Source of the DNA: a virus
UHGV virus genome: UHGV-1378817
Length of the DNA: 64,000 nucleotides
Reading direction: 5' to 3' (one strand)
Shown here: piece after piece, positions 1 through 64,000 of the stretch
Numbering within the stretch: position 1 is the stretch's first letter
How the letters are laid out: every line of letters starts with the position of its first letter
Notes under the pieces: generated by a model
Databases searched by the model: none
Seen by the model: only the letters and a program-made list of their open reading frames with translations
What the model was told of the DNA's origin: nothing
Translations under genes and position numbers: made by a program

Positions 1-1414
1 ATCTTTCCCCGTTGAATTTTTCAAGTTCAGTCAGAAATGCTTCCAGAGTATCAGGATGGAAACTGGATTTTACAATCCTCACCATTCCTTGTTGGGCAAG
101 ATTGGCAAAAGGTGAGAACCTTGTCAGTTTAGATTTGTTGGAAGGCATTGGGTCTTCTTCAACCCTAAACCCTTCGGCGAGCAAGGATCTAGAGGAGGTT
201 AAGAACTCACTCTTACCTGCCTGACCTGGGTCCACAGAGAAGACGATTATGCAATCATCACCATCAAACTGCGCCTGTTTCCTGATGATCACATCTCGTT
301 CACCAGCCTTTTTACAGAACTTGCCTTCCAGACCTGTGGAATACCTCCCGTCATCCACGTTCTCAGGACAATAATCACCGGACAGGTAATAAAAGCCGTC
401 GCTATCTTTACTTACCTTAACACTGGCGGTAAAGTCAGGAAACTTATTACCAGAAGTTCTCTCGGTTCCTGCCTTATCCCATGCCCTACAAGATACTGAT
501 CCAAGGGGCACTCTGTCGGCATCACGAAGGAAAGATCTTTGAAAATAGTTTGCACCCTCAGGCTTTGCAAACCAGTTACCATGGAGAAGCTGAGCTTTTT
601 CAAGCTCGGGCAGACCTTCAAGGAAAGCAAGGTATTCTGGGTTGTCTCTTAAGCAGACAGGATTATCGAATATTGTTGCGCCTATAAACGAGAATGACAA
701 CGGTCTTGGCTTGATCTCCACACCCAGTCCGTTAACCGTGGTGTATTTCTCTATCAACTCTTCTTTAGAGTCTCCCCAGATAAATTCACCGTCGCGTCGG
801 ATAAAATATCTTTTCTTACCACATTTCTCCGGATCTGGATACCCTTCATCGTCCAACCACCATCTAACCAGTTTGGCAAGCATGTGTTCTGAATCGGGGT
901 TACAGCTGATAACCATTCTTGATGGATACTTTGACTGAGATCGCAGACGAGACATCAGATAGTCTATCTGCTCCCATTCGAACTGCGTGCCCTCATCGAA
1001 GCAAACCATGGTATACTCAAGCCCTTGATGGTTAAGCTTATCTTGTACATACTCCATGTGGCAGTATTTTACAACAGCTCCCTTTTTGCTTCTATCCCAC
1101 TTGCCAGTGTTCGGATCAAACCGTGGAAAAATGAACTTATGATCCTTCTCTCTGAACTTTGGCTTAATGTTTTCAGGCAGATCACTATAAATAGCTACTG
1201 CTTTAGGCCATAGTCCACCCTCACCTTCCAACTGTGGGGTTGTTCTTCGGAACATAACCACAGAGCTGTGGGGGTCATCAATAATTTTAAGTGGCATCAA
1301 TTGCAAGAGGAACGACTTGCCAGACCCTGCGGCACCGCCGATTACCAAAATATCTGCATCGTTTTCGAGGATCATCTTCTGCTTTTCAGAACACGGTCCG
1401 TAAATCTTAGACAT
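1..1414 (-). CDS. terminase large subunit, N-terminal ~470 codons; C-terminus lies beyond the window start
   Basis: Manual minus-strand translation from ATG at 1412-1414 stays open to position 1; absent from the ORF track because there is no in-window stop. Starts MSKIYGPCSEKQKMILENDADILVIGGAAGSGKSFLL (Walker A), then MVCFDEGTQF (Walker B-like) and NPEYLAFLEGLPELEKAQLLHGNW. Confidence 0.7.
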   Translation of the reverse strand, partial: MSKIYGPCSEKQKMILENDADILVIGGAAGSGKSFLLQLMPLKIIDDPHSSVVMFRRTTPQLEGEGGLWPKAVAIYSDLPENIKPKFREKDHKFIFPRFDPNTGKWDRSKKGAVVKYCHMEYVQDKLNHQGLEYTMVCFDEGTQFEWEQIDYLMSRLRSQSKYPSRMVISCNPDSEHMLAKLVRWWLDDEGYPDPEKCGKKRYFIRRDGEFIWGDSKEELIEKYTTVNGLGVEIKPRPLSFSFIGATIFDNPVCLRDNPEYLAFLEGLPELEKAQLLHGNWFAKPEGANYFQRSFLRDADRVPLGSVSCRAWDKAGTERTSGNKFPDFTASVKVSKDSDGFYYLSGDYCPENVDDGRYSTGLEGKFCKKAGERDVIIRKQAQFDGDDCIIVFSVDPGQAGKSEFLTSSRSLLAEGFRVEEDPMPSNKSKLTRFSPFANLAQQGMVRIVKSSFHPDTLEAFLTELEKFNGER

Positions 1415-1701
1415 TAACCTCTCTCCTTTGGAAACAGTGTTCTAATATAGTCTTGCAAAATGATCAATTTAGCTCTATCATTGCTACAAGACAGATTATT
1501 ATCCCTCATAATGCCAGAATTCACTGCATCTGGAGCACCTTTCTTCAAAGGCATAGCTTTAGCAGGTGGTTTCATGGCACCTTCCGGGGGTTTAACAATC
1601 AACCTTCCTACATCCGGAGGGTCAATCTTGTATTCTCTCTCAACGCTGGTTGCACACCCACATAATAACAAGCACACAATAAACAGTGTAGCAACTCTCA
1701 T
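1414..1701 (-). CDS. o-spanin-like outer-membrane lipoprotein (Rz1-like)
   Basis: N-terminus MRVATLFIVCLLLCGC (signal plus Cys), proline-rich periplasmic region; stop overlaps terminase ATG (TAATG); start overlaps upstream gene. Confidence 0.5.
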   Translation of the reverse strand: MRVATLFIVCLLLCGCATSVEREYKIDPPDVGRLIVKPPEGAMKPPAKAMPLKKGAPDAVNSGIMRDNNLSCSNDRAKLIILQDYIRTLFPKERG

Positions 1702-2096
1702 CGATCCTCCTGATTGATACTCTCATTATAAATATCTATAAGCTGATCAGGGAGTGTTGACTTCTTGCCTTCAGGTGATTGGAGGTAGATAATCTGCTTT
1801 TCTTTACCTGCCCTCTCAGCCATATTTAATTTATCCTGCAGATCAGAAAGAGATTTTTCAAGGTTTTTAACCTCCTCTGCGTGGCCCATTTTAATTTTGT
1901 CGGCCTGCTTTTGTTGCTGATCAAGGATCCGTTCCCACTTTAACTCTGTTGCTGACACACCCTCTTGGTAGGCATCATTAAGCTTGGAGTTAAACCAATA
2001 CACGGCCCCAAGATAAGCTGTACCTATCGCAGCTGCAAAAACTAAACCTTTTATGATCCCTCTATACCTACTCAGCCATGTTAAAACTGAAATCAT
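1698..2096 (-). CDS. i-spanin-like protein (Rz-like)
   Basis: Single N-terminal TM segment (GLVFAAAIGTAYLGAVYWF) followed by a charged, coiled-coil-like region; 4-nt overlap with the downstream lipoprotein gene. Confidence 0.5.
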   Translation of the reverse strand: MISVLTWLSRYRGIIKGLVFAAAIGTAYLGAVYWFNSKLNDAYQEGVSATELKWERILDQQQKQADKIKMGHAEEVKNLEKSLSDLQDKLNMAERAGKEKQIIYLQSPEGKKSTLPDQLIDIYNESINQEDR

Positions 2097-2109
2097 TTTA
2101 AGGCTCCAG

Positions 2110-2141
2110 AAACGAAAAAACCCCGCAGCTATACAGCTAAC
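2110..2141 (-). terminator. putative rho-independent terminator (minus strand)
   Basis: GC stem (CCCCG...CGGGG) around a palindromic loop, followed on the minus strand by a T6 run; downstream of ORF 2202-2471. Confidence 0.4.
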
Positions 2142-2201
2142 GGGGCGGGTTAAAATTGAGTAACCTAAATAGATCGAAACTAACTAAAAGGAGACTAATA
2201 C

Positions 2202-2471
2202 TTATCGAGGCACTCGGTGGATGATTCTAACAGTAACTGCATTTTCATTCATCAAGTATGCATCTACATCTCTGTAAATATAAAACTTCTGCTCACTATC
2301 AACAACACAAGCTACCGCCCCTTCAGAGTTGTCTTCAAAAAAGACCACCACTGCATCGCAGCTGAGTTCATGATATGACTCTCGAAGATTTACAGCCAGA
2401 GGATTGAAATCGTCACGAAAATCTACGGTATGGGTTGGATTTACACGCTCTACAATTTTAAGTGTATACAT
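2202..2471 (-). CDS. hypothetical protein
   Basis: ORF-track ORF 2202-2561 trimmed to the internal Met (MYTLKIV...) because the longer start overlaps tRNA-Pro. Confidence 0.4.
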   Translation of the reverse strand: MYTLKIVERVNPTHTVDFRDDFNPLAVNLRESYHELSCDAVVVFFEDNSEGAVACVVDSEQKFYIYRDVDAYLMNENAVTVRIIHRVPR

Positions 2472-2517
2472 TTTAAAGGTTCCTTTTGTTTGTATATGTT
2501 TAAAGTATAACTGAAAG

Positions 2518-2594
2518 TGGTCTCCACGGAGTGATTCGAACACTCGACCTCCTGATCCCAAATCAGGCGCTCTACCAAGCTGAGCTACGCGGAG
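2518..2594 (-). tRNA. tRNA-Pro (anticodon UGG)
   Basis: Minus-strand cloverleaf: 7-bp acceptor stem, anticodon stem CCUGA/UCAGG with loop UUUGGGA, T-loop GTTCGAATC, encoded CCA. Confidence 0.7.
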
Positions 2595-2605
2595 TATTTA
2601 TTATT

Positions 2606-2680
2606 TGGTGGCCCTGGGTGGAATTGAACCACCGTCTGGCGATTATGAGTCGCTTGCTTGAACCTTCCAGCTACAGGGCC
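2606..2680 (-). tRNA. tRNA-Met (anticodon CAU; could be a lysidine-modified Ile tRNA)
   Basis: Acceptor stem GGCCCUG/CAGGGCC, anticodon loop CUCAUAA, T-loop GGTTCAATTCC, encoded CCA. Confidence 0.6.
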
Positions 2681-2681
2681 A

Positions 2682-2757
2682 TGGTGCTGATAGCAGGACT
2701 CGAACCTGCAACCTATTGATTACAAATCAATTGCACTACCAATTGTGCTACATCAGC
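2682..2757 (-). tRNA. tRNA-Thr (anticodon UGU)
   Basis: Acceptor GCUGAUG/CAUCAGC, anticodon stem AUUGA/UCAAU with loop UUUGUAA, T-loop GGTTCGAGTCC, encoded CCA. Confidence 0.65.
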
Positions 2758-2762
2758 AAAAA

Positions 2763-2861
2763 GGTGCTAGGTGATGGAATCGAACCACCTATGTATTCAA
2801 CGACTACCTCGTCTATTTTCAGGATTAAAAATCCTCGCCCTTGCCAAAGGGCTTACCTAGC
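2763..2861 (-). tRNA. type II (long variable arm) tRNA-like gene, anticodon ambiguous
   Basis: Good acceptor stem (GCUAGGU/ACCUAGC), D-arm and T-arm (GGTTCGATTCC) plus a long variable arm, but the anticodon arm only forms a 4-bp stem with loop UUUUUAA; no encoded terminal A. Confidence 0.4.
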
Positions 2862-2959
2862 TCAGTATGTTGACCATGTTGCTAGTCGGCGATGACGACT
2901 GTAACATTTGATAATCCGGTTCTGCTTCCGGCTTTCGCTTAATTACAAGGTCAACAATA

Positions 2960-3049
2960 TGGCTGAGGGTAATGGAATCGAACCATCATCGAGTCATCCT
3001 CAACGGGACGGTTTTCAAGACCGCTTGAGCACCATTGCTCCCTACCCTC
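2960..3049 (-). tRNA. tRNA-Ser (anticodon UGA)
   Basis: Acceptor GAGGGUA/UACCCUC, anticodon loop CUUGAAA, long variable arm, T-loop GGTTCGATTCC, encoded CCA. Confidence 0.6.
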
Positions 3050-3164
3050 ATTTATAAACAATACTGATAATGACACTGATTTTCGAGCAGTTAGTGACTA
3101 GTATAAACGACGATAAATATCAATGCCATTATCTGTATGATTTATGCATTTAAAACTATAAATT

Positions 3165-3251
3165 TGGTGGGGAGTGGTGGAGTCGAACCACCCGAGTCGC
3201 AATGACAATAGATTTACAGTCTACACCGCTACCTCTACGGGATAACTCCCC
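3165..3251 (-). tRNA. tRNA-Tyr (anticodon GUA)
   Basis: Acceptor GGGGAGU/ACUCCCC, anticodon loop CUGUAAA, long variable arm, T-loop GGTTCGACTCC, encoded CCA. Confidence 0.6.
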
Positions 3252-3255
3252 AATT

Positions 3256-3330
3256 TGGCACCCCGTACTGGACTCGAACCAGTGTCAACGGCTTAGAAGG
3301 CCGCTGCTTTATCCACTAAGCTAACAGGGC
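3256..3330 (-). tRNA. tRNA-Arg (anticodon UCU)
   Basis: Acceptor stem with G-U wobbles, anticodon loop CUUCUAA, T-loop GGTTCGAGTCC, encoded CCA. Confidence 0.65.
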
Positions 3331-3426
3331 ACTGGGTGGCTTTCTTTTACACCTTAGCCGCCAGAAAAGGTGGGAGACCATGTTTACAATATTACACTGT
3401 TAAGCAAAGTTTGTCAAGAAAATATT

Positions 3427-3765
3427 TTAGCTATTGCCAACAGGTTGTATTTCTGTGGTAAATGGCATAAAAGGTGCTGGTTTTTCAGCCTCTTCTACTA
3501 CCACCTCTTCCTCTTCACCAAACATCTCATCATATTCTTCCTGCATTCGGTCTGCCTTATCAAGAACATACTCTGCAATGCTTTGACGAATATTTTGTTT
3601 GGTTTTCGGGTCCAACATCAGCTCTCTTAAAACTTTGTGAGCTTCTGGAACCATCGCTATAAAAGATTCCTTCATATCAAGGATGTTCTTCTCTAGCTGA
3701 ATGGCGTTGGACTCCTCTTTCAGAGGTCTGCCTCTACGGCGACGCTTTTTAGTTGTATCCGCCAT
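3427..3765 (-). CDS. hypothetical protein, basic N-terminus and acidic C-terminus
   Basis: ORF 3427-3918 trimmed to internal Met (MADTTKKRRRRGRP...); minus-strand TTGACA-17-TAAAAT promoter and GGAGGA RBS immediately upstream. Confidence 0.45.
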   Translation of the reverse strand: MADTTKKRRRRGRPLKEESNAIQLEKNILDMKESFIAMVPEAHKVLRELMLDPKTKQNIRQSIAEYVLDKADRMQEEYDEMFGEEEEVVVEEAEKPAPFMPFTTEIQPVGNS

Positions 3766-4113
3766 GTTTCCTCCATTATCACGTGATAGGTGGATTTTAT
3801 CATAGCAAATACTGATTGTCAAGTTCGCCGCAGGGTGGTATTCCCTGCGACTTGCCCAGCGTCCTGGACCAGCAAGACCCAACAAGTGGGTTTTCCAGCT
3901 ATACCCATTACCGCACACAGGCTCGACCTTATTACAGGTTGGCTGGGGTCACATCGTCATGTGCTGGCTGCCCCTACCATTTTAAGTGTGGTGCACTATC
4001 AAGCCCTCTAAGGGGAACTCAGCCTTCTCCGAACCCTGTTTCAAAGCATCCGGAGATAAAGCCATCAAATTCATCTTTAAATTGGATATTCATCATAATA
4101 CACGAAAACAACC

Positions 4114-4356
4114 TCATTGTAAAGCACAAATAAATAAAACATACTTAATTTGTTTGTTATCAGGCTCAGGGTAGAAGTAGAAGATCTTGCTATCACCGAT
4201 CTGAACACCACCATCCCAACAGCATAGCCCATAACCCGTATTCATACAAGCTAAGTCGTTGGCAAAATCTATTGCATCATCCAGTGCACGAAATTCACCT
4301 TCATCTTCTAAATAATCCTCATTCATGGAACGAAAAACGAGCTTAACCTTAAACAT
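4114..4356 (-). CDS. hypothetical protein
   Basis: 80-aa minus-strand ORF in a gene-dense minus block. Confidence 0.35.
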   Translation of the reverse strand: MFKVKLVFRSMNEDYLEDEGEFRALDDAIDFANDLACMNTGYGLCCWDGGVQIGDSKIFYFYPEPDNKQIKYVLFICALQ

Positions 4357-4432
4357 AGCATTACCTGTAGACCTCGTAAGTTAAAATTGTATCACATCAT
4401 ATTGCAGATCTTATCAGGTAACATTATTTTTG

Positions 4433-4642
4433 TCAACAGATTCCGGCCTTATCTCGCCTGTCTGCGTATTCTTTAATCGCAACCTCCTCGGCATGGGTGA
4501 CTAAATCTTCAAAGTAACTCTCAAGCTCCTCGTCAATGTCAGGAAACCAACTCTTTTTCCTGTCAGTGTGAATCGCAGACTTGTTGAATTTATTACAGTT
4601 CTTTGCTACCGGATTGTTCATTAATCGCCCCTCAGCGTTCAT
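4433..4642 (-). CDS. hypothetical protein
   Basis: 69-aa minus-strand ORF; start region overlaps the stop of ORF 4632-5210. Confidence 0.3.
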   Translation of the reverse strand: MNAEGRLMNNPVAKNCNKFNKSAIHTDRKKSWFPDIDEELESYFEDLVTHAEEVAIKEYADRRDKAGIC

Positions 4643-5210
4643 AGTAAATCTTATTTAACATTACCTCATCCTTTGCAGAGAGAATACCGAGATATGCATC
4701 ACCGAACCTACCTGCAACAACCTCTACATGATACATAACTTCGTTAATATCGTCAAGAGTGATAACTGGATGACCGTATCTCTCTGAGTATTGTCTCAGA
4801 GTGCGATGTAGGGAATCATCATCGTAGGCAGACTTTTTAATATCACAAACACGACGAATAGCCTTGATGTCGAAAAACCCTGTGCGATACCAACCAAGAA
4901 AAAGGTTTCGTACAGTGTCAACACCTACATCAACACCGTCAAGAACCTTATCTACAAGATAGCTGTCATCCTTTGGACCTGCTTCCTTAGTTCGAATGTA
5001 GTTGCCATCTTTTCCAGGTGACAGCTCCTTCTCATCACCAACCTGAATGCCATCATTTGGCGGTGTTAACCACTTATCCGGATGCTTACGATCACGAGCG
5101 TTAGAATGATTACGCTGGAAACCTGGCTTCCACTTGAAAGTTTTCTCCATCTGTTCTTCATTCTGATAACGTTTTGCAATCTTTTCACGGTCATCTTTGC
5201 GTGGACTCAT
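4632..5210 (-). CDS. hypothetical protein
   Basis: 192-aa minus-strand ORF; no motif I recognise. Confidence 0.45.
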   Translation of the reverse strand: MSPRKDDREKIAKRYQNEEQMEKTFKWKPGFQRNHSNARDRKHPDKWLTPPNDGIQVGDEKELSPGKDGNYIRTKEAGPKDDSYLVDKVLDGVDVGVDTVRNLFLGWYRTGFFDIKAIRRVCDIKKSAYDDDSLHRTLRQYSERYGHPVITLDDINEVMYHVEVVAGRFGDAYLGILSAKDEVMLNKIYYER

Positions 5211-5713
5211 AACTACCTCCTCTTCAAGTTATAGAAAAACTCACTGTATCGCTTTGTAACGAGCTTTTCTATCAAACTGGTGCGATTGCCTTACCTGGTA
5301 TAGTTTATATAGCTGTGGAGCGATTTAGGTGCCTTCTTGTCCGTTTCCACACATAAACTTCATCCAAGCTCGCGCGGGAGACTCTCAACCGACTCCTTAC
5401 GGCGCTGGCAAGCTTTCGTCGGTGGTCCACATCAGTGCTCGGCCTTTGGCCTGCGCTATCGCTTCGCTCCCACACATGTTAACAGACCTGCATGTATGCA
5501 CTTCTGTTATTGTGTGCACCAGGGAGGCCCGGCATCTCGCCCCTCGTAGGCGAGTGCCAATGAAGGGCCGACACTACCCATAGTAAGTAATAAATTTAAA
5601 ACATGGTACTTAGGATCTAGTATATTCTACATAAGTTAAGTATATGTACTTAGTACCATAAGTACTAGATCTTTTATTTTTTATTATTTAGTTATTTTAG
5701 TTATATTCTTTAT

Positions 5714-5795
5714 GTGTCCGTATCACGGACAGTTAGTGTCCGTATTACGGGCAGATGTGTCCGCGTGACGGACAGTAGTGTCCGTATCACGGACA
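5714..5795. repeat. four tandem copies of a 17-bp palindrome TGTCCGT-N3-ACGGACA (operator- or iteron-like array)
   Basis: Copies at about 5714, 5737, 5758 and 5779; two perfect (TGTCCGTATCACGGACA), two degenerate; spacing 21-23 bp. Confidence 0.6.
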
Positions 5796-5870
5796 GTTAC
5801 TAACCTCTGTTCCATAGCGAACATAAAACATACGAATCCTTATAGTACAGATATTTAAGTTTTTACTGGT

Positions 5871-6221
5871 CTAACCAGTTGTTGACATTCGAATAACCTC
5901 TTCTGGTGGCAAAACTTTGGAAAATGTGCATCTTTTACCTCTCCCTTGTGTGGATATTTCAACCACTCCTGCACATTCTAAAGTTTTAACGCACGCTGCT
6001 GCTTTTGTTTTCTTTATCCCAACATCTGCTGCAATTTTCCTTGTGCTGGGTGTGAAGCGTGAACTTCCTCCAAGCTTATACCAGTTGTGCAGGTAGCAGT
6101 ATACGATCTTGTCATACAAGTCAAGAACAACAACCTCCCCAGTTGTGTCATTCAAAACTTTTGACATAGACAGTATTTCAAGGGGGACTTTAAGATATAG
6201 CAGCTTATCCCCATCTTTCAT
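5871..6221 (-). CDS. putative helix-turn-helix DNA-binding protein
   Basis: 116-aa ORF; C-terminal segment TPSTRKIAADVGIKKTKAAACVKTLECAGVV looks like an HTH/winged-helix; sits next to the palindrome array. Confidence 0.35.
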   Translation of the reverse strand: MKDGDKLLYLKVPLEILSMSKVLNDTTGEVVVLDLYDKIVYCYLHNWYKLGGSSRFTPSTRKIAADVGIKKTKAAACVKTLECAGVVEISTQGRGKRCTFSKVLPPEEVIRMSTTG

Positions 6222-6268
6222 ATCTCCTGATTCTCCTTGTGTGGCAATTTTCTTTAAAATAGCAGGGA

Positions 6269-6823
6269 TTACTCCCCGCTGTCAATAGCAAGACTCATTG
6301 CAATACTGTATGCCTCTTCTAATGGTAAGAGTCTACCCCACACATCCCAACCGACATCAAACTGCCTGCCAAACAACTGTTGTGTGGTTCCGTGAGCATG
6401 ACCGAACAGTTGTACTGATCCGTGAGGCTTTCTGTTCCACTTTGCAAACTGGTAATGGCTCATACAGATCAAATTCTTGTTGTGGCGAAGCTCGTAATAA
6501 TCTACAACCTCATGATAGAACTCTTTCATAATTCTGACAGTCGTCCTTGTGTCATGGTTGCCACGAACAAGAATAATATGTCCGTTCAACATATTTAGAA
6601 TATCTGGAAGTAAGTTGTTGATATTTTTATCAGTAGTGCACGCAATATCTCCCAAGTGGAACACAGTGTCTGCAGGTGACACAACAGAGTTCCACTCGGC
6701 GATGATTCCCGCATTCATACTGTCAAGATTGTGATCATACTGAGATCTGTGTTTTTGACATGAATCAAACTCCATGACCCGCTGGTGGAGAAAGTGTGTG
6801 TCGCTTGTTACAAAGTATTTCAT
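6269..6823 (-). CDS. calcineurin-like metallophosphoesterase
   Basis: Motifs SDTHF (DxH), GDI, GNHD and GHAHG in canonical order; ORF 6269-6928 trimmed to Met MKYFVTSDTHF. Confidence 0.6.
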   Translation of the reverse strand: MKYFVTSDTHFLHQRVMEFDSCQKHRSQYDHNLDSMNAGIIAEWNSVVSPADTVFHLGDIACTTDKNINNLLPDILNMLNGHIILVRGNHDTRTTVRIMKEFYHEVVDYYELRHNKNLICMSHYQFAKWNRKPHGSVQLFGHAHGTTQQLFGRQFDVGWDVWGRLLPLEEAYSIAMSLAIDSGE

Positions 6824-6830
6824 ACATTCC

Positions 6831-7241
6831 TCATTTAAGTTTAATGCAGTTTTTAAGCTGGCGTTCCATACGATCCACAACCCTGTCTGGAACATCATGA
6901 ATGCTTTTATTACCGTGTCGGTTTTCAACCACGATTACGGTATAATTATACCCATGGCTGATTGCCATGTCAACATATTCTTGCACATGTTTTTCTTTTG
7001 TAAACGTATTACTTACCACGATACGGTCGTATCCCATACGCATCATATCTTCTACGTTATCTTTGCACCATTTTGCTGCAAGTGTTACTTTACTTGCATC
7101 CCAGTTGTAATTGCCGTCATCGTCGTACCAGAACATGTCGTTCTCAAAATGTGGATACAGACCTTCTAAAGATAGCGCATTTGCCAGTGTTGATTTGCCA
7201 GACCCTGGTAGACCACGCACGATATATAGCATTTTAGACAT
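6831..7241 (-). CDS. P-loop polynucleotide 5'-kinase-like protein
   Basis: MSKMLYIVRGLPGSGKSTLANAL Walker A; overall pattern resembles the T4 Pnk kinase domain; GGAGGA RBS upstream of ATG at 7241. Confidence 0.55.
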   Translation of the reverse strand: MSKMLYIVRGLPGSGKSTLANALSLEGLYPHFENDMFWYDDDGNYNWDASKVTLAAKWCKDNVEDMMRMGYDRIVVSNTFTKEKHVQEYVDMAISHGYNYTVIVVENRHGNKSIHDVPDRVVDRMERQLKNCIKLK

Positions 7242-7341
7242 AGTAATCCTCCGTTTTAATTTCAAAGATAGTATACCTAACTGTTTTGTTAATTTCAAGT
7301 GTTGACACTAGGTTATTTGTGTGGCAGGATAGACTGACAAA

Positions 7342-8277
7342 ATGACAAATGAGGAACGTATGATGAAGTATTTTAATGCAGACGACCTAGTTGACAAAGG
7401 TCTTGTAACCAGTAGATATTACCCAGATCTTGGGTTAAAGATCTATAAATACGCCAGAAAAGTATTTTACAACAATTTATGGCATTTGTCCCCTCGTTTA
7501 CTGGAGTGCCGAGGCATTGTTGTCGGTAATGAAGGAAATGTTGTGGCATGGCCCTTCACAAAAGTGTTTAACTTGGGAGAAAACTCCACCAACCTGCCTG
7601 ACAATAAGCTTGTGACGGCGGTAGAGAAAAAGAACGGATTCCTTGGTGTGGTATCATCTCATAAAGGTGAACTATTGTTCTCAACAACCGGATCTCTTGA
7701 TTCTCCATATTGTAACCTTGCAAAGGAAACCATCCAGGAGCAATGCGGTAATTTAGATCTTATCAAGAAGGTTATGGGCAATGAAAACATGACATTCATG
7801 TTTGAAATTTGTCACCCTTCAGATCCGCATATTGTTCAGGAAGATCATGGCGCATATTTGATAGGTTGCAGGTATAATGATTCTGGAATAATGCTACCAG
7901 AGGCAGCTTTAGATGGGATTGCCAAATACCTTGGTGCAAAACGTCCTCACACTGTGCGTGAAATTCCGTTCAGCTATGCAAAAGAATTGGCTGCAGAAAC
8001 AAGAGGTGAAGGGTATATGATTCGTAAGCCTTACTATCCTTATGATCTGCAGCTGAAGATCAAGTCTCCATACTATCTGGCACGGAAGGCCGTAATGAGG
8101 GGTAAAGCTTGGAAGATTTGGGATGATGATATCTTTAAACGTGTTGACGAAGAGTTTTACGGCATGGTAAACTTCATTCGCAACAACTACACAGAGGATG
8201 TATGGAACTGCCTCCTGGAGCAGGAACGCCGTGAGATACTTGACTACTATTTCCACAACGAGGACTATATGCAATGA
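7342..8277 (+). CDS. RNA ligase (T4 Rnl1-like)
   Basis: LLECRGIVV, PFTKVFNLGEN and nucleotidyltransferase motif I lysine in VEKKNGFLGVV parallel T4 RnlA (ECRGIMF, PMEKFFNLNEN, LTKEDGSLV). True start may be ATG at 7360 (better RBS). Confidence 0.55.
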   Translation: MTNEERMMKYFNADDLVDKGLVTSRYYPDLGLKIYKYARKVFYNNLWHLSPRLLECRGIVVGNEGNVVAWPFTKVFNLGENSTNLPDNKLVTAVEKKNGFLGVVSSHKGELLFSTTGSLDSPYCNLAKETIQEQCGNLDLIKKVMGNENMTFMFEICHPSDPHIVQEDHGAYLIGCRYNDSGIMLPEAALDGIAKYLGAKRPHTVREIPFSYAKELAAETRGEGYMIRKPYYPYDLQLKIKSPYYLARKAVMRGKAWKIWDDDIFKRVDEEFYGMVNFIRNNYTEDVWNCLLEQERREILDYYFHNEDYMQ

Positions 8278-8624
8278 AGAAGTTGATTGTGTGGCTGGAT
8301 GACTTGAGAGACCCGTCAAATTATGGGCTCCCAGACGCTATTTGGCTAAAGAATTCCTCCGAGTTTATGGATTTTATTAACGATAATAGAAAGCTCTACA
8401 GACGCGTTTCTGAGTGGCATATGGACAACGACCTTGGAGAGGTATTAGAAGGGTACGATTGTCTATCTATGTTGGAGGAAAAATTTGTATTTGGTAAGCC
8501 TCCTGTAGTTGACAACGTGAAGATTTTCGTGCATACTTCTAACCCATCAGCTGCTCGTAAATTCATGCTTGCAGCTGACTCGTTTAAAAAGTTTGGAATA
8601 GAGATTAAACAAAACATCTACTGA
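8274..8624 (+). CDS. hypothetical protein
   Basis: 116-aa ORF translationally coupled to the RNA ligase gene; no motif I recognise. Confidence 0.45.
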   Translation: MKKLIVWLDDLRDPSNYGLPDAIWLKNSSEFMDFINDNRKLYRRVSEWHMDNDLGEVLEGYDCLSMLEEKFVFGKPPVVDNVKIFVHTSNPSAARKFMLAADSFKKFGIEIKQNIY

Positions 8625-8632
8625 GGACACTT

Positions 8633-9394
8633 ATGCGACGACTTATTATTATCTCCGGTGCTGGTTTGAGCGCTGAATCTGGTATTCCCACTTTCCGATC
8701 TGGTAGCACTGCAATGTGGGAGAATTTCAGCATCGATGAGGTGTGCAACATCCACACCTTTGCCAAGAACTACTATAAGGTGCATGACTTTTACAATGCA
8801 CGTCGTGTAGCTCTAGGCAGTGTTGAGCCTAACCTTGCACATCTTCGGATCGCTGAGTGGTATTCCCGCTGGTCTGGTCGTGTGATCAACCTTACCACCA
8901 ATGTAGATGATTTGCTGGAGCGTGCTGGTGTAAAACATGAAGATATTTTACATGTCCACGGGTATTTGCCAGAAATAGTCTATGAGGACGATGAAGGAAG
9001 TGACGTCATTAAGGACATTGGATACTCTGAGGTAGACGCAGGAAAGTATACCTGGGTTAAGCCTAATGTGGTGTTCTTCGGAGAAGTAGCTCCGAAGTAT
9101 ACAGACATGTATGACCTGTTGACTTCTCTTACGAGCAATGATATGGTTATCCTTGTAGGGTGCTCCAACACAGTTATCAATTTTAACTGGGAGCTATTCC
9201 CTGCCTGCAATAAGGGAACAAAACTGCTGATCGTTAACAAATACGACTCACAGCAGCTAGGGGAGAATGGCATTTCACGTAGTGATATTTACCAATATGA
9301 GGATCGCGGCATCCCAGTTTGGTTTAACGGGGCGGTTGATGCTTTCTCTGATAAAACATTCATTGAGACCGTAGAAAACTTTATGGAACTTTAA
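8633..9394 (+). CDS. Sir2 (sirtuin) family NAD-dependent protein
   Basis: N-terminal GAGLSAESGIPTFRSG matches the sirtuin NAD-binding motif GAGISAESGIPTFRG; downstream NxxD...HG pattern (TNVDDLLERAG...HVHG). Confidence 0.7.
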   Translation: MRRLIIISGAGLSAESGIPTFRSGSTAMWENFSIDEVCNIHTFAKNYYKVHDFYNARRVALGSVEPNLAHLRIAEWYSRWSGRVINLTTNVDDLLERAGVKHEDILHVHGYLPEIVYEDDEGSDVIKDIGYSEVDAGKYTWVKPNVVFFGEVAPKYTDMYDLLTSLTSNDMVILVGCSNTVINFNWELFPACNKGTKLLIVNKYDSQQLGENGISRSDIYQYEDRGIPVWFNGAVDAFSDKTFIETVENFMEL

Positions 9395-9407
9395 AAGGAG
9401 ACCTTTA

Positions 9408-10121
9408 ATGCTGAATACCAAATTAATTGACAACCTGGAAAAACTGTCCCAACCTGAAAACTACCTTTGGTCTGCCAACTGGGTGGAAAACTGGAACCGT
9501 GTGGCAGCTAAAGTGAAAAAATCATACACACCATTCGAATTACAGCTTAGCTTCATTGAGGAAGAGTTCAATGAAGTTTTGGAAGAGCTGGAGAAAGGTG
9601 ATGGCGGAGATCACCTGCTAAAAGAGGCCTGCGATCTTCACGTTGTCACAAGTTATGCCGCTTATCTTGTTAATGATAATCACGAAAAGTGGTCAAACCT
9701 GTTTGATAATCCACAGGGTCTTAAGTTCAAGATCGGTGAGTTCTATGATACACTGATCGCTGCGAAAAACACCTCTAAGCAAAAAGCGTCCGCTTACCGC
9801 TTAGCAGAGTTGTCAACAGCTTTGCTGTTCCAGCTTCGCGGCGATGTGTGCGGGATGATGCGTAAGGTTCTCAAATCGAATGACAGCAAGTTTGCACGGG
9901 TCAACCATCTACGGTATTCACACGGTGCCAGTGCAGATATGCCTGCTGAACAACTCATCGAGTTGGAGATTAAAGATCTTGAGCGACGCTTTGATGGTCG
10001 ATATGAAGGTTTTGTTGCTAAGGAAGAATTCTACAACGGTAATAAAGTTATCATATTCCTTGACAGCAAAGGTAAGATCATGAAGCCTTCGAGCTTCAAG
10101 GATGTAACAGAGTATATTTAA
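9408..10121 (+). CDS. hypothetical protein, possibly MazG-like all-alpha NTP pyrophosphohydrolase
   Basis: FIEEEFNEVLEELEKGD...LLKEACDLHVV resembles the MazG EExxE...D acidic motif; weak. Confidence 0.3.
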   Translation: MLNTKLIDNLEKLSQPENYLWSANWVENWNRVAAKVKKSYTPFELQLSFIEEEFNEVLEELEKGDGGDHLLKEACDLHVVTSYAAYLVNDNHEKWSNLFDNPQGLKFKIGEFYDTLIAAKNTSKQKASAYRLAELSTALLFQLRGDVCGMMRKVLKSNDSKFARVNHLRYSHGASADMPAEQLIELEIKDLERRFDGRYEGFVAKEEFYNGNKVIIFLDSKGKIMKPSSFKDVTEYI

Positions 10122-10128
10122 CAACATA

Positions 10129-10147
10129 GCCGGGATTACCCGGCTTT
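10129..10147 (+). terminator. putative terminator hairpin
   Basis: AGCCGGG-att-ACCCGGCT followed by TTT, directly after the stop of ORF 9408-10121. Confidence 0.4.
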
Positions 10148-10154
10148 ACTTGTT

Positions 10155-10493
10155 GTGGAAAGTATGCAAGTGAGGAAGATAGTTATGTACAAGCACTCTA
10201 GAGATCTTGAAAACGATGCTGTGTTTGGGGATCAGATGAAAGAGTTGGTTAAACTCATAGGCAGGATAGAGGATAAGTTTGACACTAAGATCTACATCGA
10301 CAGCAAAGTATTCAACCACAAAATATGGACAAATCTGTGTGTTGGACTACATGGAGATAAAGATGTGGTAAATTTAGTTGTAATTAAGTTCATAGTGTGG
10401 CAGAATAAAACTATAAATTATTACGATCCACACCTGCTTGTTTACCCGATAAAAGACCTATTAGATAAGGAGGACTGCAGTGCCGTTATTTAA
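10155..10493 (+). CDS. hypothetical protein
   Basis: 112-aa ORF in the plus-strand operon. Confidence 0.35.
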   Translation: MESMQVRKIVMYKHSRDLENDAVFGDQMKELVKLIGRIEDKFDTKIYIDSKVFNHKIWTNLCVGLHGDKDVVNLVVIKFIVWQNKTINYYDPHLLVYPIKDLLDKEDCSAVI

Positions 10494-10749
10494 TCTTGCT
10501 AAACCTGTAGAAGCACACCAGTTTGACGGAAGCTCTTCATCAGTATCTGATCTGCAACGGTGGATTGATACAGGTGTGTTTACATCGTCACCTGTTCGTA
10601 CCAGAGATCTTCGTCGCATGTGTGAGCTTGTCGAGCCGTTTGGTAACCTGGTCTTGTACCAGGGAGATTGGTTAGTTGACTTTATGGGAGACTGGTTGGT
10701 AATGAGTAAAGAAGAGATGTTTAACATTTTTAAGGAAGAGGCCGAGTAA
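10480..10749 (+). CDS. hypothetical protein
   Basis: 89-aa ORF; stop overlaps the DNA ligase start. Confidence 0.35.
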   Translation: MPLFNLAKPVEAHQFDGSSSSVSDLQRWIDTGVFTSSPVRTRDLRRMCELVEPFGNLVLYQGDWLVDFMGDWLVMSKEEMFNIFKEEAE

Positions 10750-12032
10750 TGCATCAGATCAAAACAACACTGTACGCACTGAACAAAGATGGCAGCTACC
10801 AACAGTGGAAAGTATTCACGGATGGTGATAAGGTTATCGTAGAGTTTGGCAAGCTTGATGGTAAACTGCAATACAAAGAGACGGTATGCACGCCTAAGAA
10901 CGTAGGTCGTGCCAACGAGACTACCGCTGAGCAACAGGCCGAGCTTGAGGCTATTAGCAAGTGGGAAAAACAAGTCCGTCTTGGGTATGTTGAGAATATG
11001 GAAGATTGCGAGCAGGGTGTTGACCTTTTACCCATGCTGGTGCATGACTACCTGAAGCGTGGCAAGGCTCTTAAATTACCTTGCTGGATCTTGCGTAAGT
11101 TAGATGGCCTTCGTCTACTTGTTGTTTTCCAGAATGGTGAGCCCAAATTTATTTCCCGTGGTAATAAGTCCTACCCTATTCAAGGAAAGCTTCTGGAGCA
11201 ACTTCGCTCTTTCCACCTCACCACTGGGATTAAACAGCTCGACGGAGAGCTCTATATTCATGGTCTGCCTCTGCAGAAAATAGTTTCTCTTGCTAAACGA
11301 TGGCGCACACAGGAAGAAATTCAGGCCGAGATCGATAAAGACTACAAGGCAGATAAAAAACGCCGTCAGGCTGCTATTAAGGCAGGTTTAGCAACATACA
11401 AAAACTTCAATAAGATGGACATTCCTGTTGATGTTGAGCCTGTTCGTGATGATTTGCGTTACGGAGGGTATTGCAGCTACGACTTAGAGTATCATATTTT
11501 CGATATCCCTAGCGATAAGGTGTGGTGGGATCCTGAAACAGAGTCTGGGCGCTGTAAGGATCTTATGGAGGCAAATGGTGCCATTTCTTCTTTGATGCTT
11601 GATCATATTAAGGTTGTTGATGCAGAGCTTGCATATACAGTTGATCGGTGCGAAGAGTCTGTTGGTATATTTATGTCTGAGGGATATGAAGGTACCATTA
11701 TGCGTAACTTCTGTGGTAAGTATGAGTATGGTCAGCGAACATCTGAAGCATTGAAATGGAAAAAGTTCAACGACGCAGAGGTGAAAGTTATTGACGTTGA
11801 GAAAGATAAGAATGATGAAGGTGTTCTTATCTGTGTTGACAAGGAGGGTGTTGTTGTTAAAATGAAGATGAAAGGCACGCACGAGGAGCGTAGCTATGAC
11901 AGGATGCAGGAAATGATCGGCAAGTTTGTCACCTTCAAATATCAAGCAAGGACAGAAGACAACAATTACCAATTCCCTGTCGGTATCTGCGTCCGAAATG
12001 TTAACCCGGACACTTGGGAGGTGCTGGAATGA
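10749..12032 (+). CDS. ATP-dependent DNA ligase
   Basis: Motif I KxDGxR (ILRKLDGLRLLV), motif IV-like SEGYEGTIMRN, motif V-like LKWKKF; 427 aa. Confidence 0.75.
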   Translation: MHQIKTTLYALNKDGSYQQWKVFTDGDKVIVEFGKLDGKLQYKETVCTPKNVGRANETTAEQQAELEAISKWEKQVRLGYVENMEDCEQGVDLLPMLVHDYLKRGKALKLPCWILRKLDGLRLLVVFQNGEPKFISRGNKSYPIQGKLLEQLRSFHLTTGIKQLDGELYIHGLPLQKIVSLAKRWRTQEEIQAEIDKDYKADKKRRQAAIKAGLATYKNFNKMDIPVDVEPVRDDLRYGGYCSYDLEYHIFDIPSDKVWWDPETESGRCKDLMEANGAISSLMLDHIKVVDAELAYTVDRCEESVGIFMSEGYEGTIMRNFCGKYEYGQRTSEALKWKKFNDAEVKVIDVEKDKNDEGVLICVDKEGVVVKMKMKGTHEERSYDRMQEMIGKFVTFKYQARTEDNNYQFPVGICVRNVNPDTWEVLE

Positions 12033-12156
12033 TGTAGTGAGGTTCAGTAGGTAACGGTAGCCAATTGAATGATGGTTTTTCAATTGGCACCTACATAACC
12101 ACACTATGTAGTGTTGTTGATCGGGTTAGTTATGAGTAAACTGGAGAGTATGAAAG

Positions 12157-12627
12157 ATGAAACTTGATAAAAATGTTCAACGAAAAGCTTTCTTGGATAT
12201 GATCGCATATTCGGAAGGCACAGATAATGGTAGACAACCTACCAAGGATCGGGGGTACGATGTCATAGTCGGAGGCAAGCTGTTCAGCGATTACAGCAAG
12301 CATCCCGGTGTTTACGTTAAGCTAAATGCTAAGCTTACCTCCTCCGCTGCTGGGCGTTACCAGGTTTTGGAGAAGTTTGCTAAACACTACATGAAACAGT
12401 TAGGATTACCAGATTTTGGCCCTGCCAGTCAGGACAAGATTGCGTTGCAACTGATCCGTGAGTGCAAGGCTCTCGCCGACATTGACGAAGGGCGTATCCA
12501 CGAAGCTATCCGCAAATGCCGTTCCCGCTGGGCTTCGTTACCCGGTGCCGGATATGGTCAGCATGAACAGAAGATCGAGAAGTTGATCGAGGTGTTTAAA
12601 AAGGCAGGCGGCATTGTTCTGGATTGA
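12157..12627 (+). CDS. endolysin (lambda R-like lysozyme / lytic transglycosylase)
   Basis: QRKAFLDMIAYSEGTDNGRQPTKDRGYDVIVGG closely parallels lambda R (QRKAFLDMLAWSEGTDNGRQKTRNHGYDVIVGG). Confidence 0.75.
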   Translation: MKLDKNVQRKAFLDMIAYSEGTDNGRQPTKDRGYDVIVGGKLFSDYSKHPGVYVKLNAKLTSSAAGRYQVLEKFAKHYMKQLGLPDFGPASQDKIALQLIRECKALADIDEGRIHEAIRKCRSRWASLPGAGYGQHEQKIEKLIEVFKKAGGIVLD

Positions 12628-12690
12628 TCATTGACATAACCACACGGACGTGGTATTGTTACCTCATAAGATGTTCAGGAGGGTTTAACC

Positions 12691-12897
12691 ATGAAAGATT
12701 TTCTGTTGGCAATTTTGTTCATGGCAGCATGTCTGTCCTGTGGTGTCGTGTTTGCAGGTGAAACAGCGTATCTTGTCGATGTGTATCGGGACAATGGTAA
12801 ACGTATTTGCCTTTATGAGACAAGCCAAGGTGAGCTCTACGAGCTTGTGAAACAAGGCGAGGCAGGTTCCTGCCCTCGCACCCATTTCTTTGAATAA
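12691..12897 (+). CDS. small protein with N-terminal signal or membrane anchor
   Basis: MKDFLLAILFMAACLSCGVVFA hydrophobic N-terminus; directly downstream of the endolysin gene. Confidence 0.4.
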   Translation: MKDFLLAILFMAACLSCGVVFAGETAYLVDVYRDNGKRICLYETSQGELYELVKQGEAGSCPRTHFFE

Positions 12898-12906
12898 GGG
12901 GGATAC

Positions 12907-13371
12907 GTGGAAGACGGACGTTTAATGAAGTCTGAACGCAGGCTTATTGTGCAACTGATCCCAGAAACAGCTTGGTATAATAACCTCCGAAACGCTGTGA
13001 AGAAGAGTGAGTGGGATAAGATCCGTAAGAAGTGCTACAGAGAAGCCAACTACACTTGTGAGGTGTGCGGCGGTAAAGGCAGCAAACATCCAGTGGAATG
13101 TCATGAACTTTACACTTTCGAAGAGGGAGTGATCCGGCTTGTCGGACTGATAGCGTTGTGCCCAGATTGTCACACATCTGTGCATCCTGGGTTAGCAAAT
13201 ATCCGTGGAAAGTATGCTCAGGCAGTTAGTCAGTTGGCTAAGGTGAATAAGATCACTAAGGGTATGGCAGAGGCGTATTACCGAGACTGCTTTGCAGAGT
13301 GGCGTGAGCTTAGTAAAGTTCCGGAATGGAAGACTGACTTTTCTTGGATACATCAGTATTTGGAGAGTTAA
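12907..13371 (+). CDS. HNH-family endonuclease
   Basis: Paired Cys/His motifs CEVCGG...HPVECHELY...CPDCHTSVH typical of HNH zinc-binding nucleases. Confidence 0.55.
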   Translation: MEDGRLMKSERRLIVQLIPETAWYNNLRNAVKKSEWDKIRKKCYREANYTCEVCGGKGSKHPVECHELYTFEEGVIRLVGLIALCPDCHTSVHPGLANIRGKYAQAVSQLAKVNKITKGMAEAYYRDCFAEWRELSKVPEWKTDFSWIHQYLES

Positions 13372-14228
13372 GTGTGGTATACTACAATGACAATGATAAA
13401 GATGCAGTTGCTTGGTTGAAGAATCTAATATCTTTAGGACTACTTCCTCAAGGCGAGGTGGATGATCGTTCTATTACAGAGGTTACTGTAGAAGATCTTA
13501 GAGGTTTCACTCAGTGGCACTTCTTCGCTGGCATAGGTGGATGGCCTTTGGCCTTGAAACTTGCTGGCATTCCAGAAACTTGGTCGGTATGCACAGGATC
13601 TCCGTGCTGCCAACCTTTCTCTCAGGCAGGTAAGCAACGTGGAAAATTTGACCCAAGACATCTTGCACCAACATACCTCCGGCTCGTTAAACAGCTTAAA
13701 CCTGAGTTCATGTTTGGAGAGCAGGTTGCAAAAGCGGTTGAATCTGGATGGCTCGACGATATGCAGAATGAAATGGAAAACTCTGGTTACAGCTTCGGGG
13801 CTTCCATACTTAATGCTGCAATCCTCAACGCCCCGCACCGCCGCGAACGACTTTACTTCGGGGCAGTTAGCAACGTGGTTAACCCCTACGGTAACTCAGG
13901 TAGGGTGCAGATCTCAGGAAGCGATGGAAAGGCGCAAGCAACAACGCTTAGCAACTGGCAGGAAGTCATTAAGTCCTGGGAATCTGTGGGAGCAGGTGAG
14001 GATGTATTACGGGTGTGGGAGCATACAAGACAGTATCTATGCCGAGACGGAAAATGGCGTAAACTTCCTGAACCCGGCATTCCCTTGTTGGTTGATGGGC
14101 TATCCACCCCAATGGGATTGTCTCGCCACAAAGGCTTCGGTAACGCTATAGTTCCGCAAATAGGGGCACTTTGGGTGCAAGAGTTTATGAAGTCAGTGGA
14201 TGATTGTGTAAGAGGTGAGTATGGCTAA
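13344..14228 (+). CDS. DNA (cytosine-5)-methyltransferase
   Basis: Motif I FFAGIGGW, motif IV GSPCCQPFSQAG (PCQ catalytic Cys), ENV-like FGEQVAKAV. Confidence 0.6.
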   Translation: MDTSVFGELSVVYYNDNDKDAVAWLKNLISLGLLPQGEVDDRSITEVTVEDLRGFTQWHFFAGIGGWPLALKLAGIPETWSVCTGSPCCQPFSQAGKQRGKFDPRHLAPTYLRLVKQLKPEFMFGEQVAKAVESGWLDDMQNEMENSGYSFGASILNAAILNAPHRRERLYFGAVSNVVNPYGNSGRVQISGSDGKAQATTLSNWQEVIKSWESVGAGEDVLRVWEHTRQYLCRDGKWRKLPEPGIPLLVDGLSTPMGLSRHKGFGNAIVPQIGALWVQEFMKSVDDCVRGEYG

Positions 14229-14511
14229 GAAACCTGTAAAAGAGAAATTTGATAAGACAGCTTTTGTATTCGATACACCTCTGGACGACATCATCAGAGG
14301 TATGCAATCCTTGTATCGGAAGGCTGAATCTGAGCAGTTGTCTGAATCAGAACTTTACTGGCTTGGTTGGTGGGAGTTAAACCTGCCTAAAGCTGAAAGT
14401 TCTTGTCTGAGAACTGTTAAAACGTGCGCCCAAGAAAACGCTGCACTTGGAATCTACCACAAAAGGAAAAGATCAACAAAAAGCTCTCCAAGAAAGACCA
14501 AAAAGTCTTGA
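14215..14511 (+). CDS. hypothetical protein
   Basis: 98-aa ORF with basic C-terminal tail. Confidence 0.35.
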   Translation: MSMAKKPVKEKFDKTAFVFDTPLDDIIRGMQSLYRKAESEQLSESELYWLGWWELNLPKAESSCLRTVKTCAQENAALGIYHKRKRSTKSSPRKTKKS

Positions 14512-14536
14512 CAAAAGTGTTATTAATCTGATATTA
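14508..14536 (+). promoter_or_regulatory. sigma70-like promoter
   Basis: TTGACA-17 nt-ATATTA, upstream of ORF 14571 with AGGAG RBS. Confidence 0.45.
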
Positions 14537-14570
14537 TCGGTCAGATATCTATAAACTAGGAGAACTAGAT

Positions 14571-14879
14571 ATGCTTAAAATTTTTATTGTTGAAGATAAA
14601 GATATTGTCCAGTTGTATGCAAACGAGAATCATAAAGGTATGATTCTGAAGAAGGCAAGCAACCTTCATGAAAACACAATTCAACCTGGCGATGTAATTA
14701 AGATCTGTGGTTATATGATATCAGACTCCTTGATGAAAATAACCCACCACTGGGGGTCTAATCCGTTCCTTTTTGAAAAGTATTGGGATGTTGAGTCACT
14801 TATTGCAGAGAGTGATGATGCATTCCATTACAGCATCCAACCATCTTGCAGAATAACTAACAGGAGGGTCTTTGAGTAG
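14571..14879 (+). CDS. hypothetical protein
   Basis: 102-aa ORF with its own promoter and RBS. Confidence 0.4.
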   Translation: MLKIFIVEDKDIVQLYANENHKGMILKKASNLHENTIQPGDVIKICGYMISDSLMKITHHWGSNPFLFEKYWDVESLIAESDDAFHYSIQPSCRITNRRVFE

Positions 14880-16011
14880 AGAATATCCACTTATTGAGTC
14901 CATAGATTGTCTGGCTGATCTTCTTGAACCTGACGCTATAGTTTATTATGACTTCGATCAAGTTGCATATCAAGCTGCAGCAAGTTGTGAAAAAAGGACA
15001 ATTGAGGTAACACACAAAGCCTCCGGACGTAAGAAGATGTTTAAAACACGAACAGAGTTCTGGGGGCGGCAGAAGAACACCGTTGGTGGTTGGTTAAAAG
15101 CTGAGAATACCAACCGTGAAGCTGCATGTAAAAAGGCTGGCAAGGAGTTTATTCCGTGGACACGAGAAGATTTCGATGTCTTGGATATCCAAACCCCTGA
15201 TCCTGTAGAGAACTGCTTGCACACAATTAAGTGTAAAGCTAATGCAGTCCTTAATTATCTCGGTATTCCGGAAGATCGGTGCGTGGGGGTACTTGGAGGC
15301 ACAGGTAATTTCAGACTAGATCTTCCCATGCCGGAAAGATATAAAGCCAACCGTAACAATACTCTTCGACCACTGCTGCTTGGAGATGCAAGACAGTATC
15401 TCCAAAAGCAGTATAATGCTCAAGTGATCAACGGTATCGAGGCTGACGACTGGTTAGCTATCCAGCAATTTGAAGGTTGGAACCACTACCAAAAAACAGG
15501 TAAGTTCAACAAGTTTATTATCTCTATTGATAAGGACCAAAGAACACTACCGGGGCTTGTGTTCGATCCCATGCGAAACGATAAGGGAGATTTTGTAAGA
15601 GAAACCCCTATGCTGATCGATAACGGTATGGGAAACATCTTCATGAAGCCTAATGGAGAGGTTGGTGGTTACGGAATGCTGTTCTTCGGATACCAAATGC
15701 TGTGTGGTGATTCTGCTGACAACATCAAGCCGTATCAGGGACTTATCGGTAAGGGTAAGTTCGGAGATGCCTCAGCATTCTACCTACTGTCTCAGTGCAG
15801 CACTCCAAAGGAGATGTGGATGGCTATTATTGATCAGTACAAGAAGTGGTTCCCGAAAGGTGTTGTTAAGTATACTGACTTCAATGGTATTGATCGTAGA
15901 ATTTCCGTAGGTCAATGGATGAGTATAATTTTTGACTGTTTGTATATGAAGCGAACATTCAATGATCAAACAAAACTTGTTAACGTTCTTAGAAATGTTG
16001 GAGCAATTTGA
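14872..16011 (+). CDS. 5'-3' exonuclease / flap endonuclease (FEN family)
   Basis: GIEADDWLA and LCGDSADNIKPYQGL match the 5'-nuclease motifs (EADD; GDxSDNIPG). Confidence 0.65.
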   Translation: MSREYPLIESIDCLADLLEPDAIVYYDFDQVAYQAAASCEKRTIEVTHKASGRKKMFKTRTEFWGRQKNTVGGWLKAENTNREAACKKAGKEFIPWTREDFDVLDIQTPDPVENCLHTIKCKANAVLNYLGIPEDRCVGVLGGTGNFRLDLPMPERYKANRNNTLRPLLLGDARQYLQKQYNAQVINGIEADDWLAIQQFEGWNHYQKTGKFNKFIISIDKDQRTLPGLVFDPMRNDKGDFVRETPMLIDNGMGNIFMKPNGEVGGYGMLFFGYQMLCGDSADNIKPYQGLIGKGKFGDASAFYLLSQCSTPKEMWMAIIDQYKKWFPKGVVKYTDFNGIDRRISVGQWMSIIFDCLYMKRTFNDQTKLVNVLRNVGAI

Positions 16012-16343
16012 TGACTAAAAATTCTGTAGATAACGCAATTATGGAAGCTGTTTTTGAGGATGATCACACAACAGGGACACTTAAAACAAAAAATACATTC
16101 GTTGTTGCCACAGGTATGTGGCGGTTGTATGAAGATGACACCATTTCATACATCCTGTACACGGATGATTACGCAGATGACCGTGTATGGTCTGCTGTTT
16201 TAAAAGAGGATTGTGAGCTGATTGAGGGCGAGCGGTTATGCATGTTCACCAGTGTGGAAACAGATGTTAAGCTTTGCTCTCTCGTATTGTTCAAAGATAA
16301 GGCTTATGCTCCTGATGAAGGAGAGGAGGATGAGGAAGCATGA
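16008..16343 (+). CDS. hypothetical acidic protein
   Basis: 111-aa ORF, C-terminal EGEEDEEA. Confidence 0.35.
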   Translation: MMTKNSVDNAIMEAVFEDDHTTGTLKTKNTFVVATGMWRLYEDDTISYILYTDDYADDRVWSAVLKEDCELIEGERLCMFTSVETDVKLCSLVLFKDKAYAPDEGEEDEEA

Positions 16344-16969
16344 GAGAGCGTCTATTATCCATAGACCAGTCGTTGACACACACAGCTTGCGTTGTATGGG
16401 ACGATGGAAAGCCTGTTCATAAGGTTGTGTTACGAACTCAAAGCTCATCTGCAAAAGAGAAGAAACCAGGGACGGTTTCTTTTGCAACAGCTGCTGAGCG
16501 TATTGACTGGATCTGCAAACAGGTCAGATATTATATCCACACGCACGGCGTTGACACCGTAGTTATGGAAGGGCTTTCCTTTGGATCACGCGGGGATGCC
16601 ACACGTGAACTGGCTGGGTTGTTTTACGGTCTTGAAGTTATGCTTTGGGATGCCTTAGCTGATTGTGAAAATGACGGCCTGTTTAAGGTCCACACAGTGA
16701 CACCAACAACTGCCAAAAAGTTTGCTCGTAGTCATCTTCCTGAGGAACTGGCTTTCGAGGAGAAGAAAAAGCTTGACAAAAAGACAGGTAAAGAGCATAC
16801 TGTGAAGAAACCTGTTACAATGGATAAAAAGTTGATGGTTAAGGCCTGCGAAGTATCTGAACCTGGGTTCCTAGATGGGATCAATTTGGTACAAGGTAAG
16901 GCCGATCTCGCAGATGCTTATTGGATAGGCAGGGCGCATCTGGAGGGATTATCGCAAAGCGTAAAATAA
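16340..16969 (+). CDS. putative RuvC-like (RNase H-fold) junction resolvase
   Basis: N-terminal LSIDQSLTHTACVVWD and later VVMEGLSFG resemble RuvC-type catalytic acidic residues; weak. Confidence 0.35.
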   Translation: MRERLLSIDQSLTHTACVVWDDGKPVHKVVLRTQSSSAKEKKPGTVSFATAAERIDWICKQVRYYIHTHGVDTVVMEGLSFGSRGDATRELAGLFYGLEVMLWDALADCENDGLFKVHTVTPTTAKKFARSHLPEELAFEEKKKLDKKTGKEHTVKKPVTMDKKLMVKACEVSEPGFLDGINLVQGKADLADAYWIGRAHLEGLSQSVK

Positions 16970-17526
16970 GAAAGAAAGCTGTCAAAGCCCCCGTTCATAA
17001 CGGGTGGTTAAAAGATTCTAAGGACATAGCCAACTTTCGAAAAGAATTGTCAGAGGAGCAGGATGGTCTTGATCCGATCTTGTGCGAGCCACTTCGTAAG
17101 CCTTGTTTGGATCATGACCATCTGACTGGTCGTTGCAGGGGTGTTTTGTCACAATGCACTAATACCTTTGAGGGGTATGTGCTTAAATACTGGATGAAAT
17201 ACTGTAACGAGTATACAGATTGCAGTTTATCAGAGGCGTTGCGCCGGATGGCTGACTATTTGGAGAAAGACTACAGCGACTTCCCGCTCCACAAAAACTA
17301 CAGAGATGATATGACAAAGTTCTTGAGGAGATGCTCTAAAGCTACGATCATTGCACGAGCAGAATCAGATCTCAATCTTGTCATTAATCCAGAGTGCACC
17401 AAGCATGAGGCTATTGAGTTCTACATGCAGGAGTTTATAAAGAAAACTGAGGAGAGAGATTTCTATGGGGATGAAAAAGGTATTCAATCCTTGCGACTCA
17501 GTCCTGATCAGGATGAAATACCGTAA
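16921..17526 (+). CDS. endonuclease VII-like nuclease
   Basis: CEPLRKPCLDHDHLTGRCRGVLSQCTN matches the Endonuclease_7 pattern (C...C..DHDH.TG..RG.LC..CN). Confidence 0.5.
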   Translation: MDRQGASGGIIAKRKIRKKAVKAPVHNGWLKDSKDIANFRKELSEEQDGLDPILCEPLRKPCLDHDHLTGRCRGVLSQCTNTFEGYVLKYWMKYCNEYTDCSLSEALRRMADYLEKDYSDFPLHKNYRDDMTKFLRRCSKATIIARAESDLNLVINPECTKHEAIEFYMQEFIKKTEERDFYGDEKGIQSLRLSPDQDEIP

Positions 17527-17698
17527 CTGGAAAGGTGTTGTTGCAGATCGCTGCGTTACTGAGCCTAATTTATGGTTTGGCTCTACAGAGTATCATAAAG
17601 AAGAGCAGTGGTTGATGCGTGCCTTCGATGTAGACAAGGGCGAATATCGTGACTTCGCTTTAAAAGACATTCTTCAGTTTTACTAAGGAATCTTAACG

Positions 17699-18682
17699 AT
17701 GATGACAAAGTTAACTCTTGAGCAAATTTTAACACTAAAGCAACAGGGATACACTAATAGACAAATTGCTCGTGAATTTTTAGGCCGTGAGTCACGTGAG
17801 AGCTGGATCCGACTACAGCTTAAACGTGCACAAGAGAATATGTCAGAGATTGTAGGAGAAGCAACGGAGCGCTTCCTTGAAGAGCACAAAGGTGCTAAAG
17901 TTTGGGTGTATGATACAGAGACATCTCCAACAAACGGCTGGTTCTTTGGGCACTATAAGACCAACATTCAAACCTGCGGTATTGAAATTATGCCCTACAT
18001 GCTAACTTTCGCAGGTAAGTGGTTAGACAGTCCTAGTGTGGTTGACTGCGCTCTTCCTGATTACAAAATGTGGGATGAGGATATTCACAATGATCTCGAA
18101 TTGATTCAGGATTTGTGGTATTATCTGGATACATGTGATGTCGCAGTAGCCCACAATTCAGGTTTTGACTGTGGGTGGGCCAACCAACGATTTGCATTTC
18201 ACGGATTGCCTCCAACAAGCCCCTACAAAGAGGTTGACACCCTTAAAATGATCAAGAAGGCATTCCGTTTGAATGCAAACACTTTGGAGTATGCATGCAA
18301 ATACTTCCAACTTGCCCGACAGAAACTGATTGACCACACATTTGAAATGTGGATCAAGTGTGTTCACGGTGATCTTGAGGCGTTTAAACAGATGCGGGAG
18401 TACAATGTTGGCGATATCCTATCTCTGGAAGGCCTGTATTTGCTGGCTCGCCCGTTTGCTAAGCAGCACCCCAACATGTCATTGTACTACCAGGATGAGG
18501 AGCCAAAAGTTCGTTGCCCACGCTGTGGTGGAGAACACCTTCACGAGGAAGAAGCTTTGGCGTATACTCAACTGAGTGCATTTAAAACATACCGCTGCGA
18601 AGGTTGTGGATCTGTTGTTCGTGACCGTAACAACATCCGCACCAGAGAAGAAATGAAAAATACCCTGATTCAGATAATCTAA
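17699..18682 (+). CDS. DEDD-family 3'-5' exonuclease with C-terminal zinc ribbon
   Basis: Exo I VYDTETS, Exo II AHNSGFDCG, Exo III YNVGD; C-terminal CPRCGG...CEGCG. Confidence 0.55.
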   Translation: MMTKLTLEQILTLKQQGYTNRQIAREFLGRESRESWIRLQLKRAQENMSEIVGEATERFLEEHKGAKVWVYDTETSPTNGWFFGHYKTNIQTCGIEIMPYMLTFAGKWLDSPSVVDCALPDYKMWDEDIHNDLELIQDLWYYLDTCDVAVAHNSGFDCGWANQRFAFHGLPPTSPYKEVDTLKMIKKAFRLNANTLEYACKYFQLARQKLIDHTFEMWIKCVHGDLEAFKQMREYNVGDILSLEGLYLLARPFAKQHPNMSLYYQDEEPKVRCPRCGGEHLHEEEALAYTQLSAFKTYRCEGCGSVVRDRNNIRTREEMKNTLIQII

Positions 18683-18690
18683 CAATTATA

Positions 18691-18714
18691 GGGAGGCTTG
18701 CGCCTCCCTTTTCC
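18691..18714 (+). terminator. putative rho-independent terminator
   Basis: GGGAGGC-ttgc-GCCTCCC followed by TTTTCCTTTT, directly after the stop of ORF 17699-18682. Confidence 0.5.
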
Positions 18715-18727
18715 TTTTGGAGGCACT

Positions 18728-19546
18728 TTGAGCAAGAAAGAGTCCAACGACAAATACTACACAAACCCTGAGTATGCAGAATATCTTGTTGGTAAAGTAA
18801 AAGATAAGTATGGGAATTGTGCATACGTTGAGCCTTCTGCTGGAAGGGGTTCTTTTTCAAAACTATTTTCAGAGATACTGTCGTACGATTTAGTACCAGA
18901 TCCTGAATTTGAAGGACCAACACCGTGCATTCAGGCAAACTTCTTGGAGGTGCATCCCAAGGCAGATGTCTTCATAGGTAACCCACCATTTGGCAAGAAT
19001 TCATCCTTAGCTTGCAAATTCTTTAACCATTGTGCATCATTGCTAGAGCTTGGAGGGGCTATAGCCTTCATCTTGCCACGGACATTTGAAAAAATATTTT
19101 TTGCAAACAAACTGGACATGTCGATGCACCTTGTCTACAGCGAAAGGTGCCCTAAGAATTCGTTTTTACTTAATGGCAAACCTTATGACGTGCCATGTGT
19201 TTTCCAAATTTGGGAGAAAAAGGCGTGCAATAGGGATCCTGTAGAGATTGGAGAGAATAAGTTATTTTCTTTTAGCACACCAGATGACTACGACTTCTGT
19301 GTAAGACGTGTTGGGTATAATGCTGGAAAAGTATTGGGGGATGATGACCCAAAATCTGAAGAATCAACATATTTCATAAAATCTTTAGTTAACGGTGTTG
19401 ACAGAGTGTTTGCTGAATGCTATTCTTCTTTTCAAGAAGAAGCAGGTAAGACTGCTGGAATGAAGAGTATAGGTAAGAAAGAACTACAATACATTTTGGA
19501 GACCAGGTATGATCAAAAGCATAGACTTGACCAAAGAACTTACTGA
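18728..19546 (+). CDS. DNA N6-adenine methyltransferase
   Basis: Motif I EPSAGRGSF and motif IV IGNPPFG. ORF-track start at 18698 lies inside the terminator hairpin; a TTG near 18728 with GGAGG RBS is more plausible. Confidence 0.55.
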   Translation: MSKKESNDKYYTNPEYAEYLVGKVKDKYGNCAYVEPSAGRGSFSKLFSEILSYDLVPDPEFEGPTPCIQANFLEVHPKADVFIGNPPFGKNSSLACKFFNHCASLLELGGAIAFILPRTFEKIFFANKLDMSMHLVYSERCPKNSFLLNGKPYDVPCVFQIWEKKACNRDPVEIGENKLFSFSTPDDYDFCVRRVGYNAGKVLGDDDPKSEESTYFIKSLVNGVDRVFAECYSSFQEEAGKTAGMKSIGKKELQYILETRYDQKHRLDQRTY

Positions 19547-19967
19547 TGCAAAAGCTTTTGGTGAGACAGCGGTACAAAGAGGACAGGCGATGGGACTGGC
19601 ACTACCTTTCGTCTTAAAAGAGCACTTTACAGATTTTCAACTTATCAAAGGTGATAAGGGAATGCTTATCCTGGAGCATAAGTTGAGTAAGAAACGCTAT
19701 AAAGTCGTTTTTAATTCTAAAGCTCCAACAAAACTGGGATTCAGAACTTACAATCTTAACCCTTCCTACACTAAGGGTGTTGGAAGGGTAGAACAACAGC
19801 ATTTCAGTGCCAGAGCTTCTTTAGCCCCTTTGATGCTAAATTTCTCAGGGGTGGCTTTAGGATACCTTGATAAGAAAAGGGTTCTTCATGTTCGTTTCAC
19901 AGACTTTGTAACGCTTTTAGCTAACAACGAGGTTGATGAGAAGGGACGTGTAAAAACAAACTTCTAA
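19509..19967 (+). CDS. hypothetical protein
   Basis: 152-aa ORF downstream of the methyltransferase. Confidence 0.4.
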   Translation: MIKSIDLTKELTDAKAFGETAVQRGQAMGLALPFVLKEHFTDFQLIKGDKGMLILEHKLSKKRYKVVFNSKAPTKLGFRTYNLNPSYTKGVGRVEQQHFSARASLAPLMLNFSGVALGYLDKKRVLHVRFTDFVTLLANNEVDEKGRVKTNF

Positions 19968-19982
19968 TAACGCATAGTATGA

Positions 19983-20186
19983 TTGGAGACCGAAATGACA
20001 CTAGAGTTAACAATTCCAGACAGCTTTTCAGAAAACTTTATCCCAGAAATGATGAGTAAGATGCGATCATTGCTTGATCAGATTGAGGAGGCTGTTTGGG
20101 AAGACGATGCTGTAGTGGCTAACGAGCTGGTAGATAAGTGTAAAAGTATTATTGATGCAGTTGAAGAATACCACGGAGGTTTTTAA
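19983..20186 (+). CDS. hypothetical acidic protein
   Basis: 67-aa ORF coupled to the downstream gene. Confidence 0.35.
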   Translation: METEMTLELTIPDSFSENFIPEMMSKMRSLLDQIEEAVWEDDAVVANELVDKCKSIIDAVEEYHGGF

Positions 20187-20800
20187 TGGATATTATTGTT
20201 CTTAACGCCCCACCCAGCAGTGGTAAGGATCACATTGCAGATCTCTTGTTGGAAGCTATTCCTAACTCACACCACCGTGAGGTTAAGGAAATGCTCTTCA
20301 GTGTGGCAATTAAGGCAGCTGGTGTAACTCCTCAACTCTGGAATGCACTTTATGACCGCCACTACAAAGAAGAGCCTTGCCCTTTCTTAATGATAGACGG
20401 CAAGCATGTTTCTCCGCGAGAATGGATGATCCATTGTAGTGAAAATCTGATTAAACCTATCTTTGGTGAAGATGCTTTCGGTAAAGCCGCAGTCGCATCT
20501 TTGAAGAAAGATTTCCCTGAAGGTAAAGGGGTTATTGTTTACTCCGATGGGGGATTCAAAGAGGAGCTGGCATGCCTTAGCGAGTACGCATACAGCACAG
20601 GTGGAGATCTGTTGTTGTTCCGTATTCACCGTGTAGGATATGACTGGGGAAATGATTCCAGAACCTATCTAAGTCTGGAAAAGAACGGAATAAAAGGGGT
20701 TGAGTTTGATGTTGTAAACCCTGAAGGTGCACCTTGGGAGTGTGCATCGGAGATTGTGTGCAAGTATATTGATGCTAAAGAGGCCCAAGAAGAATGTTAA
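20186..20800 (+). CDS. putative deoxynucleoside monophosphate kinase
   Basis: MDIIVLNAPPSSGKDHIADLL resembles the T4 gp1 dNMP kinase N-terminus (MKLIFLSGVKRSGKDTTADFI). Confidence 0.45.
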   Translation: MDIIVLNAPPSSGKDHIADLLLEAIPNSHHREVKEMLFSVAIKAAGVTPQLWNALYDRHYKEEPCPFLMIDGKHVSPREWMIHCSENLIKPIFGEDAFGKAAVASLKKDFPEGKGVIVYSDGGFKEELACLSEYAYSTGGDLLLFRIHRVGYDWGNDSRTYLSLEKNGIKGVEFDVVNPEGAPWECASEIVCKYIDAKEAQEEC

Positions 20801-21387
20801 TCGGAATTGATGTAGATCTGACACTGGTAGATTCAGGAACAGCATGGTGGGAGTGGTTGGAGCGTTTGTATGGTCCAGCCAGTAAGACAGTAGCTAAACC
20901 TTCTAATGGGCTAATGTATTACGATTTGTCAAAGTATTGGCCTGATCGTCCCAAAGAAAACATCATAGGACCTTTTGATTTCTGGAGTGATCCGTTCCTC
21001 TACGACTTCCTTAAGCCTGAAGAGGGGGCTATTGAGGTTATGAAAGATTTGGTGGCTCGTGGTCACAAGCTTGCATTTATCTCGGTATGCAAGAAAGGTC
21101 ACCTTGCATCTAAATCAAGGTTCTTAAAGCGTTGGACCAGTGATTTTATGGACCTGGACGATCACACCCAGGGCCACGGCTTCTACGCCACACATTTCAA
21201 AGGGAATGTGGCTGTAGATGTTATAATTGACGACAGGCATGAATACCTGAACCAATTCGCTTCACGACCTGAAGTTATTAAAATCCTAAAAGATACGCCT
21301 TATGAGCAATTCGAGGAGTTAAAGGTCAGTGTTGACTATACCGCTAATAGCTGGTATAAAATAGGAAAATTTTTAGAAGGTATTTGA
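20794..21387 (+). CDS. HAD-superfamily phosphatase, possibly a deoxyribonucleotidase
   Basis: N-terminal IGIDVDLTL carries the HAD DxDxT motif. Confidence 0.4.
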   Translation: MLIGIDVDLTLVDSGTAWWEWLERLYGPASKTVAKPSNGLMYYDLSKYWPDRPKENIIGPFDFWSDPFLYDFLKPEEGAIEVMKDLVARGHKLAFISVCKKGHLASKSRFLKRWTSDFMDLDDHTQGHGFYATHFKGNVAVDVIIDDRHEYLNQFASRPEVIKILKDTPYEQFEELKVSVDYTANSWYKIGKFLEGI

Positions 21388-21388
21388 A

Positions 21389-21589
21389 ATGGGCAGATGT
21401 TCTAAAGGTGGCGATCCTGTAGTCAGATACGGTGACTGGCTAGAGGTGTATGATCTAGGAGGTAAGCTAGTGTATGCCTCTAGGATCACCCAAGATATGT
21501 GCTCTGACATGTTCAACAGATACCTTGCATTTAAGGCCAACATAAACCCAGACGAAATTTCCAAAATTAAAACAAGGAGAGCTAAATAA
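21389..21589 (+). CDS. hypothetical protein
   Basis: 66-aa ORF between the HAD and thyX genes. Confidence 0.3.
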   Translation: MGRCSKGGDPVVRYGDWLEVYDLGGKLVYASRITQDMCSDMFNRYLAFKANINPDEISKIKTRRAK

Positions 21590-22572
21590 TGCTAAAACTG
21601 TGCACTGCAAAGATTATTGCTGACAGCATTTCCGAGAAAGGTAAGCGTATCACCACTTTTGAACTAGAGTATCCTCGAATTATTCACTCAGAGCTTATGA
21701 CGCACCGAGTGTTCAGCCGAAACGCCATGTCTTCCCGTGCAGTACCTGTCGGCAAGATGCTGCAACAGATTGTGGAGAATCCGGCAATGCCAGTTCGCTT
21801 CGGTGTAAATAAGCGAGGAATGGAAGATGGTGGGGAACACGATCAAAAGATCCGTGTAGAGTACACTGACATGGAGCTAACTCCTGAAGAGTTTTGGAAA
21901 GAAGCTGCAAAAAACGCCGCTTGGCATGCAGAGAAGTTCGCCCTTGCTGGTTACCATAAGCAAGTATGTAACCGCTTAGTGGAGCCGTTCCAGCGCATGA
22001 AAACAGTTGTAACAAGCACCGAGTGGAATAATTTTTTCCACCTCCGTTGCTGGCACGATGCGGATCCTACGATTCAGATGTTAGCTAATTGTATGTGGGA
22101 GGCTCTTGAGAATAGCACTCCTGAAATCCTTAAACCGGGTCAATGGCACACCCCATATGTAGAGCACGTTTATTTGGACGGAGAGTTTAACTACGCTGTA
22201 CGTGACACAGAAGGAAAGCTCTGCATTCTCGATACTAAAGAAGCTCTGTCTATCAGTGCTAGTTGCTGTGCACAAGTATCTTATCGAAATATTGACAGCA
22301 CGTTTGAAAAGGCAGATAGTGTGGCTAAAAAATTGATTGGTGGGGATCGTATTCATGCAAGCCCTTACGAGCACCAGGCAACACCTATGGATCACGATAA
22401 CGCAATGGAACGTTTAAACTACTACCTGTCTTCATGTGAAATCACACAAGACATCAGTACTTGGCAGGAAGGTGTAACCCATCAAGACCGTGATGGTAAA
22501 TTCTGGTCTGCCAACTTTTGTGGGTGGGTTCAGCACAGACAACTGCTTAATAACCACTTCGTGAAAGGTTAA
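21589..22572 (+). CDS. thyX: flavin-dependent thymidylate synthase
   Basis: ThyX signature RHRxxSxxxxSxR present as THRVFSRNAMSSRA. Confidence 0.8.
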   Translation: MLKLCTAKIIADSISEKGKRITTFELEYPRIIHSELMTHRVFSRNAMSSRAVPVGKMLQQIVENPAMPVRFGVNKRGMEDGGEHDQKIRVEYTDMELTPEEFWKEAAKNAAWHAEKFALAGYHKQVCNRLVEPFQRMKTVVTSTEWNNFFHLRCWHDADPTIQMLANCMWEALENSTPEILKPGQWHTPYVEHVYLDGEFNYAVRDTEGKLCILDTKEALSISASCCAQVSYRNIDSTFEKADSVAKKLIGGDRIHASPYEHQATPMDHDNAMERLNYYLSSCEITQDISTWQEGVTHQDRDGKFWSANFCGWVQHRQLLNNHFVKG

Positions 22573-22601
22573 TCCTATCACAGTGATAGGTAACTTTTGT
22601 G

Positions 22602-22630
22602 TTGACTAATAGTATTAGATAATCTATAAT
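22602..22630 (+). promoter_or_regulatory. sigma70-like promoter with an adjacent perfect palindrome
   Basis: TTGACT-17 nt-TATAAT; immediately upstream is the palindrome CCTATCAC-ag-GTGATAGG at about 22573-22589. Confidence 0.5.
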
Positions 22631-22631
22631 A

Positions 22632-23132
22632 ATGGCTCACTTTGTTGGTGAGCCAGAAATGGAGACAGATATGAGTAATGTTATGATTCCTAAAAAGACA
22701 TTTATTTCAGTTACTTTAGATTTTCTATCTACCGTCCCCGGGTTTAACGTTCGCACACGAAACGGTCTCCGAGCTGCACTCTTTGCCGTAGGGTTTGATT
22801 TAAAAAGTATTGATGTTCTTCGTGGAAAAAACGTTCGATGCAAAAATAAGCCAACACATTATCGAAAGGCAGATGTATTTGCTGGTGTCATGCGTGCAGA
22901 CTTTAGATACCCACAAATGTATAACGGTGTAGATATTTTAGATGTAGATAAAGCACCTGGTGAGGCAATGCTTGTTCAAGATCTCCCGTATGATATCCCC
23001 GTAGAGGATCGTGTTAATGTAAGAAAGTATACAAAACAATCTGAAAAGGCTGAAGATATTCATATTGTTGATGAACCTTTCAATTTTGAAGATCTGCATC
23101 GCCTGGAAAAATTATTCGGTATTGAAAGCTAA
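22632..23132 (+). CDS. hypothetical protein
   Basis: 166-aa ORF downstream of the promoter. Confidence 0.4.
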   Translation: MAHFVGEPEMETDMSNVMIPKKTFISVTLDFLSTVPGFNVRTRNGLRAALFAVGFDLKSIDVLRGKNVRCKNKPTHYRKADVFAGVMRADFRYPQMYNGVDILDVDKAPGEAMLVQDLPYDIPVEDRVNVRKYTKQSEKAEDIHIVDEPFNFEDLHRLEKLFGIES

Positions 23133-23373
23133 GGTGGTGAAGATGAATCATAACTCCAAGTGGAAGGATCTTGGTTTTGCAAGTCGGGCAGAATATGTTG
23201 GTTGGCTTTGGTTCAACGGCCTGACAAACGATATTAAAATGTATGATGATGTTTATTATGACGAGTATACAGGTAAAATTATAAATATCTCTGTAGAAGA
23301 GGATACCTTTATCCAGCAAGATACTGATACCTGCCTTGATAAATACGTTAATGAAGTGGAGGAAGCAAATTGA
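23065..23373 (+). CDS. hypothetical protein
   Basis: 102-aa ORF; start likely at a later Met; GGAGGA near its 3' end serves as RBS for nrdA. Confidence 0.3.
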   Translation: MLMNLSILKICIAWKNYSVLKAKVVKMNHNSKWKDLGFASRAEYVGWLWFNGLTNDIKMYDDVYYDEYTGKIINISVEEDTFIQQDTDTCLDKYVNEVEEAN

Positions 23374-25685
23374 TCACCAAGGTAATTAAAAGCAACGGAT
23401 GTGAAGTGGCATTCGATCCAGAACGTTTAAATAAGGCAGCTATTTTCGGTGACGACGGTAACGGCAATTGGTCACACATTGCACTGGATGCATACAAACG
23501 ACTGTATGATGGATGTACAACCAAAGAAGTTAACCAAGCTATCATAGACTCCTGTGTTAGCCGTAAAGACGAAGCACATTCCCGTATGGCTGGTCGTGTT
23601 CTTATTGGTCAGATTTATAAAGAGGCTTTTGGAGGGTTTACAAAGATCCCTTCCTTACCATCATTTTACAATGACATGGTTGAGAAAGGTTATTGGGAGG
23701 ATATGGGTTATAGCTTTACCGAGCTAAACACTTTAGACGCTGTTATTGACCACAGTAAAGATCTCGGTTATGGCTATGCAGTCCTTAAACAGTTTCGCGA
23801 CAAATACGGGATCAAGGATACTCTTAAAGACACCTTGTTTGAATCTCCCCAGATGATGTTTATGGGGATAGCAATGGCTGTCATGAAGAATATGCCGAAA
23901 GAACGTCGTATCAACGATGTTGTAAAATTATACACTTATCTGTCCGACTTAAAGATCAATGCCCCGACACCGTACTTAAACGGGCTACGCACAGGTAAGA
24001 CAGGGTATGCATCTTGTTGTGTAATAAAAGCTGACGATACAGCAAAATCTATCGGTGTGGCACGTGAAGTTGCGTACACAATGACGGTTAACCAAGCAGG
24101 TATCGGCTACTATTTATCATCAAGATCTGCAGGCGATGGTGTTCGTGGTAACACTATTAAACATATGGGTAAGATTCCATATTATCGAGGTATTGATGCT
24201 GGGGTTAAGGAGAACAGACAACAATCACGTGGCGGTTCTGCAACAGTATCATTCCTTGCACTGGACCCGCAGATTGATGAGCTAATCCGTTTGAGAAACC
24301 CTATGACTGTTGCTTCAAAAAGAATCAACACCATGGACTACTCCATCGGTATTAATAGGTCGTTTATCAACCGTGTGGCTAAGAATTTAGATTGGATGCT
24401 TGTTTCTTATAAGCACGCGCCTCAACTGCATGAGGGTATCTTCACCATGTCTATGGAGGAGTTTGATGCAGAGGTTGATCGTATTGCTAAAGATGACAGT
24501 ATTCCTAAAACATGGATCCGAGCTAGAGATCTTGCTGTTGAACTGATCACGCAGCGCACTGAGGTGGGAAGGCTGTACGTATACTGGACAGATGAGATGA
24601 ATAGACATACACCTTTTAAAGATGTGATCTATTCAAGCAACCTGTGTGCAGAAATAGCCCTCCCGACAAAAGGCTATTCAGATATGCGTAATATCTTCAA
24701 GTACGATGCTGATGATGGAGAGGTTGCATTGTGCTTCCTGTCATCTCTTGTAGCTGGGAGGGTTACTCCAGAGGAGTATGAGGATGTTGCATACTATACG
24801 GTGCTTATGATTGACAATGTTATGGAAATCATGACATATCCGTATGAAAATATGGAAAGCACAGTTAAAAAACGCAGATCCATCGGGGTTGGCCTTACCA
24901 ATGTTGCACATTTTATTGCCAGCCACAAGGTTACTTACGGGTCTCCTGAAAGTAAACAGCTCGTTCACGATCTTGCAGAACTTCACAGCTATAGCTTGCA
25001 TAAGGCAAGTTTACGGTTGGCAAAAGAGCGTGGTGTCTGCGAGTGGATGCATAAAACAAAATATCCAGAAGGTTGGTTACCAATCGACACCTATAACAAA
25101 GAGGTCGATAGCGTGGTGAAAGATCCTTCTCTTAAACAGAATTGGGAAGGGTTACGTAAAGAAATCATTGAGAATGGTGGGCTACGTAATAGCGTTCTTG
25201 AAGCATATATGCCTAATGAAAGCTCTTCGCTGGCAACAAACACCACTAACGGGGTTTATCCTGTCCGTGAGCACATTATCTTTAAAAAGTCGCCACAAGG
25301 GCAGGTGCTGTTTATCGTTCCTGACTATGATGAGTTGAAAGAGTATTACACCTCGGCTTGGGACGTTGATACTAACGACATGATCGATATGTATGCCGTG
25401 ATTCAAAAATTCACAGGTCAGGCAATCAGCGCGGATTTATACATAGACTACACCAAGTTGAAAGATGGTAAAATTTCAATGAAGGAGCAGTTAGGGTACC
25501 TTATCCGTGCCACTAAATTCGGGATGAAGACATGGTATTATTTAAACTCTAGGGTTGGTGCTGGTGACTCCTTGGCAGAGGAACTTCATGCCAAGAAACA
25601 GGCTGAAGATGAAACCAGAAAGAACTATCCTTTGATTGCAGATAGTTCAGTTGAAGATCCGTATTGCGAAAGCTGTGCACTATAA
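23370..25685 (+). CDS. nrdA: ribonucleotide reductase class I large subunit
   Basis: 771 aa; ATP-cone-like N-terminus; active-site region NLCAEIALPT; TTG start with GGAGGA RBS. Confidence 0.85.
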   Translation: MITKVIKSNGCEVAFDPERLNKAAIFGDDGNGNWSHIALDAYKRLYDGCTTKEVNQAIIDSCVSRKDEAHSRMAGRVLIGQIYKEAFGGFTKIPSLPSFYNDMVEKGYWEDMGYSFTELNTLDAVIDHSKDLGYGYAVLKQFRDKYGIKDTLKDTLFESPQMMFMGIAMAVMKNMPKERRINDVVKLYTYLSDLKINAPTPYLNGLRTGKTGYASCCVIKADDTAKSIGVAREVAYTMTVNQAGIGYYLSSRSAGDGVRGNTIKHMGKIPYYRGIDAGVKENRQQSRGGSATVSFLALDPQIDELIRLRNPMTVASKRINTMDYSIGINRSFINRVAKNLDWMLVSYKHAPQLHEGIFTMSMEEFDAEVDRIAKDDSIPKTWIRARDLAVELITQRTEVGRLYVYWTDEMNRHTPFKDVIYSSNLCAEIALPTKGYSDMRNIFKYDADDGEVALCFLSSLVAGRVTPEEYEDVAYYTVLMIDNVMEIMTYPYENMESTVKKRRSIGVGLTNVAHFIASHKVTYGSPESKQLVHDLAELHSYSLHKASLRLAKERGVCEWMHKTKYPEGWLPIDTYNKEVDSVVKDPSLKQNWEGLRKEIIENGGLRNSVLEAYMPNESSSLATNTTNGVYPVREHIIFKKSPQGQVLFIVPDYDELKEYYTSAWDVDTNDMIDMYAVIQKFTGQAISADLYIDYTKLKDGKISMKEQLGYLIRATKFGMKTWYYLNSRVGAGDSLAEELHAKKQAEDETRKNYPLIADSSVEDPYCESCAL

Positions 25686-25690
25686 TTTTA

Positions 25691-25711
25691 AAGGGGCTTC
25701 GGCCCCATTTT
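25691..25711 (+). other. GC hairpin between nrdA and nrdB
   Basis: GGGGC-ttcg-GCCCC followed by ATTTT, between the nrdA stop and the nrdB RBS. Confidence 0.35.
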
Positions 25712-25723
25712 AGAGGTAGAATA

Positions 25724-26812
25724 ATGGCTGTATTTAATGCTGAGAACACCGCTCATAAAACTGGTGACTATCCGCTGTTTCTGGGACAGCAAATGGGTAT
25801 GTACGATTCTATCAACAAAAAATATCCACAACTGTTTGAACTATACAAAAAACAAAAAGAGCAAGATTGGGCAGAGGATGAAGTGGATTTGTCGCAATCT
25901 ATTTCAGATTTTGTAACATGCTCAAAGTCAACTTATGACGTGATGGTGCAGACCTTGATGTGGCAATGGGAGGCTGATAGCGTTGCGGCAAGATCGATCA
26001 TCTGCCTCTTTTCACCATTCATCACTAATAGTGAGCTTTTCACTCTATTGATGAAACAGTCGGAGATTGAAGTTCTTCACGCACTAACTTACTCAGAGAT
26101 TGTTAGACAATGCCTCCCCAATGCCCGTGAGATTATAGAAGAGATTCAGGAAAACCAAAACGTTCTGAGCAGATCCGGCGTTATTGTCAAATACATGCAA
26201 GAGCTTGAGGTTATTGGTGCAAAATACCGACTGGATCCTTCTAGTGTTGAAGAAGATGTTGTGCGGAAATGCATTCTTAGAGCGCTTTTTGCACTTTTAG
26301 CTCTGGAAAGTATTGAGTTTATTGCAAGTTTTGCATGCACTTTTGCAGTAGCTGAACAGGGTATCTTTGTTCAGGTGGCGCAGCTTGTTCAAAAAATCAT
26401 GCTTGACGAAATGCTACATTCGAAAGGGGATTTTGCCATCATTGATATCCTGCTTAATGATCCCGCATGGGAGAAAAGCTTCCTTGAGATAAAGGGGGAG
26501 TTAAAAGAGATTCTTGATGAAGTACGAACCAAAGAGTACGGTTGGAGTGACTATATTTTCAGCGAAGGAAGAGCGATTATAGGTCTTAACTCCCCGTTGC
26601 TTAAAGAGTGGGTTGACTATAACTGCTCACCGATTTATGATTACTACGACATCGACAAAGACTTTGTGCCGCCAACAAAGGACCCGCTACCGTTTATGCA
26701 GGTGTGGATGAAACCTTCATTGCAACAGACGGCGAACCAAGAAATGTCGAACACTGACTACCGCGTCAACACAACTGTTAACGACGCTGAAGAAGAAATT
26801 TGGGAGTTTTAA
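25724..26812 (+). CDS. nrdB: ribonucleotide reductase class I small subunit
   Basis: ORF 25664-26812 trimmed to Met MAVFNAENTAHK with RBS; position and size fit a di-iron R2 subunit. Confidence 0.7.
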   Translation: MAVFNAENTAHKTGDYPLFLGQQMGMYDSINKKYPQLFELYKKQKEQDWAEDEVDLSQSISDFVTCSKSTYDVMVQTLMWQWEADSVAARSIICLFSPFITNSELFTLLMKQSEIEVLHALTYSEIVRQCLPNAREIIEEIQENQNVLSRSGVIVKYMQELEVIGAKYRLDPSSVEEDVVRKCILRALFALLALESIEFIASFACTFAVAEQGIFVQVAQLVQKIMLDEMLHSKGDFAIIDILLNDPAWEKSFLEIKGELKEILDEVRTKEYGWSDYIFSEGRAIIGLNSPLLKEWVDYNCSPIYDYYDIDKDFVPPTKDPLPFMQVWMKPSLQQTANQEMSNTDYRVNTTVNDAEEEIWEF

Positions 26813-26815
26813 TAT

Positions 26816-27094
26816 ATGAGCTGCGAAAAATCTTTTTTCATCATCATTTACGGTAAGGATAACTGCCCACATTGTGTCAGAGCAAAAGAATTTGCAATCA
26901 GCAAAGGTCTGCCTTTTGTATATAAGACACTTGGCGAGGGCTACACAAAAGAAGAGCTTATTGAGAAGTGCAGTCCAATTGTCCCTAGAACGTTGCCGCA
27001 GATCTTCTTAGAAAGCGATCTTGACAGTGTCCATATAGGCGGTGCCGACGATTTCATCTCTTTTGTTAAGAATGGTTTTGGAGAGAAAAAGTGA
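26816..27094 (+). CDS. glutaredoxin / NrdH-like redoxin
   Basis: 92 aa with CPHC active-site motif (GKDNCPHCVRAKEF). Confidence 0.55.
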   Translation: MSCEKSFFIIIYGKDNCPHCVRAKEFAISKGLPFVYKTLGEGYTKEELIEKCSPIVPRTLPQIFLESDLDSVHIGGADDFISFVKNGFGEKK

Positions 27095-29214
27095 AAGTTG
27101 TAAAACGGGACGGTAGAGAAGAGTTCTATAACGGAATTAAGGTGATCAAGGCGGCAGAGTCCGCCTTACTTGAGTCTGGGCATACTGAAGAAGAAGCTTA
27201 CCGGATCGCCTGCGCGGTTAATGAAGTTGTTGCTAACAATCTACCAACCGACCAGTGCACGATCTCTGTAAAAAATATCCATATCCTTGTTGAAGATGCT
27301 CTTATGGATATGGGTTTAAAATGTGCAGCCAGAGAATACATCCAGTATAGACAGACAAGAGATAATAACAGAGAGGCAGGTGGAAAACTGCTTGCAGATA
27401 TTAGTGGCTTCTTGGATCGAACTTGTGATGAATTTACAAAAGAAAACGCAAATAAGCCTACTAATCATGTACACACTCATCGCGACCTGCTTGCGGGTAT
27501 TCTTAGCAAACACCTTGCATCAACACAGATCCTGCCAGACCGTGTCTCCGAAGAGCACAATAAGGGCTTCATCCATGTGCATGATCTTGACTACTTGATC
27601 AGTCCGTTAACAAACTGTTGTTTGGTAAACTATCCAGATATGTTGGAAAACGGATTCAACATTGGTAACGCCCATGTCAGTAAGCCGAAGTCAATAGGGG
27701 TTGCAACAACAATCCTTAGCCAAATCTCTAGTGCGGTAGCTAGTGCTCAATATGGTGGTCAGACTATGAGCCATATTGATCATTATCTGGCACAGTATGC
27801 TGAAGCAACCTATGAGAAGAACCTTAAATTTTGCCAGGAACATTGGTTGCCAGATGCTGAGAGTGTTGCAATGCAAATGACAGATAAAGACGTATTTGAC
27901 AGCATGCAGACTTTGCTCTATCAAATCAATACGTTAACTTCTGTCAACGGGCAAACTCCATTCATCACATTGAGTTTAGGACTGGATACCTCGGTCTTTG
28001 GTAGAATGATTACCAAAAACTACCTGAAAGTCCACAAAATGGGTCTTGGTGAAGAACGTATTACACCTGTGTTTCCTAAAGTGCTGTTCTTCCTAGAAGA
28101 GGGTGTCAACATGAACCCTGGGGATCCTAACTATGATTTGAAACGATTAGCTCTGGAATGCTGTGCAGAACGTATCTACCCTGACTTCGTGTCTGTACCA
28201 CTAAATAGAAAAGTGACAGGCTCGACAGATGGCAAAGTAACGAGCATGGGTTGCCGGAGTTTTCTTAGCAAATACAATGACTTGGAAACAGGCGAGGAGA
28301 AATATCTTGGCAGATTTAACTTAGGCGTTGTTAGCCTTAACCTGCCAATGATTGCGGCAAAAGCTAAGACGGAAGGTGTTGATTTCTTTGCAGTTCTTGA
28401 CGAATACTTGGATCTTGCATACGAGGCTCACCTTGTAAGGGTTAATCGTCTAAAAGGAACAAAGGCAGGGCAGAACCCCATCATGTGGTGTGAAGGCGCT
28501 CTTGCTCGCCTGGATCCTGAAGAGAGTATTGATAAACTCTTCTATGACGGGTACGCTTCCATCAGTATTGGGTATATCGGTGTGTATGAAACCTGTCAGA
28601 TTTTGGGTAGAGAGGGTGACAAGGCTTTAGCTCTTGGAATCCTTCAGCACATGAGAGATGCTTGTGAGCGATACAAGAAGGAAAGTAGACTAGCATTTAG
28701 CTTGTACGGCACTCCTTCTGAGAGTCTATGCTATAAAGCTGCAACCTGTCTGGATCGTGAATATCCGGAAGTGTTAAAGCACGATCATGAATATCTCACC
28801 AACAGTTTCCATCAGCCAGTATGGATAAATAGCTCTCCTTTTGATAAGTGGGAGTATGAGGAAGGTTTTGCTATGATCTCCTCTGGTGGCAACATCGGAT
28901 ACGTAGAGACACCTAACCTGAAAAACAACCTGGATGCTTTAGAGGCTCTTGTTGACTTCGGGTATAAACACATTATGTATTTTGGTATTAACCAACCTGT
29001 GGATAAATGTCTCAAGTGCGGTTTCTCTGGTGAGTTCAGTGCAACAGCTAAAGGCTTTGTATGCCCAGAGTGTGGAAACCATGAAGAGGGAACGATCAGT
29101 GTAATTCGACGTGTGTCTGGATACCTTTCCAGTCCTAACTCCCGTCCTTACAATAAAGGTAAGCAAGCGGAAGTTATCGAGCGAGTTAAGCACTACGGAA
29201 GTTGTGGTTGCTGA
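27091..29214 (+). CDS. nrdD: anaerobic ribonucleoside-triphosphate reductase
   Basis: 707 aa, GTG start; C-terminal glycyl-radical motif RVSGYL and Cys cluster CLKCG...CPECG. Confidence 0.85.
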   Translation: MKVVKRDGREEFYNGIKVIKAAESALLESGHTEEEAYRIACAVNEVVANNLPTDQCTISVKNIHILVEDALMDMGLKCAAREYIQYRQTRDNNREAGGKLLADISGFLDRTCDEFTKENANKPTNHVHTHRDLLAGILSKHLASTQILPDRVSEEHNKGFIHVHDLDYLISPLTNCCLVNYPDMLENGFNIGNAHVSKPKSIGVATTILSQISSAVASAQYGGQTMSHIDHYLAQYAEATYEKNLKFCQEHWLPDAESVAMQMTDKDVFDSMQTLLYQINTLTSVNGQTPFITLSLGLDTSVFGRMITKNYLKVHKMGLGEERITPVFPKVLFFLEEGVNMNPGDPNYDLKRLALECCAERIYPDFVSVPLNRKVTGSTDGKVTSMGCRSFLSKYNDLETGEEKYLGRFNLGVVSLNLPMIAAKAKTEGVDFFAVLDEYLDLAYEAHLVRVNRLKGTKAGQNPIMWCEGALARLDPEESIDKLFYDGYASISIGYIGVYETCQILGREGDKALALGILQHMRDACERYKKESRLAFSLYGTPSESLCYKAATCLDREYPEVLKHDHEYLTNSFHQPVWINSSPFDKWEYEEGFAMISSGGNIGYVETPNLKNNLDALEALVDFGYKHIMYFGINQPVDKCLKCGFSGEFSATAKGFVCPECGNHEEGTISVIRRVSGYLSSPNSRPYNKGKQAEVIERVKHYGSCGC

Positions 29215-29217
29215 TTC

Positions 29218-29247
29218 TTGACAAAAGCCACAAGGATGTGGCATATT
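29218..29247 (+). promoter_or_regulatory. sigma70-like promoter
   Basis: TTGACA-18 nt-CATATT just after nrdD; a second TTGACA follows. Confidence 0.35.
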
Positions 29248-29277
29248 ATTGACACACAGTGAGCTAGGAGGTGCAGT

Positions 29278-29391
29278 ATGTCATCAGGTATTTATAAAAT
29301 TTGCAAGTGCGGCTGTAGTTGCAATCTTCGTTGGTGCAAGGCACTAGACGATTTTATTTGGCATTGCCCTAAATGTGATGCGGAGTATCTA
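29278..29391 (+). CDS. small Cys-rich zinc-ribbon-like peptide (~37 aa)
   Basis: MSSGIYKICKCGCSCNLRWCKALDDFIWHCPKCDAEYL; AGGAGG RBS; stop overlaps the nrdG ATG (ATGA); below the ORF-track size cutoff. Confidence 0.4.
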
Positions 29392-29864
29392 TGAACATTG
29401 TCGGATACACAGAAATATCTTACACCGAAGGGCCAGGTATTAGAACTGCCTTGTGGGTATCTGGGTGCCCACACGCTTGCCCTGGTTGCTTTAATCAGGC
29501 ATTTTGGTCAAAAGATAAGGGGAGGGAGTTCACTGAAGAAGACTTGCAAAAAATCTTGTCAGATTTAGATAACCCGTCTGTGTGCGGTATCTCTCTACTG
29601 GGTGGAGAACCCTTAGCATACTATAATGAGCCAGATATTATTAGCCTGATGGAGAAAATTAAGGAAAAATTTGGTGACAAGAAAACTATTCTTGTATATA
29701 CTGGGTTCACATTTGACCATATCTCTAGTGATGTTCTTAAACTGGCTGATATCATCATTGACGGTAAGTATGTAAAAGATTTACCAACCAAGAAACCGTT
29801 CAGAGGCAGTGATAACCAAAGAATGTTTAAAAAAGTATCAGGCGGTTGGGTTCAGGTAGACTAG
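29391..29864 (+). CDS. nrdG: anaerobic ribonucleotide reductase activating protein (radical SAM)
   Basis: CPHACPGCFN radical-SAM CxxxCxxC cluster; directly follows nrdD. Confidence 0.8.
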   Translation: MNIVGYTEISYTEGPGIRTALWVSGCPHACPGCFNQAFWSKDKGREFTEEDLQKILSDLDNPSVCGISLLGGEPLAYYNEPDIISLMEKIKEKFGDKKTILVYTGFTFDHISSDVLKLADIIIDGKYVKDLPTKKPFRGSDNQRMFKKVSGGWVQVD

Positions 29865-29867
29865 TTG

Positions 29868-29897
29868 TTGACAAAGCTTTGTTGAGTTGGTTATAAT
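29868..29897 (+). promoter_or_regulatory. strong sigma70 consensus promoter
   Basis: TTGACA-18 nt-TATAAT, then GAGGAGG RBS and ATG at 29927. Confidence 0.55.
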
Positions 29898-29926
29898 TGC
29901 CGTAATGAAAGCAGAGGAGGTGCAAA

Positions 29927-30040
29927 ATGGCTAAAAAAGCCTTGAAGAAGGCGTACAAGAAAGAGATTGCGCTTGAGCTTAAGAAAAAACACAAGCGTGA
30001 AAAGAAACATCATGAAGATGAAGAGGGGGTGCAACAGTGA
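29927..30040 (+). CDS. small lysine-rich basic protein (~37 aa)
   Basis: MAKKALKKAYKKEIALELKKKHKREKKHHEDEEGVQQ; stop overlaps the GTG start of ORF 30037 (GTGA). Confidence 0.4.
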   Translation: MAKKALKKAYKKEIALELKKKHKREKKHHEDEEGVQQ

Positions 30041-30387
30041 CACAAGAACGTATCGATTTGGCTAATAAGTTTGTAGACCTCATTTTGCCACGGTTAGTTA
30101 CTCAACATGCAGATGCTATTTCTACTAATCTTGATGGCTTACGCCTAATGCTGAATCGCACAGATGACCCTCGTATTCGGGCTGATTTAGAAGCCTCTGC
30201 CAACAAACTGGAAAAGTTCTTGCAAGTAGACACGCAAGAAGCCTTGCACAAGATTATGGTGGAAGGTTTCTCTAAAGAATTTACCATTAAAGAGCTTAAG
30301 GAGCTGATCCACCAAGAAGAGATGAATATCCGAGTTCAGGCTGTTGCAAGCAGCATGGAAGCGGCTATTGAAAAACTGTTGCAGTAA
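30037..30387 (+). CDS. hypothetical protein
   Basis: 116-aa ORF coupled to the upstream small ORF. Confidence 0.4.
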   Translation: MTQERIDLANKFVDLILPRLVTQHADAISTNLDGLRLMLNRTDDPRIRADLEASANKLEKFLQVDTQEALHKIMVEGFSKEFTIKELKELIHQEEMNIRVQAVASSMEAAIEKLLQ

Positions 30388-30425
30388 AAGTACTTGGCAC
30401 ATCTCAATCTGAAAGGAGTCCCAAC

Positions 30426-31214
30426 ATGGGTCGAGCTAAAGAAACAAAACGCATGCGTGATGAAGCTAGAGAGGCTCGCAAATCTGATCGCCTGCGTAAG
30501 GCTGCTGAGAAATTTGCTGACGAACGAGAGCACACTGCTCCAGCTCTCCGACCAATGAATAAGAAGCAGCAAAAGTATCTTGATTATCTAGGGTCACGTA
30601 AGATTATTATTGTAAACGGTGTGTTTGGATCCGGTAAGACATTCATGGCATCTGCATATGCAGGTGATCTTCTGCGTAAGAACGAGATTGATAAGATCAT
30701 TGTTGCACGTCCTTACGTTCAGACAGGAAAGACTTCAGGATTTAAACCTGGAAATGCAATGCAGAAATTGTGGCCCTATCTTCGAAGCATGATGGACACG
30801 ATTTGTCGTCGTGTTGGCAAAGGTGCTTTTGCCGCAATGCTGGGAGACGGTCAGAACAGCCGTATCGAGATTTGTGAAGTTGAAAGCATTCGTGGTCGTA
30901 GTTTCGATGAGCGATGCTTTGTCCTGATTGACGAGGCACAGCAAACTAACCCTGAAGAAATGTTGTCAATTATCACAAGGATCTCTGATCAAGCCACCCT
31001 TGTAATTATGGGTGATAATAGCCAACGTGACATCCCTGGTAAATCTGGCCTTGCATGGGTGACGGATTTCTTTACTCGTCATCCAGATCCTGAGGTTGGA
31101 ATGATCAGCTTTGATAGTCCAGACGATGTCGTTCGTTCCGGGTTGGGTCGTCAGATCGCACTCAATCTTATTGAGGATCGTGCAAATCATATTTGGACCC
31201 CTGTTTCCGAGTAA
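30426..31214 (+). CDS. phoH: PhoH-like ATPase
   Basis: Walker A GVFGSGKTF, Walker B-like VLIDEAQ, overall PhoH layout. Confidence 0.75.
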   Translation: MGRAKETKRMRDEAREARKSDRLRKAAEKFADEREHTAPALRPMNKKQQKYLDYLGSRKIIIVNGVFGSGKTFMASAYAGDLLRKNEIDKIIVARPYVQTGKTSGFKPGNAMQKLWPYLRSMMDTICRRVGKGAFAAMLGDGQNSRIEICEVESIRGRSFDERCFVLIDEAQQTNPEEMLSIITRISDQATLVIMGDNSQRDIPGKSGLAWVTDFFTRHPDPEVGMISFDSPDDVVRSGLGRQIALNLIEDRANHIWTPVSE

Positions 31215-31219
31215 TACAG

Positions 31220-31240
31220 AAGGGTGGTTATTCCACCCTT
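31220..31240 (+). terminator. putative terminator hairpin
   Basis: AAGGGTGG-ttatt-CCACCCTT followed by AAAAT, after phoH. Confidence 0.35.
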
Positions 31241-31259
31241 AAAATGTCTAAAACGGTTG

Positions 31260-31288
31260 TTGACAAATAGGTAAGCTTTAGATATTAT
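31260..31288 (+). promoter_or_regulatory. sigma70-like promoter
   Basis: TTGACA-17 nt-TATTAT upstream of ORF 31317. Confidence 0.5.
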
Positions 31289-31316
31289 TATCGGACAAAA
31301 CAGAGAGAAGGACAGT

Positions 31317-31628
31317 ATGGCTACAATACAAGAGAAACTGAATAAAATATACTGCCTGTTTGTCTATAACGGCGAGACAATTTTGGCAAATAAAGGATCC
31401 AAGAATGTGTGGATCAAGGACAGCGGTGGTAACATAATTAACTTAGCGTTGCTACGTGAGCGCCGACACAGATTCTTTATCGAGTCTCGAATTATTGAAA
31501 GCAGCACTTGCTACAGAACAGGCGATAAAGTAATTGTTGACAATGATACGTGGTATGTGGTAGACTGGCAATCATTGAGTTGTGATGCTTCTGACAATCG
31601 TAAGTATTCCATAGTGATTGCTAAATAA
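31317..31628 (+). CDS. hypothetical protein
   Basis: 103-aa ORF. Confidence 0.4.
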   Translation: MATIQEKLNKIYCLFVYNGETILANKGSKNVWIKDSGGNIINLALLRERRHRFFIESRIIESSTCYRTGDKVIVDNDTWYVVDWQSLSCDASDNRKYSIVIAK

Positions 31629-31688
31629 AGGTAAATGTGAATCAGGTTTAAATAAATAGCTTTCAACTTCCAATATTAAGGATTTCTC

Positions 31689-32738
31689 ATGAATTTAACA
31701 CCTCGCAGCACCATGGTACACGGCATGAAAGAAAAACAGAACGGTTTCGAACCTATGAGTAATAAAATGTTTGGTATGCCGGGCGGTATTATGGAAACAT
31801 ACAGCTACCCAACACCTGTTGTTGACCACGTTCTTTATATCGACGATTTGGAGGACCTGCAGGATCATATGTCTCGTCTGCAGACGATTCGTATGGCTCA
31901 GCCGGAAGAAAGCATTCGCGTGATCATCAATAGCCCCGGGGGTTGCGTGCACATTGCAATGGCTTATCTGCAGGCATTCCGCGAGTCTCAGGCAAGCGTT
32001 GTTGCACATGCTGAAGGGATGTGCTGCTCTGCTGGAACAATCTTATGGCTTGGTTGCAAAGAACGTACTGTGGCTCCGGACACAGAATTTATGTTCCACT
32101 ACTATCAAGGTGGCACTTATGGTAACGGTGTTAACATGAATATTCAGGTCAGCTACTGGAAAAAACGTTTTGAACACCTGATCGAAAAATACTACGGTGG
32201 GGTGCTGACAGAAGATGAGATCGCATCCATCACAGCTGGTGGCGAAGTGTGGTTGGACGGAGAAGAGTTGGCAGCACGTACTGGAGCTATTATTCTGGAT
32301 GAAGGTAACATACAACGCATCCAGAATGGACAAAAACCGAAAAAGCTTCTGGCAAAAGGGGATGAAGAAGGCGTGTTAGGTGAAGCAGGTCTTCCGGAGA
32401 TTCACCAGTGCACCTCTTTAGATGAGTTAGTTCATGCTGTTGAATCTGCAAAAGCGGGTGGTTCGAAAGGTGATGTTCACACTGTGTTCCTGAACCTGCA
32501 GATGGAAAGTGGTGAGACCGTTAAGATTGCCTTAGGTGAGATCACCTCAGAAGATTTGCAGCGATTCTCTGTTGTTGAACTTCAAGACATTCTGTCCCAA
32601 TTGAAGACAACCCTGAACGGCGGTGAAGAGGTTAAGGTAAAAGATAAGACTCGTAAGCGTCTGGTGGACAATATTATTAAAACAGCAAAAGAGCTTAATG
32701 AAAAAATCCTGGGTGCAGGAATTGTCGAAGAAGCTTAA
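31689..32738 (+). CDS. ClpP/S14-family serine protease homolog with long C-terminal extension
   Basis: VIINSPGG and GMCCSAGT match ClpP-type motifs; about 150 extra C-terminal residues. Confidence 0.5.
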   Translation: MNLTPRSTMVHGMKEKQNGFEPMSNKMFGMPGGIMETYSYPTPVVDHVLYIDDLEDLQDHMSRLQTIRMAQPEESIRVIINSPGGCVHIAMAYLQAFRESQASVVAHAEGMCCSAGTILWLGCKERTVAPDTEFMFHYYQGGTYGNGVNMNIQVSYWKKRFEHLIEKYYGGVLTEDEIASITAGGEVWLDGEELAARTGAIILDEGNIQRIQNGQKPKKLLAKGDEEGVLGEAGLPEIHQCTSLDELVHAVESAKAGGSKGDVHTVFLNLQMESGETVKIALGEITSEDLQRFSVVELQDILSQLKTTLNGGEEVKVKDKTRKRLVDNIIKTAKELNEKILGAGIVEEA

Positions 32739-32750
32739 ACATTAATTCTA

Positions 32751-32772
32751 AAGCCCTCTTCGGAGGGCTTTT
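32751..32772 (+). terminator. putative rho-independent terminator
   Basis: GCCCTC-ttcg-GAGGGC followed by TTTT. Confidence 0.5.
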
Positions 32773-32789
32773 ATGATCTGGAGATTTGC

Positions 32790-33323
32790 ATGACTTGTGC
32801 TAGAAAACCTGATGAACAACGTAACGCCTACGACGAGTATGTGACACCGGAGTGGTGTGCAGAAGGGCTGTATGACCTTATTCCGTTCCCAGAAGACTGG
32901 ACCTACTTAGAGCCTTGCAGGAATAGTGCCTCAGGTGTGTTTTACTCCCGTATGCCGTTAGGATCTGCATGGGGAGAAATCCAAGAAGGTGTTGACTATC
33001 TGAATACAGAATACAACCATGTTGACTGTATTATCACCAACCCACCATACAGCCTAGCTCGTGAGTTTGTAGACAAGGCGTTGAAAGATGCTGACGTAGT
33101 TATTATGCTTTTGCGTCTTAATTTTCTGGAAAGCAAAGCCAGATTTGAATGGTGGCTTGATAATGCACCCACTACTGTGATCACAATATCTAAGCGTCCA
33201 TCATTTCAATCAAATGGTAGAACTGACGGGCAAGCATATGCGTATTTTGTGTGGGATAAGAAAAACCGTTTAGGCTTGCCGCCATTTATGTGGTTGGCAC
33301 CACCAGAGGTGGACCTGAAATGA
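32790..33323 (+). CDS. DNA N6-adenine methyltransferase (small)
   Basis: Catalytic motif ITNPPYS; 177 aa. Confidence 0.55.
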   Translation: MTCARKPDEQRNAYDEYVTPEWCAEGLYDLIPFPEDWTYLEPCRNSASGVFYSRMPLGSAWGEIQEGVDYLNTEYNHVDCIITNPPYSLAREFVDKALKDADVVIMLLRLNFLESKARFEWWLDNAPTTVITISKRPSFQSNGRTDGQAYAYFVWDKKNRLGLPPFMWLAPPEVDLK

Positions 33324-33604
33324 AAATGAGTGCTAAGGACAAATTACACCAGTTAGCGCTAAAACGTCCTGTAACGCTCCCTGACGAGCTTAACTCCATT
33401 TATGATGCGATTGTAGGGGAGATACAAAATAAAGCGTTAGCAGGCTTTCTGGGATGCGGATTTTCGATAAATCTACCCTCGCATCTCTCAGACTACTTCC
33501 CGCACATTGTTGGAGATTTAAGGGCAGGAGGTCTGCAGGTAGATGTTGTTGGCATCTCCCCAGAGAAAAATAATACGGTTGCCTACTTGACAGTAACCTG
33601 GTAG
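33320..33604 (+). CDS. hypothetical protein
   Basis: ORF 33290-33604 trimmed to Met MKMSAKD, coupled to the methyltransferase stop. Confidence 0.35.
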   Translation: MKMSAKDKLHQLALKRPVTLPDELNSIYDAIVGEIQNKALAGFLGCGFSINLPSHLSDYFPHIVGDLRAGGLQVDVVGISPEKNNTVAYLTVTW

Positions 33605-33880
33605 TTGTGTATTGTTGTTTTCAACAAGAGGGGGTCATTTATGTACAAGTCATTTTCAATCTACTCAAGACAGGCGAAACACTACACAGAGATCCTGATC
33701 ACTCAGAAAAAATCTGTGGAAGGTGAGTGGGAATATCACCATAAAATGTTGCGTCCAGACTGGGTTTTTGATAGACTTATTGCTATGATCCCTCTCGGAG
33801 AAGTATACCCTCTGACAGCCCATCGCGATGCTTGGGATTTAATTGATTACATAGATTCATTTAAGGAGCCTAGATTATGA
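33605..33880 (+). CDS. hypothetical protein
   Basis: 91-aa ORF. Confidence 0.35.
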   Translation: MCIVVFNKRGSFMYKSFSIYSRQAKHYTEILITQKKSVEGEWEYHHKMLRPDWVFDRLIAMIPLGEVYPLTAHRDAWDLIDYIDSFKEPRL

Positions 33881-34275
33881 AGATTGAGATTACTAAAGAA
33901 GGTAATAAAGTGTCCGGCAACTATGCAACAGTAATTCGGGATTTAATGTTTGAAGCCACCAAGATCGGTACATCTAAAGTTGGTCAAACTGTTAGTGTGA
34001 AAAGTAATATCGCCACAGGAGAGAAGGTATTCATTGTGGTCAAAGGGCAGGATCCCGTGGAAGGAACAGTGGGCCGAGGTGGCTACCTGTGCATTTCTGA
34101 AGAGCCGCGTATGTTAGTGGCTGACGCTACTATGGGTGGGAAACGTGTGTGCGAGGCGGATGAGGTAATGATTATCCAACCTGTTGATCCAGATGACCCA
34201 GCAACTTGGGTGGTAGGAAATGAAATCTTCTCTTTAGAAGAGTTATCCTTCCCAGCACCGCGCTCTGTTCAGTAA
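33877..34275 (+). CDS. hypothetical protein
   Basis: 132-aa ORF, MKIEIT N-terminus. Confidence 0.4.
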   Translation: MKIEITKEGNKVSGNYATVIRDLMFEATKIGTSKVGQTVSVKSNIATGEKVFIVVKGQDPVEGTVGRGGYLCISEEPRMLVADATMGGKRVCEADEVMIIQPVDPDDPATWVVGNEIFSLEELSFPAPRSVQ

Positions 34276-34312
34276 TAATTTATCTTACCAGGGACGGTAG
34301 GTAGGAGGTAGC

Positions 34313-34546
34313 ATGAAAGTTAAATTTCTTACAGATTTAGGGTACCCTTCCTTGGTTGACTGTGTTGGTAAAATTGTGGAAGCAAAACGGCTATCTGCAA
34401 ACGAGAATGTTGTCCTGGTTAAAGGGAAGGATTTACTAGCTGCAGGTGCAGAGTCTGGCAGGATCTCTCCTGATTATATGTATTACCTATCTTTAAGTAA
34501 TCTGCCAGAGCGAGGCGGTAAAGGCCTTGAAGTTGTGGAGGAGTGA
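34313..34546 (+). CDS. small acidic protein, paralog family member
   Basis: MKVKFLTD...KGKDLLAAGAESG...EVVEE; shares N-terminal MKVK-L-D and the (D/K)L(L/I)(A/T)AGA motif with ORFs 37968 and 38185. Confidence 0.45.
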   Translation: MKVKFLTDLGYPSLVDCVGKIVEAKRLSANENVVLVKGKDLLAAGAESGRISPDYMYYLSLSNLPERGGKGLEVVEE

Positions 34547-35076
34547 CAGGTATGCTTCTGATTAACTGGGAAGACCTCTATGGGGACAAAGACCCTGTTG
34601 CGTTTGTTGATCGTAGGTGGAGATACACTGAAGAACAACTGGCGGCAAAAAATTTAACTGCAAAACGCAGAAAGATCATCCAGTGCAAGTACAAATACGC
34701 ACAGTTTGCTGCAAAAGTGTCTCCACAAATCGAGAGCTTTGTGCTTAAATTGTATGACGAGTACCTCAAATTCCAATTGGATTTTGTGCAGGTGTACCGT
34801 GCACAGGTACGACCAGATACCAACATATGTAGATGGAAGGTTGTTTGTGAAGGTAAAGATTTGCCGCTCAGCTTGACAATTGAGTGGCGTTATGGGTATC
34901 ATGAGTGTGGTCTGTATGATATTTGGGATGTCATTGTAGATCCTGCTAAGCATCTGAACACAGAGGAGCTGGAATATATCAATAAGGTTATTCTCGATAT
35001 GTTTTTCAGCTACACACATGAAAACTCTGAGAAAGAACGGGATAATTTTCTTGACACCCTCAGCGACCATTTGTAG
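34543..35076 (+). CDS. hypothetical protein
   Basis: 177-aa ORF. Confidence 0.4.
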   Translation: MTGMLLINWEDLYGDKDPVAFVDRRWRYTEEQLAAKNLTAKRRKIIQCKYKYAQFAAKVSPQIESFVLKLYDEYLKFQLDFVQVYRAQVRPDTNICRWKVVCEGKDLPLSLTIEWRYGYHECGLYDIWDVIVDPAKHLNTEELEYINKVILDMFFSYTHENSEKERDNFLDTLSDHL

Positions 35077-35106
35077 TATACAATTTAACCTACAAAGGGA
35101 GGACCA

Positions 35107-35334
35107 ATGAGTATAAATGTTGTGCTAATAGGTTACCTGGTAATGTCCGTTATAACAGCGGTATTCTTGACAGGTGTATGCATCGTGTCCAGACGAAGGG
35201 TGAAGTTTGATGATTTTATCACCATCATCACTGCTGCACCTTTTTGGCCTGTTGTTATCTTCATCGTAATAATGTGCCTAGTTGATTACTACAAGAATAT
35301 CAGGAAGGAGAGTAGGGATGGAGGCCGCACCTAA
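35107..35334 (+). CDS. small membrane protein
   Basis: 75 aa with two hydrophobic segments. Confidence 0.4.
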   Translation: MSINVVLIGYLVMSVITAVFLTGVCIVSRRRVKFDDFITIITAAPFWPVVIFIVIMCLVDYYKNIRKESRDGGRT

Positions 35335-35535
35335 AACTATCTATACTGTTCTTAAAGAGATTGCGTTCTACGCAGATCTTAGCCAGGCACCTTTATGGGA
35401 AAAGAGCATGTATTTAAAATGGTGCGTTAATTTAGGGAGACCTTCCAGTGTTTCAAGCCATGTTTATTGAGATGCTATCTGGGATATTGTTACTGGTAGC
35501 CATCTTAGGTGGTGCAGTTCTGATGTATAACTATC

Positions 35536-35739
35536 TTGAAAAAGGAGACAGCAATGGTAAAAAATAAATCTTTAGAGCAGGCTGAAAACCTTCTCCACGA
35601 GCTGGTAAAGGAGTGGAAAGTTGAATACTCAGATTTTAATGCACGAGAGGGTGAAGATTATTGGCCTACGGAGCGCTCAGAGGGCGAATGGTATCAAGAT
35701 TTTATAGAGTGGTTATATCAGACGTGCGATGAGGGGTGA
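35536..35739 (+). CDS. hypothetical protein
   Basis: 67-aa ORF with RBS. Confidence 0.35.
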   Translation: MKKETAMVKNKSLEQAENLLHELVKEWKVEYSDFNAREGEDYWPTERSEGEWYQDFIEWLYQTCDEG

Positions 35740-36206
35740 CGATGTTTGTTAAATATGTAAAAACGTGCCTCAACAGTCTTGGCAGAGAGCATTGGTACAC
35801 CTTGCTTGAAAAAGGGGAAATTTTAACAAAATCTGGAAAGATAACTTTGATACCTCTTGATAGTAAAGGTAAAGACCCGTCACGACTTGTTATAGATGAT
35901 TACGTTACAGGTGTGACGTTCGAGGTCTCTGTGGAGAGGTTAATACGCAGAGCTGGCGGCCCTTATGACCGAAGAGAGTATGTTTTCGATTCCGTTACAG
36001 AGATGGGGGAGCATCCGTCTTTAATGTTCAGGATGGTAATCAGAGATATGAGGTCATCTATAGATAGGATCGTAAAGGACATTAAGGAACCTTTTAGAGT
36101 AAAAGTTAAGAAGTTTTTCGATTCTAAGATTAACATACTCGCCGTTGCACTAGGTGTAGTTCAACTTCTGTTAATTTTGCACTATTTTGAACTACTATTT
36201 AAGTAG
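35736..36206 (+). CDS. hypothetical protein with C-terminal TM segment
   Basis: 156 aa; C-terminal ILAVALGVVQLLLILHYF. Confidence 0.4.
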   Translation: MTMFVKYVKTCLNSLGREHWYTLLEKGEILTKSGKITLIPLDSKGKDPSRLVIDDYVTGVTFEVSVERLIRRAGGPYDRREYVFDSVTEMGEHPSLMFRMVIRDMRSSIDRIVKDIKEPFRVKVKKFFDSKINILAVALGVVQLLLILHYFELLFK

Positions 36207-36268
36207 TAGTTGAGATATGGCACAAAGGATGTGCCATAGTGAAATAAACTAAGAAAGAGGTAGAGAGA

Positions 36269-36616
36269 ATGCCAAAGATTAAAACGTTATTACTGTGGGT
36301 AGCTGTTTTAGCTTTTATAGGGTACTGGACTTGGGAAACTGAATTAAAAGATATCGGATATACCAGTCTTGAGAGCAAGGCGTGCATTGGCATAACCGAT
36401 GCGTTCAGGCAAAATGCTATGGATCACGAATGTGTTGATGCAGATATAGATGAGAAACTGTCTAAGGACAAAGATTTTTACCATGGGCATGCTTTACTTG
36501 ATAGTGGTGACACTGTAGAGTTCTGGTCGTGGTTTCGTGAAGATGGAACAATAAAAACAGCAGTAAAGATCTCTAACAAAGAGTTAATGCTGTTGCAGCA
36601 AAAGGAGGCTCAATGA
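36269..36616 (+). CDS. hypothetical protein with N-terminal signal/TM
   Basis: MPKIKTLLLWVAVLAFIGYWTW hydrophobic N-terminus. Confidence 0.4.
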   Translation: MPKIKTLLLWVAVLAFIGYWTWETELKDIGYTSLESKACIGITDAFRQNAMDHECVDADIDEKLSKDKDFYHGHALLDSGDTVEFWSWFREDGTIKTAVKISNKELMLLQQKEAQ

Positions 36617-36900
36617 TCTGGATATCCTATGCTGATGGCACCATGCTGTATACTGCAGGTACCAGATATGAAGTTCAGGAGAACGATAAAAAATTTATCG
36701 TAAAAACATTTGACAAGGACGACAACCTTTTGCTAGAATTGACTTACAAGGTTGGAGAGGTATCCAATATCCAATTGGATTGTGGTCATAAAGATAATCC
36801 ACTCAAAAAACCTGGAATAGGCAAGGCTTCAGAAGAACGTTTGTCTCGTATTGCAGAAAGCGTTTCTACACAAAAATCTAAGAAGGGGACTAGAAAATGA
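36613..36900 (+). CDS. hypothetical protein
   Basis: 95-aa ORF coupled to neighbours. Confidence 0.35.
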   Translation: MIWISYADGTMLYTAGTRYEVQENDKKFIVKTFDKDDNLLLELTYKVGEVSNIQLDCGHKDNPLKKPGIGKASEERLSRIAESVSTQKSKKGTRK

Positions 36901-37390
36901 AAAACTTACGTTTTAACACTTATTACTACAACACATTAAATGATTTGTACTATATTGTTCGAAGTAAAAGTCCTGAAACAGTCCTATTCTGCCGTGAACC
37001 CTTCAAAGGGGAGGAAGTAGAGTCTGAGATGAATGTTAGCCAAATCACCTCTTTGTTGCTCTCAGGCGCAATGGAAGAAGTAATATTCTAAACCAGGCGG
37101 GAGGGTTTTATGAAGCACTATTGCCTGTCTGGTAGAATGGGTGCAGATTGTGATTGGGTTTTCTTAAAACTTGTCAGCATTCGAGAGTTCATCCCAGAGG
37201 AAGAGCAAGAAAGTGAGCTGATGTCATGGATCAACCATTACGGTAACACTTTTCGACATGTTAAGGTAGAAGAGTTGCCAAGCGAGGCTGATTGACTATG
37301 ATTGCATCAATATTAACGTTTATGGGTGGCGTGGCATTCGGATTCATTGTTTGCCTGTTTATAGTGATTATGTCTATGCGAGGCTGAATT

Positions 37391-37687
37391 ATGAAACTTT
37401 TTGAGTGGTTTAAAAAGTTTAAATATAAAGCTGTAGCCATCGTGCCGTGGTCAATTCAGTGGGTTGATGAAGGTGGTCTACCAATACCTGGTGACAAAGA
37501 TACTGGGTACTGGATTATGATGGAGAACGGGTTTGGAAAGCGAAAGTATACGTGCACAAACTCTACTCGATCTGCACTTAATAGAGTGCCTGGTTACAAA
37601 CTTATGGTTGTGTGGAAAATGTCAGGCGTCCCTCCAGCCAATGCTCAATTTCTTACTGACAATCCTACCACGGTAGAGGGAGATTGA
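37391..37687 (+). CDS. hypothetical protein
   Basis: 98-aa ORF. Confidence 0.35.
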   Translation: MKLFEWFKKFKYKAVAIVPWSIQWVDEGGLPIPGDKDTGYWIMMENGFGKRKYTCTNSTRSALNRVPGYKLMVVWKMSGVPPANAQFLTDNPTTVEGD

Positions 37688-37971
37688 TAATGAAAAAGAT
37701 TAACAGTAGTGAAGTCGAGTTTAAACTTGTCGGAAAAGGCACTTACTGGGAAGTTCGTCAAAAGGTATATTTGTTCGGTCTTATTCCTTACTGGTCTAAA
37801 TTCTACTGGGGAGCTAACGAGTGGGGAAGATACGCCACCAAATCAATGGCACTTATTGGTATAGCAGAGTACATTGCAGCCAGAGATAGGGTTGGAGACA
37901 CTTATTACTATACTGCGGACGATATTCGTAACAGTGTTTACGTCCCACAACCACCTGATGGAGACCGTTGA
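37684..37971 (+). CDS. hypothetical protein
   Basis: 95-aa ORF. Confidence 0.35.
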   Translation: MIMKKINSSEVEFKLVGKGTYWEVRQKVYLFGLIPYWSKFYWGANEWGRYATKSMALIGIAEYIAARDRVGDTYYYTADDIRNSVYVPQPPDGDR

Positions 37972-38195
37972 TGAAAGTTAAAGTTTTAGATTCAAGCTTC
38001 TATATTGGTCAGGAGCCCTTAGTGGGGAAAGTGTTTACTGCTGTCCCTAACGAAGATTACCCCGACCTTTTAAAAATAAAAGGGGCAGATCTTATTGCCG
38101 CTGGTGCATCTCAGGAATGCTTTGACAGTCAGTGGACCTACAACTTTGCCCTAGGTGAGGATGTAGAGATAGTGGAGGACAATCATGAAGGTTAA
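37968..38195 (+). CDS. small acidic protein, paralog family member
   Basis: MMKVKVLDSSFYIGQEPLVGKVFTAVP...KGADLIAAGASQE...EDVEIVED. Confidence 0.45.
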   Translation: MMKVKVLDSSFYIGQEPLVGKVFTAVPNEDYPDLLKIKGADLIAAGASQECFDSQWTYNFALGEDVEIVEDNHEG

Positions 38196-38439
38196 AATTC
38201 TTGATTCTAACGTCTACTTGGGACAATCCTTCCTGAAGGGAAAAGTCGTTCCTGCGGTATACTTTGAAGGGTTGCCGTGGGATGATCCTGTTCGGCAACA
38301 TCACAGTTATGTAGGCCACAACGTAGTGTTTATCTTAGGAGCAGACCTGATCACCGCTGGTGCACCTGAATATTATTTCGGGGAAGAGTCCTATTATGCC
38401 TTTGGGGTAGGGTCAGATGCAGATATTGTAGAGCTGTGA
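38185..38439 (+). CDS. small acidic protein, paralog family member
   Basis: MKVKILDSNVYLGQSFLKGKVVPAV...GADLITAGAPEY...DADIVEL; adjacent to paralog 37968. Confidence 0.45.
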   Translation: MKVKILDSNVYLGQSFLKGKVVPAVYFEGLPWDDPVRQHHSYVGHNVVFILGADLITAGAPEYYFGEESYYAFGVGSDADIVEL

Positions 38440-38451
38440 TGGGTAACCGTT

Positions 38452-38850
38452 GTGAAAAATAAACTGTTCAAAGTTACAATGAAAATTCGCGGAGCTTGGA
38501 GCGTAAAGCAAGGGCGTATTCCAGAATTTGAGAAAGACTTCTACGTAGTCTCCACCTCGGAGGAGGCTGCATGCTGGCAAGCTGGCTATGCCTATGCAAG
38601 AACCTGGTACGAAGGATACCAGACTGGGGGCTATGACGGAGAAATTATCAGCAAGAGTGTAGAAGAAATTAATGTGTTGACAAGTGAAAAAGTTTTTGTT
38701 ATAGTGCATCCAGATTCCAGAGTGAAGCATTACTGGAATGCCAGAACAAAAACTTGGACACCGTTTGCAGATTCTGCTACGCCACTTTTAAACCAGAAAG
38801 CTCTTGACTCTGCCCCAAGTTATGGGGTTGTTGAAGAAAAGCTAAACTGA
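38452..38850 (+). CDS. hypothetical protein (paralog of ORF 40661)
   Basis: Shares HP-S...YW......WTP pattern with ORF 40661-41056. Confidence 0.4.
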   Translation: MKNKLFKVTMKIRGAWSVKQGRIPEFEKDFYVVSTSEEAACWQAGYAYARTWYEGYQTGGYDGEIISKSVEEINVLTSEKVFVIVHPDSRVKHYWNARTKTWTPFADSATPLLNQKALDSAPSYGVVEEKLN

Positions 38851-38867
38851 AACAGTGAGGTGCCACT

Positions 38868-39158
38868 ATGATGGATTTAGTTCTGAATATTGATAACGCA
38901 GGAGAGCTTAAAGACGATGGTGTAACAAGTATGGACAAACCCTGCTCTGCCGAGGTTGACTCAAAATGGACCTACAAGTTTGACGGAGAGATCTTCGCAA
39001 ATGATGAGAAGGTTGTAGATGCTGCAGCCATTTTGAACGCTTTAGGGTACGACCCTGTGAATTCTTTGATCAAGGATCCTGTTGAGTTTGCAGAGTATGT
39101 TCGAAAAATGGCAGATCTTGCTGTAGATATTTTAAGAACTATCGACAACAAGCTATAA
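38868..39158 (+). CDS. hypothetical acidic protein
   Basis: 96-aa ORF. Confidence 0.35.
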   Translation: MMDLVLNIDNAGELKDDGVTSMDKPCSAEVDSKWTYKFDGEIFANDEKVVDAAAILNALGYDPVNSLIKDPVEFAEYVRKMADLAVDILRTIDNKL

Positions 39159-39163
39159 AACTG

Positions 39164-39192
39164 TTGACACAACGCTTCGGCTATAGTATTAT
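39164..39192 (+). promoter_or_regulatory. sigma70-like promoter upstream of the HPF-like gene
   Basis: TTGACA-17 nt-TATTAT. Confidence 0.5.
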
Positions 39193-39241
39193 TGTTTTCA
39201 AAGAGAGATAGTTATTCCCTCTTCCTTAAAAGGAACACGTT

Positions 39242-39562
39242 ATGCAAATTGAAATCACTGGCAACAATGTAGAAATCACAGAAGGTATGGTATCTTTTAT
39301 TTCCCGCAAAATGTCCAAGCTGGAGCGTTTACATCCCTCTGTTAACTATGCACGTGTGAGTGTAAAAGTTGAAAATGATCACCAGGAAGTTATGGCGTTC
39401 ATTTTTGACAATTCTGGAAAAGAAGTTATTGCCAAGGCTAAAGGCAGTGATGCTTACGAGGCAACTGACCGTATGGTAGATGTTGCAGCACGTCAGCTGG
39501 CTAAATGCGGTGGAAAGAAAGGTAAGGGGAAAGGCAAAGTAAAGATTGACTTTGGAGAATGA
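39242..39562 (+). CDS. ribosome hibernation-promoting factor homolog (HPF/YfiA/RaiA family)
   Basis: MQIEITGNNVEITEGMVSFISRKMSKLERL... closely parallels E. coli HPF MQLNITGNNVEITEALREFVTAKFAKLEQY...; similar length, basic C-terminus. Confidence 0.7.
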   Translation: MQIEITGNNVEITEGMVSFISRKMSKLERLHPSVNYARVSVKVENDHQEVMAFIFDNSGKEVIAKAKGSDAYEATDRMVDVAARQLAKCGGKKGKGKGKVKIDFGE

Positions 39563-39699
39563 GGTGCTACAATGGGTGTGATTAAGAAATTAGTCCCAAA
39601 TGTAGAGATTGCATGCTTTGAAATTATGTTTGCAATCGCAGTTGTAGTTAATGTGTTAGGTTACGGCTATTAATATCAAATAATTGAGGAGACCTCTAA

Positions 39700-39969
39700 A
39701 TGAAAATTAAATTATTCAAAACTGAGCTGGCAGACAAAAACTGTGGACTGGTTGAAGGCATGATTGTTGAAGCACAACCAGTGGACTATATGAAGGTGGT
39801 TCGTGATGCCCTGGGTGAAGGTTTTGATCTGATGGAGCCAGCTCTGCGAGAAGATGTTATCGAGATGGCTAAAAAGCACACACCTGAAGGTTTGGTGGTG
39901 TTTGTTGCACCGGGTAACGGAGAAGAGTTGATTGTAACTCCTGATGTGTATGAGATTGTAGAGGAATAA
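39700..39969 (+). CDS. small acidic protein (possible distant family member)
   Basis: MKIKLFKTE...YEIVEE. Confidence 0.4.
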   Translation: MKIKLFKTELADKNCGLVEGMIVEAQPVDYMKVVRDALGEGFDLMEPALREDVIEMAKKHTPEGLVVFVAPGNGEELIVTPDVYEIVEE

Positions 39970-40060
39970 TCCTACTTGGATTAGCATACTTCCTCGATAA
40001 GGAAGATCTGTAATTATTTGTGGGAAAGGAATCCCAATCTCTTACCAGAGGTGATACTAT

Positions 40061-40324
40061 ATGATTGTTTATTTTAAAACTTCAGGTGGATACCCTGATT
40101 CTCAAAGTTTGATCGGAAAAACGTGCACAGCATACTCACCTCTTGATGAGGAGGTAAGCGATATTCTACGAAATATGTATCGGATTGACCCACAAGAAGC
40201 CTTTGATCAAAACCTTGTATTTGTCAAGGGCTCAGACATGAAGTCTTTGGGAGCATTCCCTGAAGCAGATGATGATGCCGTTTATTCGTTCATGACCCCT
40301 TTTGAAGCTATGGTTGTTGGGTGA
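40061..40324 (+). CDS. small acidic protein, paralog family member
   Basis: YPDSQSLIGKTCTAYSP and VFVKGSDMKSLGAFPE parallel motifs in ORFs 37968 and 38185. Confidence 0.4.
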   Translation: MIVYFKTSGGYPDSQSLIGKTCTAYSPLDEEVSDILRNMYRIDPQEAFDQNLVFVKGSDMKSLGAFPEADDDAVYSFMTPFEAMVVG

Positions 40325-40328
40325 TAAT

Positions 40329-40661
40329 ATGAAAGTACGCTTTATTGGTGAAACAATTCCTGTGCATCTCCGGTCTCCTGAGGATTCTGCAGATCTTGCA
40401 TCTCAAAAGGCGAGAGGTTATGATAAGAAAGTAACCTCAACCGATGTAGTGCTTGAGGCTACCAGTCTACCTGACCCTGCTGCATTCTTTAATCATTATG
40501 GGTACTATTTCAGCAATCTGATGAATATCGGTGAGCTTGTGTTTATCAGTGGTGGAGAGATTGTTAGCAAGCTTGGCGGCGATCCGGATGTCTTTCATGA
40601 AACCTGTCCTTTTGCATTTGTGGTAGGTTCAGATGTGGAAGTTATTGAGGAGGTGCGGTAA
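40329..40661 (+). CDS. small acidic protein (possible family member)
   Basis: ORF 40302-40661 trimmed to Met MKVRFIGE; ends VVGSDVEVIEEVR. Confidence 0.4.
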   Translation: MKVRFIGETIPVHLRSPEDSADLASQKARGYDKKVTSTDVVLEATSLPDPAAFFNHYGYYFSNLMNIGELVFISGGEIVSKLGGDPDVFHETCPFAFVVGSDVEVIEEVR

Positions 40662-41056
40662 TGGTAAGCCTATACCGTGTTGAGTATAGCTCAGATACTG
40701 TATACAACGTAAGAAGCAAAGATCGCAGCGACAGAGTGCAAGAAATGTATGTTCTTGCCGACAGTCCGTTATCTGCAGCGTTCAAGGCAGGGGCTCTTGC
40801 ATCTCGTTGGAAATTCGAAGGTGGATCTTTCTATGAAGAAACCCTTGAAGATTCTGTTGTTATTTCTTCTGTAGAGGTTTCAGATGACTACGAAGGGAAA
40901 AAGTTCGTAATGCGGCACCCACACAGCAACATTGCGTACTACTGGGATGTTCTGAACAACGAGTGGACCCCAGATCTTCAGAAGGCTACTGTGCTAACAC
41001 CGTTTTTGGCAGATAAGTTCCCACCAGAAGGTAATTTATCCGCACTGTTTCAGTAA
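40661..41056 (+). CDS. hypothetical protein (paralog of ORF 38452)
   Basis: Shares HPHSNIAYYWDVLNNEWTP pattern with ORF 38452. Confidence 0.4.
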   Translation: MVSLYRVEYSSDTVYNVRSKDRSDRVQEMYVLADSPLSAAFKAGALASRWKFEGGSFYEETLEDSVVISSVEVSDDYEGKKFVMRHPHSNIAYYWDVLNNEWTPDLQKATVLTPFLADKFPPEGNLSALFQ

Positions 41057-41074
41057 TTTTCTTGCACACAGGTG

Positions 41075-41103
41075 TTGACAACGCCAACCCTGTGTGAAAT
41101 AAT
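41075..41103 (+). promoter_or_regulatory. sigma70-like promoter
   Basis: TTGACA-17 nt-AATAAT upstream of ORF 41133. Confidence 0.4.
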
Positions 41104-41132
41104 ACCTTCATCTTAACAAGACAGGAGACCGA

Positions 41133-41393
41133 TTGATGAAGATTAAATTGAAAAACCTTGAAACGGCAGAGATTCAGGACGGTGTTGATTTCCGTTCTAA
41201 AGATGGTGACATCTTAGAGGTAAATATTCCAACCTACGAGCTGATTAAAGGTTTTGGCAACGTCCCAGAGGAAGGTATCGCAGACGTTCTTCTAATGTTA
41301 ATCGTTAGTGGGACAGTGTTCTTGGGTGAAGGTGAGAACGCTATTGCAATCCCAAGCCATTTTTATGAAGTAGTTGACGAAGAGGTGCTGTAA
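41133..41393 (+). CDS. small acidic protein
   Basis: MMKIKLKNLE...YEVVDEEVL. Confidence 0.4.
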   Translation: MMKIKLKNLETAEIQDGVDFRSKDGDILEVNIPTYELIKGFGNVPEEGIADVLLMLIVSGTVFLGEGENAIAIPSHFYEVVDEEVL

Positions 41394-41744
41394 ATGAAAG
41401 TAGAAATTACCGGTTTTGATATTAATATGGTTCCGGAAGATATTTTAGCTAAATTGCCGGAAGGTTTTGGTAACGGTGTTGTGGTGGATGCTGTTCCTCC
41501 TACCAAAGACATTCTGCTGCAGTATGGTGTAGCAGAGGAAGATGTCGATAAAGTTCTTACAATGATGGCAATCGATCGTGTTGTCGTTGTTAAAGGTCTC
41601 GATAATTTTGAGAGTGATCCCCTGATTATTCGTGGAGATGACTACAAAATCATCGATAATGAAGGCCAAGAGTTCTATGAGCCTTGTGCAGAAGATATTC
41701 TTAACTTATTACTGGAAGCAGGTACCGAAGAGGAGGACGAATAA
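41394..41744 (+). CDS. small acidic protein
   Basis: MKVEITGFD...; coupled to neighbours. Confidence 0.4.
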   Translation: MKVEITGFDINMVPEDILAKLPEGFGNGVVVDAVPPTKDILLQYGVAEEDVDKVLTMMAIDRVVVVKGLDNFESDPLIIRGDDYKIIDNEGQEFYEPCAEDILNLLLEAGTEEEDE

Positions 41745-42073
41745 TGAAGATTGACCCGTTACTGAAGGCTCGTGCAGAAAAAGCGTACACCATTAAGCTG
41801 ACCAACCTGGTTCCTACTTGTCATCCAGATGTAGGTTGGCCTGAAGGTCTGGTAGAGGGGACTGTAACAGCTGCATACCTCCCTAACATCAAATACCTCA
41901 TGGAGATCTTAGAGATGGATGAGGAAACTGCAGAACAGTTCCAGTTGGACATGAAACAAAGTGGGACTCTGGTTATTCACGGGTGGTACAATACTAAAGA
42001 TGCAGAAGACCCTCTTGTAACTTCTAATCTGGCATATGAAATCTTAGGACCTTTGAACCTGGGGGAAGACTAA
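41744..42073 (+). CDS. small acidic protein
   Basis: 109-aa ORF. Confidence 0.4.
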   Translation: MKIDPLLKARAEKAYTIKLTNLVPTCHPDVGWPEGLVEGTVTAAYLPNIKYLMEILEMDEETAEQFQLDMKQSGTLVIHGWYNTKDAEDPLVTSNLAYEILGPLNLGED

Positions 42074-42360
42074 TGAAAGATCTGGTTAAGATTAAGATTA
42101 AAGATACCAACGGCGAACTCAGCCATTTTGGAATTAATGATGGTGACGAGCTGATCGCACACCTACCTACCAAGGAAGTTGTAAGCAAAGCAGTTGCCGG
42201 AGAAGAAGATGCAATGCAGGCTGCAGGTGTGGATGAAAACTATGTAGCCATGTGTATGTGCCGAGATCAGGTTGTTCTGTATAAAGCGTATCGACCAAAC
42301 GGAGCCACGGAGTGGCTTGTATTCCGACCTGAAGGATATGAAATCCTAGAGGCACTATGA
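42073..42360 (+). CDS. small acidic protein
   Basis: MKDLVKIKIKD...YEILEAL. Confidence 0.4.
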   Translation: MKDLVKIKIKDTNGELSHFGINDGDELIAHLPTKEVVSKAVAGEEDAMQAAGVDENYVAMCMCRDQVVLYKAYRPNGATEWLVFRPEGYEILEAL

Positions 42361-42449
42361 TAAATCTTGCCAAGGTTGCAATGGTCCTGCTAATTATTTG
42401 CTGGTCAGTAACCTTAACACTGTGTCTTGTATTTCAGTAAGGTGCTTAT

Positions 42450-42713
42450 ATGAACATCCTGATGTGGGTTGTAGCAGTGGCGTTTGTTGCATGTTTTTGC
42501 TGCTGGGTTGCGGTGAGGATTTCTGTAGCTACCCTTCGGAAGTTGGGGTTCTCAGAGTGGGATATTAATATTCTTTCTTTTCGCAATGAAACAATCTCAG
42601 CCGCCCTGCTCTGTAAGAAATTCAAGTGGGAACCTTGTGAGGTCATGAGCTATCTAAGAACAGGTGATATCCCTGAAAGATTTAAAAAAGTTCTTGACGG
42701 CGATGATAAATGA
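42450..42713 (+). CDS. small membrane protein
   Basis: MNILMWVVAVAFVACFCCWVAV hydrophobic N-terminus. Confidence 0.35.
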   Translation: MNILMWVVAVAFVACFCCWVAVRISVATLRKLGFSEWDINILSFRNETISAALLCKKFKWEPCEVMSYLRTGDIPERFKKVLDGDDK

Positions 42714-42868
42714 CAGTATAGTGACTAACAAGAGGTGGTGAGTGATTGATTTTACTGAAGCTTTAATGATGGCCTTGTCTGTTTTAGCGCTATCGGTGTG
42801 TTTTGGGGCGTTATTCACATCTCTGGTTAAAGTTTTACATACAGTATTATTACCCAAGGAGCGCAGTA

Positions 42869-43120
42869 ATGACGAAGATTGACTTGAATGCTGGCGACCA
42901 TGTTGTTGTCAAATGCATTGGAGATTATCTTGGATTCACAATCGGCAATACTTACGAAGCGGTAGTGGCGAAGGTTTATCATGATAAAGTCCTCAGTCTT
43001 GTATTTGACTGCGATGATGATGGGGATGACCGATACGTCTGTGAGGTGCTGGCACGAGACGATAGTGAAGACCAGAAATTCCTGGTTATTGAACTGAACG
43101 GTATTTTTGTAGAACGTTAA
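42869..43120 (+). CDS. hypothetical protein
   Basis: ORF 42803-43120 trimmed to Met MTKIDLNAG with AAGGAG RBS. Confidence 0.4.
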   Translation: MTKIDLNAGDHVVVKCIGDYLGFTIGNTYEAVVAKVYHDKVLSLVFDCDDDGDDRYVCEVLARDDSEDQKFLVIELNGIFVER

Positions 43121-43148
43121 TTTAAAACAACATAAGGAGACTCTTACT

Positions 43149-43454
43149 ATGGCTAAATCTAAAGTTGAACTGTTCACCTCTCTTCCTTCTGACACTGCAG
43201 AACGTGATCGCCTTCGCAAAACAATCGAAGAGCTGGTGGAACTCCAGCTTCAGATTAAAGATCTGAAAGATGCCATCAAGGATATCATTCTCGTTGAGAA
43301 GCAGGATCATCTGTATTCTCCTAAATTCATCAAATCTCTGGTGGCTACAGAGTTCGATATTCGCTATGAGGCTGAAAAACGTCGCGCTAAAATCGAAGAA
43401 GAGGTTGAGCACATGTCTGAGGCAGACATTCTGTTCAAACGCTCTGTAGAATAA
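43149..43454 (+). CDS. hypothetical coiled-coil protein
   Basis: 101-aa charged ORF with AAGGAG RBS. Confidence 0.4.
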   Translation: MAKSKVELFTSLPSDTAERDRLRKTIEELVELQLQIKDLKDAIKDIILVEKQDHLYSPKFIKSLVATEFDIRYEAEKRRAKIEEEVEHMSEADILFKRSVE

Positions 43455-43458
43455 TGAC

Positions 43459-43490
43459 AAAGAGAGGGGCCTGGGCCCCTCTTTCACTAT
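43459..43490 (+). terminator. rho-independent terminator
   Basis: AGAGGGGCC-tgg-GCCCCTCT followed by a T-rich stretch, immediately after the stop of ORF 43149-43454. Confidence 0.55.
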
Positions 43491-43835
43491 TTGCAAAAGG
43501 AACCAGCTATGAGAATGCCAATCACTGTGAAAGAGCTAAATGAACGTGATGCAGGTGGTCTATGGCCTGCACGAAAAATCCGCTGCGTCTATATGAAAGA
43601 GAATCTTGAACATCTTGATCAACAGATCAAGGTCGGTGATATTTTTGAGGTCTTCTATTCCAATCGTCGTAACTGGGAAACCATTCAGCCTTCTGGTTTT
43701 GTTCTTGCCAAACTTGACACTGGAGAAGTGATTATCCCTGGGTTGGATATTGTCTTCGAAATTATCCAGGAGTGGGATCCGGATAAGATTAGATACGAAG
43801 AATTATTCGGTAAAGGTATTATCAAACCTGTGTGA
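43491..43835 (+). CDS. hypothetical protein
   Basis: 114-aa ORF. Confidence 0.4.
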   Translation: MQKEPAMRMPITVKELNERDAGGLWPARKIRCVYMKENLEHLDQQIKVGDIFEVFYSNRRNWETIQPSGFVLAKLDTGEVIIPGLDIVFEIIQEWDPDKIRYEELFGKGIIKPV

Positions 43836-44143
43836 GGTGGATTATGTCTACAAAGGCGGCTAAATACTCCTACATGCCATCAACCTCTGCAGAGGTAGAC
43901 TTTAGTTTCGATGTGTTTCCACTGTTTGAGGCGGTTCTGGCATACCCAACAATACTATCTACTCCTGAATCACTTGTGCCTGTTAAGTTGCAGAACGCTA
44001 TGCATTCTATGCACTACAACAATAAATGTAGGCACAGATGGTGTCAGGACGAGGAAAAAGATTTGGACAGTTTGAGAGATTTTGACAGTCACCTTTTGAC
44101 ACCTTTCAGCTACTCCAACCTTGATAAGCCCTCATGGGTATAG
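43832..44143 (+). CDS. hypothetical protein
   Basis: 103-aa ORF. Confidence 0.35.
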   Translation: MRWIMSTKAAKYSYMPSTSAEVDFSFDVFPLFEAVLAYPTILSTPESLVPVKLQNAMHSMHYNNKCRHRWCQDEEKDLDSLRDFDSHLLTPFSYSNLDKPSWV

Positions 44144-44298
44144 CAAAATATCAAATTTAAGACACCTAGGACGCTCTGTGGCGTCCTTTTCTTTATCTGG
44201 TGCACGATTGCATACCTTGGACAGGTAATCTCATTATAGAGCGCTTTAGAAAGAATTTGACTGTTTTCCTAAACCACCAACATCTTGAGGTATCATTT

Positions 44299-44520
44299 AT
44301 GAAAATTGTTCTATACGACGATAACGATATTGCTCTCAGTACTGTATATTTTGAAGATGATGATCTGCCAGATTTTCTACGTGTCTCCACATTTGCTGCA
44401 GAATACGGTGTGAGCCGTCAGGCAATGCATAAGTACCGAGAGTATCAGAATTGCTCATGGGCTGAGACCTTTATGCACTTTATCCAACGTAAGCAGGCTC
44501 TGGACCGCAAAAAGCTTTAA
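44299..44520 (+). CDS. small putative DNA-binding protein
   Basis: ORF 44200-44520 trimmed to Met MKIVLYDDND; FAAEYGVSRQAMHKY looks HTH-like. Confidence 0.35.
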   Translation: MKIVLYDDNDIALSTVYFEDDDLPDFLRVSTFAAEYGVSRQAMHKYREYQNCSWAETFMHFIQRKQALDRKKL

Positions 44521-44620
44521 GTGTATATACTTTTTATTTCGAGCGTAGCGAGAACGCACGTCCGTTTTGACCCAAATCACCATACGCTCGGATTTTAACC
44601 AAACCCTCGCGGCGTTTCTG

Positions 44621-44649
44621 TTGACACATTACCGCTCTCGTGATAGTAT
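44621..44649 (+). promoter_or_regulatory. sigma70-like promoter
   Basis: TTGACA-17 nt-TAGTAT; GGAGAA RBS and ATG at about 44682 downstream. Confidence 0.45.
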
Positions 44650-44681
44650 CCACACATCGTTTGGAGAATATGGGATACACA

Positions 44682-44771
44682 ATGAGAACATTGTCCGAAG
44701 TTTTAGTGGTGATCCTGATGATCATTACGTCCATAGCGGCTGTTGCCGGAATACTCACGGGTGGAACATGA
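44682..44771 (+). CDS. candidate small hydrophobic peptide (~29 aa)
   Basis: MRTLSEVLVVILMIITSIAAVAGILTGGT, single TM-like helix, own promoter and RBS; overlaps two featureless longer ORFs (44567-44980 plus, 44534-44953 minus) so the coding frame here is unresolved. Confidence 0.3.
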   Translation: MRTLSEVLVVILMIITSIAAVAGILTGGT

Positions 44772-45101
44772 TCAACACGCATGCATCTGAAGAGACATCT
44801 GAAGGAGTGACCATATGTCCATTGGCTGATCCAGTGAAAGGGGAAAACTTCGATTCTGAAGATTCTCCATCTTCGCTCCAGATAGATCCTGAGGCTGATG
44901 ACTTGACGTGGGGAGACATCGTAGATATCTGGTTCTCTATTATGCCTGAGCACGAAGAGTTCAGAGGTGGTAGACTATGAAGCACCGAGCCCACACAGGT
45001 TCCTCATGCTAAAGCATGGCCTGAAGAGGCAAACGTGCATAATTCCCGTGCATTGGAACGTATAAAACCCTGTTCACACTCTCATTTCCAGAGGAGATTT
45101 C

Positions 45102-45317
45102 ATGAAGATAGAAATATTTGGTGGGGCTGACAACACTCGTGGCCTGATTTACCTTGAATTTGATGAATCATACCTGCCAGAGGTGTTAAATATAGACTCT
45201 GTTGCTGAGGCTTTGGGAGTAAACCCTAAAGAACTCCACTCTTGTGCTGAGATCGATGGTTGGGAAGAGACCATGAACATTGATTTCAGTGAAGTAGAGG
45301 ACGAACCGCTGGACTGA
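45102..45317 (+). CDS. small acidic protein
   Basis: MKIEIFGG... 71 aa with GGAG RBS; last gene of the plus-strand block. Confidence 0.4.
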   Translation: MKIEIFGGADNTRGLIYLEFDESYLPEVLNIDSVAEALGVNPKELHSCAEIDGWEETMNIDFSEVEDEPLD

Positions 45318-45446
45318 CACACAATTAGCTGCCCGGCTAAAGTGCTGGAAGCGCACCTATAACACATCTTTCAACTAAATTTCCTACCACCACAATCACT
45401 TACCTCCAACACATGACTGTTTGCTTGTTTAGTGAGCAGTCATGCC

Positions 45447-45474
45447 TTGACATTCTTGCCTATCCTGATAAAAT
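45447..45474 (+). promoter_or_regulatory. sigma70-like promoter reading into a GC-rich non-coding segment
   Basis: TTGACA-16 nt-TAAAAT with no ORF downstream; followed by about 270 nt of unusually GC-rich sequence ending in a G-run and T-rich stretch near 45730-45760. Confidence 0.4.
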
Positions 45475-47725
45475 TAAGTTCTTCTCTTTTCTTTTACCGA
45501 GTAATTCGGGTTTTCTGTTCTCTTCGGTTTGAAGGGGTATGGAGATACACCTGAGTGAACAGGGTGAACAACCGAACCATTGGCTATGGCATTAGCATGG
45601 CGAAGCGGACGGGTGACGAAAGAGGGGCCGGAGGACACCAGTCACTGCCATATGATATATGGGTGATAACCTGAAGAGTCTGAATAAGTGTTTAAGTACC
45701 AGTCAGAGGAAAAGGTGAATGGTAGCCGAAGGGGGAGGGGGGTTTCTTGTATCTTTAATTTGTATATTATGTATACACTTGTAAACCAATATCATCTAGA
45801 TCTGTTTACCACACAAAGTGGATAGAGACAAATATTACCTATTAAACTTGAATTATTTATAGAAAATACCACAACACCACTTAAGTCTTTGATTTTACAC
45901 ACAAATCTTACAGATATTCAACCTCCATATTTAACATACCTGTAACATATTCCATACTCTACCTGCCTGATCAATTTCCCCAACTACATCCCTCATATTT
46001 CCCCTGTCTGTACTACCCTGCCCCACCGGGAGTCCCGTCATATCTGGCTTTCCAGCAAATATCACACCCACAAATATCATGCCTGAAGAGGGTTTCATCC
46101 CATAATACCTGCCTTGCCTGAAGAGCGCTTCATACACCACGTAAATTTTTTAATTGACCTCCCCTGCCCCGCCGGAGAGGTTGGCTTTTCCCACACAGAC
46201 CTGAAGAGTCAGCCAGAAATATCTGAATAGGCCCAGTTCTACCACGATTTTGACCTGACCTACAGGAGCGCTGCCAGGCGGACGAAATGGGAATACTTCT
46301 CATTCTTATAACAATTCTCAAATATCGAGGCAGTGAGGCAAATTAATAGGCCAGGCCGTTCACACAGTGGCACAACATTTGCAACCTATCTTGTGGGGGT
46401 GAATGAGAATACCTATCATTGTGAGAACCATTATCATTACGGGCAATTTAACATAATACCCATTATGCGCACCACTGGTGATACATACAGGGATTGATAA
46501 CACGAGTTACAGTTTACGCATATAACAATCATATTTCTTACTATTTGTGTGGGATATAGTTAGCAGCCGATAGATTAGATATTGACCTGTGGACTTCCAA
46601 CCGTCTAGACGTCTAAGCGCCCACACAACAAGGCTTATACATACATTACTGAATGTAAACAGGGCCGCAAAAATGCTACCATACCAGTTTGTAAATTTTC
46701 ATGCAGCACTTGACAAAGAGGAGGAAAACTTGTCTGACACAATGTCACACAATATGACACAATAACGGCTGTTACCATTCCATATCTCACTGTTTACGCA
46801 TAGACTGTTTACGCCTGGATAGTTTACACCTTGACAGTTTACACAGATATGATAAGCCATGACATTCGTTTGCATGAAAACAATTAGCAAGTTAACAATT
46901 AACAAGTTAATAATATATGACATAATATAAAAGCAGGGCAACTATTAGAAGATCTATAGTTGCCTTGCTTGTTATGTCATGATTAACTAAATACAAGGCA
47001 ACTATGATCTGATTAATAGTTTGCAGACAAACTATCACGGGGGTGATGGTTACTGCTTTTATATTATGTCGCGACTCCGTCGCGCCATGCCATTCGTTTG
47101 CATAGTTGCCTTATTGTTACAGATAAAATAATTGTATTGTTAATTATTTCTTATCTTTCTATTAGTCATCTAATGATTCCGGTTAGTATAGTAACGTACA
47201 GTAAACATTAGACGACTAAATATTTCTATGTTTATGATAACCTATCGTGACAATTCCGGACTGTTTACGAAAAATGTTGACACCTGAGCTGATTTATGTT
47301 ATGCAATTTAAACGAATAATTATTTTATGCAGGTATTGACTATTCCGTTATTCTATGGTTGGAATAAATACTTAGCAAGCTATAGAATGGTGAGCGTACG
47401 TAAATTCTGAGATTTGTCGGCTATAGTTATACTCGATTTTTCACGTAGAACACGCTTTTTGGTTTGTGTAAGTGTATGACTTATAAAGATTTTTAGTTGT
47501 TGACAAGATATTGAAGATGTGCATCAGGTTAAATTTTGTGCAATAGCTGCATTACGTGCAATTTTGGAAGGAAAACTGGTAAAAATAGCACCGATACCAC
47601 ACAATGAAAGGTTATGCAATAGCTATTTTATATGTATATTTGTACAGTGTGCAGGATTGATGGCTCGTCAATTATTCCACTTGCCAGGTAGGGCCGTTTA
47701 TGGTAGGGGAAGAGCAGACAAAAAG

Positions 47726-47744
47726 AAAGGGGCCTAAGCCCCTT
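47726..47744 (-). terminator. rho-independent terminator (minus strand)
   Basis: On the minus strand AAGGGGC-ttag-GCCCCTT followed by TCTTTTT, immediately downstream of the stop of ORF 47763-48182. Confidence 0.5.
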
Positions 47745-47762
47745 GATAATTCAGTTAAAAAA

Positions 47763-48182
47763 TTATAATGATTCGTATATTTCAAAAATCCGATTTGCCA
47801 GGTCGTTACGGTAGCGGAATTTTTCCTCACGTTTGATCATCAGATCTTTAAAGCCGTATTCTTTAAGCACTTCATTAACTTTATGGCGGCATACCTTCAT
47901 ATTATCTTGAGCGTCACCAATAAACTTGTTGCTGTGGTGCATTGCTTTAATTTCTTCTTCCAGGACCAGGGCAACTACCCGTACCGGATCAAGCTGGTAG
48001 GCGGTAACATCGATGCGGCATTGTAGACGGCTTTTAACGTCTGCCACCGGATATACTGCAACCTCTTCCCCGTCAACATTGACAATAATTAGTTTACCAT
48101 CGATTTCGAATCCTTTCGCCGCCGGACCGTGACAAAAAGCGTTATCAAAGCTATATGCCGGATTATTAGATTTAATGTTCAT
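47763..48182 (-). CDS. hypothetical protein
   Basis: 139-aa ORF. Confidence 0.45.
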   Translation of the reverse strand: MNIKSNNPAYSFDNAFCHGPAAKGFEIDGKLIIVNVDGEEVAVYPVADVKSRLQCRIDVTAYQLDPVRVVALVLEEEIKAMHHSNKFIGDAQDNMKVCRHKVNEVLKEYGFKDLMIKREEKFRYRNDLANRIFEIYESL

Positions 48183-48326
48183 GGTGTTTTTACCTCTTAG
48201 TTAATTTTCTTACAACTTCCCTTCAAAAAAGAATATAGCAAAACTGCCGATCCCTGTCAACCAAGGATGGCATAATTTTTATGTGATCAAGGGGCTTTAT
48301 TGCCCCTGACCATGTAACTTGTTGTA

Positions 48327-48590
48327 TTATTTGTTATTCATCCAGTTTTCCCAAGCTGCCTGATAATCTGCCTCACTGCGGCGGATCTCTTCTTGCTCTT
48401 CAAGCCGGATCTCTTCTTCTAGGTACCCCAAGATATCGGCTTTTTTGGTCTGGCGTAACATCCAATCATCTTTTTTACGGGTAAAGATCTTATATGCTTT
48501 CTCGCAAACCTCTTTTTTGCTACCTTTTTGGACTTCAAGAACTTTGTAGGCCATGTACTGAACTAGTTTGAGCTGATCAAGACGTTTCAT
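48327..48590 (-). CDS. hypothetical protein
   Basis: 87-aa charged ORF. Confidence 0.4.
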   Translation of the reverse strand: MKRLDQLKLVQYMAYKVLEVQKGSKKEVCEKAYKIFTRKKDDWMLRQTKKADILGYLEEEIRLEEQEEIRRSEADYQAAWENWMNNK

Positions 48591-48653
48591 GATGTTTACC
48601 TCTTTATGGGGTTCTGGTTTGGTGTGGGCCTTTTGGCCCGTGTCATTATCTTA

Positions 48654-48926
48654 TTACTTACGGCGGCAAAATTCAAGTGTTTTTAATTGATAATCTTCCT
48701 CAGCTTGGAGTACAACCGCCTCGATCATTTCGTTGGCATTGGTGAAGCCATACCCTTGAGCGAACTCATCCGCGCCACCTTCGTGATCATGTTCTGCGTT
48801 CATCGCTTCCACAAAATGGAATTCAAGATTATTGAGGTAAGGGCTTGATGTTCCGTCCTCTTTTTCGATGAGATCCCAGATAGCATTAAAACGTGATTCG
48901 ACTTCTTGATTAATCCAGCTTGACAT
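48654..48926 (-). CDS. hypothetical acidic protein
   Basis: 90-aa ORF. Confidence 0.4.
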   Translation of the reverse strand: MSSWINQEVESRFNAIWDLIEKEDGTSSPYLNNLEFHFVEAMNAEHDHEGGADEFAQGYGFTNANEMIEAVVLQAEEDYQLKTLEFCRRK

Positions 48927-49139
48927 AATGTTTTCCTCTCTTCTGGTTGTTGTGTGGGCACTTTTGCCCCTTCAAGATAAATGATACCCCCACCACCTGG
49001 CAGATGTCAACGGTTTTTATAGTTTTTTATATAACAGGCACCCCCGGTGATTGTCTCCCCCCGTCGCCAGGTGCCTGCCGTGAAACAAGTATAACAAAAA
49101 ACAGGACCATTGCAAGCCCTGTTTTGTAGTTTATAAATA

Positions 49140-49331
49140 TTATATTTTTTCGCCTATGTAGTCCGGTCGGTTTTTCTCTGTCATGCGCTTTAGCAATTCT
49201 TGCATGTTGCTTATGGCTTGTAGTGTATCCCCTTCCAGGCTTGAATCGACATAATCAGGATCGTCTATGACCTTTCTATGATTATGATAACGCAGTACCG
49301 CCAATACCTTTCTAACTTGTTCGATATTCAT
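49140..49331 (-). CDS. hypothetical protein
   Basis: 63-aa ORF. Confidence 0.35.
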   Translation of the reverse strand: MNIEQVRKVLAVLRYHNHRKVIDDPDYVDSSLEGDTLQAISNMQELLKRMTEKNRPDYIGEKI

Positions 49332-49480
49332 TTTTACCGCTCTTTAAAACAAGGTGCCAACCGTTTCCAATAGATCACTAACTATCAGGACAATACTGAT
49401 CAGCACATATCTAACCATAAGGGGAAAGAGCGCCAGCGATCCCGCCACAATCCCCAAGGTGATGATTATCTTTCTCATGG

Positions 49481-49765
49481 TTAACGGTTTACGTAAGTTT
49501 TCCCGTTCACGGTTATGGGCAGATCCTCCAGGTCTGGATCTTCCTTAAGGTCGCGAGCAAGCTCACCGCACCGGATACCCTCGAATCCGTAGTACTCTGT
49601 CGTGCCGTCCTTAAAAGTTTTAGCGGCAAGGCATAAGCGATAAGTAACCCCGATTCGATTGACGGCATGAATATCCGTTAGATTAACCTCTTTTGCCAGC
49701 TCTTTAGCCATTACAGGCGCATTAAGTCCAACAACCAGGGCAACCACTGCGATCATCTTTTTCAT
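49481..49765 (-). CDS. small secreted protein
   Basis: MKKMIAVVALVVGLNAPVMAKE signal-peptide-like N-terminus. Confidence 0.45.
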   Translation of the reverse strand: MKKMIAVVALVVGLNAPVMAKELAKEVNLTDIHAVNRIGVTYRLCLAAKTFKDGTTEYYGFEGIRCGELARDLKEDPDLEDLPITVNGKTYVNR

Positions 49766-49856
49766 TGTGTCTATCCTCTTTCTGCTACGTTTAAGGCGGA
49801 GGTAACCGCCTGTTTATGCTTTGTTGGTTAATTTTCGGGTATCGGTATAAATTAAA

Positions 49857-50072
49857 CTATGCTGTACGTTCAACTATAACAACGGTTTGGGGGATCTCAC
49901 CTTCCACCACTAATAAGGCCTTTTTCTGCGTGATGGATATCTTTACCCGTTGCAGCGTGGCGGTGAAGTCTTTCATTTCGTCACGTGGTGTTTTAGTGCA
50001 ATACCAGATCTCAGGCTTGCCGATCTGTAAGTTGCGTAAAAATTCCGTTTTGCCTGTTTTGTTAGTGATCAT
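49857..50072 (-). CDS. hypothetical protein
   Basis: 71-aa ORF. Confidence 0.35.
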   Translation of the reverse strand: MITNKTGKTEFLRNLQIGKPEIWYCTKTPRDEMKDFTATLQRVKISITQKKALLVVEGEIPQTVVIVERTA

Positions 50073-50263
50073 TTGCCAACCTCACCCGATACCGTTGGAA
50101 GACAAGATCACATTAGCCATGGTTGCAATCAGGCCAATACCCAGGGCAATAACCAGGATCACCGCATCAATTAATTTCTGTTTCATGGTGTTTATTCTCT
50201 TCTGTTAGTAACCTTATTCATGGGGCCGCTACTACAGCCCCAGGGTAAGGCGGCTATGTGCTT

Positions 50264-50551
50264 TTAGTGTTTCATTCCAACCATCGCGGCACGGATCGCC
50301 GTAGTGCTGTACTTGAAGCCGTCCGGGGTCTTATCTTGTCCGGTTAGCTCCAGAAAAAGCATCATATCCCGCGCCGCATCATTACGATTAGCATTAGCGT
50401 TAATAAAGCCTTGGGCCAACCGGTACAATGACTCATCGTTATTAATCCAAAGGCTTACATTCCAATGAGTTTTGTTTTTGTAACCGTTATAACCTTTATT
50501 GCTTTTCATGGTGTTTACCTCTTCTTTGTTCCAGGTGGCGGACCATTCCAC
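50264..50551 (-). CDS. hypothetical protein
   Basis: 95-aa ORF. Confidence 0.4.
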   Translation of the reverse strand: MEWSATWNKEEVNTMKSNKGYNGYKNKTHWNVSLWINNDESLYRLAQGFINANANRNDAARDMMLFLELTGQDKTPDGFKYSTTAIRAAMVGMKH

Positions 50552-50602
50552 CGCCTTATGTATTATGCTTTGTTAGATGGTTGTTTGTTGTCAAACTATT
50601 TT

Positions 50603-50782
50603 AACGATAATCATCGTACGCTTTATTAACCTGGCGAATATAACATTCAAAAGCCAGATCAATAGATTTATATTCACGGATATATTCACCATAGGAAACC
50701 ACATACATTTCTATAGCTTCCTCATATGCGAGGAGAATAGAATCTAAGCCTACGATCTCAGTCTTTGCAATAATAGCCATGA
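50603..50782 (-). CDS. hypothetical protein (~59 aa)
   Basis: Manual translation MAIIAKTEIVGLDSILLAYEEAIEMYVVSYGEYIREYKSIDLAFECYIRQVNKAYDDYR; preceded on the minus strand by TTGACA-16-TAGTAT promoter, GC hairpin and AGAGGA RBS. Confidence 0.35.
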
Positions 50783-50855
50783 TTTTTATCCTCTTTGTGG
50801 TTGGTGGGGCTTGTTGCCCCCTTTGATTTATATACTACAGTCTTATATGGTCATG

Positions 50856-51089
50856 TCAACTATTTTCAAAAAATTTTTCTGCTGTAATATTTTTCCCGGT
50901 AGGGTTCGCTACTTTCAAAATTTTATCATGCACTGGACGCCCAAAAGAATAAGCGCCGTACACAGTGCACCAATAATCGCCGTCAGGCTGTACTATTACC
51001 GCCGCATAGGGTACGCCTTTTTCGTTTTTGCTGACAAAATAGATCACGTTGCCATTAATAGCCTCGGCGCGTTTAATTTGTTCCATCAT
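50856..51089 (-). CDS. hypothetical protein
   Basis: 77-aa ORF. Confidence 0.4.
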   Translation of the reverse strand: MMEQIKRAEAINGNVIYFVSKNEKGVPYAAVIVQPDGDYWCTVYGAYSFGRPVHDKILKVANPTGKNITAEKFFENS

Positions 51090-51145
51090 GATGATTTGCC
51101 TCTCTTTATTTTCATAATTGGGGGGCCTTTTCGGCCCAGCCAGGT

Positions 51146-51430
51146 TTATTTATTGATAGCGTGCAGCGGGAAAGGTACGCCAGGTTGATAGATAACTTTT
51201 ACAACCTCATCAGGACAAAAGAAGTTGCAGAACTCACCGCAATAGGCCTCATCCTCTTTCAACTCTTCATCAATATACTCAAAAAAGTAGTCGATGCTTG
51301 GATAATCTTGCCCTGGGTTATAGTCAACCATTGTCAGGACCAGTTCAAGATCGTTGCGTAGGATATGCATACCCGCTTTTAAGTATTTTGCTTCCATTTC
51401 TACTACATCGCCAGCGGTAACAATAGCCAT
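51146..51430 (-). CDS. hypothetical acidic protein
   Basis: 94-aa ORF. Confidence 0.4.
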   Translation of the reverse strand: MAIVTAGDVVEMEAKYLKAGMHILRNDLELVLTMVDYNPGQDYPSIDYFFEYIDEELKEDEAYCGEFCNFFCPDEVVKVIYQPGVPFPLHAINK

Positions 51431-51657
51431 GGTTTTAACTCCTATCTATCCGGTTAATGATTGGGGGCCGCCCCCCTGATGAGTCCTATTATCCATATTG
51501 TAGGGCTTGATGCAAGTACTTATTTAAAAAATTTTTTAAGCGCTCCGTATGCCGTTGTAACGCCAAAATAATAAAGGCCATGCAACCGCATAGCCTTTAT
51601 GTGATTATATCGCTGCAGGCCCTGCCAGGGGCCTTATTTTGCATCATTTTACCGGAA

Positions 51658-51957
51658 CTATACAGAGAAAACATCGTTCACAATAGCGATCACAATGCCG
51701 CCCACCTTGTCACGGTCAACAATGCACAAATCACCATAAATCATGTGGTAGTCTGGATGATCTTTCACGGAATAGTCAATGAGTGTTTTCTTGTCGTCCA
51801 GCTTTGTAACTTCCATTCTCATAACGATATGAGAATCATCAAAGGCATTATTCCGAAAAGTCATAGCCTGACCACCAGGGCACCCAGTGATCTCAACTTC
51901 CACACCGTCTACGATCTGACCATCAAAGAAATAAAGATTATTAGCCGGGATAAACAT
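51658..51957 (-). CDS. hypothetical protein
   Basis: ORF 51658-51966 trimmed to ATG (MFIPANN) with AAGGAG RBS; downstream of palindromic promoter copy 1. Confidence 0.4.
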   Translation of the reverse strand: MFIPANNLYFFDGQIVDGVEVEITGCPGGQAMTFRNNAFDDSHIVMRMEVTKLDDKKTLIDYSVKDHPDYHMIYGDLCIVDRDKVGGIVIAIVNDVFSV

Positions 51958-52001
51958 GTTTATCACTCCTTGTTAACTGCGTGTTATTTTACCACGATTA
52001 A

Positions 52002-52047
52002 AATTTACTTTACCGATGGCCCTGAAGTCAAGGCCATCTAAAAATAA
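52002..52047 (-). promoter_or_regulatory. conserved palindrome-embedded promoter element, copy 1
   Basis: About 46 bp, near-identical to copies at 55714 and 56335; on the minus strand a TTGAC -35 sits inside the inverted repeat GATGGCC...GGCCATC. Confidence 0.55.
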
Positions 52048-52049
52048 AT

Positions 52050-52250
52050 TTACAGGCCTACAATCTCTTTGATTCGTTTTACTGCTGCCTCAGCGCCTTG
52101 GGGGTAGAAATTATGGTAACCGATCACGCGAGTGATACTAATCGCCGTTTGATGATCTTCATAATCGCCCTTGAAGATTTCTTGACCGTCAATCAGCACG
52201 GCAATTTTTTCTTCTTTTTTGAAGTTAATAACGCGGATATTGTTGCTCAT
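52050..52250 (-). CDS. hypothetical protein
   Basis: 66-aa ORF. Confidence 0.4.
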   Translation of the reverse strand: MSNNIRVINFKKEEKIAVLIDGQEIFKGDYEDHQTAISITRVIGYHNFYPQGAEAAVKRIKEIVGL

Positions 52251-52727
52251 TTTGTTTCTCCTTTCTGGTTTTTGTGTTGGTGGGGATTAGCTCCCCGTTG
52301 ATTGTCATTATCCACATTCTGGACCGGATTGCAACACCCCGGAAGAAAAATTTTTTAAAAAGATAGGCCCCATGATCGGGGGCTGTTCTTAGTTACTTAC
52401 TGCGATAAAGTACATCCCTACGCCTAGCAATATTTCAAGGGCGATGATCTCAAGCCATACCATAACCCGGCGCGCCTTATCGGTGCGGGGCTTATCCTTG
52501 GTTGTCATCGTCTCCCCCTTTCCTCCTGGTAGTAGTGACGCGATCTACAATGACCCCCAGGAGTCCTATCACGACACACATCACGAGAAAAATTATCTCC
52601 GCTGTTGTTCGGTCCATTATTATAAAAGTCCTCAAGATCAGGCCTGAAAATAAAGCTTTCGTTATTGAATCCATCACGCCAGGCGGCTGGCTTCAAATCT
52701 TCATTAAAGGGATTAATTAACGTGGTA

Positions 52728-53099
52728 TTATTTAAACGGCTGGCCCACATATTTTCTATTCCTCTCAAATAGGCGATCCGCCTCAGTTAAACATATCTCA
52801 TGGGCTTGATCTCTGGTTTTAGCTTCATCAAAAACCTGTTGCGCCAGGCTGCAACGTAGGGAGACTGGAAGATCACTATAATAGGCGTTGACAAACGTTT
52901 GAGCGTCGTACAGGTCTGAAAATACTTTACCCTTTCTATTATCGCCTTTGTCAACAATTGCAAGGATAACAAGTACAATAGTTGCAACCACCCCCAGGAA
53001 AATAGATATAATAAACCATAAAAAGGCGGATCTACCTATCTTGCCAGCGATCCAGGCGTTGAACAAGGCAACTACTACAGCCAAAATAATAAATTCCAT
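52728..53099 (-). CDS. membrane protein
   Basis: ORF 52728-53132 trimmed to Met MEFIILAVVVALFNAWIAG; two hydrophobic helices; AGAGG RBS. Confidence 0.45.
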   Translation of the reverse strand: MEFIILAVVVALFNAWIAGKIGRSAFLWFIISIFLGVVATIVLVILAIVDKGDNRKGKVFSDLYDAQTFVNAYYSDLPVSLRCSLAQQVFDEAKTRDQAHEICLTEADRLFERNRKYVGQPFK

Positions 53100-53163
53100 T
53101 CTATGTACCTCTTTTGTAGTTCTGTTTAACAATAAGGCGGCAAATATGCCGCCTGTTACCTGA

Positions 53164-53544
53164 TTAAAAATTATCGCCGTAAATCTTTCCGCTTTCTACC
53201 CATACCACCACGCGAGGCATACTATCCCACACGTCTTGTTTTAGATTGAGCGCGTGCAATTCTTCGGTGGTGCTCATACCGGGCACGGGCTGATTGTATA
53301 CTGCAAAACGACCGCCTGCATAATCATAGGCCAGGGTTAAATCACACTGGATCATCTTTTTGATCATGGCATTAAGCATGGCGTTAGCCGCATATTGATC
53401 ACGTTTTAAAGGCAACTCTTTGATTAGTTTGCGATAGTTTTCGATATGGTCGCACACTGTTTCACGAGGAAGATCTTTCATATCTTCACGGAATGTAACC
53501 AGGTTAAACATAACGGTGTCAATAGCCTTGGTAGTGTTTTTCAT
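53164..53544 (-). CDS. hypothetical protein
   Basis: 126-aa ORF. Confidence 0.4.
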   Translation of the reverse strand: MKNTTKAIDTVMFNLVTFREDMKDLPRETVCDHIENYRKLIKELPLKRDQYAANAMLNAMIKKMIQCDLTLAYDYAGGRFAVYNQPVPGMSTTEELHALNLKQDVWDSMPRVVVWVESGKIYGDNF

Positions 53545-53634
53545 GATGTTATCCTCTTTGTTTTGTGTTGGGGCAAACGTCTTGCCCCCTTGAGTTTTAA
53601 TATAGCAGGTTTTTAGGTTATTGCAACACTTTAT

Positions 53635-54258
53635 TTATGAAAAAGTCATCTCACCATATTCATCGACATCAAACCGCCAATCATTGGCCTCGATAAGGCC
53701 GATCAGGTTTTCTGCGGTGAACTGTTCTAGATAGGCCTCCTTCAGGTCTACGTAAACCTTGCGGGATAGCTCCCGTACCGTCTCGGTGATCAGTTCTTCC
53801 AGGTCTTCCACTTTGTTTTCTTGTTTGGCGGTCAGATCTAGCCAAGTGGTATCAATGTACCCGCTTACAGTGTTTTCATGGCTGTAATGGCTGTACTTGT
53901 CGCGTTCAACACTGGCTGATAACTCGCCATCGTGCATTGTGCCGAACAAGTGACGAATTGATCGGAACTTGGTCAGGGCCTTTACTTTACGCAAAAATTT
54001 TTCTAAATCCACGTTTTCAGCACTGATTGACGCGCCGTCACCCTGGCACCAAAAGCCGGACCAATGTACTTCGGTATCTTCAAGGCCGTACTCTGGAAAG
54101 ATATATTCTTTGTAGTGTTCAATTACACTTTCTGCAAAAAAGTTATCCCCGCTGTGTTCTTCTCTTTCGCGGACCATTTCAATAGCTTTTTCTTTTTGTT
54201 CGTCGGTCAGCACGTCGAAAGATAAATTGTAACCTGTGGTAATGTTAACGGTGGTCAT
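53635..54258 (-). CDS. hypothetical protein
   Basis: 207-aa ORF; contains FWCQGDGASIS; no family assignable by eye. Confidence 0.45.
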   Translation of the reverse strand: MTTVNITTGYNLSFDVLTDEQKEKAIEMVREREEHSGDNFFAESVIEHYKEYIFPEYGLEDTEVHWSGFWCQGDGASISAENVDLEKFLRKVKALTKFRSIRHLFGTMHDGELSASVERDKYSHYSHENTVSGYIDTTWLDLTAKQENKVEDLEELITETVRELSRKVYVDLKEAYLEQFTAENLIGLIEANDWRFDVDEYGEMTFS

Positions 54259-54332
54259 GATATTTTCTCCTATTTTCTTTGTTAGTGGCGGGAAAACTTC
54301 CCGCCTGTGTGCTTAAGTATACTTATTGAGAT

Positions 54333-54593
54333 TTACTTGTCAACACTATTTTTTAAATTATTGTGGCGTAAAATATTCAAGATCTCTTCAACGTCATCAA
54401 CACGGCGGCAATTTTTAAACGCTACCAATTGCCCCAGGATTTTAATCACTGGACGGCCTTGCCAGTGCCCTTGGAGAAAGCGCGCTTTAACTTTATCGGT
54501 GGAACTATCACGCCACCAAATAGCCTTGTTGTTGCAGTAGTAAAAATTATTCAGGATAACATCAACTTTATCAAAATTTTTTAATTTACGCAT
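54333..54593 (-). CDS. hypothetical protein
   Basis: 86-aa ORF preceded by a minus-strand TTGACA-16-TATACT promoter. Confidence 0.4.
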   Translation of the reverse strand: MRKLKNFDKVDVILNNFYYCNNKAIWWRDSSTDKVKARFLQGHWQGRPVIKILGQLVAFKNCRRVDDVEEILNILRHNNLKNSVDK

Positions 54594-54997
54594 GGCGTTT
54601 ACTCCTTTCTCTCTTTGATGTGGTTAGTATAGCTAACCTGTTGACGATGTCAATGATATTTTTAACGCCATGAAACGGCCCTGGGCGATGTTTTCAGGTT
54701 AAAGGGGGCGATTGCATAGGTGGGGCCTTTTTGGCGCTTACAGGGCCAACCAGGGGCGCTATTCGTAGGATAGAAATAAAAAGCCCCGCACAATGGCGGG
54801 GCGTTGGTTGTTATTTGCCTTTGTGGCGGTATCGTTCCGCCTGTCGTTCACGTTCCAAAAGCAGGCCCGGTAATTTGCGATCATAATGATTCCGCCAGAT
54901 CTTCCCAAATCTTTTTGGCTTATTCAGTTTATTGTTGCGCTGGCGGCGTTCCGGCAGCTCTTCGGAAGCATGAGATCGCTTTACAATCTTCTCAAAA

Positions 54998-55351
54998 TTA
55001 ATCTTCATATATTCCCCCCTTGCTAACTTCAATATTGGCCTGAATAGCCCGGATACGGCGCTTTATAACTTCCTGATCTGTGTGATCGTATCCCCAAAAG
55101 TCTACGATTTTTGCGCCTCCAGCCTTTAGGCGGTATAGTGTTTCTTGCATCTTGTAAGCCGGGATCGGTCGCGGTGTTACCTGGTCGCCCTTCTCATTCT
55201 TGTACTTGATAATGTAGTCTTCATTGTCGTTGAATACCCAAAATGGGTATTCTGTGAGCGCGTTGCTCTCTTTTTCGTTTTTAGATTGGATCTTGTTTAC
55301 AATTAAAGCCGTAGCAATAGCGCCAATAATAAAACTTGCCCCGCTGATCAT
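54998..55351 (-). CDS. membrane-anchored protein
   Basis: ORF 54998-55414 trimmed to Met MISGASFIIGAIATALIV; AAGGAG RBS. Confidence 0.4.
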   Translation of the reverse strand: MISGASFIIGAIATALIVNKIQSKNEKESNALTEYPFWVFNDNEDYIIKYKNEKGDQVTPRPIPAYKMQETLYRLKAGGAKIVDFWGYDHTDQEVIKRRIRAIQANIEVSKGGIYED

Positions 55352-55426
55352 GTACTTTCTCCTTTCATTGTGTTGATAAACTGTCTTTATAGATGGCCCT
55401 GCTACCAGGACCACCGAAAAAACAGC

Positions 55427-55672
55427 TTATTTGACGATACCGACAAAACAGATCCCGCCTTCCCCTATATAGGCAATATCGGTAATTTTATAATTTGTCA
55501 AGATCCGCGTGTTCAGATCATTAATAAAATCGGTCATCGCGTTGGTGTAGTTGTCTTCCGTGTCTAAGGCATAATCCCAGGTGTAAACCTTTTTACGTCC
55601 GAAGCCTTTTACCATGATACGGGCGCTTTTGGTGTTGGTAGGGGCATAATATTTAGTGATTAGTGCTGCCAT
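55427..55672 (-). CDS. hypothetical protein
   Basis: 81-aa ORF with AGGAG RBS; downstream of palindromic promoter copy 2. Confidence 0.45.
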   Translation of the reverse strand: MAALITKYYAPTNTKSARIMVKGFGRKKVYTWDYALDTEDNYTNAMTDFINDLNTRILTNYKITDIAYIGEGGICFVGIVK

Positions 55673-55713
55673 GGTTTTAACTCCTATGCATTAGTTCAGT
55701 GTTAACAGTATAA

Positions 55714-55759
55714 AGTTTACTTTATTGATGGCCCTAAAGTCAAGGCCATCTAAAAATAA
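55714..55759 (-). promoter_or_regulatory. conserved palindrome-embedded promoter element, copy 2
   Basis: AGTTTACTTTATTGATGGCCCTAAAGTCAAGGCCATCTAAAAATAA on the plus strand; same element as copies 1 and 3. Confidence 0.55.
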
Positions 55760-55761
55760 TC

Positions 55762-56103
55762 TTACTCGTTTTCTTCCAGCTCCGCAAGCTCTTCTTTTGC
55801 TTCTTCCAACCCTGTCTGTAATTCCTGGTATTCTTCATCGTCCTCAATATCCAGGCTGTCGATGTAGTCGCTAAATCCGCAGCGGTAAGCGATAGGATCT
55901 AGCTCCTTGAGGATACGCGACGGAAGAAAAGAAATGTTTCCGATCATAATTTCGCCGTAGATCTCGTCTAACCATTCATCATAGTTTTCGTCGTACTTGT
56001 CCTCGTCGATTTCAAAGTTATCGATCTTATTCTCAAGGTCTGCGATCTGTTTTTTCAGCGCGGCGATCTGCATAGCTTTTTCTGCGGCGGTCATAGTAGT
56101 CAT
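55762..56103 (-). CDS. hypothetical acidic coiled-coil protein
   Basis: 113-aa ORF, highly acidic C-terminus. Confidence 0.4.
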   Translation of the reverse strand: MTTMTAAEKAMQIAALKKQIADLENKIDNFEIDEDKYDENYDEWLDEIYGEIMIGNISFLPSRILKELDPIAYRCGFSDYIDSLDIEDDEEYQELQTGLEEAKEELAELEENE

Positions 56104-56179
56104 GGTGTTTTTCTCCTTTTGTGTGTTCTGGGAAGTTTTCCCGTTTATGTGCTTATTATATCGATTTAAGTTAGCTTGT

Positions 56180-56302
56180 CAATTAAAAGTTTAAGAAAAA
56201 TTTTGCGACACCGTTGGCGCTACCCATCAACATTTGCGCCAGGATGTACCCAATGATGCAAACGATGATGGTTACCTTTGTGTGCTGGCGTGTAGTACTC
56301 AT
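56180..56302 (-). CDS. small hydrophobic membrane peptide (~40 aa)
   Basis: Manual translation MSTTRQHTKVTIIVCIIGYILAQMLMGSANGVAKFFLNF; G-rich RBS; downstream of palindromic promoter copy 3; below the ORF-track cutoff. Confidence 0.35.
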
Positions 56303-56334
56303 CTTTAAGCCCCCTTTTCCGCTCAACTGTGGTT

Positions 56335-56380
56335 AGTTTACTTTATTGATGGCCCTGGTGTCAAGGCCATCTAAAAATAA
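56335..56380 (-). promoter_or_regulatory. conserved palindrome-embedded promoter element, copy 3
   Basis: AGTTTACTTTATTGATGGCCCTGGTGTCAAGGCCATCTAAAAATAA; differs from the other copies mainly in the 3-nt palindrome centre. Confidence 0.55.
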
Positions 56381-56382
56381 GC

Positions 56383-56787
56383 TTAATAAGTTTTCAGTAC
56401 TTTCCCGTCCAATCTGTCAAGCTGGATCTCGATAGCTGCAGAAAACCTATTGTAAACCACATCACCCATAGAATCCAACCAGTCTATGACATTATACACT
56501 TGCTCTTTGTTCTTGCAGGTCCGGATCCGTTTCATGATGTAAGCCGGATCAATATTGGTACTCTCGTTGGTGTTCCCCTGTACCTTGTTTGCCGTATTAG
56601 TTACATCTTTAATGGCCTTTACCACCACCTGGAATGGCTTTAAGGTGCCTTTTGCGTTCATCTCACGCGCTTTTGCGGCGCGGTTGTTATATGTTACACA
56701 ACGGCGGCAAATGTTGATCAAATGCATGTCAATAATTTTTTCATCGTTTGCCAACTCGTTCATGATGCGGCGTACGTTCTTATTCAT
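56383..56787 (-). CDS. hypothetical protein
   Basis: 134-aa ORF; minus-strand TTGACA promoter, GC hairpin and RBS upstream. Confidence 0.45.
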   Translation of the reverse strand: MNKNVRRIMNELANDEKIIDMHLINICRRCVTYNNRAAKAREMNAKGTLKPFQVVVKAIKDVTNTANKVQGNTNESTNIDPAYIMKRIRTCKNKEQVYNVIDWLDSMGDVVYNRFSAAIEIQLDRLDGKVLKTY

Positions 56788-56869
56788 GATCTTTTTCCTT
56801 TGTGCTGGCGGGAAACATTCCCGCCTTTTGTGTCTAGTTTATTTAAATTTTGCAGCGTGTCAATGATTT

Positions 56870-57268
56870 TTATTCGTGGGCGCATGTTACAATGTGCTTT
56901 TTATAGCCCAGGTGGTCAGCAAGTGCCGACAAAAACTCTTCTTCGTAGATCCAGCCGTCGGCAGTGATCCCCATAGCATTTAATGCGCTCTCAAGTGCTG
57001 CGTTAGCTTTATCGTAACCGTGACCGCTCGCCTTGCCGCCAGTATAACCGTACTTATTGTTCTTGTTGTCGTGAATCCAAAACACGCAGTAGTGAGTGTT
57101 ACCACTGGCGGCGGCATAATACCGGATCTCAGCTACTTCGTGCAAATTATTGTCATCGTCCAGGCCCACCAGATTATAAGCCTTGTAAAATCCACGATCA
57201 CGGCGGCAGTTCTTGACATCAGAAAAAGAAAAGTCCGCATTATCAAAATTAAAGGTAGTGGTTTTCAT
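56870..57268 (-). CDS. hypothetical protein
   Basis: 132-aa ORF. Confidence 0.45.
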   Translation of the reverse strand: MKTTTFNFDNADFSFSDVKNCRRDRGFYKAYNLVGLDDDNNLHEVAEIRYYAAASGNTHYCVFWIHDNKNNKYGYTGGKASGHGYDKANAALESALNAMGITADGWIYEEEFLSALADHLGYKKHIVTCAHE

Positions 57269-57332
57269 GATTTTATCCTCTTAGTGTCTTTTGTGCTTTT
57301 AGTGTATTTGGTGTCGGACTATATGTCAATAC

Positions 57333-57530
57333 TTATTTTTTATTAAACCAGTGGTTGATCTGTCCTTTTGTCAGGGCGCAACGATTAAGCTGTTGCCGGG
57401 TATAGCTCTGACCGCGACGGAATTTATAAAGGCCTTGCCCGTTGTTGATGGTTACGTCCACCTGGCAAACCATTTGATCGGTGACCACCTGGCGAGTGTT
57501 GCGACGTACTTTGATCCCGTATGCGTTCAT
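57333..57530 (-). CDS. small basic protein
   Basis: ORF 57333-57608 trimmed to Met MNAYGIKVRRNTRQ with AGAGGA RBS; minus-strand TTGACA-16-TATTAT promoter near 57590-57620. Confidence 0.4.
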   Translation of the reverse strand: MNAYGIKVRRNTRQVVTDQMVCQVDVTINNGQGLYKFRRGQSYTRQQLNRCALTKGQINHWFNKK

Positions 57531-57611
57531 AAATTTATCCTCTTTACTGGTTAGTGCGGTGTTGTTCACCTTGTAGGGTAATAATACCATGATTAACCTT
57601 GTTGTCAACGA

Positions 57612-57752
57612 TTATTTTAAATTATTTTTATGATAGAATCCACCTGCCGCCCCCGCCAGGTTAACCACCATTTTTTCGTACTCTTCTTTATGTTCTCGCG
57701 CTTCTGTATCATTAATCACTACATTTCCCAGGTGAGTAGCATTACCTTTCAT
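57612..57752 (-). CDS. hypothetical small protein (~46 aa)
   Basis: Manual translation MKGNATHLGNVVINDTEAREHKEEYEKMVVNLAGAAGGFYHKNNLK with GGAGGT RBS. Confidence 0.3.
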   Translation of the reverse strand: MKGNATHLGNVVINDTEAREHKEEYEKMVVNLAGAAGGFYHKNNLK

Positions 57753-58766
57753 TTTTGTACCTCCTCTTCAATTGTTTTCCCTACAGCATGGGCCTACCAG
57801 GTTTGCAAGATTTCACCCTCTCCCACCTGGTCAGTTAGGTCCTGCCAGGCTGGCCCCGCCAGGTTGCAACGGTTAGCGCATCAGGTTAGAAAAATTTTTT
57901 GAAAAGGTGTTGACAGCGGCCCCGCCAGGTGGCACAATATACCTATCGAAAGGACGGCAGGCACCGGTGACGGGGGAGACAACCACCGGGGATGGGCGCT
58001 GCATAAAATGAGAACGGTTATCATTATCATTTAAAAATTTATGCAAAAAATCCTTGCCTTCTTTGTCCTGTGTGATACTATAATAACAAGCCGGGGCAAC
58101 AGGGGCCGGGAGACAATCACCGGGCCTGCCCGTTATTCTGCAAACGAGAATGATTATCATTCAAAATTCTAAATGAGAACTCCTCGCATTTAATAAATTT
58201 AATTAGCACGCTAATTACCCTCCGTAACAATTTCCTATAAAATAGTATCCACTAAAATATTCCCATATAGAAATTTTAAAAATCCATTTCTGAAAACGAA
58301 AAATCGATTTCGTCCCCAAAAATTTCAGGTCGAGAGCTGGAACGATTTCCAGAAAATCCGATTCAGAAAACGAAAAACAGATCGAGTACTGAGAAATTTA
58401 TCGAGAAAAATTTTCAGAAAATTCAATCTTTGAAACGAAAAACAGATCGAGTACTTGGAAAGCTGTACCGCAACTTCAAGATAGTGGCTGGATTATTGCC
58501 ATAAAAGGCCAAGGGCGAGTGGGAAAGTTCTGGTAGAAGGGTGTGAGCATACGCGGAAAATCTGGAATGGTAGCCCGGAATATGACGCAAACGATAGGAT
58601 GAGTGGTTCAGCTCATCGTGTCTACCCTGAAAAATCCATTTTAGTTTTCGATCCGTTTTCTGATTTTCTAAGAATTTTAAAATATCTGGCCTGGTGAAAT
58701 ATCAAAAAGGAGGAAATCCATTTTAGAAATCCCCCTTATACTTGATATGCCAGAAATTTTCAAGTA
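57753..58766. repeat. 1-kb ORF-free, repeat-rich intergenic region
   Basis: No credible ORF; GCCCCGCCAGGT(T/G) repeats, two tandem paralogous units, 68-bp-spaced direct repeats, AAATCCATTT motifs; itemised in findings. Confidence 0.55.
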
Positions 58767-59096
58767 TCAGCTATCTTTGTTTTTAGGTTTATACATGCGG
58801 AGAGGTATAGTCTTTGTAACATTCCACTTCCTCAACCCTTCCCAGCTCCAATTGTGGGCGTGGTATCCGGTTATGCATGCACTGCTAGAGTGATCGTAAG
58901 CATAAGAGAACGCTAAGCGCACCAGGTGAGGCCAGTCCTTCCACGGTTGTGGCCCGTAAGCTTTTCTCCAACACCGACACAAACTAAATGTCTCAAGGAT
59001 AGGAAGGATAACAAACCCATACACTGTAACCAAAATAGTCAGTGCAATGATTGTCAGGAACACATACCCTGCAGTTGAAATGATGATCTCTGTCAT
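58767..59096 (-). CDS. membrane protein
   Basis: N-terminal hydrophobic segments (IISTAGYVFLTIIALTILVTVYGFVILPIL). Confidence 0.4.
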   Translation of the reverse strand: MTEIIISTAGYVFLTIIALTILVTVYGFVILPILETFSLCRCWRKAYGPQPWKDWPHLVRLAFSYAYDHSSSACITGYHAHNWSWEGLRKWNVTKTIPLRMYKPKNKDS

Positions 59097-59356
59097 TTGT
59101 CGTCCCCTTTCTTACGGATATAAATGTGAGAACCTGCCTGTATATAAATTTCTCGACCATCTTCTGCAAAGATGTGGAATACACGATCACCTTCGTACTC
59201 GATACGAGATATCTTCATAATTGTCTTTCCGCCTGGGATGCGGATCTCGTCTCCCACAGCGATGTTCCATGCAGATTTAAGCTTAAACATCCGCACCCTC
59301 CTTTGGGAACTCGAATTCTGGCATAGCCATATACGCCACAACAGGGTTGTAATCAA
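59093..59356 (-). CDS. hypothetical protein
   Basis: 87-aa ORF coupled to the downstream gene. Confidence 0.4.
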   Translation of the reverse strand: MITTLLWRIWLCQNSSSQRRVRMFKLKSAWNIAVGDEIRIPGGKTIMKISRIEYEGDRVFHIFAEDGREIYIQAGSHIYIRKKGDDK

Positions 59357-59528
59357 AGTAGAAATGACCGTTAATTATCCCAGTTTTGTGCACATGGTCA
59401 CCAGATCCTGCAAGAACAATCTCGCAAGCTCCGAAATCTACCTTACCATTCTCATCTGCCATGGCTACAATATACTTTCCTAGAGGCATGTTTTCAACGC
59501 CGTCTACAAATGTCCACCCTTTGTTCAT
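59283..59528 (-). CDS. hypothetical protein
   Basis: 81-aa ORF. Confidence 0.4.
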   Translation of the reverse strand: MNKGWTFVDGVENMPLGKYIVAMADENGKVDFGACEIVLAGSGDHVHKTGIINGHFYFDYNPVVAYMAMPEFEFPKEGADV

Positions 59529-59548
59529 ACTTTATCTCCTGCACTTTC

Positions 59549-59884
59549 TTAAGGTAACCAGTAAACAATCTCGCCTTTCAGCTTCATGTCATTTCCAACA
59601 TAAATTTGCCAGCCATCCATCGTTTTGGCAACTGCAGGCCCAAAGTCATCCGCACCCCTTACCTCTTTCCAGGTCCCGTAGTCAGGTTGCCAGATATAAA
59701 ATCCACCTTCTTTGTCCCATGCTCCATACACCACGTTTGACAGGTTTCCCATTGCAACAATAGTGGGCCGTGGGAATAATGCATCTACAGATGCGCCACA
59801 ATATCGGGTATCTTTTAAATTGCAATCCCAAAAGATGTCTGCCAGTGTGGCGGCGATAGCTTTACGTCTTTCCAATGTTACCAT
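59549..59884 (-). CDS. hypothetical protein
   Basis: 111-aa ORF. Confidence 0.4.
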   Translation of the reverse strand: MVTLERRKAIAATLADIFWDCNLKDTRYCGASVDALFPRPTIVAMGNLSNVVYGAWDKEGGFYIWQPDYGTWKEVRGADDFGPAVAKTMDGWQIYVGNDMKLKGEIVYWLP

Positions 59885-59891
59885 ATCATAC

Positions 59892-60083
59892 TCACTTGTT
59901 GTTAAGAAGTTCTAAAACTTTCTGTCTTACTTTGTCAAGGTCTGTGGATTCAAAAACTGTACGGTATCCCCAACTTTGCCCATAGGAGTGACTGCAATCC
60001 CCGTAGCACCATTGCTCAATTTGATAGTATTCAAGGAACGGGTGCTGTCTAACTATGATACCATCTCGGTTAAAAATTACCAT
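59892..60083 (-). CDS. hypothetical protein
   Basis: 63-aa ORF. Confidence 0.35.
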   Translation of the reverse strand: MVIFNRDGIIVRQHPFLEYYQIEQWCYGDCSHSYGQSWGYRTVFESTDLDKVRQKVLELLNNK

Positions 60084-60146
60084 AATACATCGCTCTCTGT
60101 TAGTTTATGCGTATATTATACACTGCAGTTTTCAGATGTCAACCTC

Positions 60147-60398
60147 TTACAGATTGCTCCAGTACAATCGGCATTTACATTTTGGGCAATGAGGTTCTTT
60201 TATATAATAACCATCAGTCTTTGGAACACTTTTTGGTGCAGTTTTAAGATTGTACCTGGTAAAACATCGGAAGCAGGTTACCTCTCCCACCTGTTGATCG
60301 TTGATCCACTCACCAGAGTAAAGTTCTTTCTTGTTTCTCATAATTCTCTCCCAAATCATCTGCAATCTTATACCAAAATCTCCAGCCAGAAAGCACAC
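60147..60398 (-). CDS. small zinc-ribbon protein
   Basis: CFRC...CPKCKC Cys pairs. Confidence 0.35.
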   Translation of the reverse strand: MCFLAGDFGIRLQMIWERIMRNKKELYSGEWINDQQVGEVTCFRCFTRYNLKTAPKSVPKTDGYYIKEPHCPKCKCRLYWSNL

Positions 60399-60592
60399 GG
60401 GAACACTTTGAGGATTGAATCTTTACTTGGCTCGGAAGTTCTTTTTCCGTATGGTAGGTAGAAATACCCTCCTGCAGATTCGAATATAGCTCCTTCGGTT
60501 GTATCTACCACAGCAAGAATTAAGATTTTAGTCTCCACAGTGCTCTCCTCTCTTAGTTGTTGTGGAAACTATATCACCTCAGAAGATGGTCG

Positions 60593-61090
60593 TCAACACT
60601 TTTTGTACTCTACTACAACCACATCAATATCTGTGGTTGCAAGATTAATTACATCTTCTACATGTTTCCACTTTAGACCTCCAATACCGCATCCGATTTT
60701 AGGAATGTAGAACGGCAATGACATACCTTTGAATACCTCGTTGACTCGCTCAAAACCTTTCATGATTGAGAAGTATTCAGCATTGGGCCCTGGGTAGAAC
60801 TGGGTATATAGGTTGATTCCATATACGACCCTGGCCTTGGCAAAATGCTCCCAACAAGAAAACATACCCAGCTTGTCTAGATTACCATAAGCAGTCTCTT
60901 TGTCGGCTGCCAGTGCTTGAGGGAACTCACGGGCAATATCTTTCGCTATACCTGCACCCATTGTGTGAAAGCAGTTACAACCGTGGATCATGTGGCCTGA
61001 CCCTTTCTTGAAAATGGAGATTAGATCTCCCTTTACAGTATCAATAATCACGGTATTCCAGCTCCTCTTCTGCAATTTCCAAAAACTCAT
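60593..61090 (-). CDS. macro-domain protein (ADP-ribose binding/processing)
   Basis: VIIDTVKGDLISIF...HGCNCFHTMGAGIAKDI fits the macro-domain N-terminal pattern. Start uncertain: the longest ORF reaches 61150 and overlaps the upstream gene by about 110 nt; Met at 61090 still overlaps by about 50 nt. Confidence 0.45.
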   Translation of the reverse strand: MSFWKLQKRSWNTVIIDTVKGDLISIFKKGSGHMIHGCNCFHTMGAGIAKDIAREFPQALAADKETAYGNLDKLGMFSCWEHFAKARVVYGINLYTQFYPGPNAEYFSIMKGFERVNEVFKGMSLPFYIPKIGCGIGGLKWKHVEDVINLATTDIDVVVVEYKKC

Positions 61091-61466
61091 CCCAACCCTG
61101 TGGCATATTTGAGTTGCCGAAGTGGCTTTCGTAGTAGAGATTTTTACCACTTGGAAGGTAGAAATCTGTTACCTCATAGAATCCACAATCGTCGCACTCA
61201 CCTTCTTCAAACTTGGCCTCGACCTTAATACCGAGGAAGGTGAAAAGTTTATGGATATCTTCAGTTTCGAACTCCCAGTGAATGTTGTTTTCCGCATCGG
61301 TGTAGAACTGGATCAGCAGACCATTGTCCAGTTTACCAAAATACTCTGTGAAGTAACTTCCTTCCCAGAAATCTTTATGACAAATAATATCCATACGTTT
61401 GCCCATAATAATGGTGTGAGCGTTTTGGGCATCATCACGAATCAGTTTTGGCATTTCATAGATCAT
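61041..61466 (-). CDS. hypothetical acidic protein
   Basis: 141-aa ORF; CDDCG motif. Confidence 0.4.
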   Translation of the reverse strand: MIYEMPKLIRDDAQNAHTIIMGKRMDIICHKDFWEGSYFTEYFGKLDNGLLIQFYTDAENNIHWEFETEDIHKLFTFLGIKVEAKFEEGECDDCGFYEVTDFYLPSGKNLYYESHFGNSNMPQGWDEFLEIAEEELEYRDY

Positions 61467-61534
61467 CTTAGTTCTCCGGGTTCAACAGGTGGTGGTGCTA
61501 CAGGAAGATCATAAAACATGGCTATCACAGTCTC

Positions 61535-61732
61535 TTACACAGGAATTGCTTCAAATAGACCGTTATCTATACCGTCCTTCAGATAGAGATTATATTCTAT
61601 GTCGGTATCTGTATAAAGGGCAGCATCCAGCATTCTATCTGTGAGTCCATCCATCGGGTGGAGAAACCACCACCCACGCCAGTCAAAGTAACAGCCTGGT
61701 GCATCTTCTCTTACACGGATTCGATAAATCAT
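61535..61732 (-). CDS. hypothetical protein
   Basis: 65-aa ORF. Confidence 0.35.
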   Translation of the reverse strand: MIYRIRVREDAPGCYFDWRGWWFLHPMDGLTDRMLDAALYTDTDIEYNLYLKDGIDNGLFEAIPV

Positions 61733-61828
61733 GGGCAGTGGCCTCCTGTTAGTTATACATCCCAGTTTTCTTCGTTCATCACGTCCTCCCGTTCTATGAA
61801 GTTATAATTGCACACCTTTCAACCTGTG

Positions 61829-62245
61829 TCAACAGAAAACTTCAACAAATTCTTCCACAGTTTTAATGTCGTGGGAAAAAGGTTTACGGCTATAACGGGC
61901 AATAGCACTGTCAACCACAGCGCGATACTCTAAATCTTCAGAATATTTCATGAAGCATTGCAGCGTCTCTGGGCAGATAGCTAAATAGCTCCACCACCCC
62001 TCTTCAGATTGGTAGTCGAATCCCATACTCTCCAACCATGAAGCATATACGCCTGCACCCTCAAGCCAGTGAGTATTTTCATCCAGAAACTTGTTAATAG
62101 ACATGTGAGCTTCTAAGCATTTATCCAGCTCTTTTCCGTTAACCAGCCACGCACTGACCGTGGCGCATCCAAAGTCTACAGATTGAGTTGACAGGTTGTA
62201 TTGGTCATAGTTCTCAGGTTTAACAATGATATCTTCTAATGTCAT
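61829..62245 (-). CDS. hypothetical protein
   Basis: 138-aa ORF. Confidence 0.4.
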   Translation of the reverse strand: MTLEDIIVKPENYDQYNLSTQSVDFGCATVSAWLVNGKELDKCLEAHMSINKFLDENTHWLEGAGVYASWLESMGFDYQSEEGWWSYLAICPETLQCFMKYSEDLEYRAVVDSAIARYSRKPFSHDIKTVEEFVEVFC

Positions 62246-62307
62246 TTTTCAGATCTCCTTATACAAAAATGCCCCACCCTTTCGGGCAGGGCTATGTTAA
62301 CTAATTG

Positions 62308-63534
62308 TTAAAAAGGGATGTCATCATCAAAGGCGTACTGTGCTGGATTCTGATCCATTGGGTCATCTTCCTCATCATTTACAGGAGGAGCGTCTACAGT
62401 GTTTTGCTGTGGAGCTGCTTCCTGTTTGGCAGCCTGAGGTTCTTGATGGTCAGTTGACCCAGCACCGTTCTTGATCCAATCGTACAACGGCTCAGCCAGA
62501 TTAGTCAAGACATCTTTTGCTTCTGCAGTAATTGCCGCTGCAAAATCATCAACTTTCGTTTTCTTGTCAATACGGCGACAAGCGTTCAACACCGCATTAC
62601 CGACACTGGCACCTACTTCATCCTCAGTTCGGTTGGTGGCTTGAGCATACTCTTTCTTAAGCTCAATGGTGACTACGTGCAGTGTTTTAGCCACGCTTAG
62701 TGGGTCGTCCACCTTAAACCCGCGATCTAGGATGATTTGCAACGCATTGATGCTATGTCCCGTCTCCACACCAATAGGGTCGTAAGAGGATTTACGCTTG
62801 CCACCAGAGCCTTGGGTGCCGTTCTCTGCCTTAGGTGGATAGGCTTTGAAACCACTGATAATGTTTCCGGTGTCTTTGTCAACAATGGCTGCAACACGAC
62901 CACCTACCACCAGGTCTTTAAGCTGCTCATCAGTGACAACCATGGCACCTTCGCCAATCTTGTGGTCATTAACAGTAACCACGTTGCCAACAATCTGAGT
63001 CACATCGCCATAGATGCGTAAAACGTCCTGATTGGCATTCTGCTGAGGTTTCTGCTTCTGGCCTTGTGATTGTGCACCTTGTTGCTGTTTTTGCTGCTGA
63101 GTCGCTGCTGGAGCCTCTCCTGCACCCAGCTTGACCATCTTAGCTAGTGAGCCTTTGTAATAGGTCTTACCGTTATGCTCGTTTGCCTTCAAAGGGATAT
63201 TTACGATCCATCCCGGCGTTACGGTTTCCCACTTGTCATCAATTTTAACAGAGACAGAGTCTTGATGACCAGGTTTAAGCAGCTTATCACCCATACTGAT
63301 CCAAACTTCTTCACCACCTTGAAGCAGGTTATCAGAGGAATCCAGTTCAGAAATCAGTAAAGAGATGGTGTGGCTGGATTCAATTTTCTTACCTTGCCAC
63401 ACAGTGGTTTTAATACCTGTTGTAGGATCAGCACCTTTGATAGGTTTGATGCTGACACGTTTAATCATGCCGTGAGCCAGTAAAACAGTTTCACGCGGAT
63501 TCATCGGGTTAGCGAATTGTTGAATAACGCTCAT
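62308..63534 (-). CDS. single-stranded DNA-binding protein-like
   Basis: 408 aa ending in DDDIPF, the canonical acidic SSB C-terminal tip; Gln/Gly-rich low-complexity linker before the tail. Confidence 0.5.
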   Translation of the reverse strand: MSVIQQFANPMNPRETVLLAHGMIKRVSIKPIKGADPTTGIKTTVWQGKKIESSHTISLLISELDSSDNLLQGGEEVWISMGDKLLKPGHQDSVSVKIDDKWETVTPGWIVNIPLKANEHNGKTYYKGSLAKMVKLGAGEAPAATQQQKQQQGAQSQGQKQKPQQNANQDVLRIYGDVTQIVGNVVTVNDHKIGEGAMVVTDEQLKDLVVGGRVAAIVDKDTGNIISGFKAYPPKAENGTQGSGGKRKSSYDPIGVETGHSINALQIILDRGFKVDDPLSVAKTLHVVTIELKKEYAQATNRTEDEVGASVGNAVLNACRRIDKKTKVDDFAAAITAEAKDVLTNLAEPLYDWIKNGAGSTDHQEPQAAKQEAAPQQNTVDAPPVNDEEDDPMDQNPAQYAFDDDIPF

Positions 63535-63899
63535 TATTTGTCTCCTTGTTCTTCGTTAGTGTTTGCTGTGTGTGCAAACCCTGCTTGAATTAATTTGTCC
63601 TGAACTTGAGCCAACAGGCCCATTGCAAAACTTGTAGTCCCAGAGAGGGCCATTAGCATATCTCGTTGTTGAGCTACCCAACCTAAGGCATAGTCCAAAC
63701 GACGATATTTTTCTTCTTCACGCAGAGCCTGAAATAATTGTTCAGCCTCCGGTTGTTGTGTGAGCTCCTGAAGTCTTCCCATGAAAGAAGAAAGCACTAG
63801 CAAAAGAGACACTTGATCTTTACTTAACCCTAAGAAAAATTCTTGAGGTTGTTCTTGCTCGTTCATCGCAACCGACGCTTGATCGTTCATTTGTTCCAT
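63534..63899 (-). CDS. hypothetical protein
   Basis: 121-aa ORF whose stop overlaps the SSB-like gene start. Confidence 0.4.
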   Translation of the reverse strand: MEQMNDQASVAMNEQEQPQEFFLGLSKDQVSLLLVLSSFMGRLQELTQQPEAEQLFQALREEEKYRRLDYALGWVAQQRDMLMALSGTTSFAMGLLAQVQDKLIQAGFAHTANTNEEQGDK

Positions 63900-64000
63900 T
63901 ATGGAATCTCCGATTTTATTTGAACAACATAGAAGGAGACACTATTTTAGCATCCCTTCTGTAAATTACAATAGATATTTGTTAGCCAATCACTTCAAAA

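Follow-up and report, generated by a model that had tools for sequence, protein, structure and literature searches.

Palindromic boxes shared by two gene-free islands of an rV5-like coliphage match the host Fur operator and may gate non-coding transcription

Two distant ORF-free islands in the genome of an rV5-like virulent coliphage (Vequintavirus) share a 16-bp motif, which raises the question of what this sequence is and what might recognize it. The window analysed here is a 64,000-nucleotide stretch of that genome. A first-pass annotation had placed the motif at four sites, and all four were located. Three are exact copies (GAGAACCATTATCATT, 46423–46438; GAGAACGGTTATCATT, 58010–58025; GAGAATGATTATCATT, 58146–58161), while the fourth (GAGAATACCTATCATT, 46405–46420) carries one mismatch, C instead of the consensus T at position 9. 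Dinucleotide shuffles of the window gave an expectation of 0.01 copies, and no shuffle reached three. The motif is real and non-random. The 16-bp motif is the core of a larger unit, the 19-bp palindrome AATGAGAAT-N-ATTCTCATT. Allowing up to four mismatches, the palindrome occurs six times (at 46286, 46402, 46420, 58007, 58143 and 58172) versus ∼0.8 copies expected in the window. These copies fall three in each island and the rest of the 64 kb has none, in agreement with the restriction to the islands claimed earlier. Phage naam, a close relative, has sites nowhere in its whole 137-kb genome but at the two islands, except for a single weak four-mismatch match in coding sequence.

Sharing of the motif had been taken to suggest a common DNA-binding protein. 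Our analysis supports this view: the sites are palindromic, they differ among genus relatives mostly at central positions, and they match the host Fur operator at least as well as the strongest E. coli boxes. The Fur matrix was derived de novo by palindromic EM from the upstream regions of only nine Fur-regulated loci of E. coli K-12; the run returned AATGATAATCATTATCATT, with best training sites of 15.4–22.7 bits. Five of the six window copies score as Fur boxes (24.1, 22.2, 19.1, 15.0 and 13.5 bits), the first of them above the training maximum of 22.7 bits. Within the 3.1 kb of island DNA, six positions score at least 13 bits versus 0.03 expected when the island DNA itself was dinucleotide-shuffled 1000 times; they correspond to five distinct boxes plus a 6-bp-shifted overlap at 58013. 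No position in the window outside the islands reaches 13 bits, and across 74 kb of E. coli sequence only the ryhB Fur box scores 22 bits or more. The two best window copies were summarized as exceeding every training site; their listed scores are 24.1 and 22.2 bits, against the 15.4–22.7 bits of the training sites. The exact palindrome is also present in more than 120 bacterial genome stretches, where the genes reading away from it include those for FUR (4), FeoA (3), FeoB (2), FTR1 (2), ZnuA (3), solute-binding proteins (7), TonB Plug (2) and ECF sigma factors (2).

The boxes of island 1 are listed, like those of island 2, without a strand. The first (AATGGGAATACTTCTCATT, 46286..46304) has two mismatches to the palindrome, scores 13.5 bits and is unchanged across six Vequintavirus sequences. 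The next two, AATGAGAATACCTATCATT (46402..46420, 15.0 bits, including the motif copy at 46405) and TGTGAGAACCATTATCATT (46420..46438, 19.1 bits, including the copy at 46423), start 18 bp apart, that is, three hexamers. In relatives the arms of the box at 46420 are invariant and variation is seen only at central positions 9–11 (CCA, CTG or TAG); most differences within boxes among genus relatives likewise fall at these weakly specified positions. Island 1 can be aligned only within the genus, which makes for a weak test of how well its boxes are conserved. Iteron-like ACWGTTTACRC repeats (46509..46849, no strand assigned; families D3 and D6 of the direct-repeat analysis) are located in the same island at 46509, 46789, 46804 and 46834.

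In island 2, the box at 58007..58031 (AATGAGAACGGTTATCATTATCATT, 22.2 bits) includes the motif copy at 58010 and one extra in-phase hexamer, the overlapping site at 58013 scoring 16.1 bits. Its minus strand, GATAATGATAACCGTTCTC, agrees with the classical consensus GATAATGATAATCATTATC at 16 of 19 positions, and the box is identical to the fecI box TATGAGAATGGTTATCATT at 17 of 19 (both manual counts). Box 1 (AACGAGAATGATTATCATT, 58143..58161), which includes the motif copy at 58146, scores 24.1 bits and so exceeds all E. coli training sites. Among the boxes, it is the one with cross-genus conservation, and it adjoins the block ...AGACAAWCACC..YGCCCGYTATTCTGCAAA. A degenerate third box (AATGAGAACTCCTCGCATT, 58172..58190; four mismatches, below 10 bits) starts 29 bp after box 1, and the arrays of relatives have equal spacing. 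E. coli chromosomal Fur boxes (fecI, ryhB, fhuA, entC) are 19-bp 9-1-9 palindromes like the phage boxes (compare fecI, given above, and ryhB AATAATAATCATTCTCATT with the window sites AATGAGAACGGTTATCATT and box 1). The 6-bp hexamer phasing of Fur sites is common to both, and is seen in the window as the extra hexamer at 58013 and the 18-bp offset of boxes 46402 and 46420. On the chromosome, however, boxes coincide with –35 or –10 elements of iron-homeostasis promoters, whereas the phage boxes overlap neither at clear promoters; the latter lie in gene-free islands, downstream of promoters making only non-coding RNA, form 29-bp-spaced arrays and favour GAGAAT half-sites.

This half-site preference is one reason to consider another binder, either a phage regulator or a different host factor with Fur-resembling specificity. 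Position 6 of the half-site is G in 69% and T in 30% of phage half-sites versus 17% and 69%, respectively, in the E. coli training sites, so the protein involved may have a slightly different preference. Moreover, phage repressors typically have palindromic operator arrays beside early promoters, and most ORFs of this phage lack a recognizable family, so a novel DNA-binding protein could hide among them. Nevertheless, the GAGAAT half-site also occurs in the strongest E. coli boxes (ryhB, fecI, fhuA). No FUR-family protein was detected among the 146 phage ORFs, and the sole Pfam helix-turn-helix gene is ∼50 kb away, beside four copies of a different palindrome, ACTGTCCGTGATACGGACAC. Arrays in unrelated lineages would further require one common phage protein, whereas Fur is common to the hosts. 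We consider a binder other than Fur rather unlikely.

In island 2, two rightward promoter-like sites were found on the plus strand: P1 (57910..57938; sigma-70-type, TTGACA-17-CACAAT, 10 of 12 matches, with TG preceding the second hexamer) and P2 (58054..58084; TTGCCT-19-TATAAT or an extended –10 TGtGATACT, read from the sequence), which aligns with TTGCAA-17-TATATT of phages CR8 and BIS47. Both oppose the flanking minus-strand genes. The island 2 boxes start ∼60–70 bp downstream of the promoter –10 hexamers, and the distance from the –10 hexamer to the start of box 1 is 59–63 bp in the window, CR8, BIS47 and phAPEC8 (manual count). A conserved GC-rich block is present on the plus strand in two copies, GGGAGACAACCACCGGG (57974..57990; direct repeat D6) and GGGAGACAATCACCGGG (58108..58124; found by direct-repeat analysis and cross-genus alignment), the first lying within a ∼136-bp duplication that also carries a box. 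Six of seven columns of its core (AA-CACC) are invariant across 11 sequences, and a ∼75-nt block (58106–58197) retains 78–87% identity across phage genera. Three iteron-like repeats of ∼57 nt each (GAAAACGAAAAAcAGATCGAGTAC, 58266..58461, no strand assigned; family D1) are also present in the island. GC skew did not point to a replication origin there.

Ten relatives, belonging to Phapecoctavirus, Seunavirus, Certrevirus, Mydovirus and unclassified groups, carry one to five boxes, most of them 29 bp apart start to start. The top box scores 22–25 bits in each of nine relatives from other genera and 13.9 bits in W70, an unclassified Vequintavirinae coliphage. In the relatives the boxes come after a conserved promoter and the GC-rich block and before iteron-like repeats (equivalent GATCGAGAMCC repeats), the first box of each array always adjoins the conserved block, and equivalent tandem rightward promoters are called flanking the arrays. 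Cross-genus conservation of the arrays is observed together with sequence identity to Fur operators and restriction to the islands. The same comparison bears on the reading that the copies have no function and merely remain from local duplication within non-coding DNA that is AT-rich. Two island 2 copies do lie within the ∼136-bp direct duplication, and four of the six window copies (the GAGAAY..TTATC set) share one orientation, but the islands can be aligned to each other only at the motif, local shuffles predict 0.03 sites versus six scoring positions, and the arrays persist between genera even where the non-coding DNA around them can no longer be aligned. We regard this reading as very unlikely, the least probable of those considered.

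A common RNA element, or an Ile-rich leader peptide (for example, MRTVIIII), had also been proposed. The boxes are probably transcribed, as they lie downstream of promoter-like sites, and the palindrome could fold as a hairpin in rightward transcripts. However, a search of Rfam gave no match, the RNAalifold consensus is weak, reaching –3 kcal/mol with essentially no covariation, and the palindrome is not followed by a U-tract. The half-sites of most window copies differ (GAGAA versus GATAA), which in RNA places G opposite A instead of restoring a pair by compensation. As for a leader peptide, some copies do begin with ATG, but the earlier statement that several copies begin ATGAGAAC is only partly right: the copy at 58143 starts ACGAGAAT and that at 46420 starts GTGAGAAC. 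The ATG is part of the palindrome (AATGAG...CTCATT) and is replaced by ACG in the best copy (58143) and by GTG at 46420. The Ile codons come from ATT/ATC in the operator arm. No Shine-Dalgarno sequence precedes the ATG, mini-ORF length and sequence vary between copies and relatives, and no attenuator or coding gene lies downstream in that orientation. We therefore attach little probability to an element acting at the RNA or peptide level.

We suggest, with a probability of roughly 0.55, that the motif is a host Fur operator through which Fur gates non-coding transcription in the phage islands. Judging from the sequence, Fe2+-loaded Fur dimers would occupy the boxes in the infected cell. The island 2 promoters would lead only into non-coding DNA, the conserved GC-rich segment and then the iteron-like repeats. 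Because the boxes lie ∼60–70 bp downstream of the –10 hexamers of these promoters, bound Fur would be an iron-dependent repressor or roadblock, gating transcription into the repeats, a putative control region or origin of replication. In some relatives Fur may also gate a further promoter just past the array, and island 1 would serve as another control region occupied by Fur. Points against this reading are that the boxes, unlike classical Fur operators, do not cover promoter elements, that no iron-related gene was found nearby, and that the flanking genes have no recognizable function.

The lack of any regulated coding gene would also fit a function in Fur binding itself, with replicated genomes titrating Fur off the chromosome. 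Hundreds of genome copies, each with ∼5 strong boxes, might de-repress host iron uptake and RyhB, and the freed iron could serve the iron-dependent ribonucleotide reductases of the phage, which encodes both an aerobic and an anaerobic enzyme. Multicopy Fur boxes reportedly de-repress the Fur regulon in the titration assay of Stojiljkovic et al. 1994. The sites are very strong, and unrelated phages have similar gene-less arrays. However, the first box holds a fixed position relative to the conserved promoter and GC-rich block, which a pure sink would not need. In addition, T5 carries such an array, yet host de-repression would be of little use there because T5 degrades host DNA early (10.1101/866236). 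We consider titration as the function unlikely.

Similar arrays are found in phage T5 and many uncultured viral contigs; besides T5-like phages, they occur in contigs with a T7-type portal or large terminase and in other viral contigs of 21–57% GC. At position 9577 of the T5 record, AATGAGAATCATTATCATT (25.3 bits) presents the same motif as the window, with further sites at positions 9473 (19.4 bits) and 9612 (20.1 bits). The T5 array, in the injection-stop-signal region (Repeat Region 3), corresponds to copies of 'direct repeat C' and to palindromes E, G and I. As in the window, it lies inside a large repeat-rich untranslated region, but T5 belongs to an unrelated family (Demerecviridae) and its array is in the terminal repeat, beside DnaA boxes and a nick site. 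In the literature the T5 palindromes are given an unknown function or considered possible cleavage sites, and Fur is not mentioned (10.1101/866236).

Iron-responsive sites on temperate phages offer a second comparison. The stx1 promoter, carried on a temperate phage, is iron-regulated. In lambdoid prophages a Fur box is located upstream of sitABCD (PMC6969025). Such boxes are host Fur operators on phage DNA, as those of the window appear to be, but they are single operators for prophage cargo genes, integrated into the host regulon, whereas the boxes of the window form arrays, lack an associated cargo gene and belong to a strictly virulent phage.

A third comparison concerns replication. In the primary origin of T7 an AT-rich region follows tandem promoters, and T4 origins combine a promoter with an unwinding element. 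Island 2 resembles these transcription-activated origins in that its tandem promoters read into non-coding DNA that is AT-rich and contains iteron-like repeats. To our knowledge, T7 and T4 origins do not carry Fur boxes, and we know of no mapped origin in rV5-like phages. The replication set of the phage is T7-like, with a family A polymerase and a gp4-like primase-helicase (cf. PMC3606486).

We found no published description of Fur-box arrays in virulent phages. Overall, the arrays in an rV5-like phage, in related genera and in T5 suggest an undescribed link between virulent phages and iron sensing by their hosts.

The 16-bp motif that the first-pass annotation had placed four times, and only, in two ORF-free regions is the core of a 19-bp palindrome, AATGAGAAT-N-ATTCTCATT, as seen in relatives. 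A Salmonella phage has it in perfect form, and in Cronobacter phage CR8 a single outer base breaks the symmetry. All four quoted copies lie where they had been reported; GAGAAYNNTTATCATT is exact at 46423, 58010 and 58146, and the copy at 46405 departs from it with C at position 9. Window shuffles gave 0.01 expected matches, and no shuffle reached three. At up to four mismatches, the window holds six palindromes (46286, 46402, 46420, 58007, 58143 and 58172; ∼0.8 expected). All six fall inside the two regions, with none in the rest of the window. Throughout the 137-kb genome of the close relative naam, the palindrome is present at the two islands only, bar one weak coding match. A direct duplication of ∼136 bp holds both stronger island-2 copies and repeats block GGGAGACAAYCACCGGG, and islands 1 and 2 have nothing alignable in common beyond the motif.

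The window shares 92–97% identity with virulent, rV5-like coliphages (genus Vequintavirus). It is also co-linear with phage naam, which runs in the opposite orientation. Island 1 (∼45318–47762) lies between convergent gene blocks, and island 2 (∼57753–58766) breaks a long minus-strand run of small genes. In the rV5 genome paper (PMC3606486), the box that corresponds to island 1 bears the label 'non-coding', and doubtful ORFs are annotated in island 2. The rV5 annotation runs ORF198 over the island-2 boxes. The ORF198 equivalent (57873–58160, minus strand, 95 aa) covers the promoters together with both Fur boxes of island 2. It has a 5-nt insertion inside it in one relative and a 1-nt indel near the 3' end in two others; these indels speak against a gene, and ORF198 is probably not one. 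The islands are non-coding, and the ORFs flanking them match only PHROG families of unknown function, with no iron-homeostasis gene. GC skew reaches its maximum at 45770, where transcription changes direction at island 1, and it is silent at island 2. In several relatives, the GenBank record begins at a different point inside island 1; we read these starts as arbitrary and not as evidence of physical genome ends.

We compared the palindrome with the Fur box, one of the best-understood bacterial operators, defined here as an AT-rich 19-bp palindrome matching GATAATGATAATCATTATC or the 9-1-9 form AATGATAATNATTATCATT. Each half-site of the phage palindrome departs from the symmetric Fur box, AATGATAAT-N-ATTATCATT, at one base. 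A Fur matrix was derived by palindromic expectation-maximisation, with no seed consensus, from nine E. coli K-12 Fur-regulated upstream regions (fepA-fes, fepD-entS, fepB-entC, fhuA, feoA, ryhB, fecI, cirA and fiu), which yielded AATGATAATCATTATCATT. The best site of each training region scores 15.4–22.7 bits, and window sites score 13.5–24.1 bits (24.1 at 58143, 22.2 at 58007, 19.1 at 46420, 15.0 at 46402 and 13.5 at 46286). The top box of each of nine relatives from other genera reaches 22–25 bits; in 74 kb of E. coli DNA scanned, the ryhB site was the only other one above 22 bits. The GAGAAT variant occurs in E. coli's own strongest boxes, for example fecI TATGAGAATGGTTATCATT and ryhB AATAATAATCATTCTCATT. 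With the same matrix, island DNA contains six positions of at least 13 bits (five boxes and an overlapping match at 58013) versus 0.03 expected from shuffles of island DNA alone, and the rest of the 64-kb window has no position that high. A second hallmark of Fur operators is a run of at least three NAT(A/T)AT-type hexamers, phased by 6 bp so that dimers may overlap, and the sites agree with it. An extra in-phase hexamer is present at 58007–58031 (secondary match at +6, 16.1 bits), and the boxes at 46402 and 46420 are 18 bp apart. By our reading, box 1 (58143–58161), the copy conserved across genera, is GCAAAT GAGAAT G ATTCTC ATTCAA in most relatives.

A scan of bacterial genomes for the exact palindrome returned at least 120 stretches, and ORFs reading away from it were examined in the 80 loci listed. 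These are enriched in Fur-family regulators, FeoA/FeoB and FTR1 iron permease, as well as in ZnuA-type and other solute-binding proteins, TonB-receptor Plug domains and ECF sigma factors. This neighbourhood is that expected of a Fur-family operator; none of the 80 loci listed is enterobacterial, so the context shows use at the level of the Fur family only. Judged by sequence score, the phage sites are equivalent to top-ranking Fur operators.

ArgR boxes (AATGAATAATTATTCATT type) were considered and rejected: the phage palindrome has one more base between its TGA and TCA cores, and ARG boxes come in pairs spaced by 21 bp, versus 18 or 29 bp here. None of the DnaA, IHF, CRP and LexA consensus sequences fits. 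CI/Cro-type phage repressors have palindromic operators that overlap early promoters, with the cognate gene close by; palindromic arrays are present here, but no DNA-binding gene is adjacent. A protein encoded by the phage itself might nevertheless bind the boxes, as G occupies half-site position 6 in 69% of phage half-sites versus 17% in the E. coli training set. This reading is weakened by a Pfam scan of 146 ORFs of a close relative, which found no FUR family and one HTH_36 protein, whose gene is ∼50 kb from the boxes and has its own different palindromes, ACTGTCCGTGATACGGACAC. Four copies of the latter (5711–5795, minus strand) directly follow the HTH_36 gene (∼5870–6220, minus strand; E = 1.5e–5), and the two are probably a separate repressor-operator pair. 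Nearby, ∼5250–5700 is a third stretch of the window without convincing ORFs and has a structured-looking GC-rich segment (ggtagtgtcggcccttcattggcactcgcctacgaggggcgagatgccgggcctccc...). The equivalent of the rV5 'transcriptional regulator' ORF158 (43149–43454) has no significant Pfam match.

Neither an RNA element nor a leader peptide, both suggested from the sequence at the outset, agrees with the data. Rfam searches of the window at gathering thresholds, and of island 2 and four relatives' loci at permissive E-values, returned tRNAs and one chance match only. RNAalifold gave –3 kcal/mol for the conserved block with box 1 (11 sequences), and 3 of 12 pairs had a single double change each. With no Rfam family, a weak fold and essentially no covariation, and with a half-site asymmetry that would place a G-A mismatch in RNA, we abandoned the RNA element; a structured ncRNA or intrinsic terminator was rejected on the missing Rfam match, the weak fold and the lack of a U-tract. 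The PhiTE pseudo-ToxI, a non-coding RNA locus in a relative, was checked as a counterpart of the island and set aside. As for the mini-ORFs, the start codon is ACG in the best copy (58143) and GTG at 46420, and ATG belongs to the palindrome. A leader-peptide attenuator is further contradicted by the lack of a Shine-Dalgarno sequence, by peptides that vary between copies and relatives and by the absence of a downstream gene on that strand.

Conservation of the boxes extends well beyond the genus at island 2. A ∼75-nt block ending in the 58143 box is 78–87% identical in other genera and in another subfamily, in phages of Escherichia, Klebsiella, Salmonella, Cronobacter, Pectobacterium, Serratia and Proteus, whose surrounding non-coding DNA is no longer alignable. 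Island 1 is alignable within the genus only, and conservation of its boxes was gauged in that one genus. The loci of ten relatives equivalent to island 2 have one layout in common. It starts with one or two rightward sigma-70-type promoters directed against the flanking genes, followed by a GC-rich segment with the near-invariant core AGACAAWCACC and by 1–5 palindromes, mostly 29 bp start to start, which is the 58143-to-58172 spacing. A further promoter follows in some genera only, and then come GATC-containing iteron-like repeats. Measured by hand in four phages, the distance from the –10 of the second promoter to the start of box 1 is 59–63 bp. Within the genus, box substitutions fall mainly at central positions 9–11; the islands are 92–100% identical overall, so within-genus footprinting gained little beyond this pattern. 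An IMG/VR search with a flanking protein returned two close relatives and nothing else. The sites are confined to two non-coding islands and are kept as arrays beside conserved promoters across genera.

The islands and their equivalents have other repeated or structured elements. In nine relatives, promoter P1 is followed by a ∼90-nt GC-rich element (..CGCCACCCCACGGCGWAAAGGCGGGGCTAAC..GGAAGGTGGATCGCCGGTAG) that is almost invariant across genera (L005 1878–1969, L006 1831–1927, L007 1820–1916 and L008 1810–1905, with equivalents in L133–L138). Its consensus fold is –21 kcal/mol with one covarying pair only, and it has no Rfam match. The element is missing from the window, where P1 leads into a second copy of the GC-rich block and a Fur box. 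GC-rich GGCCCCGCCAGGT-like 17-mers occur four times (57649–57665, 57838–57854, 57852–57868 and 57918–57934) and may be a second binding site; one is the spacer of P1, and the equivalent promoters of relatives have GC-rich, partly palindromic spacers. In island 1, some relatives have a ∼50-nt insertion with a hairpin (..GGGAGGCCCGAAGGGTCTAGCTTTCAGCTAG..) at ∼46240 (versus L145, L146 and L002). This part of the island therefore tolerates indels, and the Fur boxes 40 nt on are unchanged. Dense inverted repeats fill 46856–47150, including a perfect 18-nt pair (46919–46936 and 47053–47070), several GGCAACTAT / ATAGTTGCC arms and a duplicated 20-mer, GCCATGMCATTCGTTTGCAT (46856 and 47084). Some database records deserve comment. 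Salmonella phage R7 (PQ002170; L006 2050–2129) is filed under Demerecviridae, its record starts inside the island-2 equivalent and its box region is annotated 'attL'. The sequence there is clearly of rV5/PVP-SE1 type, and both taxonomy and att annotation look doubtful. In ∼17 'Campylobacter phage' records (e.g. D#, D1, C2 and A140), both islands share 92–96% identity with this group of E. coli phages; either the hosts are probably mislabelled or the phages are contaminants.

The boxes start ∼60–70 bp downstream of the –10 hexamers of P1 (57910–57938) and P2 (58054–58084), the two rightward sigma-70-type promoter-like sites of island 2. Promoter candidates that overlap a box are weak only; in one, the leftward TTGAAT-18-CAGAAT, box 1 makes up the spacer, and the other, TTGTGG-17-TATCAT, lies at 46402. 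BIS47 has an additional promoter that begins 22 bp after the last box. Given their sequence, the island boxes would be occupied by Fe2+-loaded Fur. At island 2, Fur would then gate the rightward non-coding transcripts that P1 and P2 send into the iteron region. It would act as a roadblock or repress a promoter that overlaps or adjoins the boxes. With tandem promoters that lead into AT-rich iterons, island 2 resembles a transcription-activated origin and is a candidate for one. Promoters and iteron-like repeats both occur there, with an AT content of 62–67% in 58000–58400 versus 57% for the window, but GC skew is silent. The phage has a T7-like polymerase and a primase-helicase (PMC3606486). 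A serious alternative is that the boxes soak up Fur. The phage encodes iron-dependent ribonucleotide reductases, and multicopy Fur boxes de-repress the Fur regulon, both in favour of such a sink. We consider it less likely than cis-regulation, as box 1 occupies a constant position next to the promoter block.

We also looked for the palindrome in other viruses. An IMG/VR scan found at least 80 loci; these were selected on the exact motif and show occurrence, not frequency. Among the 80 loci listed, 45 have at least two sites of ≥15 bits, clustered in stretches without a long ORF. Many viral contigs among the matches listed have 3–10 Fur-type boxes in ORF-free stretches, often 28–35 bp apart (L166 4880–5060, L200 5780–5906, L147 5708–5945, L167 and L222). 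The first of these is the T5-like Salmonella phage SP01, whose array (L166 4880–5060) occupies untranslated sequence within the terminal repeat. L147 (53% GC) encodes a T7-type portal and the L200 array neighbours the large terminase; neither contig matches any sequenced phage. In T5 itself (AY587007, L267), the E. coli Fur matrix gives the annotated palindromes E (9473–9491), G (9577–9595) and I (9612–9630) scores of 19.4, 25.3 and 20.1 bits. They lie within copies 1–4 of 'direct repeat C' in Repeat Region 3, the injection-stop-signal region, which is at the first-step-transfer boundary, near the 7.9% nick. A detailed preprint on this region treats the palindromes and DnaA boxes without mention of Fur (10.1101/866236).

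Single Fur boxes on prophages are already known (PMC6969025). We found no description in the literature searched of conserved Fur-box arrays in gene-free regions of virulent phages, or of a link of the T5 palindromes to Fur. A broader reading is more tentative, and we give it a probability of roughly 0.3: unrelated virulent lineages may have independently acquired high-affinity Fur operator arrays in large non-coding control regions, making a key early step iron-dependent or soaking up Fur. The lineages would be rV5-like myoviruses, T5-like siphoviruses (with the injection-stop-signal palindromes of T5, long without an explanation), the contig with the T7-type portal and other uncultured phages. 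Candidates for the early step are non-coding transcription, the firing of an origin and the entry of DNA. Were Fur soaked up, host iron metabolism would be reprogrammed. If Fur binds, the two conserved gene-free islands would have a concrete function and the unexplained palindromes of the T5 injection-stop region a candidate protein partner. Phages of the rV5 type are common candidates for therapy and biocontrol. Overall, binding of Fur would provide a testable tie between host iron status and lytic phage development, which would bear on phage therapy in iron-limited host tissues.

Follow-up and report, generated by a model that had tools for sequence, protein, structure and literature searches.

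The question raised by this locus is what a short GC-rich hairpin is doing between a promoter and the small gene that follows it, over and over again. The window (the whole stretch of 64,000 nucleotides that was analysed) belongs to an rV5-like Vequintavirus of E. coli, and its positions 47763–57608 form a minus-strand array of small genes without known function, of which 28 were counted; genes are named below by the coordinate of their start codon and all coordinates refer to the minus strand. A full cassette, i.e. a sigma70-like promoter, a GC hairpin in the leader, an A/C-rich linker and an SD-ATG, in that order and within a repeated module of ~85 bp, precedes 10 of the 28 genes, about a third (56787, 56103, 54258, 53544, 52250, 51430, 50780, 50509, 48926 and 48590). 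Four genes (56302, 55672, 51957 and, in degenerate form, 55351) have a 55-nt repeat (family D1) with a hairpin, GATGGCC..GGCCATC, that spans the −35; a promoter without a GC hairpin is found at four (57530, 57268, 54593 and 48182), a hairpin without a recognisable promoter at four (53099, 51089, 50186 and 49765) and neither at six, which brings the genes without a recognisable promoter to 10/28. An earlier note on this DNA had put the cassette in front of nearly every small gene; this was an overstatement, as 10 of the 28 have it in full and ~17–18 have a promoter of their own. It was right that many genes are served by individual near-consensus sigma70-type promoters, and the same promoters are listed in the rV5 genome paper.

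The cassette of gene 56787 (56785–56863) has a −35 TTGACA (56858–56863), a 16-nt spacer, a −10 TAAACT (56836–56841), the hairpin GGCGGGAA-tgt-TTCCCGCC (56807–56825) and the linker AGCACAAAGGAAAAAGATC ahead of the ATG at 56787. Those of the other genes are built alike: 56103 (56101–56182; TTGACA-16-TATAAT, 12/12; hairpin GGGAA-aac-TTCCC, 56130–56142, 12 nt after the −10), 54258 (54256–54343; TTGACA-16-TATACT; hairpin GGCGGGAA-gtt-TTCCCGCC, 54287–54305), 53544 (53542–53626; TTGCAA-16-TATATT; hairpin GGGGCAAG-acg-TTTGCCCC, 53570–53588, its pairing kept through changes in orthologues), 52250 (52248–52334; TTGCAA-16-GATAAT; hairpin GGGGA-gctaa-TCCCC, 52282–52296), 51430 (51428–51515; TTGCAT-16-GATAAT; hairpin GGGGG-gcgg-CCCCC, 51463–51476), 50780 (50778–50859; TTGACA-16-TAGTAT; hairpin GGGGC-aacaa-GCCCC, 50806–50820), 48926 (48924–49010; TTGACA-18-TATCAT; hairpin GGGCA-aaag-TGCCC, 48956–48969) and 48590 (48588–48676; TTGAAT-17-TAAGAT; hairpin GGGCC-aaaa-GGCCC, 48626–48639). 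In that of gene 50509 (50507–50594; hairpin 50533–50556), TTGACA is followed by CATAAT 21 nt on (AAGCAT at 18 nt), a spacing that is 17 nt in isim and AlexBoehm. The three hairpins that the earlier note had quoted (genes 56787, 50780 and 48590) are thus all present.

The second class of hairpin, which that note had missed, encloses the −35 (GATGGCC-TTGACaccag-GGCCATC, 56348–56371, gene 56302); there are copies ahead of genes 55672 (55727–55750) and 51957 (52015–52038) and a degenerate one ahead of gene 55351 (55392–55415; 64% identity to the reference copy) in which the −35 is lost. The promoters without a leader hairpin are those of genes 57530 (57581–57608; TTGACA-16-TATTAT), 57268 (57301–57329; TTGACA-17-TACACT) and 48182 (48232–48260; TTGACA-17-TATATT), and that of gene 54593 lacks a GC hairpin (54626–54653; TTGACA-16-TATACT). 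Ahead of gene 49765 there is the hairpin AGGCGG-ttacct-CCGCCT (49794–49811) with a decayed promoter; similar promoter-less hairpins lie ahead of genes 51089 (~51122–51137) and 50186 (~50222–50241).

The hairpins come after the −10 and fall within the predicted transcript, as had been proposed. The stem starts 10–12 nt past the −10 in 8 of the 10 window cassettes (5 and 8 nt in the other two), with a mode of 10 nt among 71 unique cassettes from 10 phages. Position 7 after the −10 is C in 43/69 unique cassettes and position 8 is A in 45/69; C-A is the start context preferred by E. coli promoters, and the transcript is therefore predicted to start ~3 nt ahead of the stem, leaving ~3 unpaired nucleotides. 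When the 10 predicted leaders are folded, each has its hairpin at a distance of 1–5 nt from the 5′ end, and the SD is for the most part left open. It is always the 5′ arm of the stem that is the G-rich one (62% G and 1% T in unique cassettes), and the stems differ widely among copies (GGCGGGAA, GGGGC, GGGCA, GGGCC, GGGAA). With strict hairpin criteria, ~72 GC-hairpin starts per strand are found in 64 kb; 6 promoters of the array have a GC hairpin starting 10–11 nt after the −10 versus ~0.2 expected (an estimate for 18 promoters), and on the plus strand of the whole window such a hairpin occurs at 1 of 89 promoter-like sites, so that the arrangement is far from chance. Promoter-like sites (64 versus 40 expected) and terminator-like sites (37 versus 16 expected) are both enriched. 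The motif ACAAAG(A/G), said to precede the SD, is enriched window-wide (42 versus 26 expected) but its exact form is found ahead of only 5 of the 28 starts; the linker is better described as A/C-rich and G/T-poor, leading into AAGAGG or AAGGAG.

Phages of the Stephanstirmvirinae and a jumbo coliphage share the cassette (Phapecoctavirus ZCKP1, two Justusliebigvirus phages and jumbo phage E9.1), with compensatory changes in the stems. When a model was built from those other-lineage phages alone, its four best matches in the window were four window cassettes; for model R1 the best window match was the cassette of gene 56787 (E 0.011). The covariation analysis called for in the earlier note gave a score of 0.194 versus 0.106 in shuffles (0/500 reached 0.194), on an alignment that was fitted to the model, with 98% pairing in the inner helix and only 53% in the outer one; one stem pair reads GU 27, CG 19, AU 15 and GC 4. 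Among relatives, the GGGGG/CCCCC of gene 51430 is GGAGG/CCTCC at the same place in MiataMamis, which carries a different 9-bp hairpin in the cassette of gene 56787. The hairpins are thus conserved in related phages, so that the lack of conservation that would have refuted the earlier note's reading was not observed, and the structure is, as judged from these comparisons, probably selected. An analogous arrangement was also found in unrelated mycobacteriophages.

The closest known system, overlooked in the earlier note, is the PeSL (promoter-early stem-loop) cassette of the T4-type phages RB49/phi1, T4/PST and KVP40/nt-1 (PMC2839356, PMC4122927), of which the window cassette is a variant with the hairpin in the leader and not inside the promoter. 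In both, a sigma70 early promoter close to the consensus has AT-rich DNA upstream of it and, next to it, a stem-loop in which a G run precedes a C run, and the unit ends on its 3′ side with an SD and start codon. Both are repeated in plastic parts of the genome, ahead of small genes without known function, and indel or replacement junctions between close relatives fall within the motif. Hairpins of the second class, those over the −35, do have a counterpart in one PeSL subclass. However, in our analysis the RB49 stem-loops lie in the spacer or over the −10, and are therefore absent from the transcript started there, whereas those of the main window class, 10–12 nt after the −10, are transcribed. 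The PeSL papers list a subclass ‘downstream of −10, just before the start’, yet treat every stem-loop as a terminator. Unlike in PeSL, no A/U tract follows the window hairpins, and the phages that carry the two kinds of cassette are not related (Vequintavirinae, Stephanstirmvirinae and a jumbo phage versus Straboviridae).

For a cassette that has a fixed geometry, is conserved in three coliphage lineages and lacks terminator features, the explanation that we hold with moderate confidence is that of an autonomous early-gene expression unit, in which a 5′-terminal hairpin stabilises and insulates the mRNA and which, by being repeated, drives a modular shuffling of genes. Each module has a strong host sigma70 promoter; the GC stem-loop, ~3 nt after the predicted start, would be the very 5′ terminus of the mRNA, and behind it come an A/C-rich linker without structure and a strong SD-ATG. 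Among the functions suggested earlier (nuclease processing site, protein-binding site or mRNA stabiliser) we infer from the predicted 5′ ends that the stabiliser is to be favoured: E. coli RppH and RNase E require a single-stranded 5′ end (reviewed in PMC3997798), and a paired one would for this reason slow 5′-end-dependent decay. The hairpin may double as an insulator, so that the ribosome site stays open no matter what precedes the module. As summarised in that review, the 5′ UTR stem-loops of ompA and papA (Emory, Bouvet and Belasco 1992, via PMC3997798) are likewise short hairpins a few nucleotides from the 5′ end, with pairing as the sole sequence requirement and a single-stranded leader and ribosome site behind them; they differ in that the 5′ end of the phage cassette is a predicted one and the phage element is repeated ~ten times in 10 kb as a promoter-fused mobile unit. 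Several observations count against a stabiliser. The hairpin is found at only 10/28 genes and is absent from four strong promoters, and three leaders are no better folded than shuffled controls (z = +0.13, −0.51 and −1.25). In 12 Vequintavirus genomes per-site variation is 0.68 in loops and 0.29 in stems, a contrast that favours a selected structure, but the stems vary no less than the flanks (0.29), so that only the loops stand out. The B. subtilis enzyme needs at least 2 unpaired nucleotides (PMC3997798), and a tail of ~3 nt may still admit RppH. As RNase E is able to bypass ordinary stem-loops during scanning, the hairpin in read-through transcripts would not block it.

The ~85-bp repeated module would also offer homology for recombination, and thereby for shuffling of small genes within and between phage lineages, a role that has also been proposed for PeSL. 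Insertions, deletions and replacements among relatives, as seen by sequence comparison, have their breakpoints within the −35, linker or SD-ATG region, and the cassette, whose role as a junction the earlier note had missed, is clearly a crossover point for gene swapping between phages. At gene 50780 the −35 is the crossover of a gene replacement in FV3, where the change to a Stephanstirmvirinae-type cassette falls precisely on TTGACA; the cassette of gene 50509 is the crossover of replacements in EdH4, DrSchubert, nomo and MiataMamis, and EdH4 changes over to a Stephanstirmvirinae-type cassette just past TTGACAACA. In MiataMamis a 587-nt three-gene module is inserted between the −35 and −10 of the gene 54593 promoter; in Gotham a 271-nt gene module is inserted in the linker of the gene 48590 cassette, and a deletion runs from one SD-ATG region to another. 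Gene 48182 and its promoter are missing from EdH4, nomo, FV3 and Gotham. Intergenic junctions are in part what selection for viable recombinants would give, which counts against the shuffling reading.

It may be argued that the hairpins are terminators or attenuators of transcription from the upstream gene, with the promoters restarting it, so that the array is a chain of insulated units. They are GC-rich and intergenic, several are entered as ‘putative transcriptional terminator’ in the EdH4 record, and the PeSL authors assigned this role to their stem-loops (PMC2839356, PMC4122927), one of which, in the work on RB49/phi1, lowered lacZ read-through to the same degree as rrnB T1. However, the 8 nt after the stem hold 0–2 T in 69 of the 71 unique cassettes (the stretch is 54% A), as the earlier note's denial of a terminator role would have it, and hairpins placed behind the predicted start of the next promoter would also attenuate what that promoter itself transcribes. 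They were not picked up when the rV5 authors searched for terminators. Canonical U-tract terminators, a separate hairpin class, are nearby: there are six in the array region, at 54774–54802 (GCCCCGCCATTGTGCGGGGC-TTTTTATTT), 47720–47744, 49093–49125, 51565–51595, 52357–52383 and 53128–53154, and three of these lie upstream of promoters that also carry a leader hairpin (49093–49125 for gene 48926, 51565–51595 for gene 51430 and, just upstream, 52357–52383 for gene 52250). Because the U-tract is absent and true U-tract terminators precede three of the same promoters, the leader hairpins are not canonical terminators. They share with these a GC-rich stem of 5–10 bp, a loop of 3–5 nt and an intergenic position, and some databases call them terminators, but they lie downstream of the promoter start rather than upstream of the promoter. 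In the promoter-coupled terminators of Fletcher et al. (bioRxiv 10.64898/2026.08.19.745784), hairpin and promoter elements also overlap between tandem genes, a likeness that fits best the second class and 49093–49125; in their model, part of the next promoter is supplied by the terminator sequence itself, whereas the leader hairpins are found past the start and lack a terminator tail. Overall, termination seems an unlikely function.

An improbable alternative is a site for a phage or host RNA-binding factor that co-ordinates early messages (antitermination as with lambda N/boxB, timed shut-off or protection). Placement relative to the promoter is fixed, the 5′ arm is uniformly G-rich, and an apical AAU(A/G)GU is common to 21 of 30 unique Stephanstirmvirinae and jumbo-phage hairpins in spite of differing lower stems; yet it occurs in only 2 of 19 unique hairpins of the window's own lineage, Vequintavirus, where the loops change fastest, it is explicable by shared ancestry of the copies, and no candidate binding protein emerged. 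Given that both stems and loops vary from copy to copy, the window phage gives no indication of a site read by a sequence-specific protein. The lambda nut-site boxB is also a small hairpin in early leader RNA directly downstream of an early promoter. It has a conserved loop read by N and is joined by boxA; in contrast, loops in the window's lineage vary freely and no boxA-like element was seen. Cleavage of a polycistronic early RNA alongside the hairpin, by RNase III as in T7 early RNA or by RNase E, which would cut in the AU-rich promoter segment and leave a product capped by the hairpin, is very unlikely. The AU-rich spacer upstream of a stable hairpin would be a plausible RNase E context, and the promoter-less hairpins of genes 51089, 50186 and 49765 are intercistronic. 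However, RNase III needs about two helical turns, far beyond stems of only 5–10 bp, which makes it an unlikely agent; the tight spacing to the −10 favours a transcription start over a cut site, and no conserved cleavage motif was found. Finally, the hairpin could lack an RNA function and be a DNA-level recombination signal, or a passenger of a successful mobile promoter module, as suggested by the indel junctions within cassettes, by four promoters that work, on paper, without any hairpin and by the crossover that the PeSL authors placed in the loop of a stem-loop. This is quite improbable: most crossovers are at the −35, linker or SD-ATG region and not at the hairpin. Exceptions are the junctions 49099 and 49124, which are both at a terminator-promoter hairpin, and a single presence/absence event between a pair of similar hairpins (47743/48289). 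Moreover, pairing is maintained through compensatory changes and whole-hairpin replacement, the mycobacteriophage arrangement speaks against this reading too, and the hairpins are always oriented and placed for transcription at the 5′ end.

The reiterated promoter-hairpin unit of the interval 47763–57608 (minus strand) is real, although fewer genes have it than first claimed. It belongs to the promoter-early stem-loop (PeSL) type of early-gene cassette, as a variant with a leader hairpin, and is common to several large coliphage lineages. Over its full length the interval is 93–95% identical to rV5-like Escherichia coli myoviruses of the genus Vequintavirus (navn, JES2013, FFH2, rV5_ev168, Murica and ~290 further records). 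Its genes are coded on the minus strand and all are annotated as hypothetical in the matching records; for the ten largest proteins, no Pfam family was found above the cut-off and the PHROGs matches were to unknown-function groups only. In the rV5 genome paper this stretch is part of the minus-strand transcription unit 10-1-238-164, with predicted promoters P164–P195 and U-tract terminators t164, t177, t181 and t184; leader hairpins are not mentioned there.

We counted 28 minus-strand genes in the interval. The full arrangement (sigma70-like promoter, GC hairpin past the −10 element, A/C-rich linker and Shine–Dalgarno (SD)-ATG region) precedes 10 of them, namely, by start-codon coordinate, genes 56787, 56103, 54258, 53544, 52250, 51430, 50780, 50509, 48926 and 48590. 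The claim of an earlier note that it stands before almost every gene is therefore overstated as a general rule, while the three hairpins quoted in that note were all located (50806–50820, 56807–56825 and 48626–48639). Another four genes (56302, 55672, 51957 and, in degenerate form, 55351) have a 55-nt repeat whose −35 element lies within a hairpin, GATGGCC..GGCCATC; four (57530, 57268, 54593 and 48182) have a promoter without a GC hairpin, four have a hairpin without a recognisable promoter and six have neither. The promoter-hairpin pattern is highly non-random: under strict criteria, a GC hairpin starts 10–11 nt past the −10 element at 6 promoters of the interval (~0.2 expected by our own estimate), and on the whole plus strand the same arrangement is seen at only 1 of 89 promoter-like sites.

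The promoters, which are also those of the rV5 list, combine TTGACA or TTGCAA with TAnnnT at a distance of 16–18 nt (16 nt in 8 of the 10 full cassettes) and have AT-rich upstream runs such as AAAAATTTTTTGAAAA. In the promoter of gene 50509 (50562–50594), a 4-nt insertion (an ACAA repeat) has stretched the spacer between TTGACA and CATAAT to 21 nt, versus 17 nt in phages isim and AlexBoehm, and may have weakened this promoter in the window phage. The stem begins 10–12 nt past the −10 element in 8 of the 10 window cassettes, and the mode of this distance is 10 nt in the set of 71 unique cassettes from ten phages on which the cassette statistics were computed. Downstream of the −10 element, position 7 is C in 43 and position 8 is A in 45 of 69 cassettes. 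Escherichia coli promoters ordinarily initiate at the A of such a C-A context, so that the start is predicted at the A of position 8, with ~3 unpaired nt before the stem. In the 71 cassettes the stem is 5–10 bp long, the G-rich arm is in every case the 5′ one (62% G, 1% T), the 3′ arm has 58% C, the mean folding energy is −11.3 kcal/mol, and A and T make up 54% and 10%, respectively, of the ten nucleotides 3′ of the stem. All ten predicted window leaders fold with the hairpin 1–5 nt from the predicted 5′ end and with the ribosome site largely open; their folding z-scores are between −1.55 and −2.80 in seven cases and unremarkable in three (−1.25, −0.51 and +0.13). The motif ACAAAGR, supposed to precede the starts, is present in exact form at five of them only; the true feature is an A/C-rich, G/T-poor linker leading into AAGAGG or AAGGAG. 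Repetition extends to the SD-ATG regions: an identical 20-mer, ATAGGAGTTAAAACCATGGC (minus strand), stands before two different genes, at 51426–51445 and 55668–55687, and several further regions are 80–95% alike.

The hairpins are conserved in related phages. They are present in other Vequintavirus phages, and the architecture is also found, in a more regular form, in Stephanstirmvirinae (Klebsiella phage ZCKP1, phages outra and UAB_1) and in the 368-kb coliphage E9.1, where it reads TTGACA-N16/17-TAAnnT-GTATCACATAG-GGCGGCAatggTGCCGC (or GGCGGGAAAtggTTTCCCGCC), with an A/C-rich linker and ATG downstream. Among 12 Vequintavirus genomes, loops show 0.68 and stems 0.29 changes per site, the flanks being equal to the stems (stem, loop, start-region and linker rows were used; the −35/−10 rows were left out owing to a labelling clash with codon positions). 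Stems that have changed keep their pairing among Vequintavirus orthologues: in MiataMamis, cassette 51430 has GGAGG/CCTCC in place of GGGGG/CCCCC and cassette 56787 has an unrelated 9-bp hairpin, and the hairpin of cassette 53544 displays G·U-mediated variants. A MAFFT alignment of 73 cassettes was abandoned, as RNAalifold recovered only 4 pairs from it because hairpins with 3-nt and 4-nt loops had been set in different registers; a covariance model was used instead and covariation was computed on the model's own alignment of 91 matches. The covariation score was 0.194 versus 0.106 in shuffles (reached in 0 of 500) and lay above all slid controls. In this alignment 98% pairing is seen in the inner helix and 53% in the outer one, which is poorly registered, and one pair occurs as GU (27), CG (19), AU (15) and GC (4). 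The model was built from Stephanstirmvirinae and E9.1 only, and its four best matches in the window were four of the window cassettes (E from 0.011 to 3, 128 kb searched).

The closest described system is the PeSL of T4-type phages, in which a strong sigma70 promoter is combined with a polyG/polyC stem-loop and an SD-ATG region; PeSLs recur throughout hyperplastic regions, in front of small genes of unknown function, and have been shown or argued to bring about modular shuffling and mini-circles. The window has in common with it a sigma70-consensus early promoter with an AT-rich upstream region, an adjacent stable stem-loop, typically with a G run ahead of a C run, a plastic region of small genes of unknown function whose content differs among close relatives, and indel or replacement junctions of relatives that fall within the motif. 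The difference lies in the position of the stem-loop. Direct inspection of RB49 placed its stem-loops in the spacer or over the −10 element, hence outside the transcript started there; unlike stem-loops in such within-promoter positions, which are the commonest in PeSLs and act on upstream transcripts, those of the main class begin 10–12 nt past the −10 element, in the predicted transcript, and have no A/U tail. Only the four copies of the 55-nt repeat, with their hairpin over the −35 element, have a within-promoter placement in the window. In the literature searched, the term PeSL was found in T4-like contexts only, and we found neither an account of leader hairpins in rV5-, phAPEC8- or phi92-like phages (an earlier mention in the phi92 or PVP-SE1 genome papers is possible) nor transcript-start data for Vequintavirinae or Phapecoctavirus.

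Junctions were surveyed against 11 Vequintavirus genomes. Insertions, deletions and replacements in the interval amount to about a dozen distinct events, of which several break within cassette elements: at the −35 element (50854, 50586–50589 and 54648), in the linker (48595–48621) or in the SD-ATG region (50206/50495). Collinearity of FV3 with the window ends at the TTGACA of the gene 50780 cassette; a near-identical copy of a cassette of Justusliebigvirus outra and different genes come next. EdH4, DrSchubert and nomo switch directly 3′ of TTGACAACA in the gene 50509 cassette, as does MiataMamis. In the latter, a module of 587 nt with three genes has also been inserted into the gene 54593 promoter, between its −35 and −10 elements, TTGACA being kept in both resulting promoters. 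In Gotham and CM1, a crossover joining two SD-ATG regions of similar sequence (36-nt overlap) has removed gene 50509, and in Gotham cassette 48590 has a duplicated linker and, inserted in it, a 271-nt gene. Gene 48182 and its promoter show presence/absence between two similar hairpins. The other homology anchor of several gene replacements (junction 50128) is a gene at 50082–50186 (minus strand) for a 34-amino acid hydrophobic peptide, MKQKLIDAVILVIALGIGLIATMANVILSSNGIG, conserved even in Stephanstirmvirinae. Intergenic junctions would in part be expected from selection for viable phages alone; however, several crossovers fall precisely at the −35 hexamer and cassettes of the Stephanstirmvirinae type have been imported into Vequintavirus genomes, both of which speak for the repeated cassettes as the recombination substrate, and we take the survey as good comparative evidence for modular gene shuffling.

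What the hairpin itself does can be read in several ways. A role as terminator or attenuator agrees with the EdH4 record (MK327930; 3871–3885, 10218–10236 and others), where software-based annotation labels several leader hairpins 'putative transcriptional terminator'. However, no more than two T are present among the eight nucleotides past the stem in 69 of 71 cassettes, and none of the ten leader hairpins of the window was called in a minus-strand terminator scan or appears among the terminators of the rV5 authors; the earlier note was right on this point. The same 10 kb does contain six hairpins with proper U-tracts, each either upstream of a promoter or past a stop codon, and four of them agree with the rV5 authors' list. 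Cassettes 52250, 51430 and 48926 possess both an upstream U-tract terminator and a leader hairpin, so the latter is no substitute for a terminator. The terminator labels on leader hairpins lacking a U-tract are probably mis-annotations, systematic across Vequintavirus genomes. A terminator role on the plus strand was also dropped, as a T-run is found there in few copies only. A nuclease processing site, as suggested earlier, is unlikely for RNase III, which requires ~20 bp or more of double-stranded RNA versus stems of 5–10 bp here. As a purely DNA-level passenger, the hairpin would simply accompany the recombining cassettes; against this stand its preserved pairing and its place in the predicted transcript. 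An N4-type hairpin promoter was rejected, since the hairpins follow ordinary sigma70 promoters at a fixed spacing; the lack of a phage RNA polymerase in phage CB7 of the related genus Certrevirus, as published, was counted against it too.

Recognition by a protein is the remaining rival. In lambda boxB, N reads a conserved loop accompanied by boxA, whereas the loops of the Vequintavirus hairpins are their most variable part (0.68 changes per site) and just 2 of 19 unique hairpins carry the apical motif AAU(A/G)GU. A CsrA-type GGA site was discarded, the commonest Stephanstirmvirinae hairpin, GGCGGCAAUGGUGCCGC, having no GGA, and a search of the whole window with Rfam 15 at gathering thresholds matched only tRNAs (2521–3330) and no family for the leader hairpins. 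The apex AAU(A/G)GU is conserved in Stephanstirmvirinae and jumbo coliphages, and we consider it possible, though unlikely, that hairpins bearing it are a shared RNA signal through which a dedicated phage or host factor would decide what becomes of all early messages together, whether by protection, by timed shut-off or by antitermination. In that case the promoter-hairpin-SD unit would be a mobile regulatory element that unrelated phage families exchange on a common host, and mycobacteriophages would have an independent counterpart.

IMG/VR was scanned with the pattern TTGACA-N16/17-TANNNT-N9-12-GGCGGGAA. There were 129 matches versus ~85 expected by our own estimate, and the exact complementary arm, TTCCCGCC, was present in 7 only; these are mostly chance matches that say little on distribution, and only loci with multiple copies are informative. 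Mycobacteriophage Thonko (comparison locus L031, MH632120 61850–69471) has four copies in 3.6 kb of TTGACA-N17-TAACTT-N11-GGCGGGaagtaCCCGCC-GGGAAG..ATG, in which the hairpin GGCGGG-aagta-CCCGCC lies ~11 nt past TAACTT and is followed by SD and ATG; related loci are L045, L048, L053, L059 and L062. As the stem sequence was set by the search pattern itself, only the architecture counts as evidence, and this layout of promoter, near-start hairpin and SD is the same in these high-GC phages, which are unrelated to coliphages. The actinophage echo favours a general function at the RNA 5′ end over a lineage-specific binding site.

We favour, as plausible, an autonomous early-gene module whose hairpin would stabilise and insulate the mRNA. 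RppH and RNase E require a single-stranded 5′ end, which is the accepted cause of stabilisation by 5′ secondary structure (PMC3997798). With the start at the conserved A of position 8, as predicted, the hairpin would stand ~3 nt from the 5′ end, like an ompA-type stabilising stem-loop, and would shield the message from both enzymes. In ompA, protection is reportedly gone once about five or more unpaired nucleotides stand before the stem. In that type pairing matters over sequence, and here too the stems differ between copies, with compensatory changes in orthologues and paralogues. The G/T-poor linker should be unable to pair with the C-rich 3′ arm, so that the ribosome site would be open whatever lies upstream. 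Against a stabiliser, four strong promoters have no hairpin, a 3-nt tail may still admit RppH, and simple stem-loops can be stepped over by scanning RNase E. Should the 5′-hairpin reading be true, the cassette would be a standardised, portable expression part (promoter, mRNA stabiliser/insulator and ribosome site) that would give any newly acquired small gene strong, early expression with no need for tuning; being repeated, it would also ease gene swapping, even across phage subfamilies. It would extend the PeSL idea past T4-like phages, with a second, RNA-level function, and help to account for the mosaicism of early regions, in which genes for anti-defence and host takeover tend to accumulate. 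The cassettes, whose hairpins currently stand as terminators in GenBank records, would offer compact natural parts for phage engineering and synthetic biology.

Other features of the window were also recorded. Three tandem copies of a 57-nt A/T-rich repeat, GAAAATCCGATTCAGAAAACGAAAAACAGATCGAGTACT..., spaced 65–74 nt, lie at 58266–58461, where there are few plausible ORFs; they could be origin iterons or the 'non-coding' box of the rV5 map. A GC-rich element of 30–37 nt with the core CCGGTGATTGTCTCCC and arms 78–90% complementary, for which no Rfam match was found, occurs at 58108–58136 and 57972–58008, both times after an AT-rich AATGATAAT stretch, and inverted at 49025–49061. The motif ACCTGG(C/T)(A/G)GG(G/C)C has 8 matches with at most one mismatch (1.1 expected), including those at 51134 and 51619; four cluster in 57650–57930, the segment most variable among relatives. 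Finally, seven tRNA genes are found at 2518–3330 (minus strand), for Pro, Met, Thr, Ser, Tyr and Arg and one without an assigned type, which has a 4-nt anticodon according to ARAGORN and scores only 35.5 bits in Rfam.

Follow-up and report, generated by a model that had tools for sequence, protein, structure and literature searches.

Four copies of a predicted two-tier RNA hairpin, three of them overlapping candidate promoters, lie between small genes of an rV5-like phage

Results

The 64,000-nucleotide stretch of viral DNA analysed here (the window) matches 124 Vequintavirus records at 90-95% identity, which identifies it by sequence as DNA of an rV5-like E. coli myophage. Within it, a short repeated element recurs in a region where the minus strand is the sense strand of all genes. 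Copies 1-3 each follow the stop codon of a minus-strand gene and precede the start of the gene after it. The features of the region, in minus-strand order, are as follows.

56383..56787, minus strand: 134-aa gene (phrog_13245, function unknown), its stop codon abutting copy 3
56330..56388, minus strand: element copy 3, 59-nt unit (covariance model 80 bits, E 8e-16; fold -20.7 kcal/mol, z -5.2; also found by the architecture scan); two-tier hairpin 56338-56380, with upper stem and loop 56348-56371, GAUGGCCUUG-ACAC-CAGGGCCAUC
56359..56364, minus strand: copy 3 candidate -35, TTGACA (promoter scan 10/12, spacer 18), made up of the final 3 nt of the 5' arm, the opening 2 nt of the loop and 1 further nt
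56335..56340, minus strand: copy 3 candidate -10, TAAACT (promoter scan), in the 3' strand of the lower stem
56183..56302, minus strand: 39-aa hydrophobic peptide gene (phrog_16391), downstream of copy 3
56155-56182: predicted consensus promoter of the 113-aa gene itself (promoter scan 12/12)
56129-56143: G/C hairpin in the 5'-UTR of the 113-aa gene
55762..56103, minus strand: 113-aa gene, its stop codon abutting copy 2
55709..55767, minus strand: element copy 2 (covariance model 76.6 bits; fold -19.4 kcal/mol; promoter scan 9/12); hairpin 55717-55759, upper stem and loop 55727-55750
55738-55743 and 55714-55719: copy 2 candidate -35 (TTGACT) and -10 (TAAACT)
55427..55672, minus strand: 81-aa gene (phrog_3199), between copy 2 and copy 4
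55374..55432, minus strand: element copy 4, diverged (covariance model 70.2 bits; fold -30.1 kcal/mol, z -9); 13-bp lower stem, internal loop UC/UAU, upper stem GGUGGUCCUG-GUAG-CAGGGCCAUC at 55392-55415; CTGGTA in place of TTGAC and ACAGTT in place of TAAAYT
54998..55351, minus strand: 117-aa gene (phrog_12734), downstream of copy 4
54811-55008: 65-aa gene (Pfam PF08200, phage T7 gp1.1 family), overlapping the 117-aa gene
54783-54802: predicted terminator (terminator scan), after the 117-aa and 65-aa genes
52050..52250, minus strand: 66-aa gene (phrog_12347), its stop codon abutting copy 1
51997..52055, minus strand: element copy 1 (covariance model 74.2 bits; fold -24.2 kcal/mol, z -6.1; promoter scan 9/12); hairpin 52001-52051, upper stem and loop 52015-52038
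52026-52031 and 52002-52007: copy 1 candidate -35 (TTGACT) and -10 (TAAATT)
51658..51957, minus strand: 99-aa gene (phrog_7366), downstream of copy 1
51571-51600: predicted terminator (terminator scan), after the 99-aa gene

A sequence-only reading had described three copies of a 46-bp promoter element at 52002-52047, 55714-55759 and 56335-56380, and these positions were borne out, as were the consensus common to all three and the concentration of differences in a 2-3-nt centre. The 9-nt spacing that it gave to the GATGGCC/GGCCATC arms has no match; the true spacing is 10 nt, and a window search with GATGGCC-N10-GGCCATC returned three exact matches and one with two mismatches. The conserved unit is also longer than proposed, about 59 nt instead of 46, because a flanking T-tract pairs with the A-rich -10 region. 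The downstream minus-strand genes at 51658-51957 and 55427-55672 were placed correctly, and the start of the peptide gene interval shifts by 3 nt, from 56180 to 56183. A search for further copies, which that reading had called for, added one diverged fourth copy (55374-55432; 64% identity over 55 nt), absent from its list, and none elsewhere. A covariance model scored the four copies at E = 1e-13 to 1e-16 and matched nothing further, either in the window or in the remainder of the rV5 genome, and a scan of the 64 kb for the two-tier architecture returned only these four sites, all on the minus strand, vs none in 10 shuffles. The recurrence of the element is not due to chance. Among the related records, 121 carry the element at three places per genome and 118 carry copy 4.

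Fold prediction on the minus strand gives each ~59-nt copy a lower stem of A/U pairs, separated by a 2/3-nt internal loop from an upper stem of 10 bp that ends in a tetraloop; the 10 bp and the 4-nt loop emerge once G·U pairing on that strand is counted. RNAalifold, applied to 47 distinct sequences, independently predicted the same two-tier hairpin. In a longer, 23-pair structure, 92% of cells pair, as opposed to 35-56% when partners are slid, and the covariation score exceeds that of all 500 shuffles. Compensatory pairs occupy columns 7-53 (GC/AU/GU), 8-52 (UA/CG), 10-50 (UA/GC/GU/AU) and 11-49 (AU/UA), such that the lower stem swaps base identity while pairing is kept; these amount to about five independent events (copy 4 vs copies 1-3, two allele classes of copy 4, and copy 1 vs copies 2/3), all drawn from closely related genomes. 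The upper stem has undergone one-sided, wobble changes only, all but one of them wobble-compatible on the sense strand.

This fold is asymmetric between the strands. Individual copies reach -19 to -30 kcal/mol when folded as the sense strand and -13 to -17 as the antisense, with copy 4 the most stable of the four; across the alignment, 98.3% of cells pair on the sense strand compared with 87.1% on the antisense (mean minimum free energy -24.0 vs -15.4 kcal/mol), and 46 of the 47 sequences fold more stably as the sense strand. The differing positions are G·U pairs, which would count as A·C mismatches if the half-sites were compared as DNA. Copy 4, moreover, keeps the structure without either promoter hexamer. 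Judged by these comparisons, the palindrome behaves as an RNA hairpin of the sense strand: only on that strand do G·U pairs and compensatory changes support the fold, and the RNA structure is under selection there.

These properties bear directly on the proposal, made in the sequence-only reading, that one repressor or activator controls a small regulon through the palindrome. Such a DNA operator, bound by a phage or host protein over the -35 and co-regulating three genes, would account for a 24-bp inverted repeat over the -35 in three near-identical copies, and for stems more conserved than their flanks; classical operator palindromes likewise place inverted repeats over the -35 of several promoters. 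As DNA, however, the half-sites differ (GATGGCCTTG vs GATGGCCCTG), and every departure from symmetry reads as G·U pairing in the sense strand, a strand-specific asymmetry that, like the covarying flanking stem, sets the element apart from classical operators. A lower stem that changes bases yet stays paired fits an RNA structure but not recognition by a protein. The dyad centre is hypervariable, copy 4 conserves its hairpin where there is no promoter to regulate, the sites number only four in the genome, and no candidate regulator was identified. We found no support for the regulon, and regard an operator as very unlikely.

The candidate promoter of copies 1-3 is plausible, as that reading had held, although of mediocre strength: its hexamers, TTGAC[A/T]-18 nt-TAAAYT, score 9-10/12, the weak points being a -10 that matches at 4 of 6 positions and a spacer of 18 nt. 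Across the copy 1-3 sequences sampled, from 19 Vequintavirus sources and one KKE7M copy, TTGAC never changes, while the adjacent 2-3 bases vary freely, loop positions 3-4 taking six different states. At stem position 8, where a promoter requires T, copies 1-3 have a U·G pair; copy 4 has C-G there. The -10 region of copies 1-3 (AATAAAGTAAAYT) equals the -10 of another predicted promoter in a related phage, and phage PATM has AATAAAGTAAACT as the -10 region of a predicted promoter, TTGCAA-16-TAAACT, equally far from the same 5'-UTR hairpin; AATAAAGTAAACT also recurs as the -10 context of the rV5 predicted promoter P194. Within the copy 3 -10, AAGTAAACT is common to the rV5 predicted promoter P194 and the PATM promoter. 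The element promoter is absent among the 33 predicted promoters listed by the rV5 authors. Taken together, these sequence features suggest that copies 1-3 are weak early promoters.

Comparison with relatives shows that the copies recombine, deleting or exchanging the intervening gene cassettes and homogenising neighbouring copies. In ECP32, phiWec189 and IMG/VR contig L063, the cassette between copies 3 and 2 is missing and a hybrid element stands in its place; the 39-aa peptide gene belongs to a cassette missing from some relatives. Phage 241Ecol014PP lacks the 81-aa gene and has a copy 2/4 hybrid element in its stead, and such deletions run exactly from copy to copy. KKE7M, of a different subfamily, has gained the 113-aa gene together with its promoter and copy 2, with junctions within promoter sequences. 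Of 13 genomes, 8 have one and the same variable centre in copies 3 and 2, where 3.7 would be expected (p = 0.009). Recombination or gene conversion between the copies accounts at least in part for how nearly identical they are; no shared binding protein is required.

The signs of gene conversion between copies 3 and 2, along with the promoter-like hexamers, would also suit a simpler account, in which the copies are plain promoters, alike through recent duplication and conversion, and the hairpin is an accident of the spacer sequence with no RNA function. Conservation among orthologues is consistent with this view in one respect, as the whole 59-nt unit is no more conserved than its flanks; in copies 1-3, paired columns vary less than flanks (9/120 vs 166/795, p = 3e-4), and the loop columns are more variable (11/27). 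Against it, copy 4, at 64% identity and with both hexamers lost, has not only kept the two-tier fold but lengthened it, by compensatory and wobble changes; the fold is strand-asymmetric, and the architecture occurs four times in the window and never in shuffles. We consider an accidental hairpin quite unlikely.

The hairpin resembles the early RNase III sites of phage T7. All five of these (R0.3, R0.5, R1, R1.1 and R1.3) fold in two tiers, with a lower stem, an internal loop of 2-4 nt (5') and 3 nt (3'), a 9-10-bp upper stem and a small loop. Both sets lie between cistrons in sigma-70-transcribed early operons of small genes, and both combine a two-tier hairpin and small loop with G·U pairs in the upper stem. 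The 3' loop always has U as its third base, and the internal loop of R1 is exactly UA/AAU, as in copies 1-3. The five T7 cleavage coordinates, reportedly given by Dunn and Studier in 1983, fall at the same structural position in all five sites. The two sets also differ: their sequences are not homologous (T7 gives no match to the covariance model), the arms of the upper helix come in reversed order with respect to the loop, the lower stem is nearly pure A/U here, and the promoter lies within the hairpin here but directly beside the site in T7 (E. coli promoter C, phi1.1A/B, phi1.3). The element shares the architecture of the T7 early sites, and it is this architecture that suggests cleavage by RNase III. 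Internal loops restrict RNase III to a single cut, leaving a protective 3' hairpin (PMC1540722).

A second precedent is offered by the promoter-early stem-loops (PeSLs) of the T4-like phages RB49/phi1, PST/T4 and nt-1/KVP40 (Arbiol et al., 2010, PMC2839356; Comeau et al., 2014, PMC4122927), whose definition takes in stem-loops, G-T pairs included, that overlap the -35 or fall between -35 and -10 and are preceded by an upstream stop codon in AT-rich DNA (PMC2839356). The order of parts is alike (stop codon and AT-rich DNA, sigma-70-like -35/-10, stable G-T-containing stem-loop, Shine-Dalgarno, start codon), and a stem-loop over the -35 or between -35 and -10 matches subclasses already described. 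Both cluster among small ORFans in a hyperplastic early region, and deletions or replacements in close relatives break within the motif. The present element differs in belonging to a Vequintavirus instead of a T4-like phage, in its four copies per genome (vs ~70), in its weaker promoter (9-10/12 with an 18-nt spacer vs near-consensus) and in its GAUGGCC/GGCCAUC stem (vs polyG/polyC). In addition, the whole candidate promoter (T-tract and -10) is here taken up into a second stem, below the first and set off by a fixed 2/3 internal loop; one of the copies lacks a promoter, and covariation backs the fold.

The RB49 stem-loops were reported as terminators and not as RNase III sites, and that of PeSL211/210 lowered the expression of downstream lacZ to roughly the extent seen with rrnB T1 (PMC2839356). 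With this precedent, the element might instead be an attenuator or terminator against upstream read-through, a function for which its position, with a stop codon directly ahead of it and an internal promoter following, would be suited as transcriptional insulation. The sequence 3' of the stem, however, is AAUAAAGUAAA, with no U-tract; the U-tract is 5' and paired into the lower stem. The terminator scan misses the element and reports classical terminators nearby (54783-54802, 53135-53154, 52367-52383 and 51571-51600), and the lower stem and conserved 2/3 internal loop with its invariant U are traits of T7 RNase III sites and not of terminators. An attenuating or terminating role in place of RNase III processing is in our view unlikely, if less so than an operator or an accidental hairpin.

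The PeSL authors also speculated that the stem-loops might be targets of recombination proteins, and indel breakpoints do fall within the element, as they might if a DNA cruciform or hairpin were read by a structure-specific recombinase, nuclease or hairpin-dependent polymerase (an N4-type promoter or priming site). The junctions nonetheless fit ordinary homologous recombination over 13-50 nt of identity, as at the KKE7M junction in AATAAAGTAAA, and the asymmetry between strands favours the transcribed one. Promoters of the N4 virion polymerase combine stems of 5-7 bp with 3-nt loops and require a virion RNA polymerase, which rV5-like phages are not known to encode; these sizes and this requirement count against an N4-type promoter. 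We hold any such DNA-level element to be extremely improbable.

Discussion

We favour, with moderate confidence, the view that the four copies are PeSL-type composite regulatory cassettes in the early region of an rV5-like phage, where genes are shuffled, and that each unit of ~59 nt has up to three roles. As DNA, copies 1-3 would be sigma-70 early promoters of the small downstream gene, comprising in order a T-rich tract, the -35 TTGAC[A/T], an 18-nt spacer and the -10 TAAAYT. As RNA, the element would be present on read-through transcripts from the promoter of the upstream gene and fold there, the T-tract and -10 region forming the lower stem, the 10-bp G/C upper stem holding the -35 and the tetraloop capping it. 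From its architecture, this hairpin would most likely serve as an RNase III-type processing and 3'-end-stabilising signal, cut, on the T7 analogy, just 3' of the invariant U in the 3' internal loop (NAU|AAAG), or else as an attenuator; either would uncouple the upstream and downstream cistrons. Finally, as dispersed homologies of ~50 nt, the copies recombine, which brings the loss and exchange of the gene cassettes between them and the homogenisation of neighbouring copies.

A repeated intergenic element in the early region

The sequence-only reading had placed three near-identical intergenic copies of an element, with a shared consensus, among small minus-strand genes of this region, and a check of the sequence bore out both their positions and the consensus. 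The GATGGCC and GGCCATC arms of the palindrome in each copy are separated by 10 nt (three exact matches), rather than by the nine originally reported (no matches). A search for additional copies, which that reading had called for, revealed a fourth, diverged copy (64% identity) between genes for 81-aa and 117-aa proteins. The ~59-nt units and their neighbors are as follows.

51997-52055, minus strand: copy 1
55709-55767, minus strand: copy 2
56330-56388, minus strand: copy 3
55374-55432, minus strand: copy 4, diverged
56183-56302, minus strand: peptide gene
55762-56103, minus strand: 113-aa gene
55427-55672, minus strand: 81-aa gene, between copies 2 and 4
54998-55351, minus strand: 117-aa gene

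Every gene between 46 and 64 kb of the window lies on the minus strand, and the small ORFans found there are separated by consensus sigma-70 promoters and classical terminators; the element resides in the early, hyperplastic part of the genome, equivalent to rV5 genes ~170-205. The surrounding 5.4-kb region matches 124 GenBank phage records at 90-95% identity, and practically all of these are rV5-like E. coli Vequintavirus myophages. Across the region, seventeen records of the MG0656xx series ("Campylobacter phage" A142, C12, C15 and others) share ~94% identity with this E. coli Vequintavirus; their Campylobacter jejuni host label is probably in error, or else these are contaminant sequences.

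A covariance model built from 47 distinct element sequences recovers four sites in the window (70-80 bits, E 1e-13 to 1e-16), and no further site, either there or across the rest of the rV5 genome (~78 kb). The element is present at three places per genome in 121 Vequintavirus records, and copy 4 in 118. No copy was found in 5,426 E. coli genomes, which rules out a host REP-like repeat or a prophage element. Scanning IMG/VR with the flank pattern TTATTTTTA-N26-TAAAGTAAA returned 103 loci, of which only two Vequintavirus contigs are real and the others are AT-rich chance matches; among the matches listed for metagenome and IMG/VR scans with AGGGCCATCNNTAAAG, only chance hits and no hairpin-bearing locus appeared. 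By these searches the family is confined to Vequintavirus, with the phi92-like phage KKE7M as the single exception. No curated Rfam covariance model matches the copies, even at E values up to 5, and the element is given as neither promoter nor terminator in the rV5 and EdH4 annotations or in Table S4 of the rV5 paper.

Each copy folds into a two-tier hairpin on the sense strand

Each copy begins 2-4 nt past the stop codon of the upstream gene (a TAA lies 2-4 nt before TTATTTTTA), and the next ATG follows 41-58 nt beyond the end of the hairpin, preceded by a good AGGAG- or GGGGG-type ribosome binding site. When G·U pairs are allowed, the minus strand forms a 10-bp upper stem capped by a 4-nt loop, GAUGGCCUUG-ACNN-YAGGGCCAUC, and all four copies adopt the same sense-strand fold, in which a lower stem, an internal loop, this 10-bp upper stem and the tetraloop succeed one another. 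The two lower parts are as follows.

Lower stem, sense strand: 7-13 bp; the T-tract UUAUUUU pairs with AAAGUAA
Internal loop, sense strand: 2 nt on the 5' side (UA or UC) and 3 nt on the 3' side (AAU, GAU, GGU or UAU)

Predicted folding energies of the four copies range from -19.4 to -30.1 kcal/mol on the sense strand (z -4.5 to -9) and from -13.1 to -17.2 kcal/mol on the antisense strand. A scan of the 64 kb for this two-tier architecture returns exactly the four element sites, every one on the minus strand; ten shuffles gave no match.

Several known types of hairpin do not account for this fold. An intrinsic (rho-independent) terminator is rejected because on neither strand is the stem followed by a U-tract (AAUAAAGUAAA lies 3' of the stem in sense, UAAAAAUAA in antisense); a terminator scan was likewise silent. 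An N4-type hairpin promoter was dropped for its wrong stem and loop sizes. A lambda boxB-like string, GCCCTGAAG, occurs on the plus strand of copy 1; this candidate was dropped as well, the string lying on the non-transcribed strand and not being conserved across copies.

The hairpin is conserved as RNA

Sixteen GenBank Vequintavirus records, two IMG/VR contigs and the KKE7M locus yielded 68 elements, corresponding to 47 distinct gap-free sequences. RNAalifold applied to these 47 independently returned the two-tier hairpin. In a longer, 23-pair version of the structure, 92% of cells pair, as compared with 35-56% when partners are slid by 1-3 columns, and none of 500 shuffles reached the observed covariation score or count of double-changed cells. 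Compensatory changes fall in the lower stem at four pairs of columns.

Columns 11-49: A-U in copies 1-3; U-A in copy 4
Columns 10-50: U-A; among copy 4 alleles G-C, G·U or A-U
Columns 8-52: U-A or C-G
Columns 7-53: G-C in copies 2 and 3; A-U in copy 1 (column 53 is the "Y" of TAAAYT)

The upper stem shows one-sided changes only, with pairing kept by wobble in all but one; copy 4 differs from copies 1-3 at three positions of the 5' arm (A to G, C to U and U to C), and all three pair. The two strands are not equivalent: wobble pairs of the upper stem on the sense strand become A·C mismatches on the other. In a 20-pair consensus structure, 98.3% of cells pair in sense and 87.1% in antisense; the mean minimum free energy is -24.0 kcal/mol in sense versus -15.4 in antisense, and the sense strand is the more stable in 46 of the 47 sequences. 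Among copies 1-3, paired columns vary between genomes less than the mostly coding flanks (9/120 versus 166/795, p = 3e-4), and loop columns vary more (11/27). These patterns identify the hairpin as a sense-strand RNA structure under selection, as read from few independent compensatory events (roughly five) among closely related genomes.

The same data bear on the idea that a protein reads the palindrome as DNA. The sequence-only reading had interpreted the repeats as promoters with the -35 box inside a palindrome, all governed by one repressor or activator with a small regulon. The promoter half of that interpretation is plausible from the hexamers of copies 1-3, whereas the single regulator is not supported, and a dimer operator is unlikely: the half-sites differ where the sense strand has G·U pairs, the bases of the lower stem covary instead of being conserved, and the strands pair unequally (98% versus 87%).

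A candidate promoter lies within the hairpin of copies 1-3

Copies 1-3 contain TTGAC[A/T], an 18-nt spacer and TAAAYT (9-10/12). TTGAC straddles the stem-loop boundary, with three bases at the end of the stem and two at the start of the loop, and is invariant in all sampled copies 1-3; the sole U·G pair of their upper stem falls at its first T, where copy 4 (CTGGTA) has C-G. The phi92-like phage PATM has a predicted promoter, TTGCAA-16-TAAACT, with the same -10 context, AATAAAGTAAACT, and an identical spacing to the same 5'-UTR hairpin, and a related string, AAGTAAACT, is the -10 region of P194, a promoter predicted by the rV5 authors. The invariant TTGAC, the placement of the U·G pair and the shared -10 context make it reasonable to regard copies 1-3 as plausible, modest candidates for sigma-70 early promoters. 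Since both hexamers are missing from copy 4, what unites the four copies is the RNA fold. A literature search for transcript mapping in Vequintavirus found none.

The two loop bases that follow TTGAC (loop positions 3-4) take six states (AC, TT, TC, CC, AT and GC) and are closed by C or T; copy 4 varies at three of its four loop positions. Across genomes that otherwise share 94-98% identity, this centre (positions 52025-52027, 55737-55739 and 56358-56360 of the window) shows at least six states, a variability that could reflect a mutational hot spot in the hairpin loop, gene conversion, or both.

Copies of the element recombine

Comparison of related phages revealed rearrangements with endpoints in the element. 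ECP32, phiWec189 and an IMG/VR contig (L063) are without the 621-bp cassette between copies 3 and 2, which carries the peptide gene, a consensus promoter and the 113-aa gene; in its place stands a single hybrid element whose upstream flank derives from copy 3 and whose downstream flank derives from copy 2. Phage 241Ecol014PP is without the 81-aa gene, and retains a copy 2/copy 4 hybrid with the crossover inside the element. In KKE7M (PQ356295, locus L106, ~5088-5561), a Justusliebigvirus of a different subfamily, comparison with PATM (locus L362) shows that a Vequintavirus cassette, comprising the consensus promoter, the 5'-UTR hairpin, the 113-aa gene and copy 2, replaces a native 72-aa gene. 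Both junctions lie in promoter sequences common to the two phage groups: a TTGACA promoter on the left, and the AATAAAGTAAA -10 region on the right. These comparisons show the element to be a substrate for cassette recombination.

Copies 3 and 2 also carry the same variable centre within a genome more often than expected (8 of 13 versus 3.7, p = 0.009), an excess that suggests gene conversion between them; the distant copy 1 shows no such effect. In IMG/VR contig L064, an apparent cassette swap on the downstream side of copy 2 proved instead to be a diverged orthologue (85.7% identity). In EdH4 (locus L001, 1736-2086) and several other relatives, an additional gene of 351 bp, absent from the window at ~51600-51657, intervenes between the copy 1 gene and its terminator; the element does not border this indel.

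Relationship to promoter-early stem-loop cassettes

In T4-like phages, promoter-early stem-loop (PeSL) cassettes combine sigma-70 boxes and a stem-loop, preceded by a stop codon in AT-rich DNA and followed by a Shine-Dalgarno/ATG; the stem-loop, in which G-T pairs are allowed, lies between the boxes or overlaps either one, in five positional subclasses, and the cassettes cluster in hyperplastic regions where recombination between them removes or inserts ORFans (PMC2839356, PMC4122927). The element has a stop codon in an AT-rich tract upstream, a Shine-Dalgarno sequence and start codon downstream, and a stem-loop with a 10-bp stem and 4-nt loop that contains the -35 box (-19 to -30 kcal/mol). 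Its boxes, present in copies 1-3 (9-10/12) and missing from copy 4, are weaker than those of the near-consensus RB49 PeSLs. Hybrids mark the deletions in ECP32, phiWec189, L063 and 241Ecol014PP, and the KKE7M junctions lie in promoter sequence. Every sequence-level feature of PeSLs that we examined is found, and a PeSL-type cassette is on these grounds the best account of the element, its first description in this phage group. What is distinctive here is that the whole candidate promoter is folded into the two-tier hairpin.

Ordinary early promoters of the region (TTGACA-16/17-TATAAT-like, up to 12/12) have a Gn-loop-Cn hairpin a few bases past the -10 box, as in GGCGGGAAAACTTCCCGCC, followed by a ribosome binding site. 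This is the RB49-type PeSL layout, so the phage carries two kinds of promoter/stem-loop cassette.

56155-56182, promoter, with hairpin 56129-56143
54316-54343, promoter, with hairpin ~54287-54305
53599-53626, promoter, with hairpin 53570-53588
56836-56863, promoter, with hairpin 56807-56825

Resemblance to T7 RNase III sites

When folded, the five early RNase III sites of phage T7 show a lower stem, an internal loop, a 9-10-bp upper stem with G·U pairs and a small loop, and the internal loop of R1 (UA/AAU) is identical to a loop found in the element. For sites of this type, an internal loop at the cleavage site is expected at a distance of at least ~11 bp or nt from the hairpin loop; folded T7 sites have 9-10 bp and then NAU, and in the element, whose cleavage position we infer, the 2/3 loop starts 10 bp below the tetraloop. 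The T7 cleavage coordinates, which we take to be 890, 1468, 3138, 5887 and 6448, all fall on the third base past the upper stem, always a U, an agreement that serves as an internal consistency check only; the feature tables of NC_001604 and V01146 contain no RNase III site features. The corresponding base of the element is invariant in all 47 sequences. RNase III substrates require about two helical turns, and internal loops limit the enzyme to one strand, leaving a protective 3' hairpin (PMC1540722). With its 10-bp upper and 7-13-bp lower stems stacked over the 2/3 loop, the element offers 17-23 bp. By analogy, the hairpin most probably acts like a T7 RNase III processing and stabilizing site, or else as an attenuator.

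The operon downstream of copy 4 encodes, at 54811-55008 (minus strand), a 65-aa protein that belongs by its Pfam match to PF08200, the T7 gene 1.1 family (41 bits, cut-off 21). In T7, gene 1.1 lies directly after RNase III site R1.1.

Other features of the window

A tRNA cluster at 2518-3330 (minus strand) holds seven genes (Pro, Met, Thr, Ser, Tyr, Arg), and a 99-nt call within it (2763-2861) has an odd 4-base anticodon (atcc) and may be a pseudo-tRNA or contain an intron. At 5714-5799, following an AT-rich stretch in a gap between minus-strand ORFs, four head-to-tail units of 21-22 bp, each a near-perfect palindrome (GTGTCCGTATCACGGACAGTTA; TGTCCGT-atc-ACGGACA), look far more like protein-binding sites, whether operators or iterons, than the element does. 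Three direct repeats of ~57 nt, spaced 65-74 nt apart (...GAAAATCC.ATTC.GAAAACGAAAAACAGATCGAGTAC...), occupy 58266-58461, a stretch devoid of convincing ORFs; the rV5 genome map has a "non-coding" box to which they may correspond, and they could form an origin or regulatory array.

Implications

Comparative analysis establishes the structure, strand, copy number, distribution and recombination of the element; promoter activity and an RNase III mechanism are what we infer from them. A tentative proposal, which we consider rather unlikely, is that the 59-nt unit is dual-coded, serving at once as sigma-70 promoter, RNase III hairpin and portable recombination linker between phage subfamilies. Under such a code, the T-tract, -35 box, spacer and -10 box would each also form one strand of a processing hairpin; the unit would start transcription of the downstream gene while cutting and stabilizing the read-through mRNA of the upstream one, and as a linker it would carry ready-to-express gene cassettes across unrelated subfamilies (Vequintavirinae to Stephanstirmvirinae). 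If this dual-coded reading is true, PeSL stem-loops generally may be RNase III sites rather than terminators. The likeness to T7 turns a vague "stem-loop/terminator" label into a precise, cheaply testable hypothesis.

The sense-strand covariation, together with a promoter-less copy that keeps the fold, provides the first evolutionary support for PeSL-type stem-loops as RNA structures. The rV5-like phages are used in E. coli O157 typing and biocontrol, and the cassettes mark sites of gain and loss of their accessory early genes. Gene shuffling driven by composite promoter/stem-loop cassettes had been described only in T4-like phages; finding the same cassette logic in rV5-like phages, where indels fall at the motif and one cassette has moved into a phi92-like phage, suggests a general device of large lytic coliphages.
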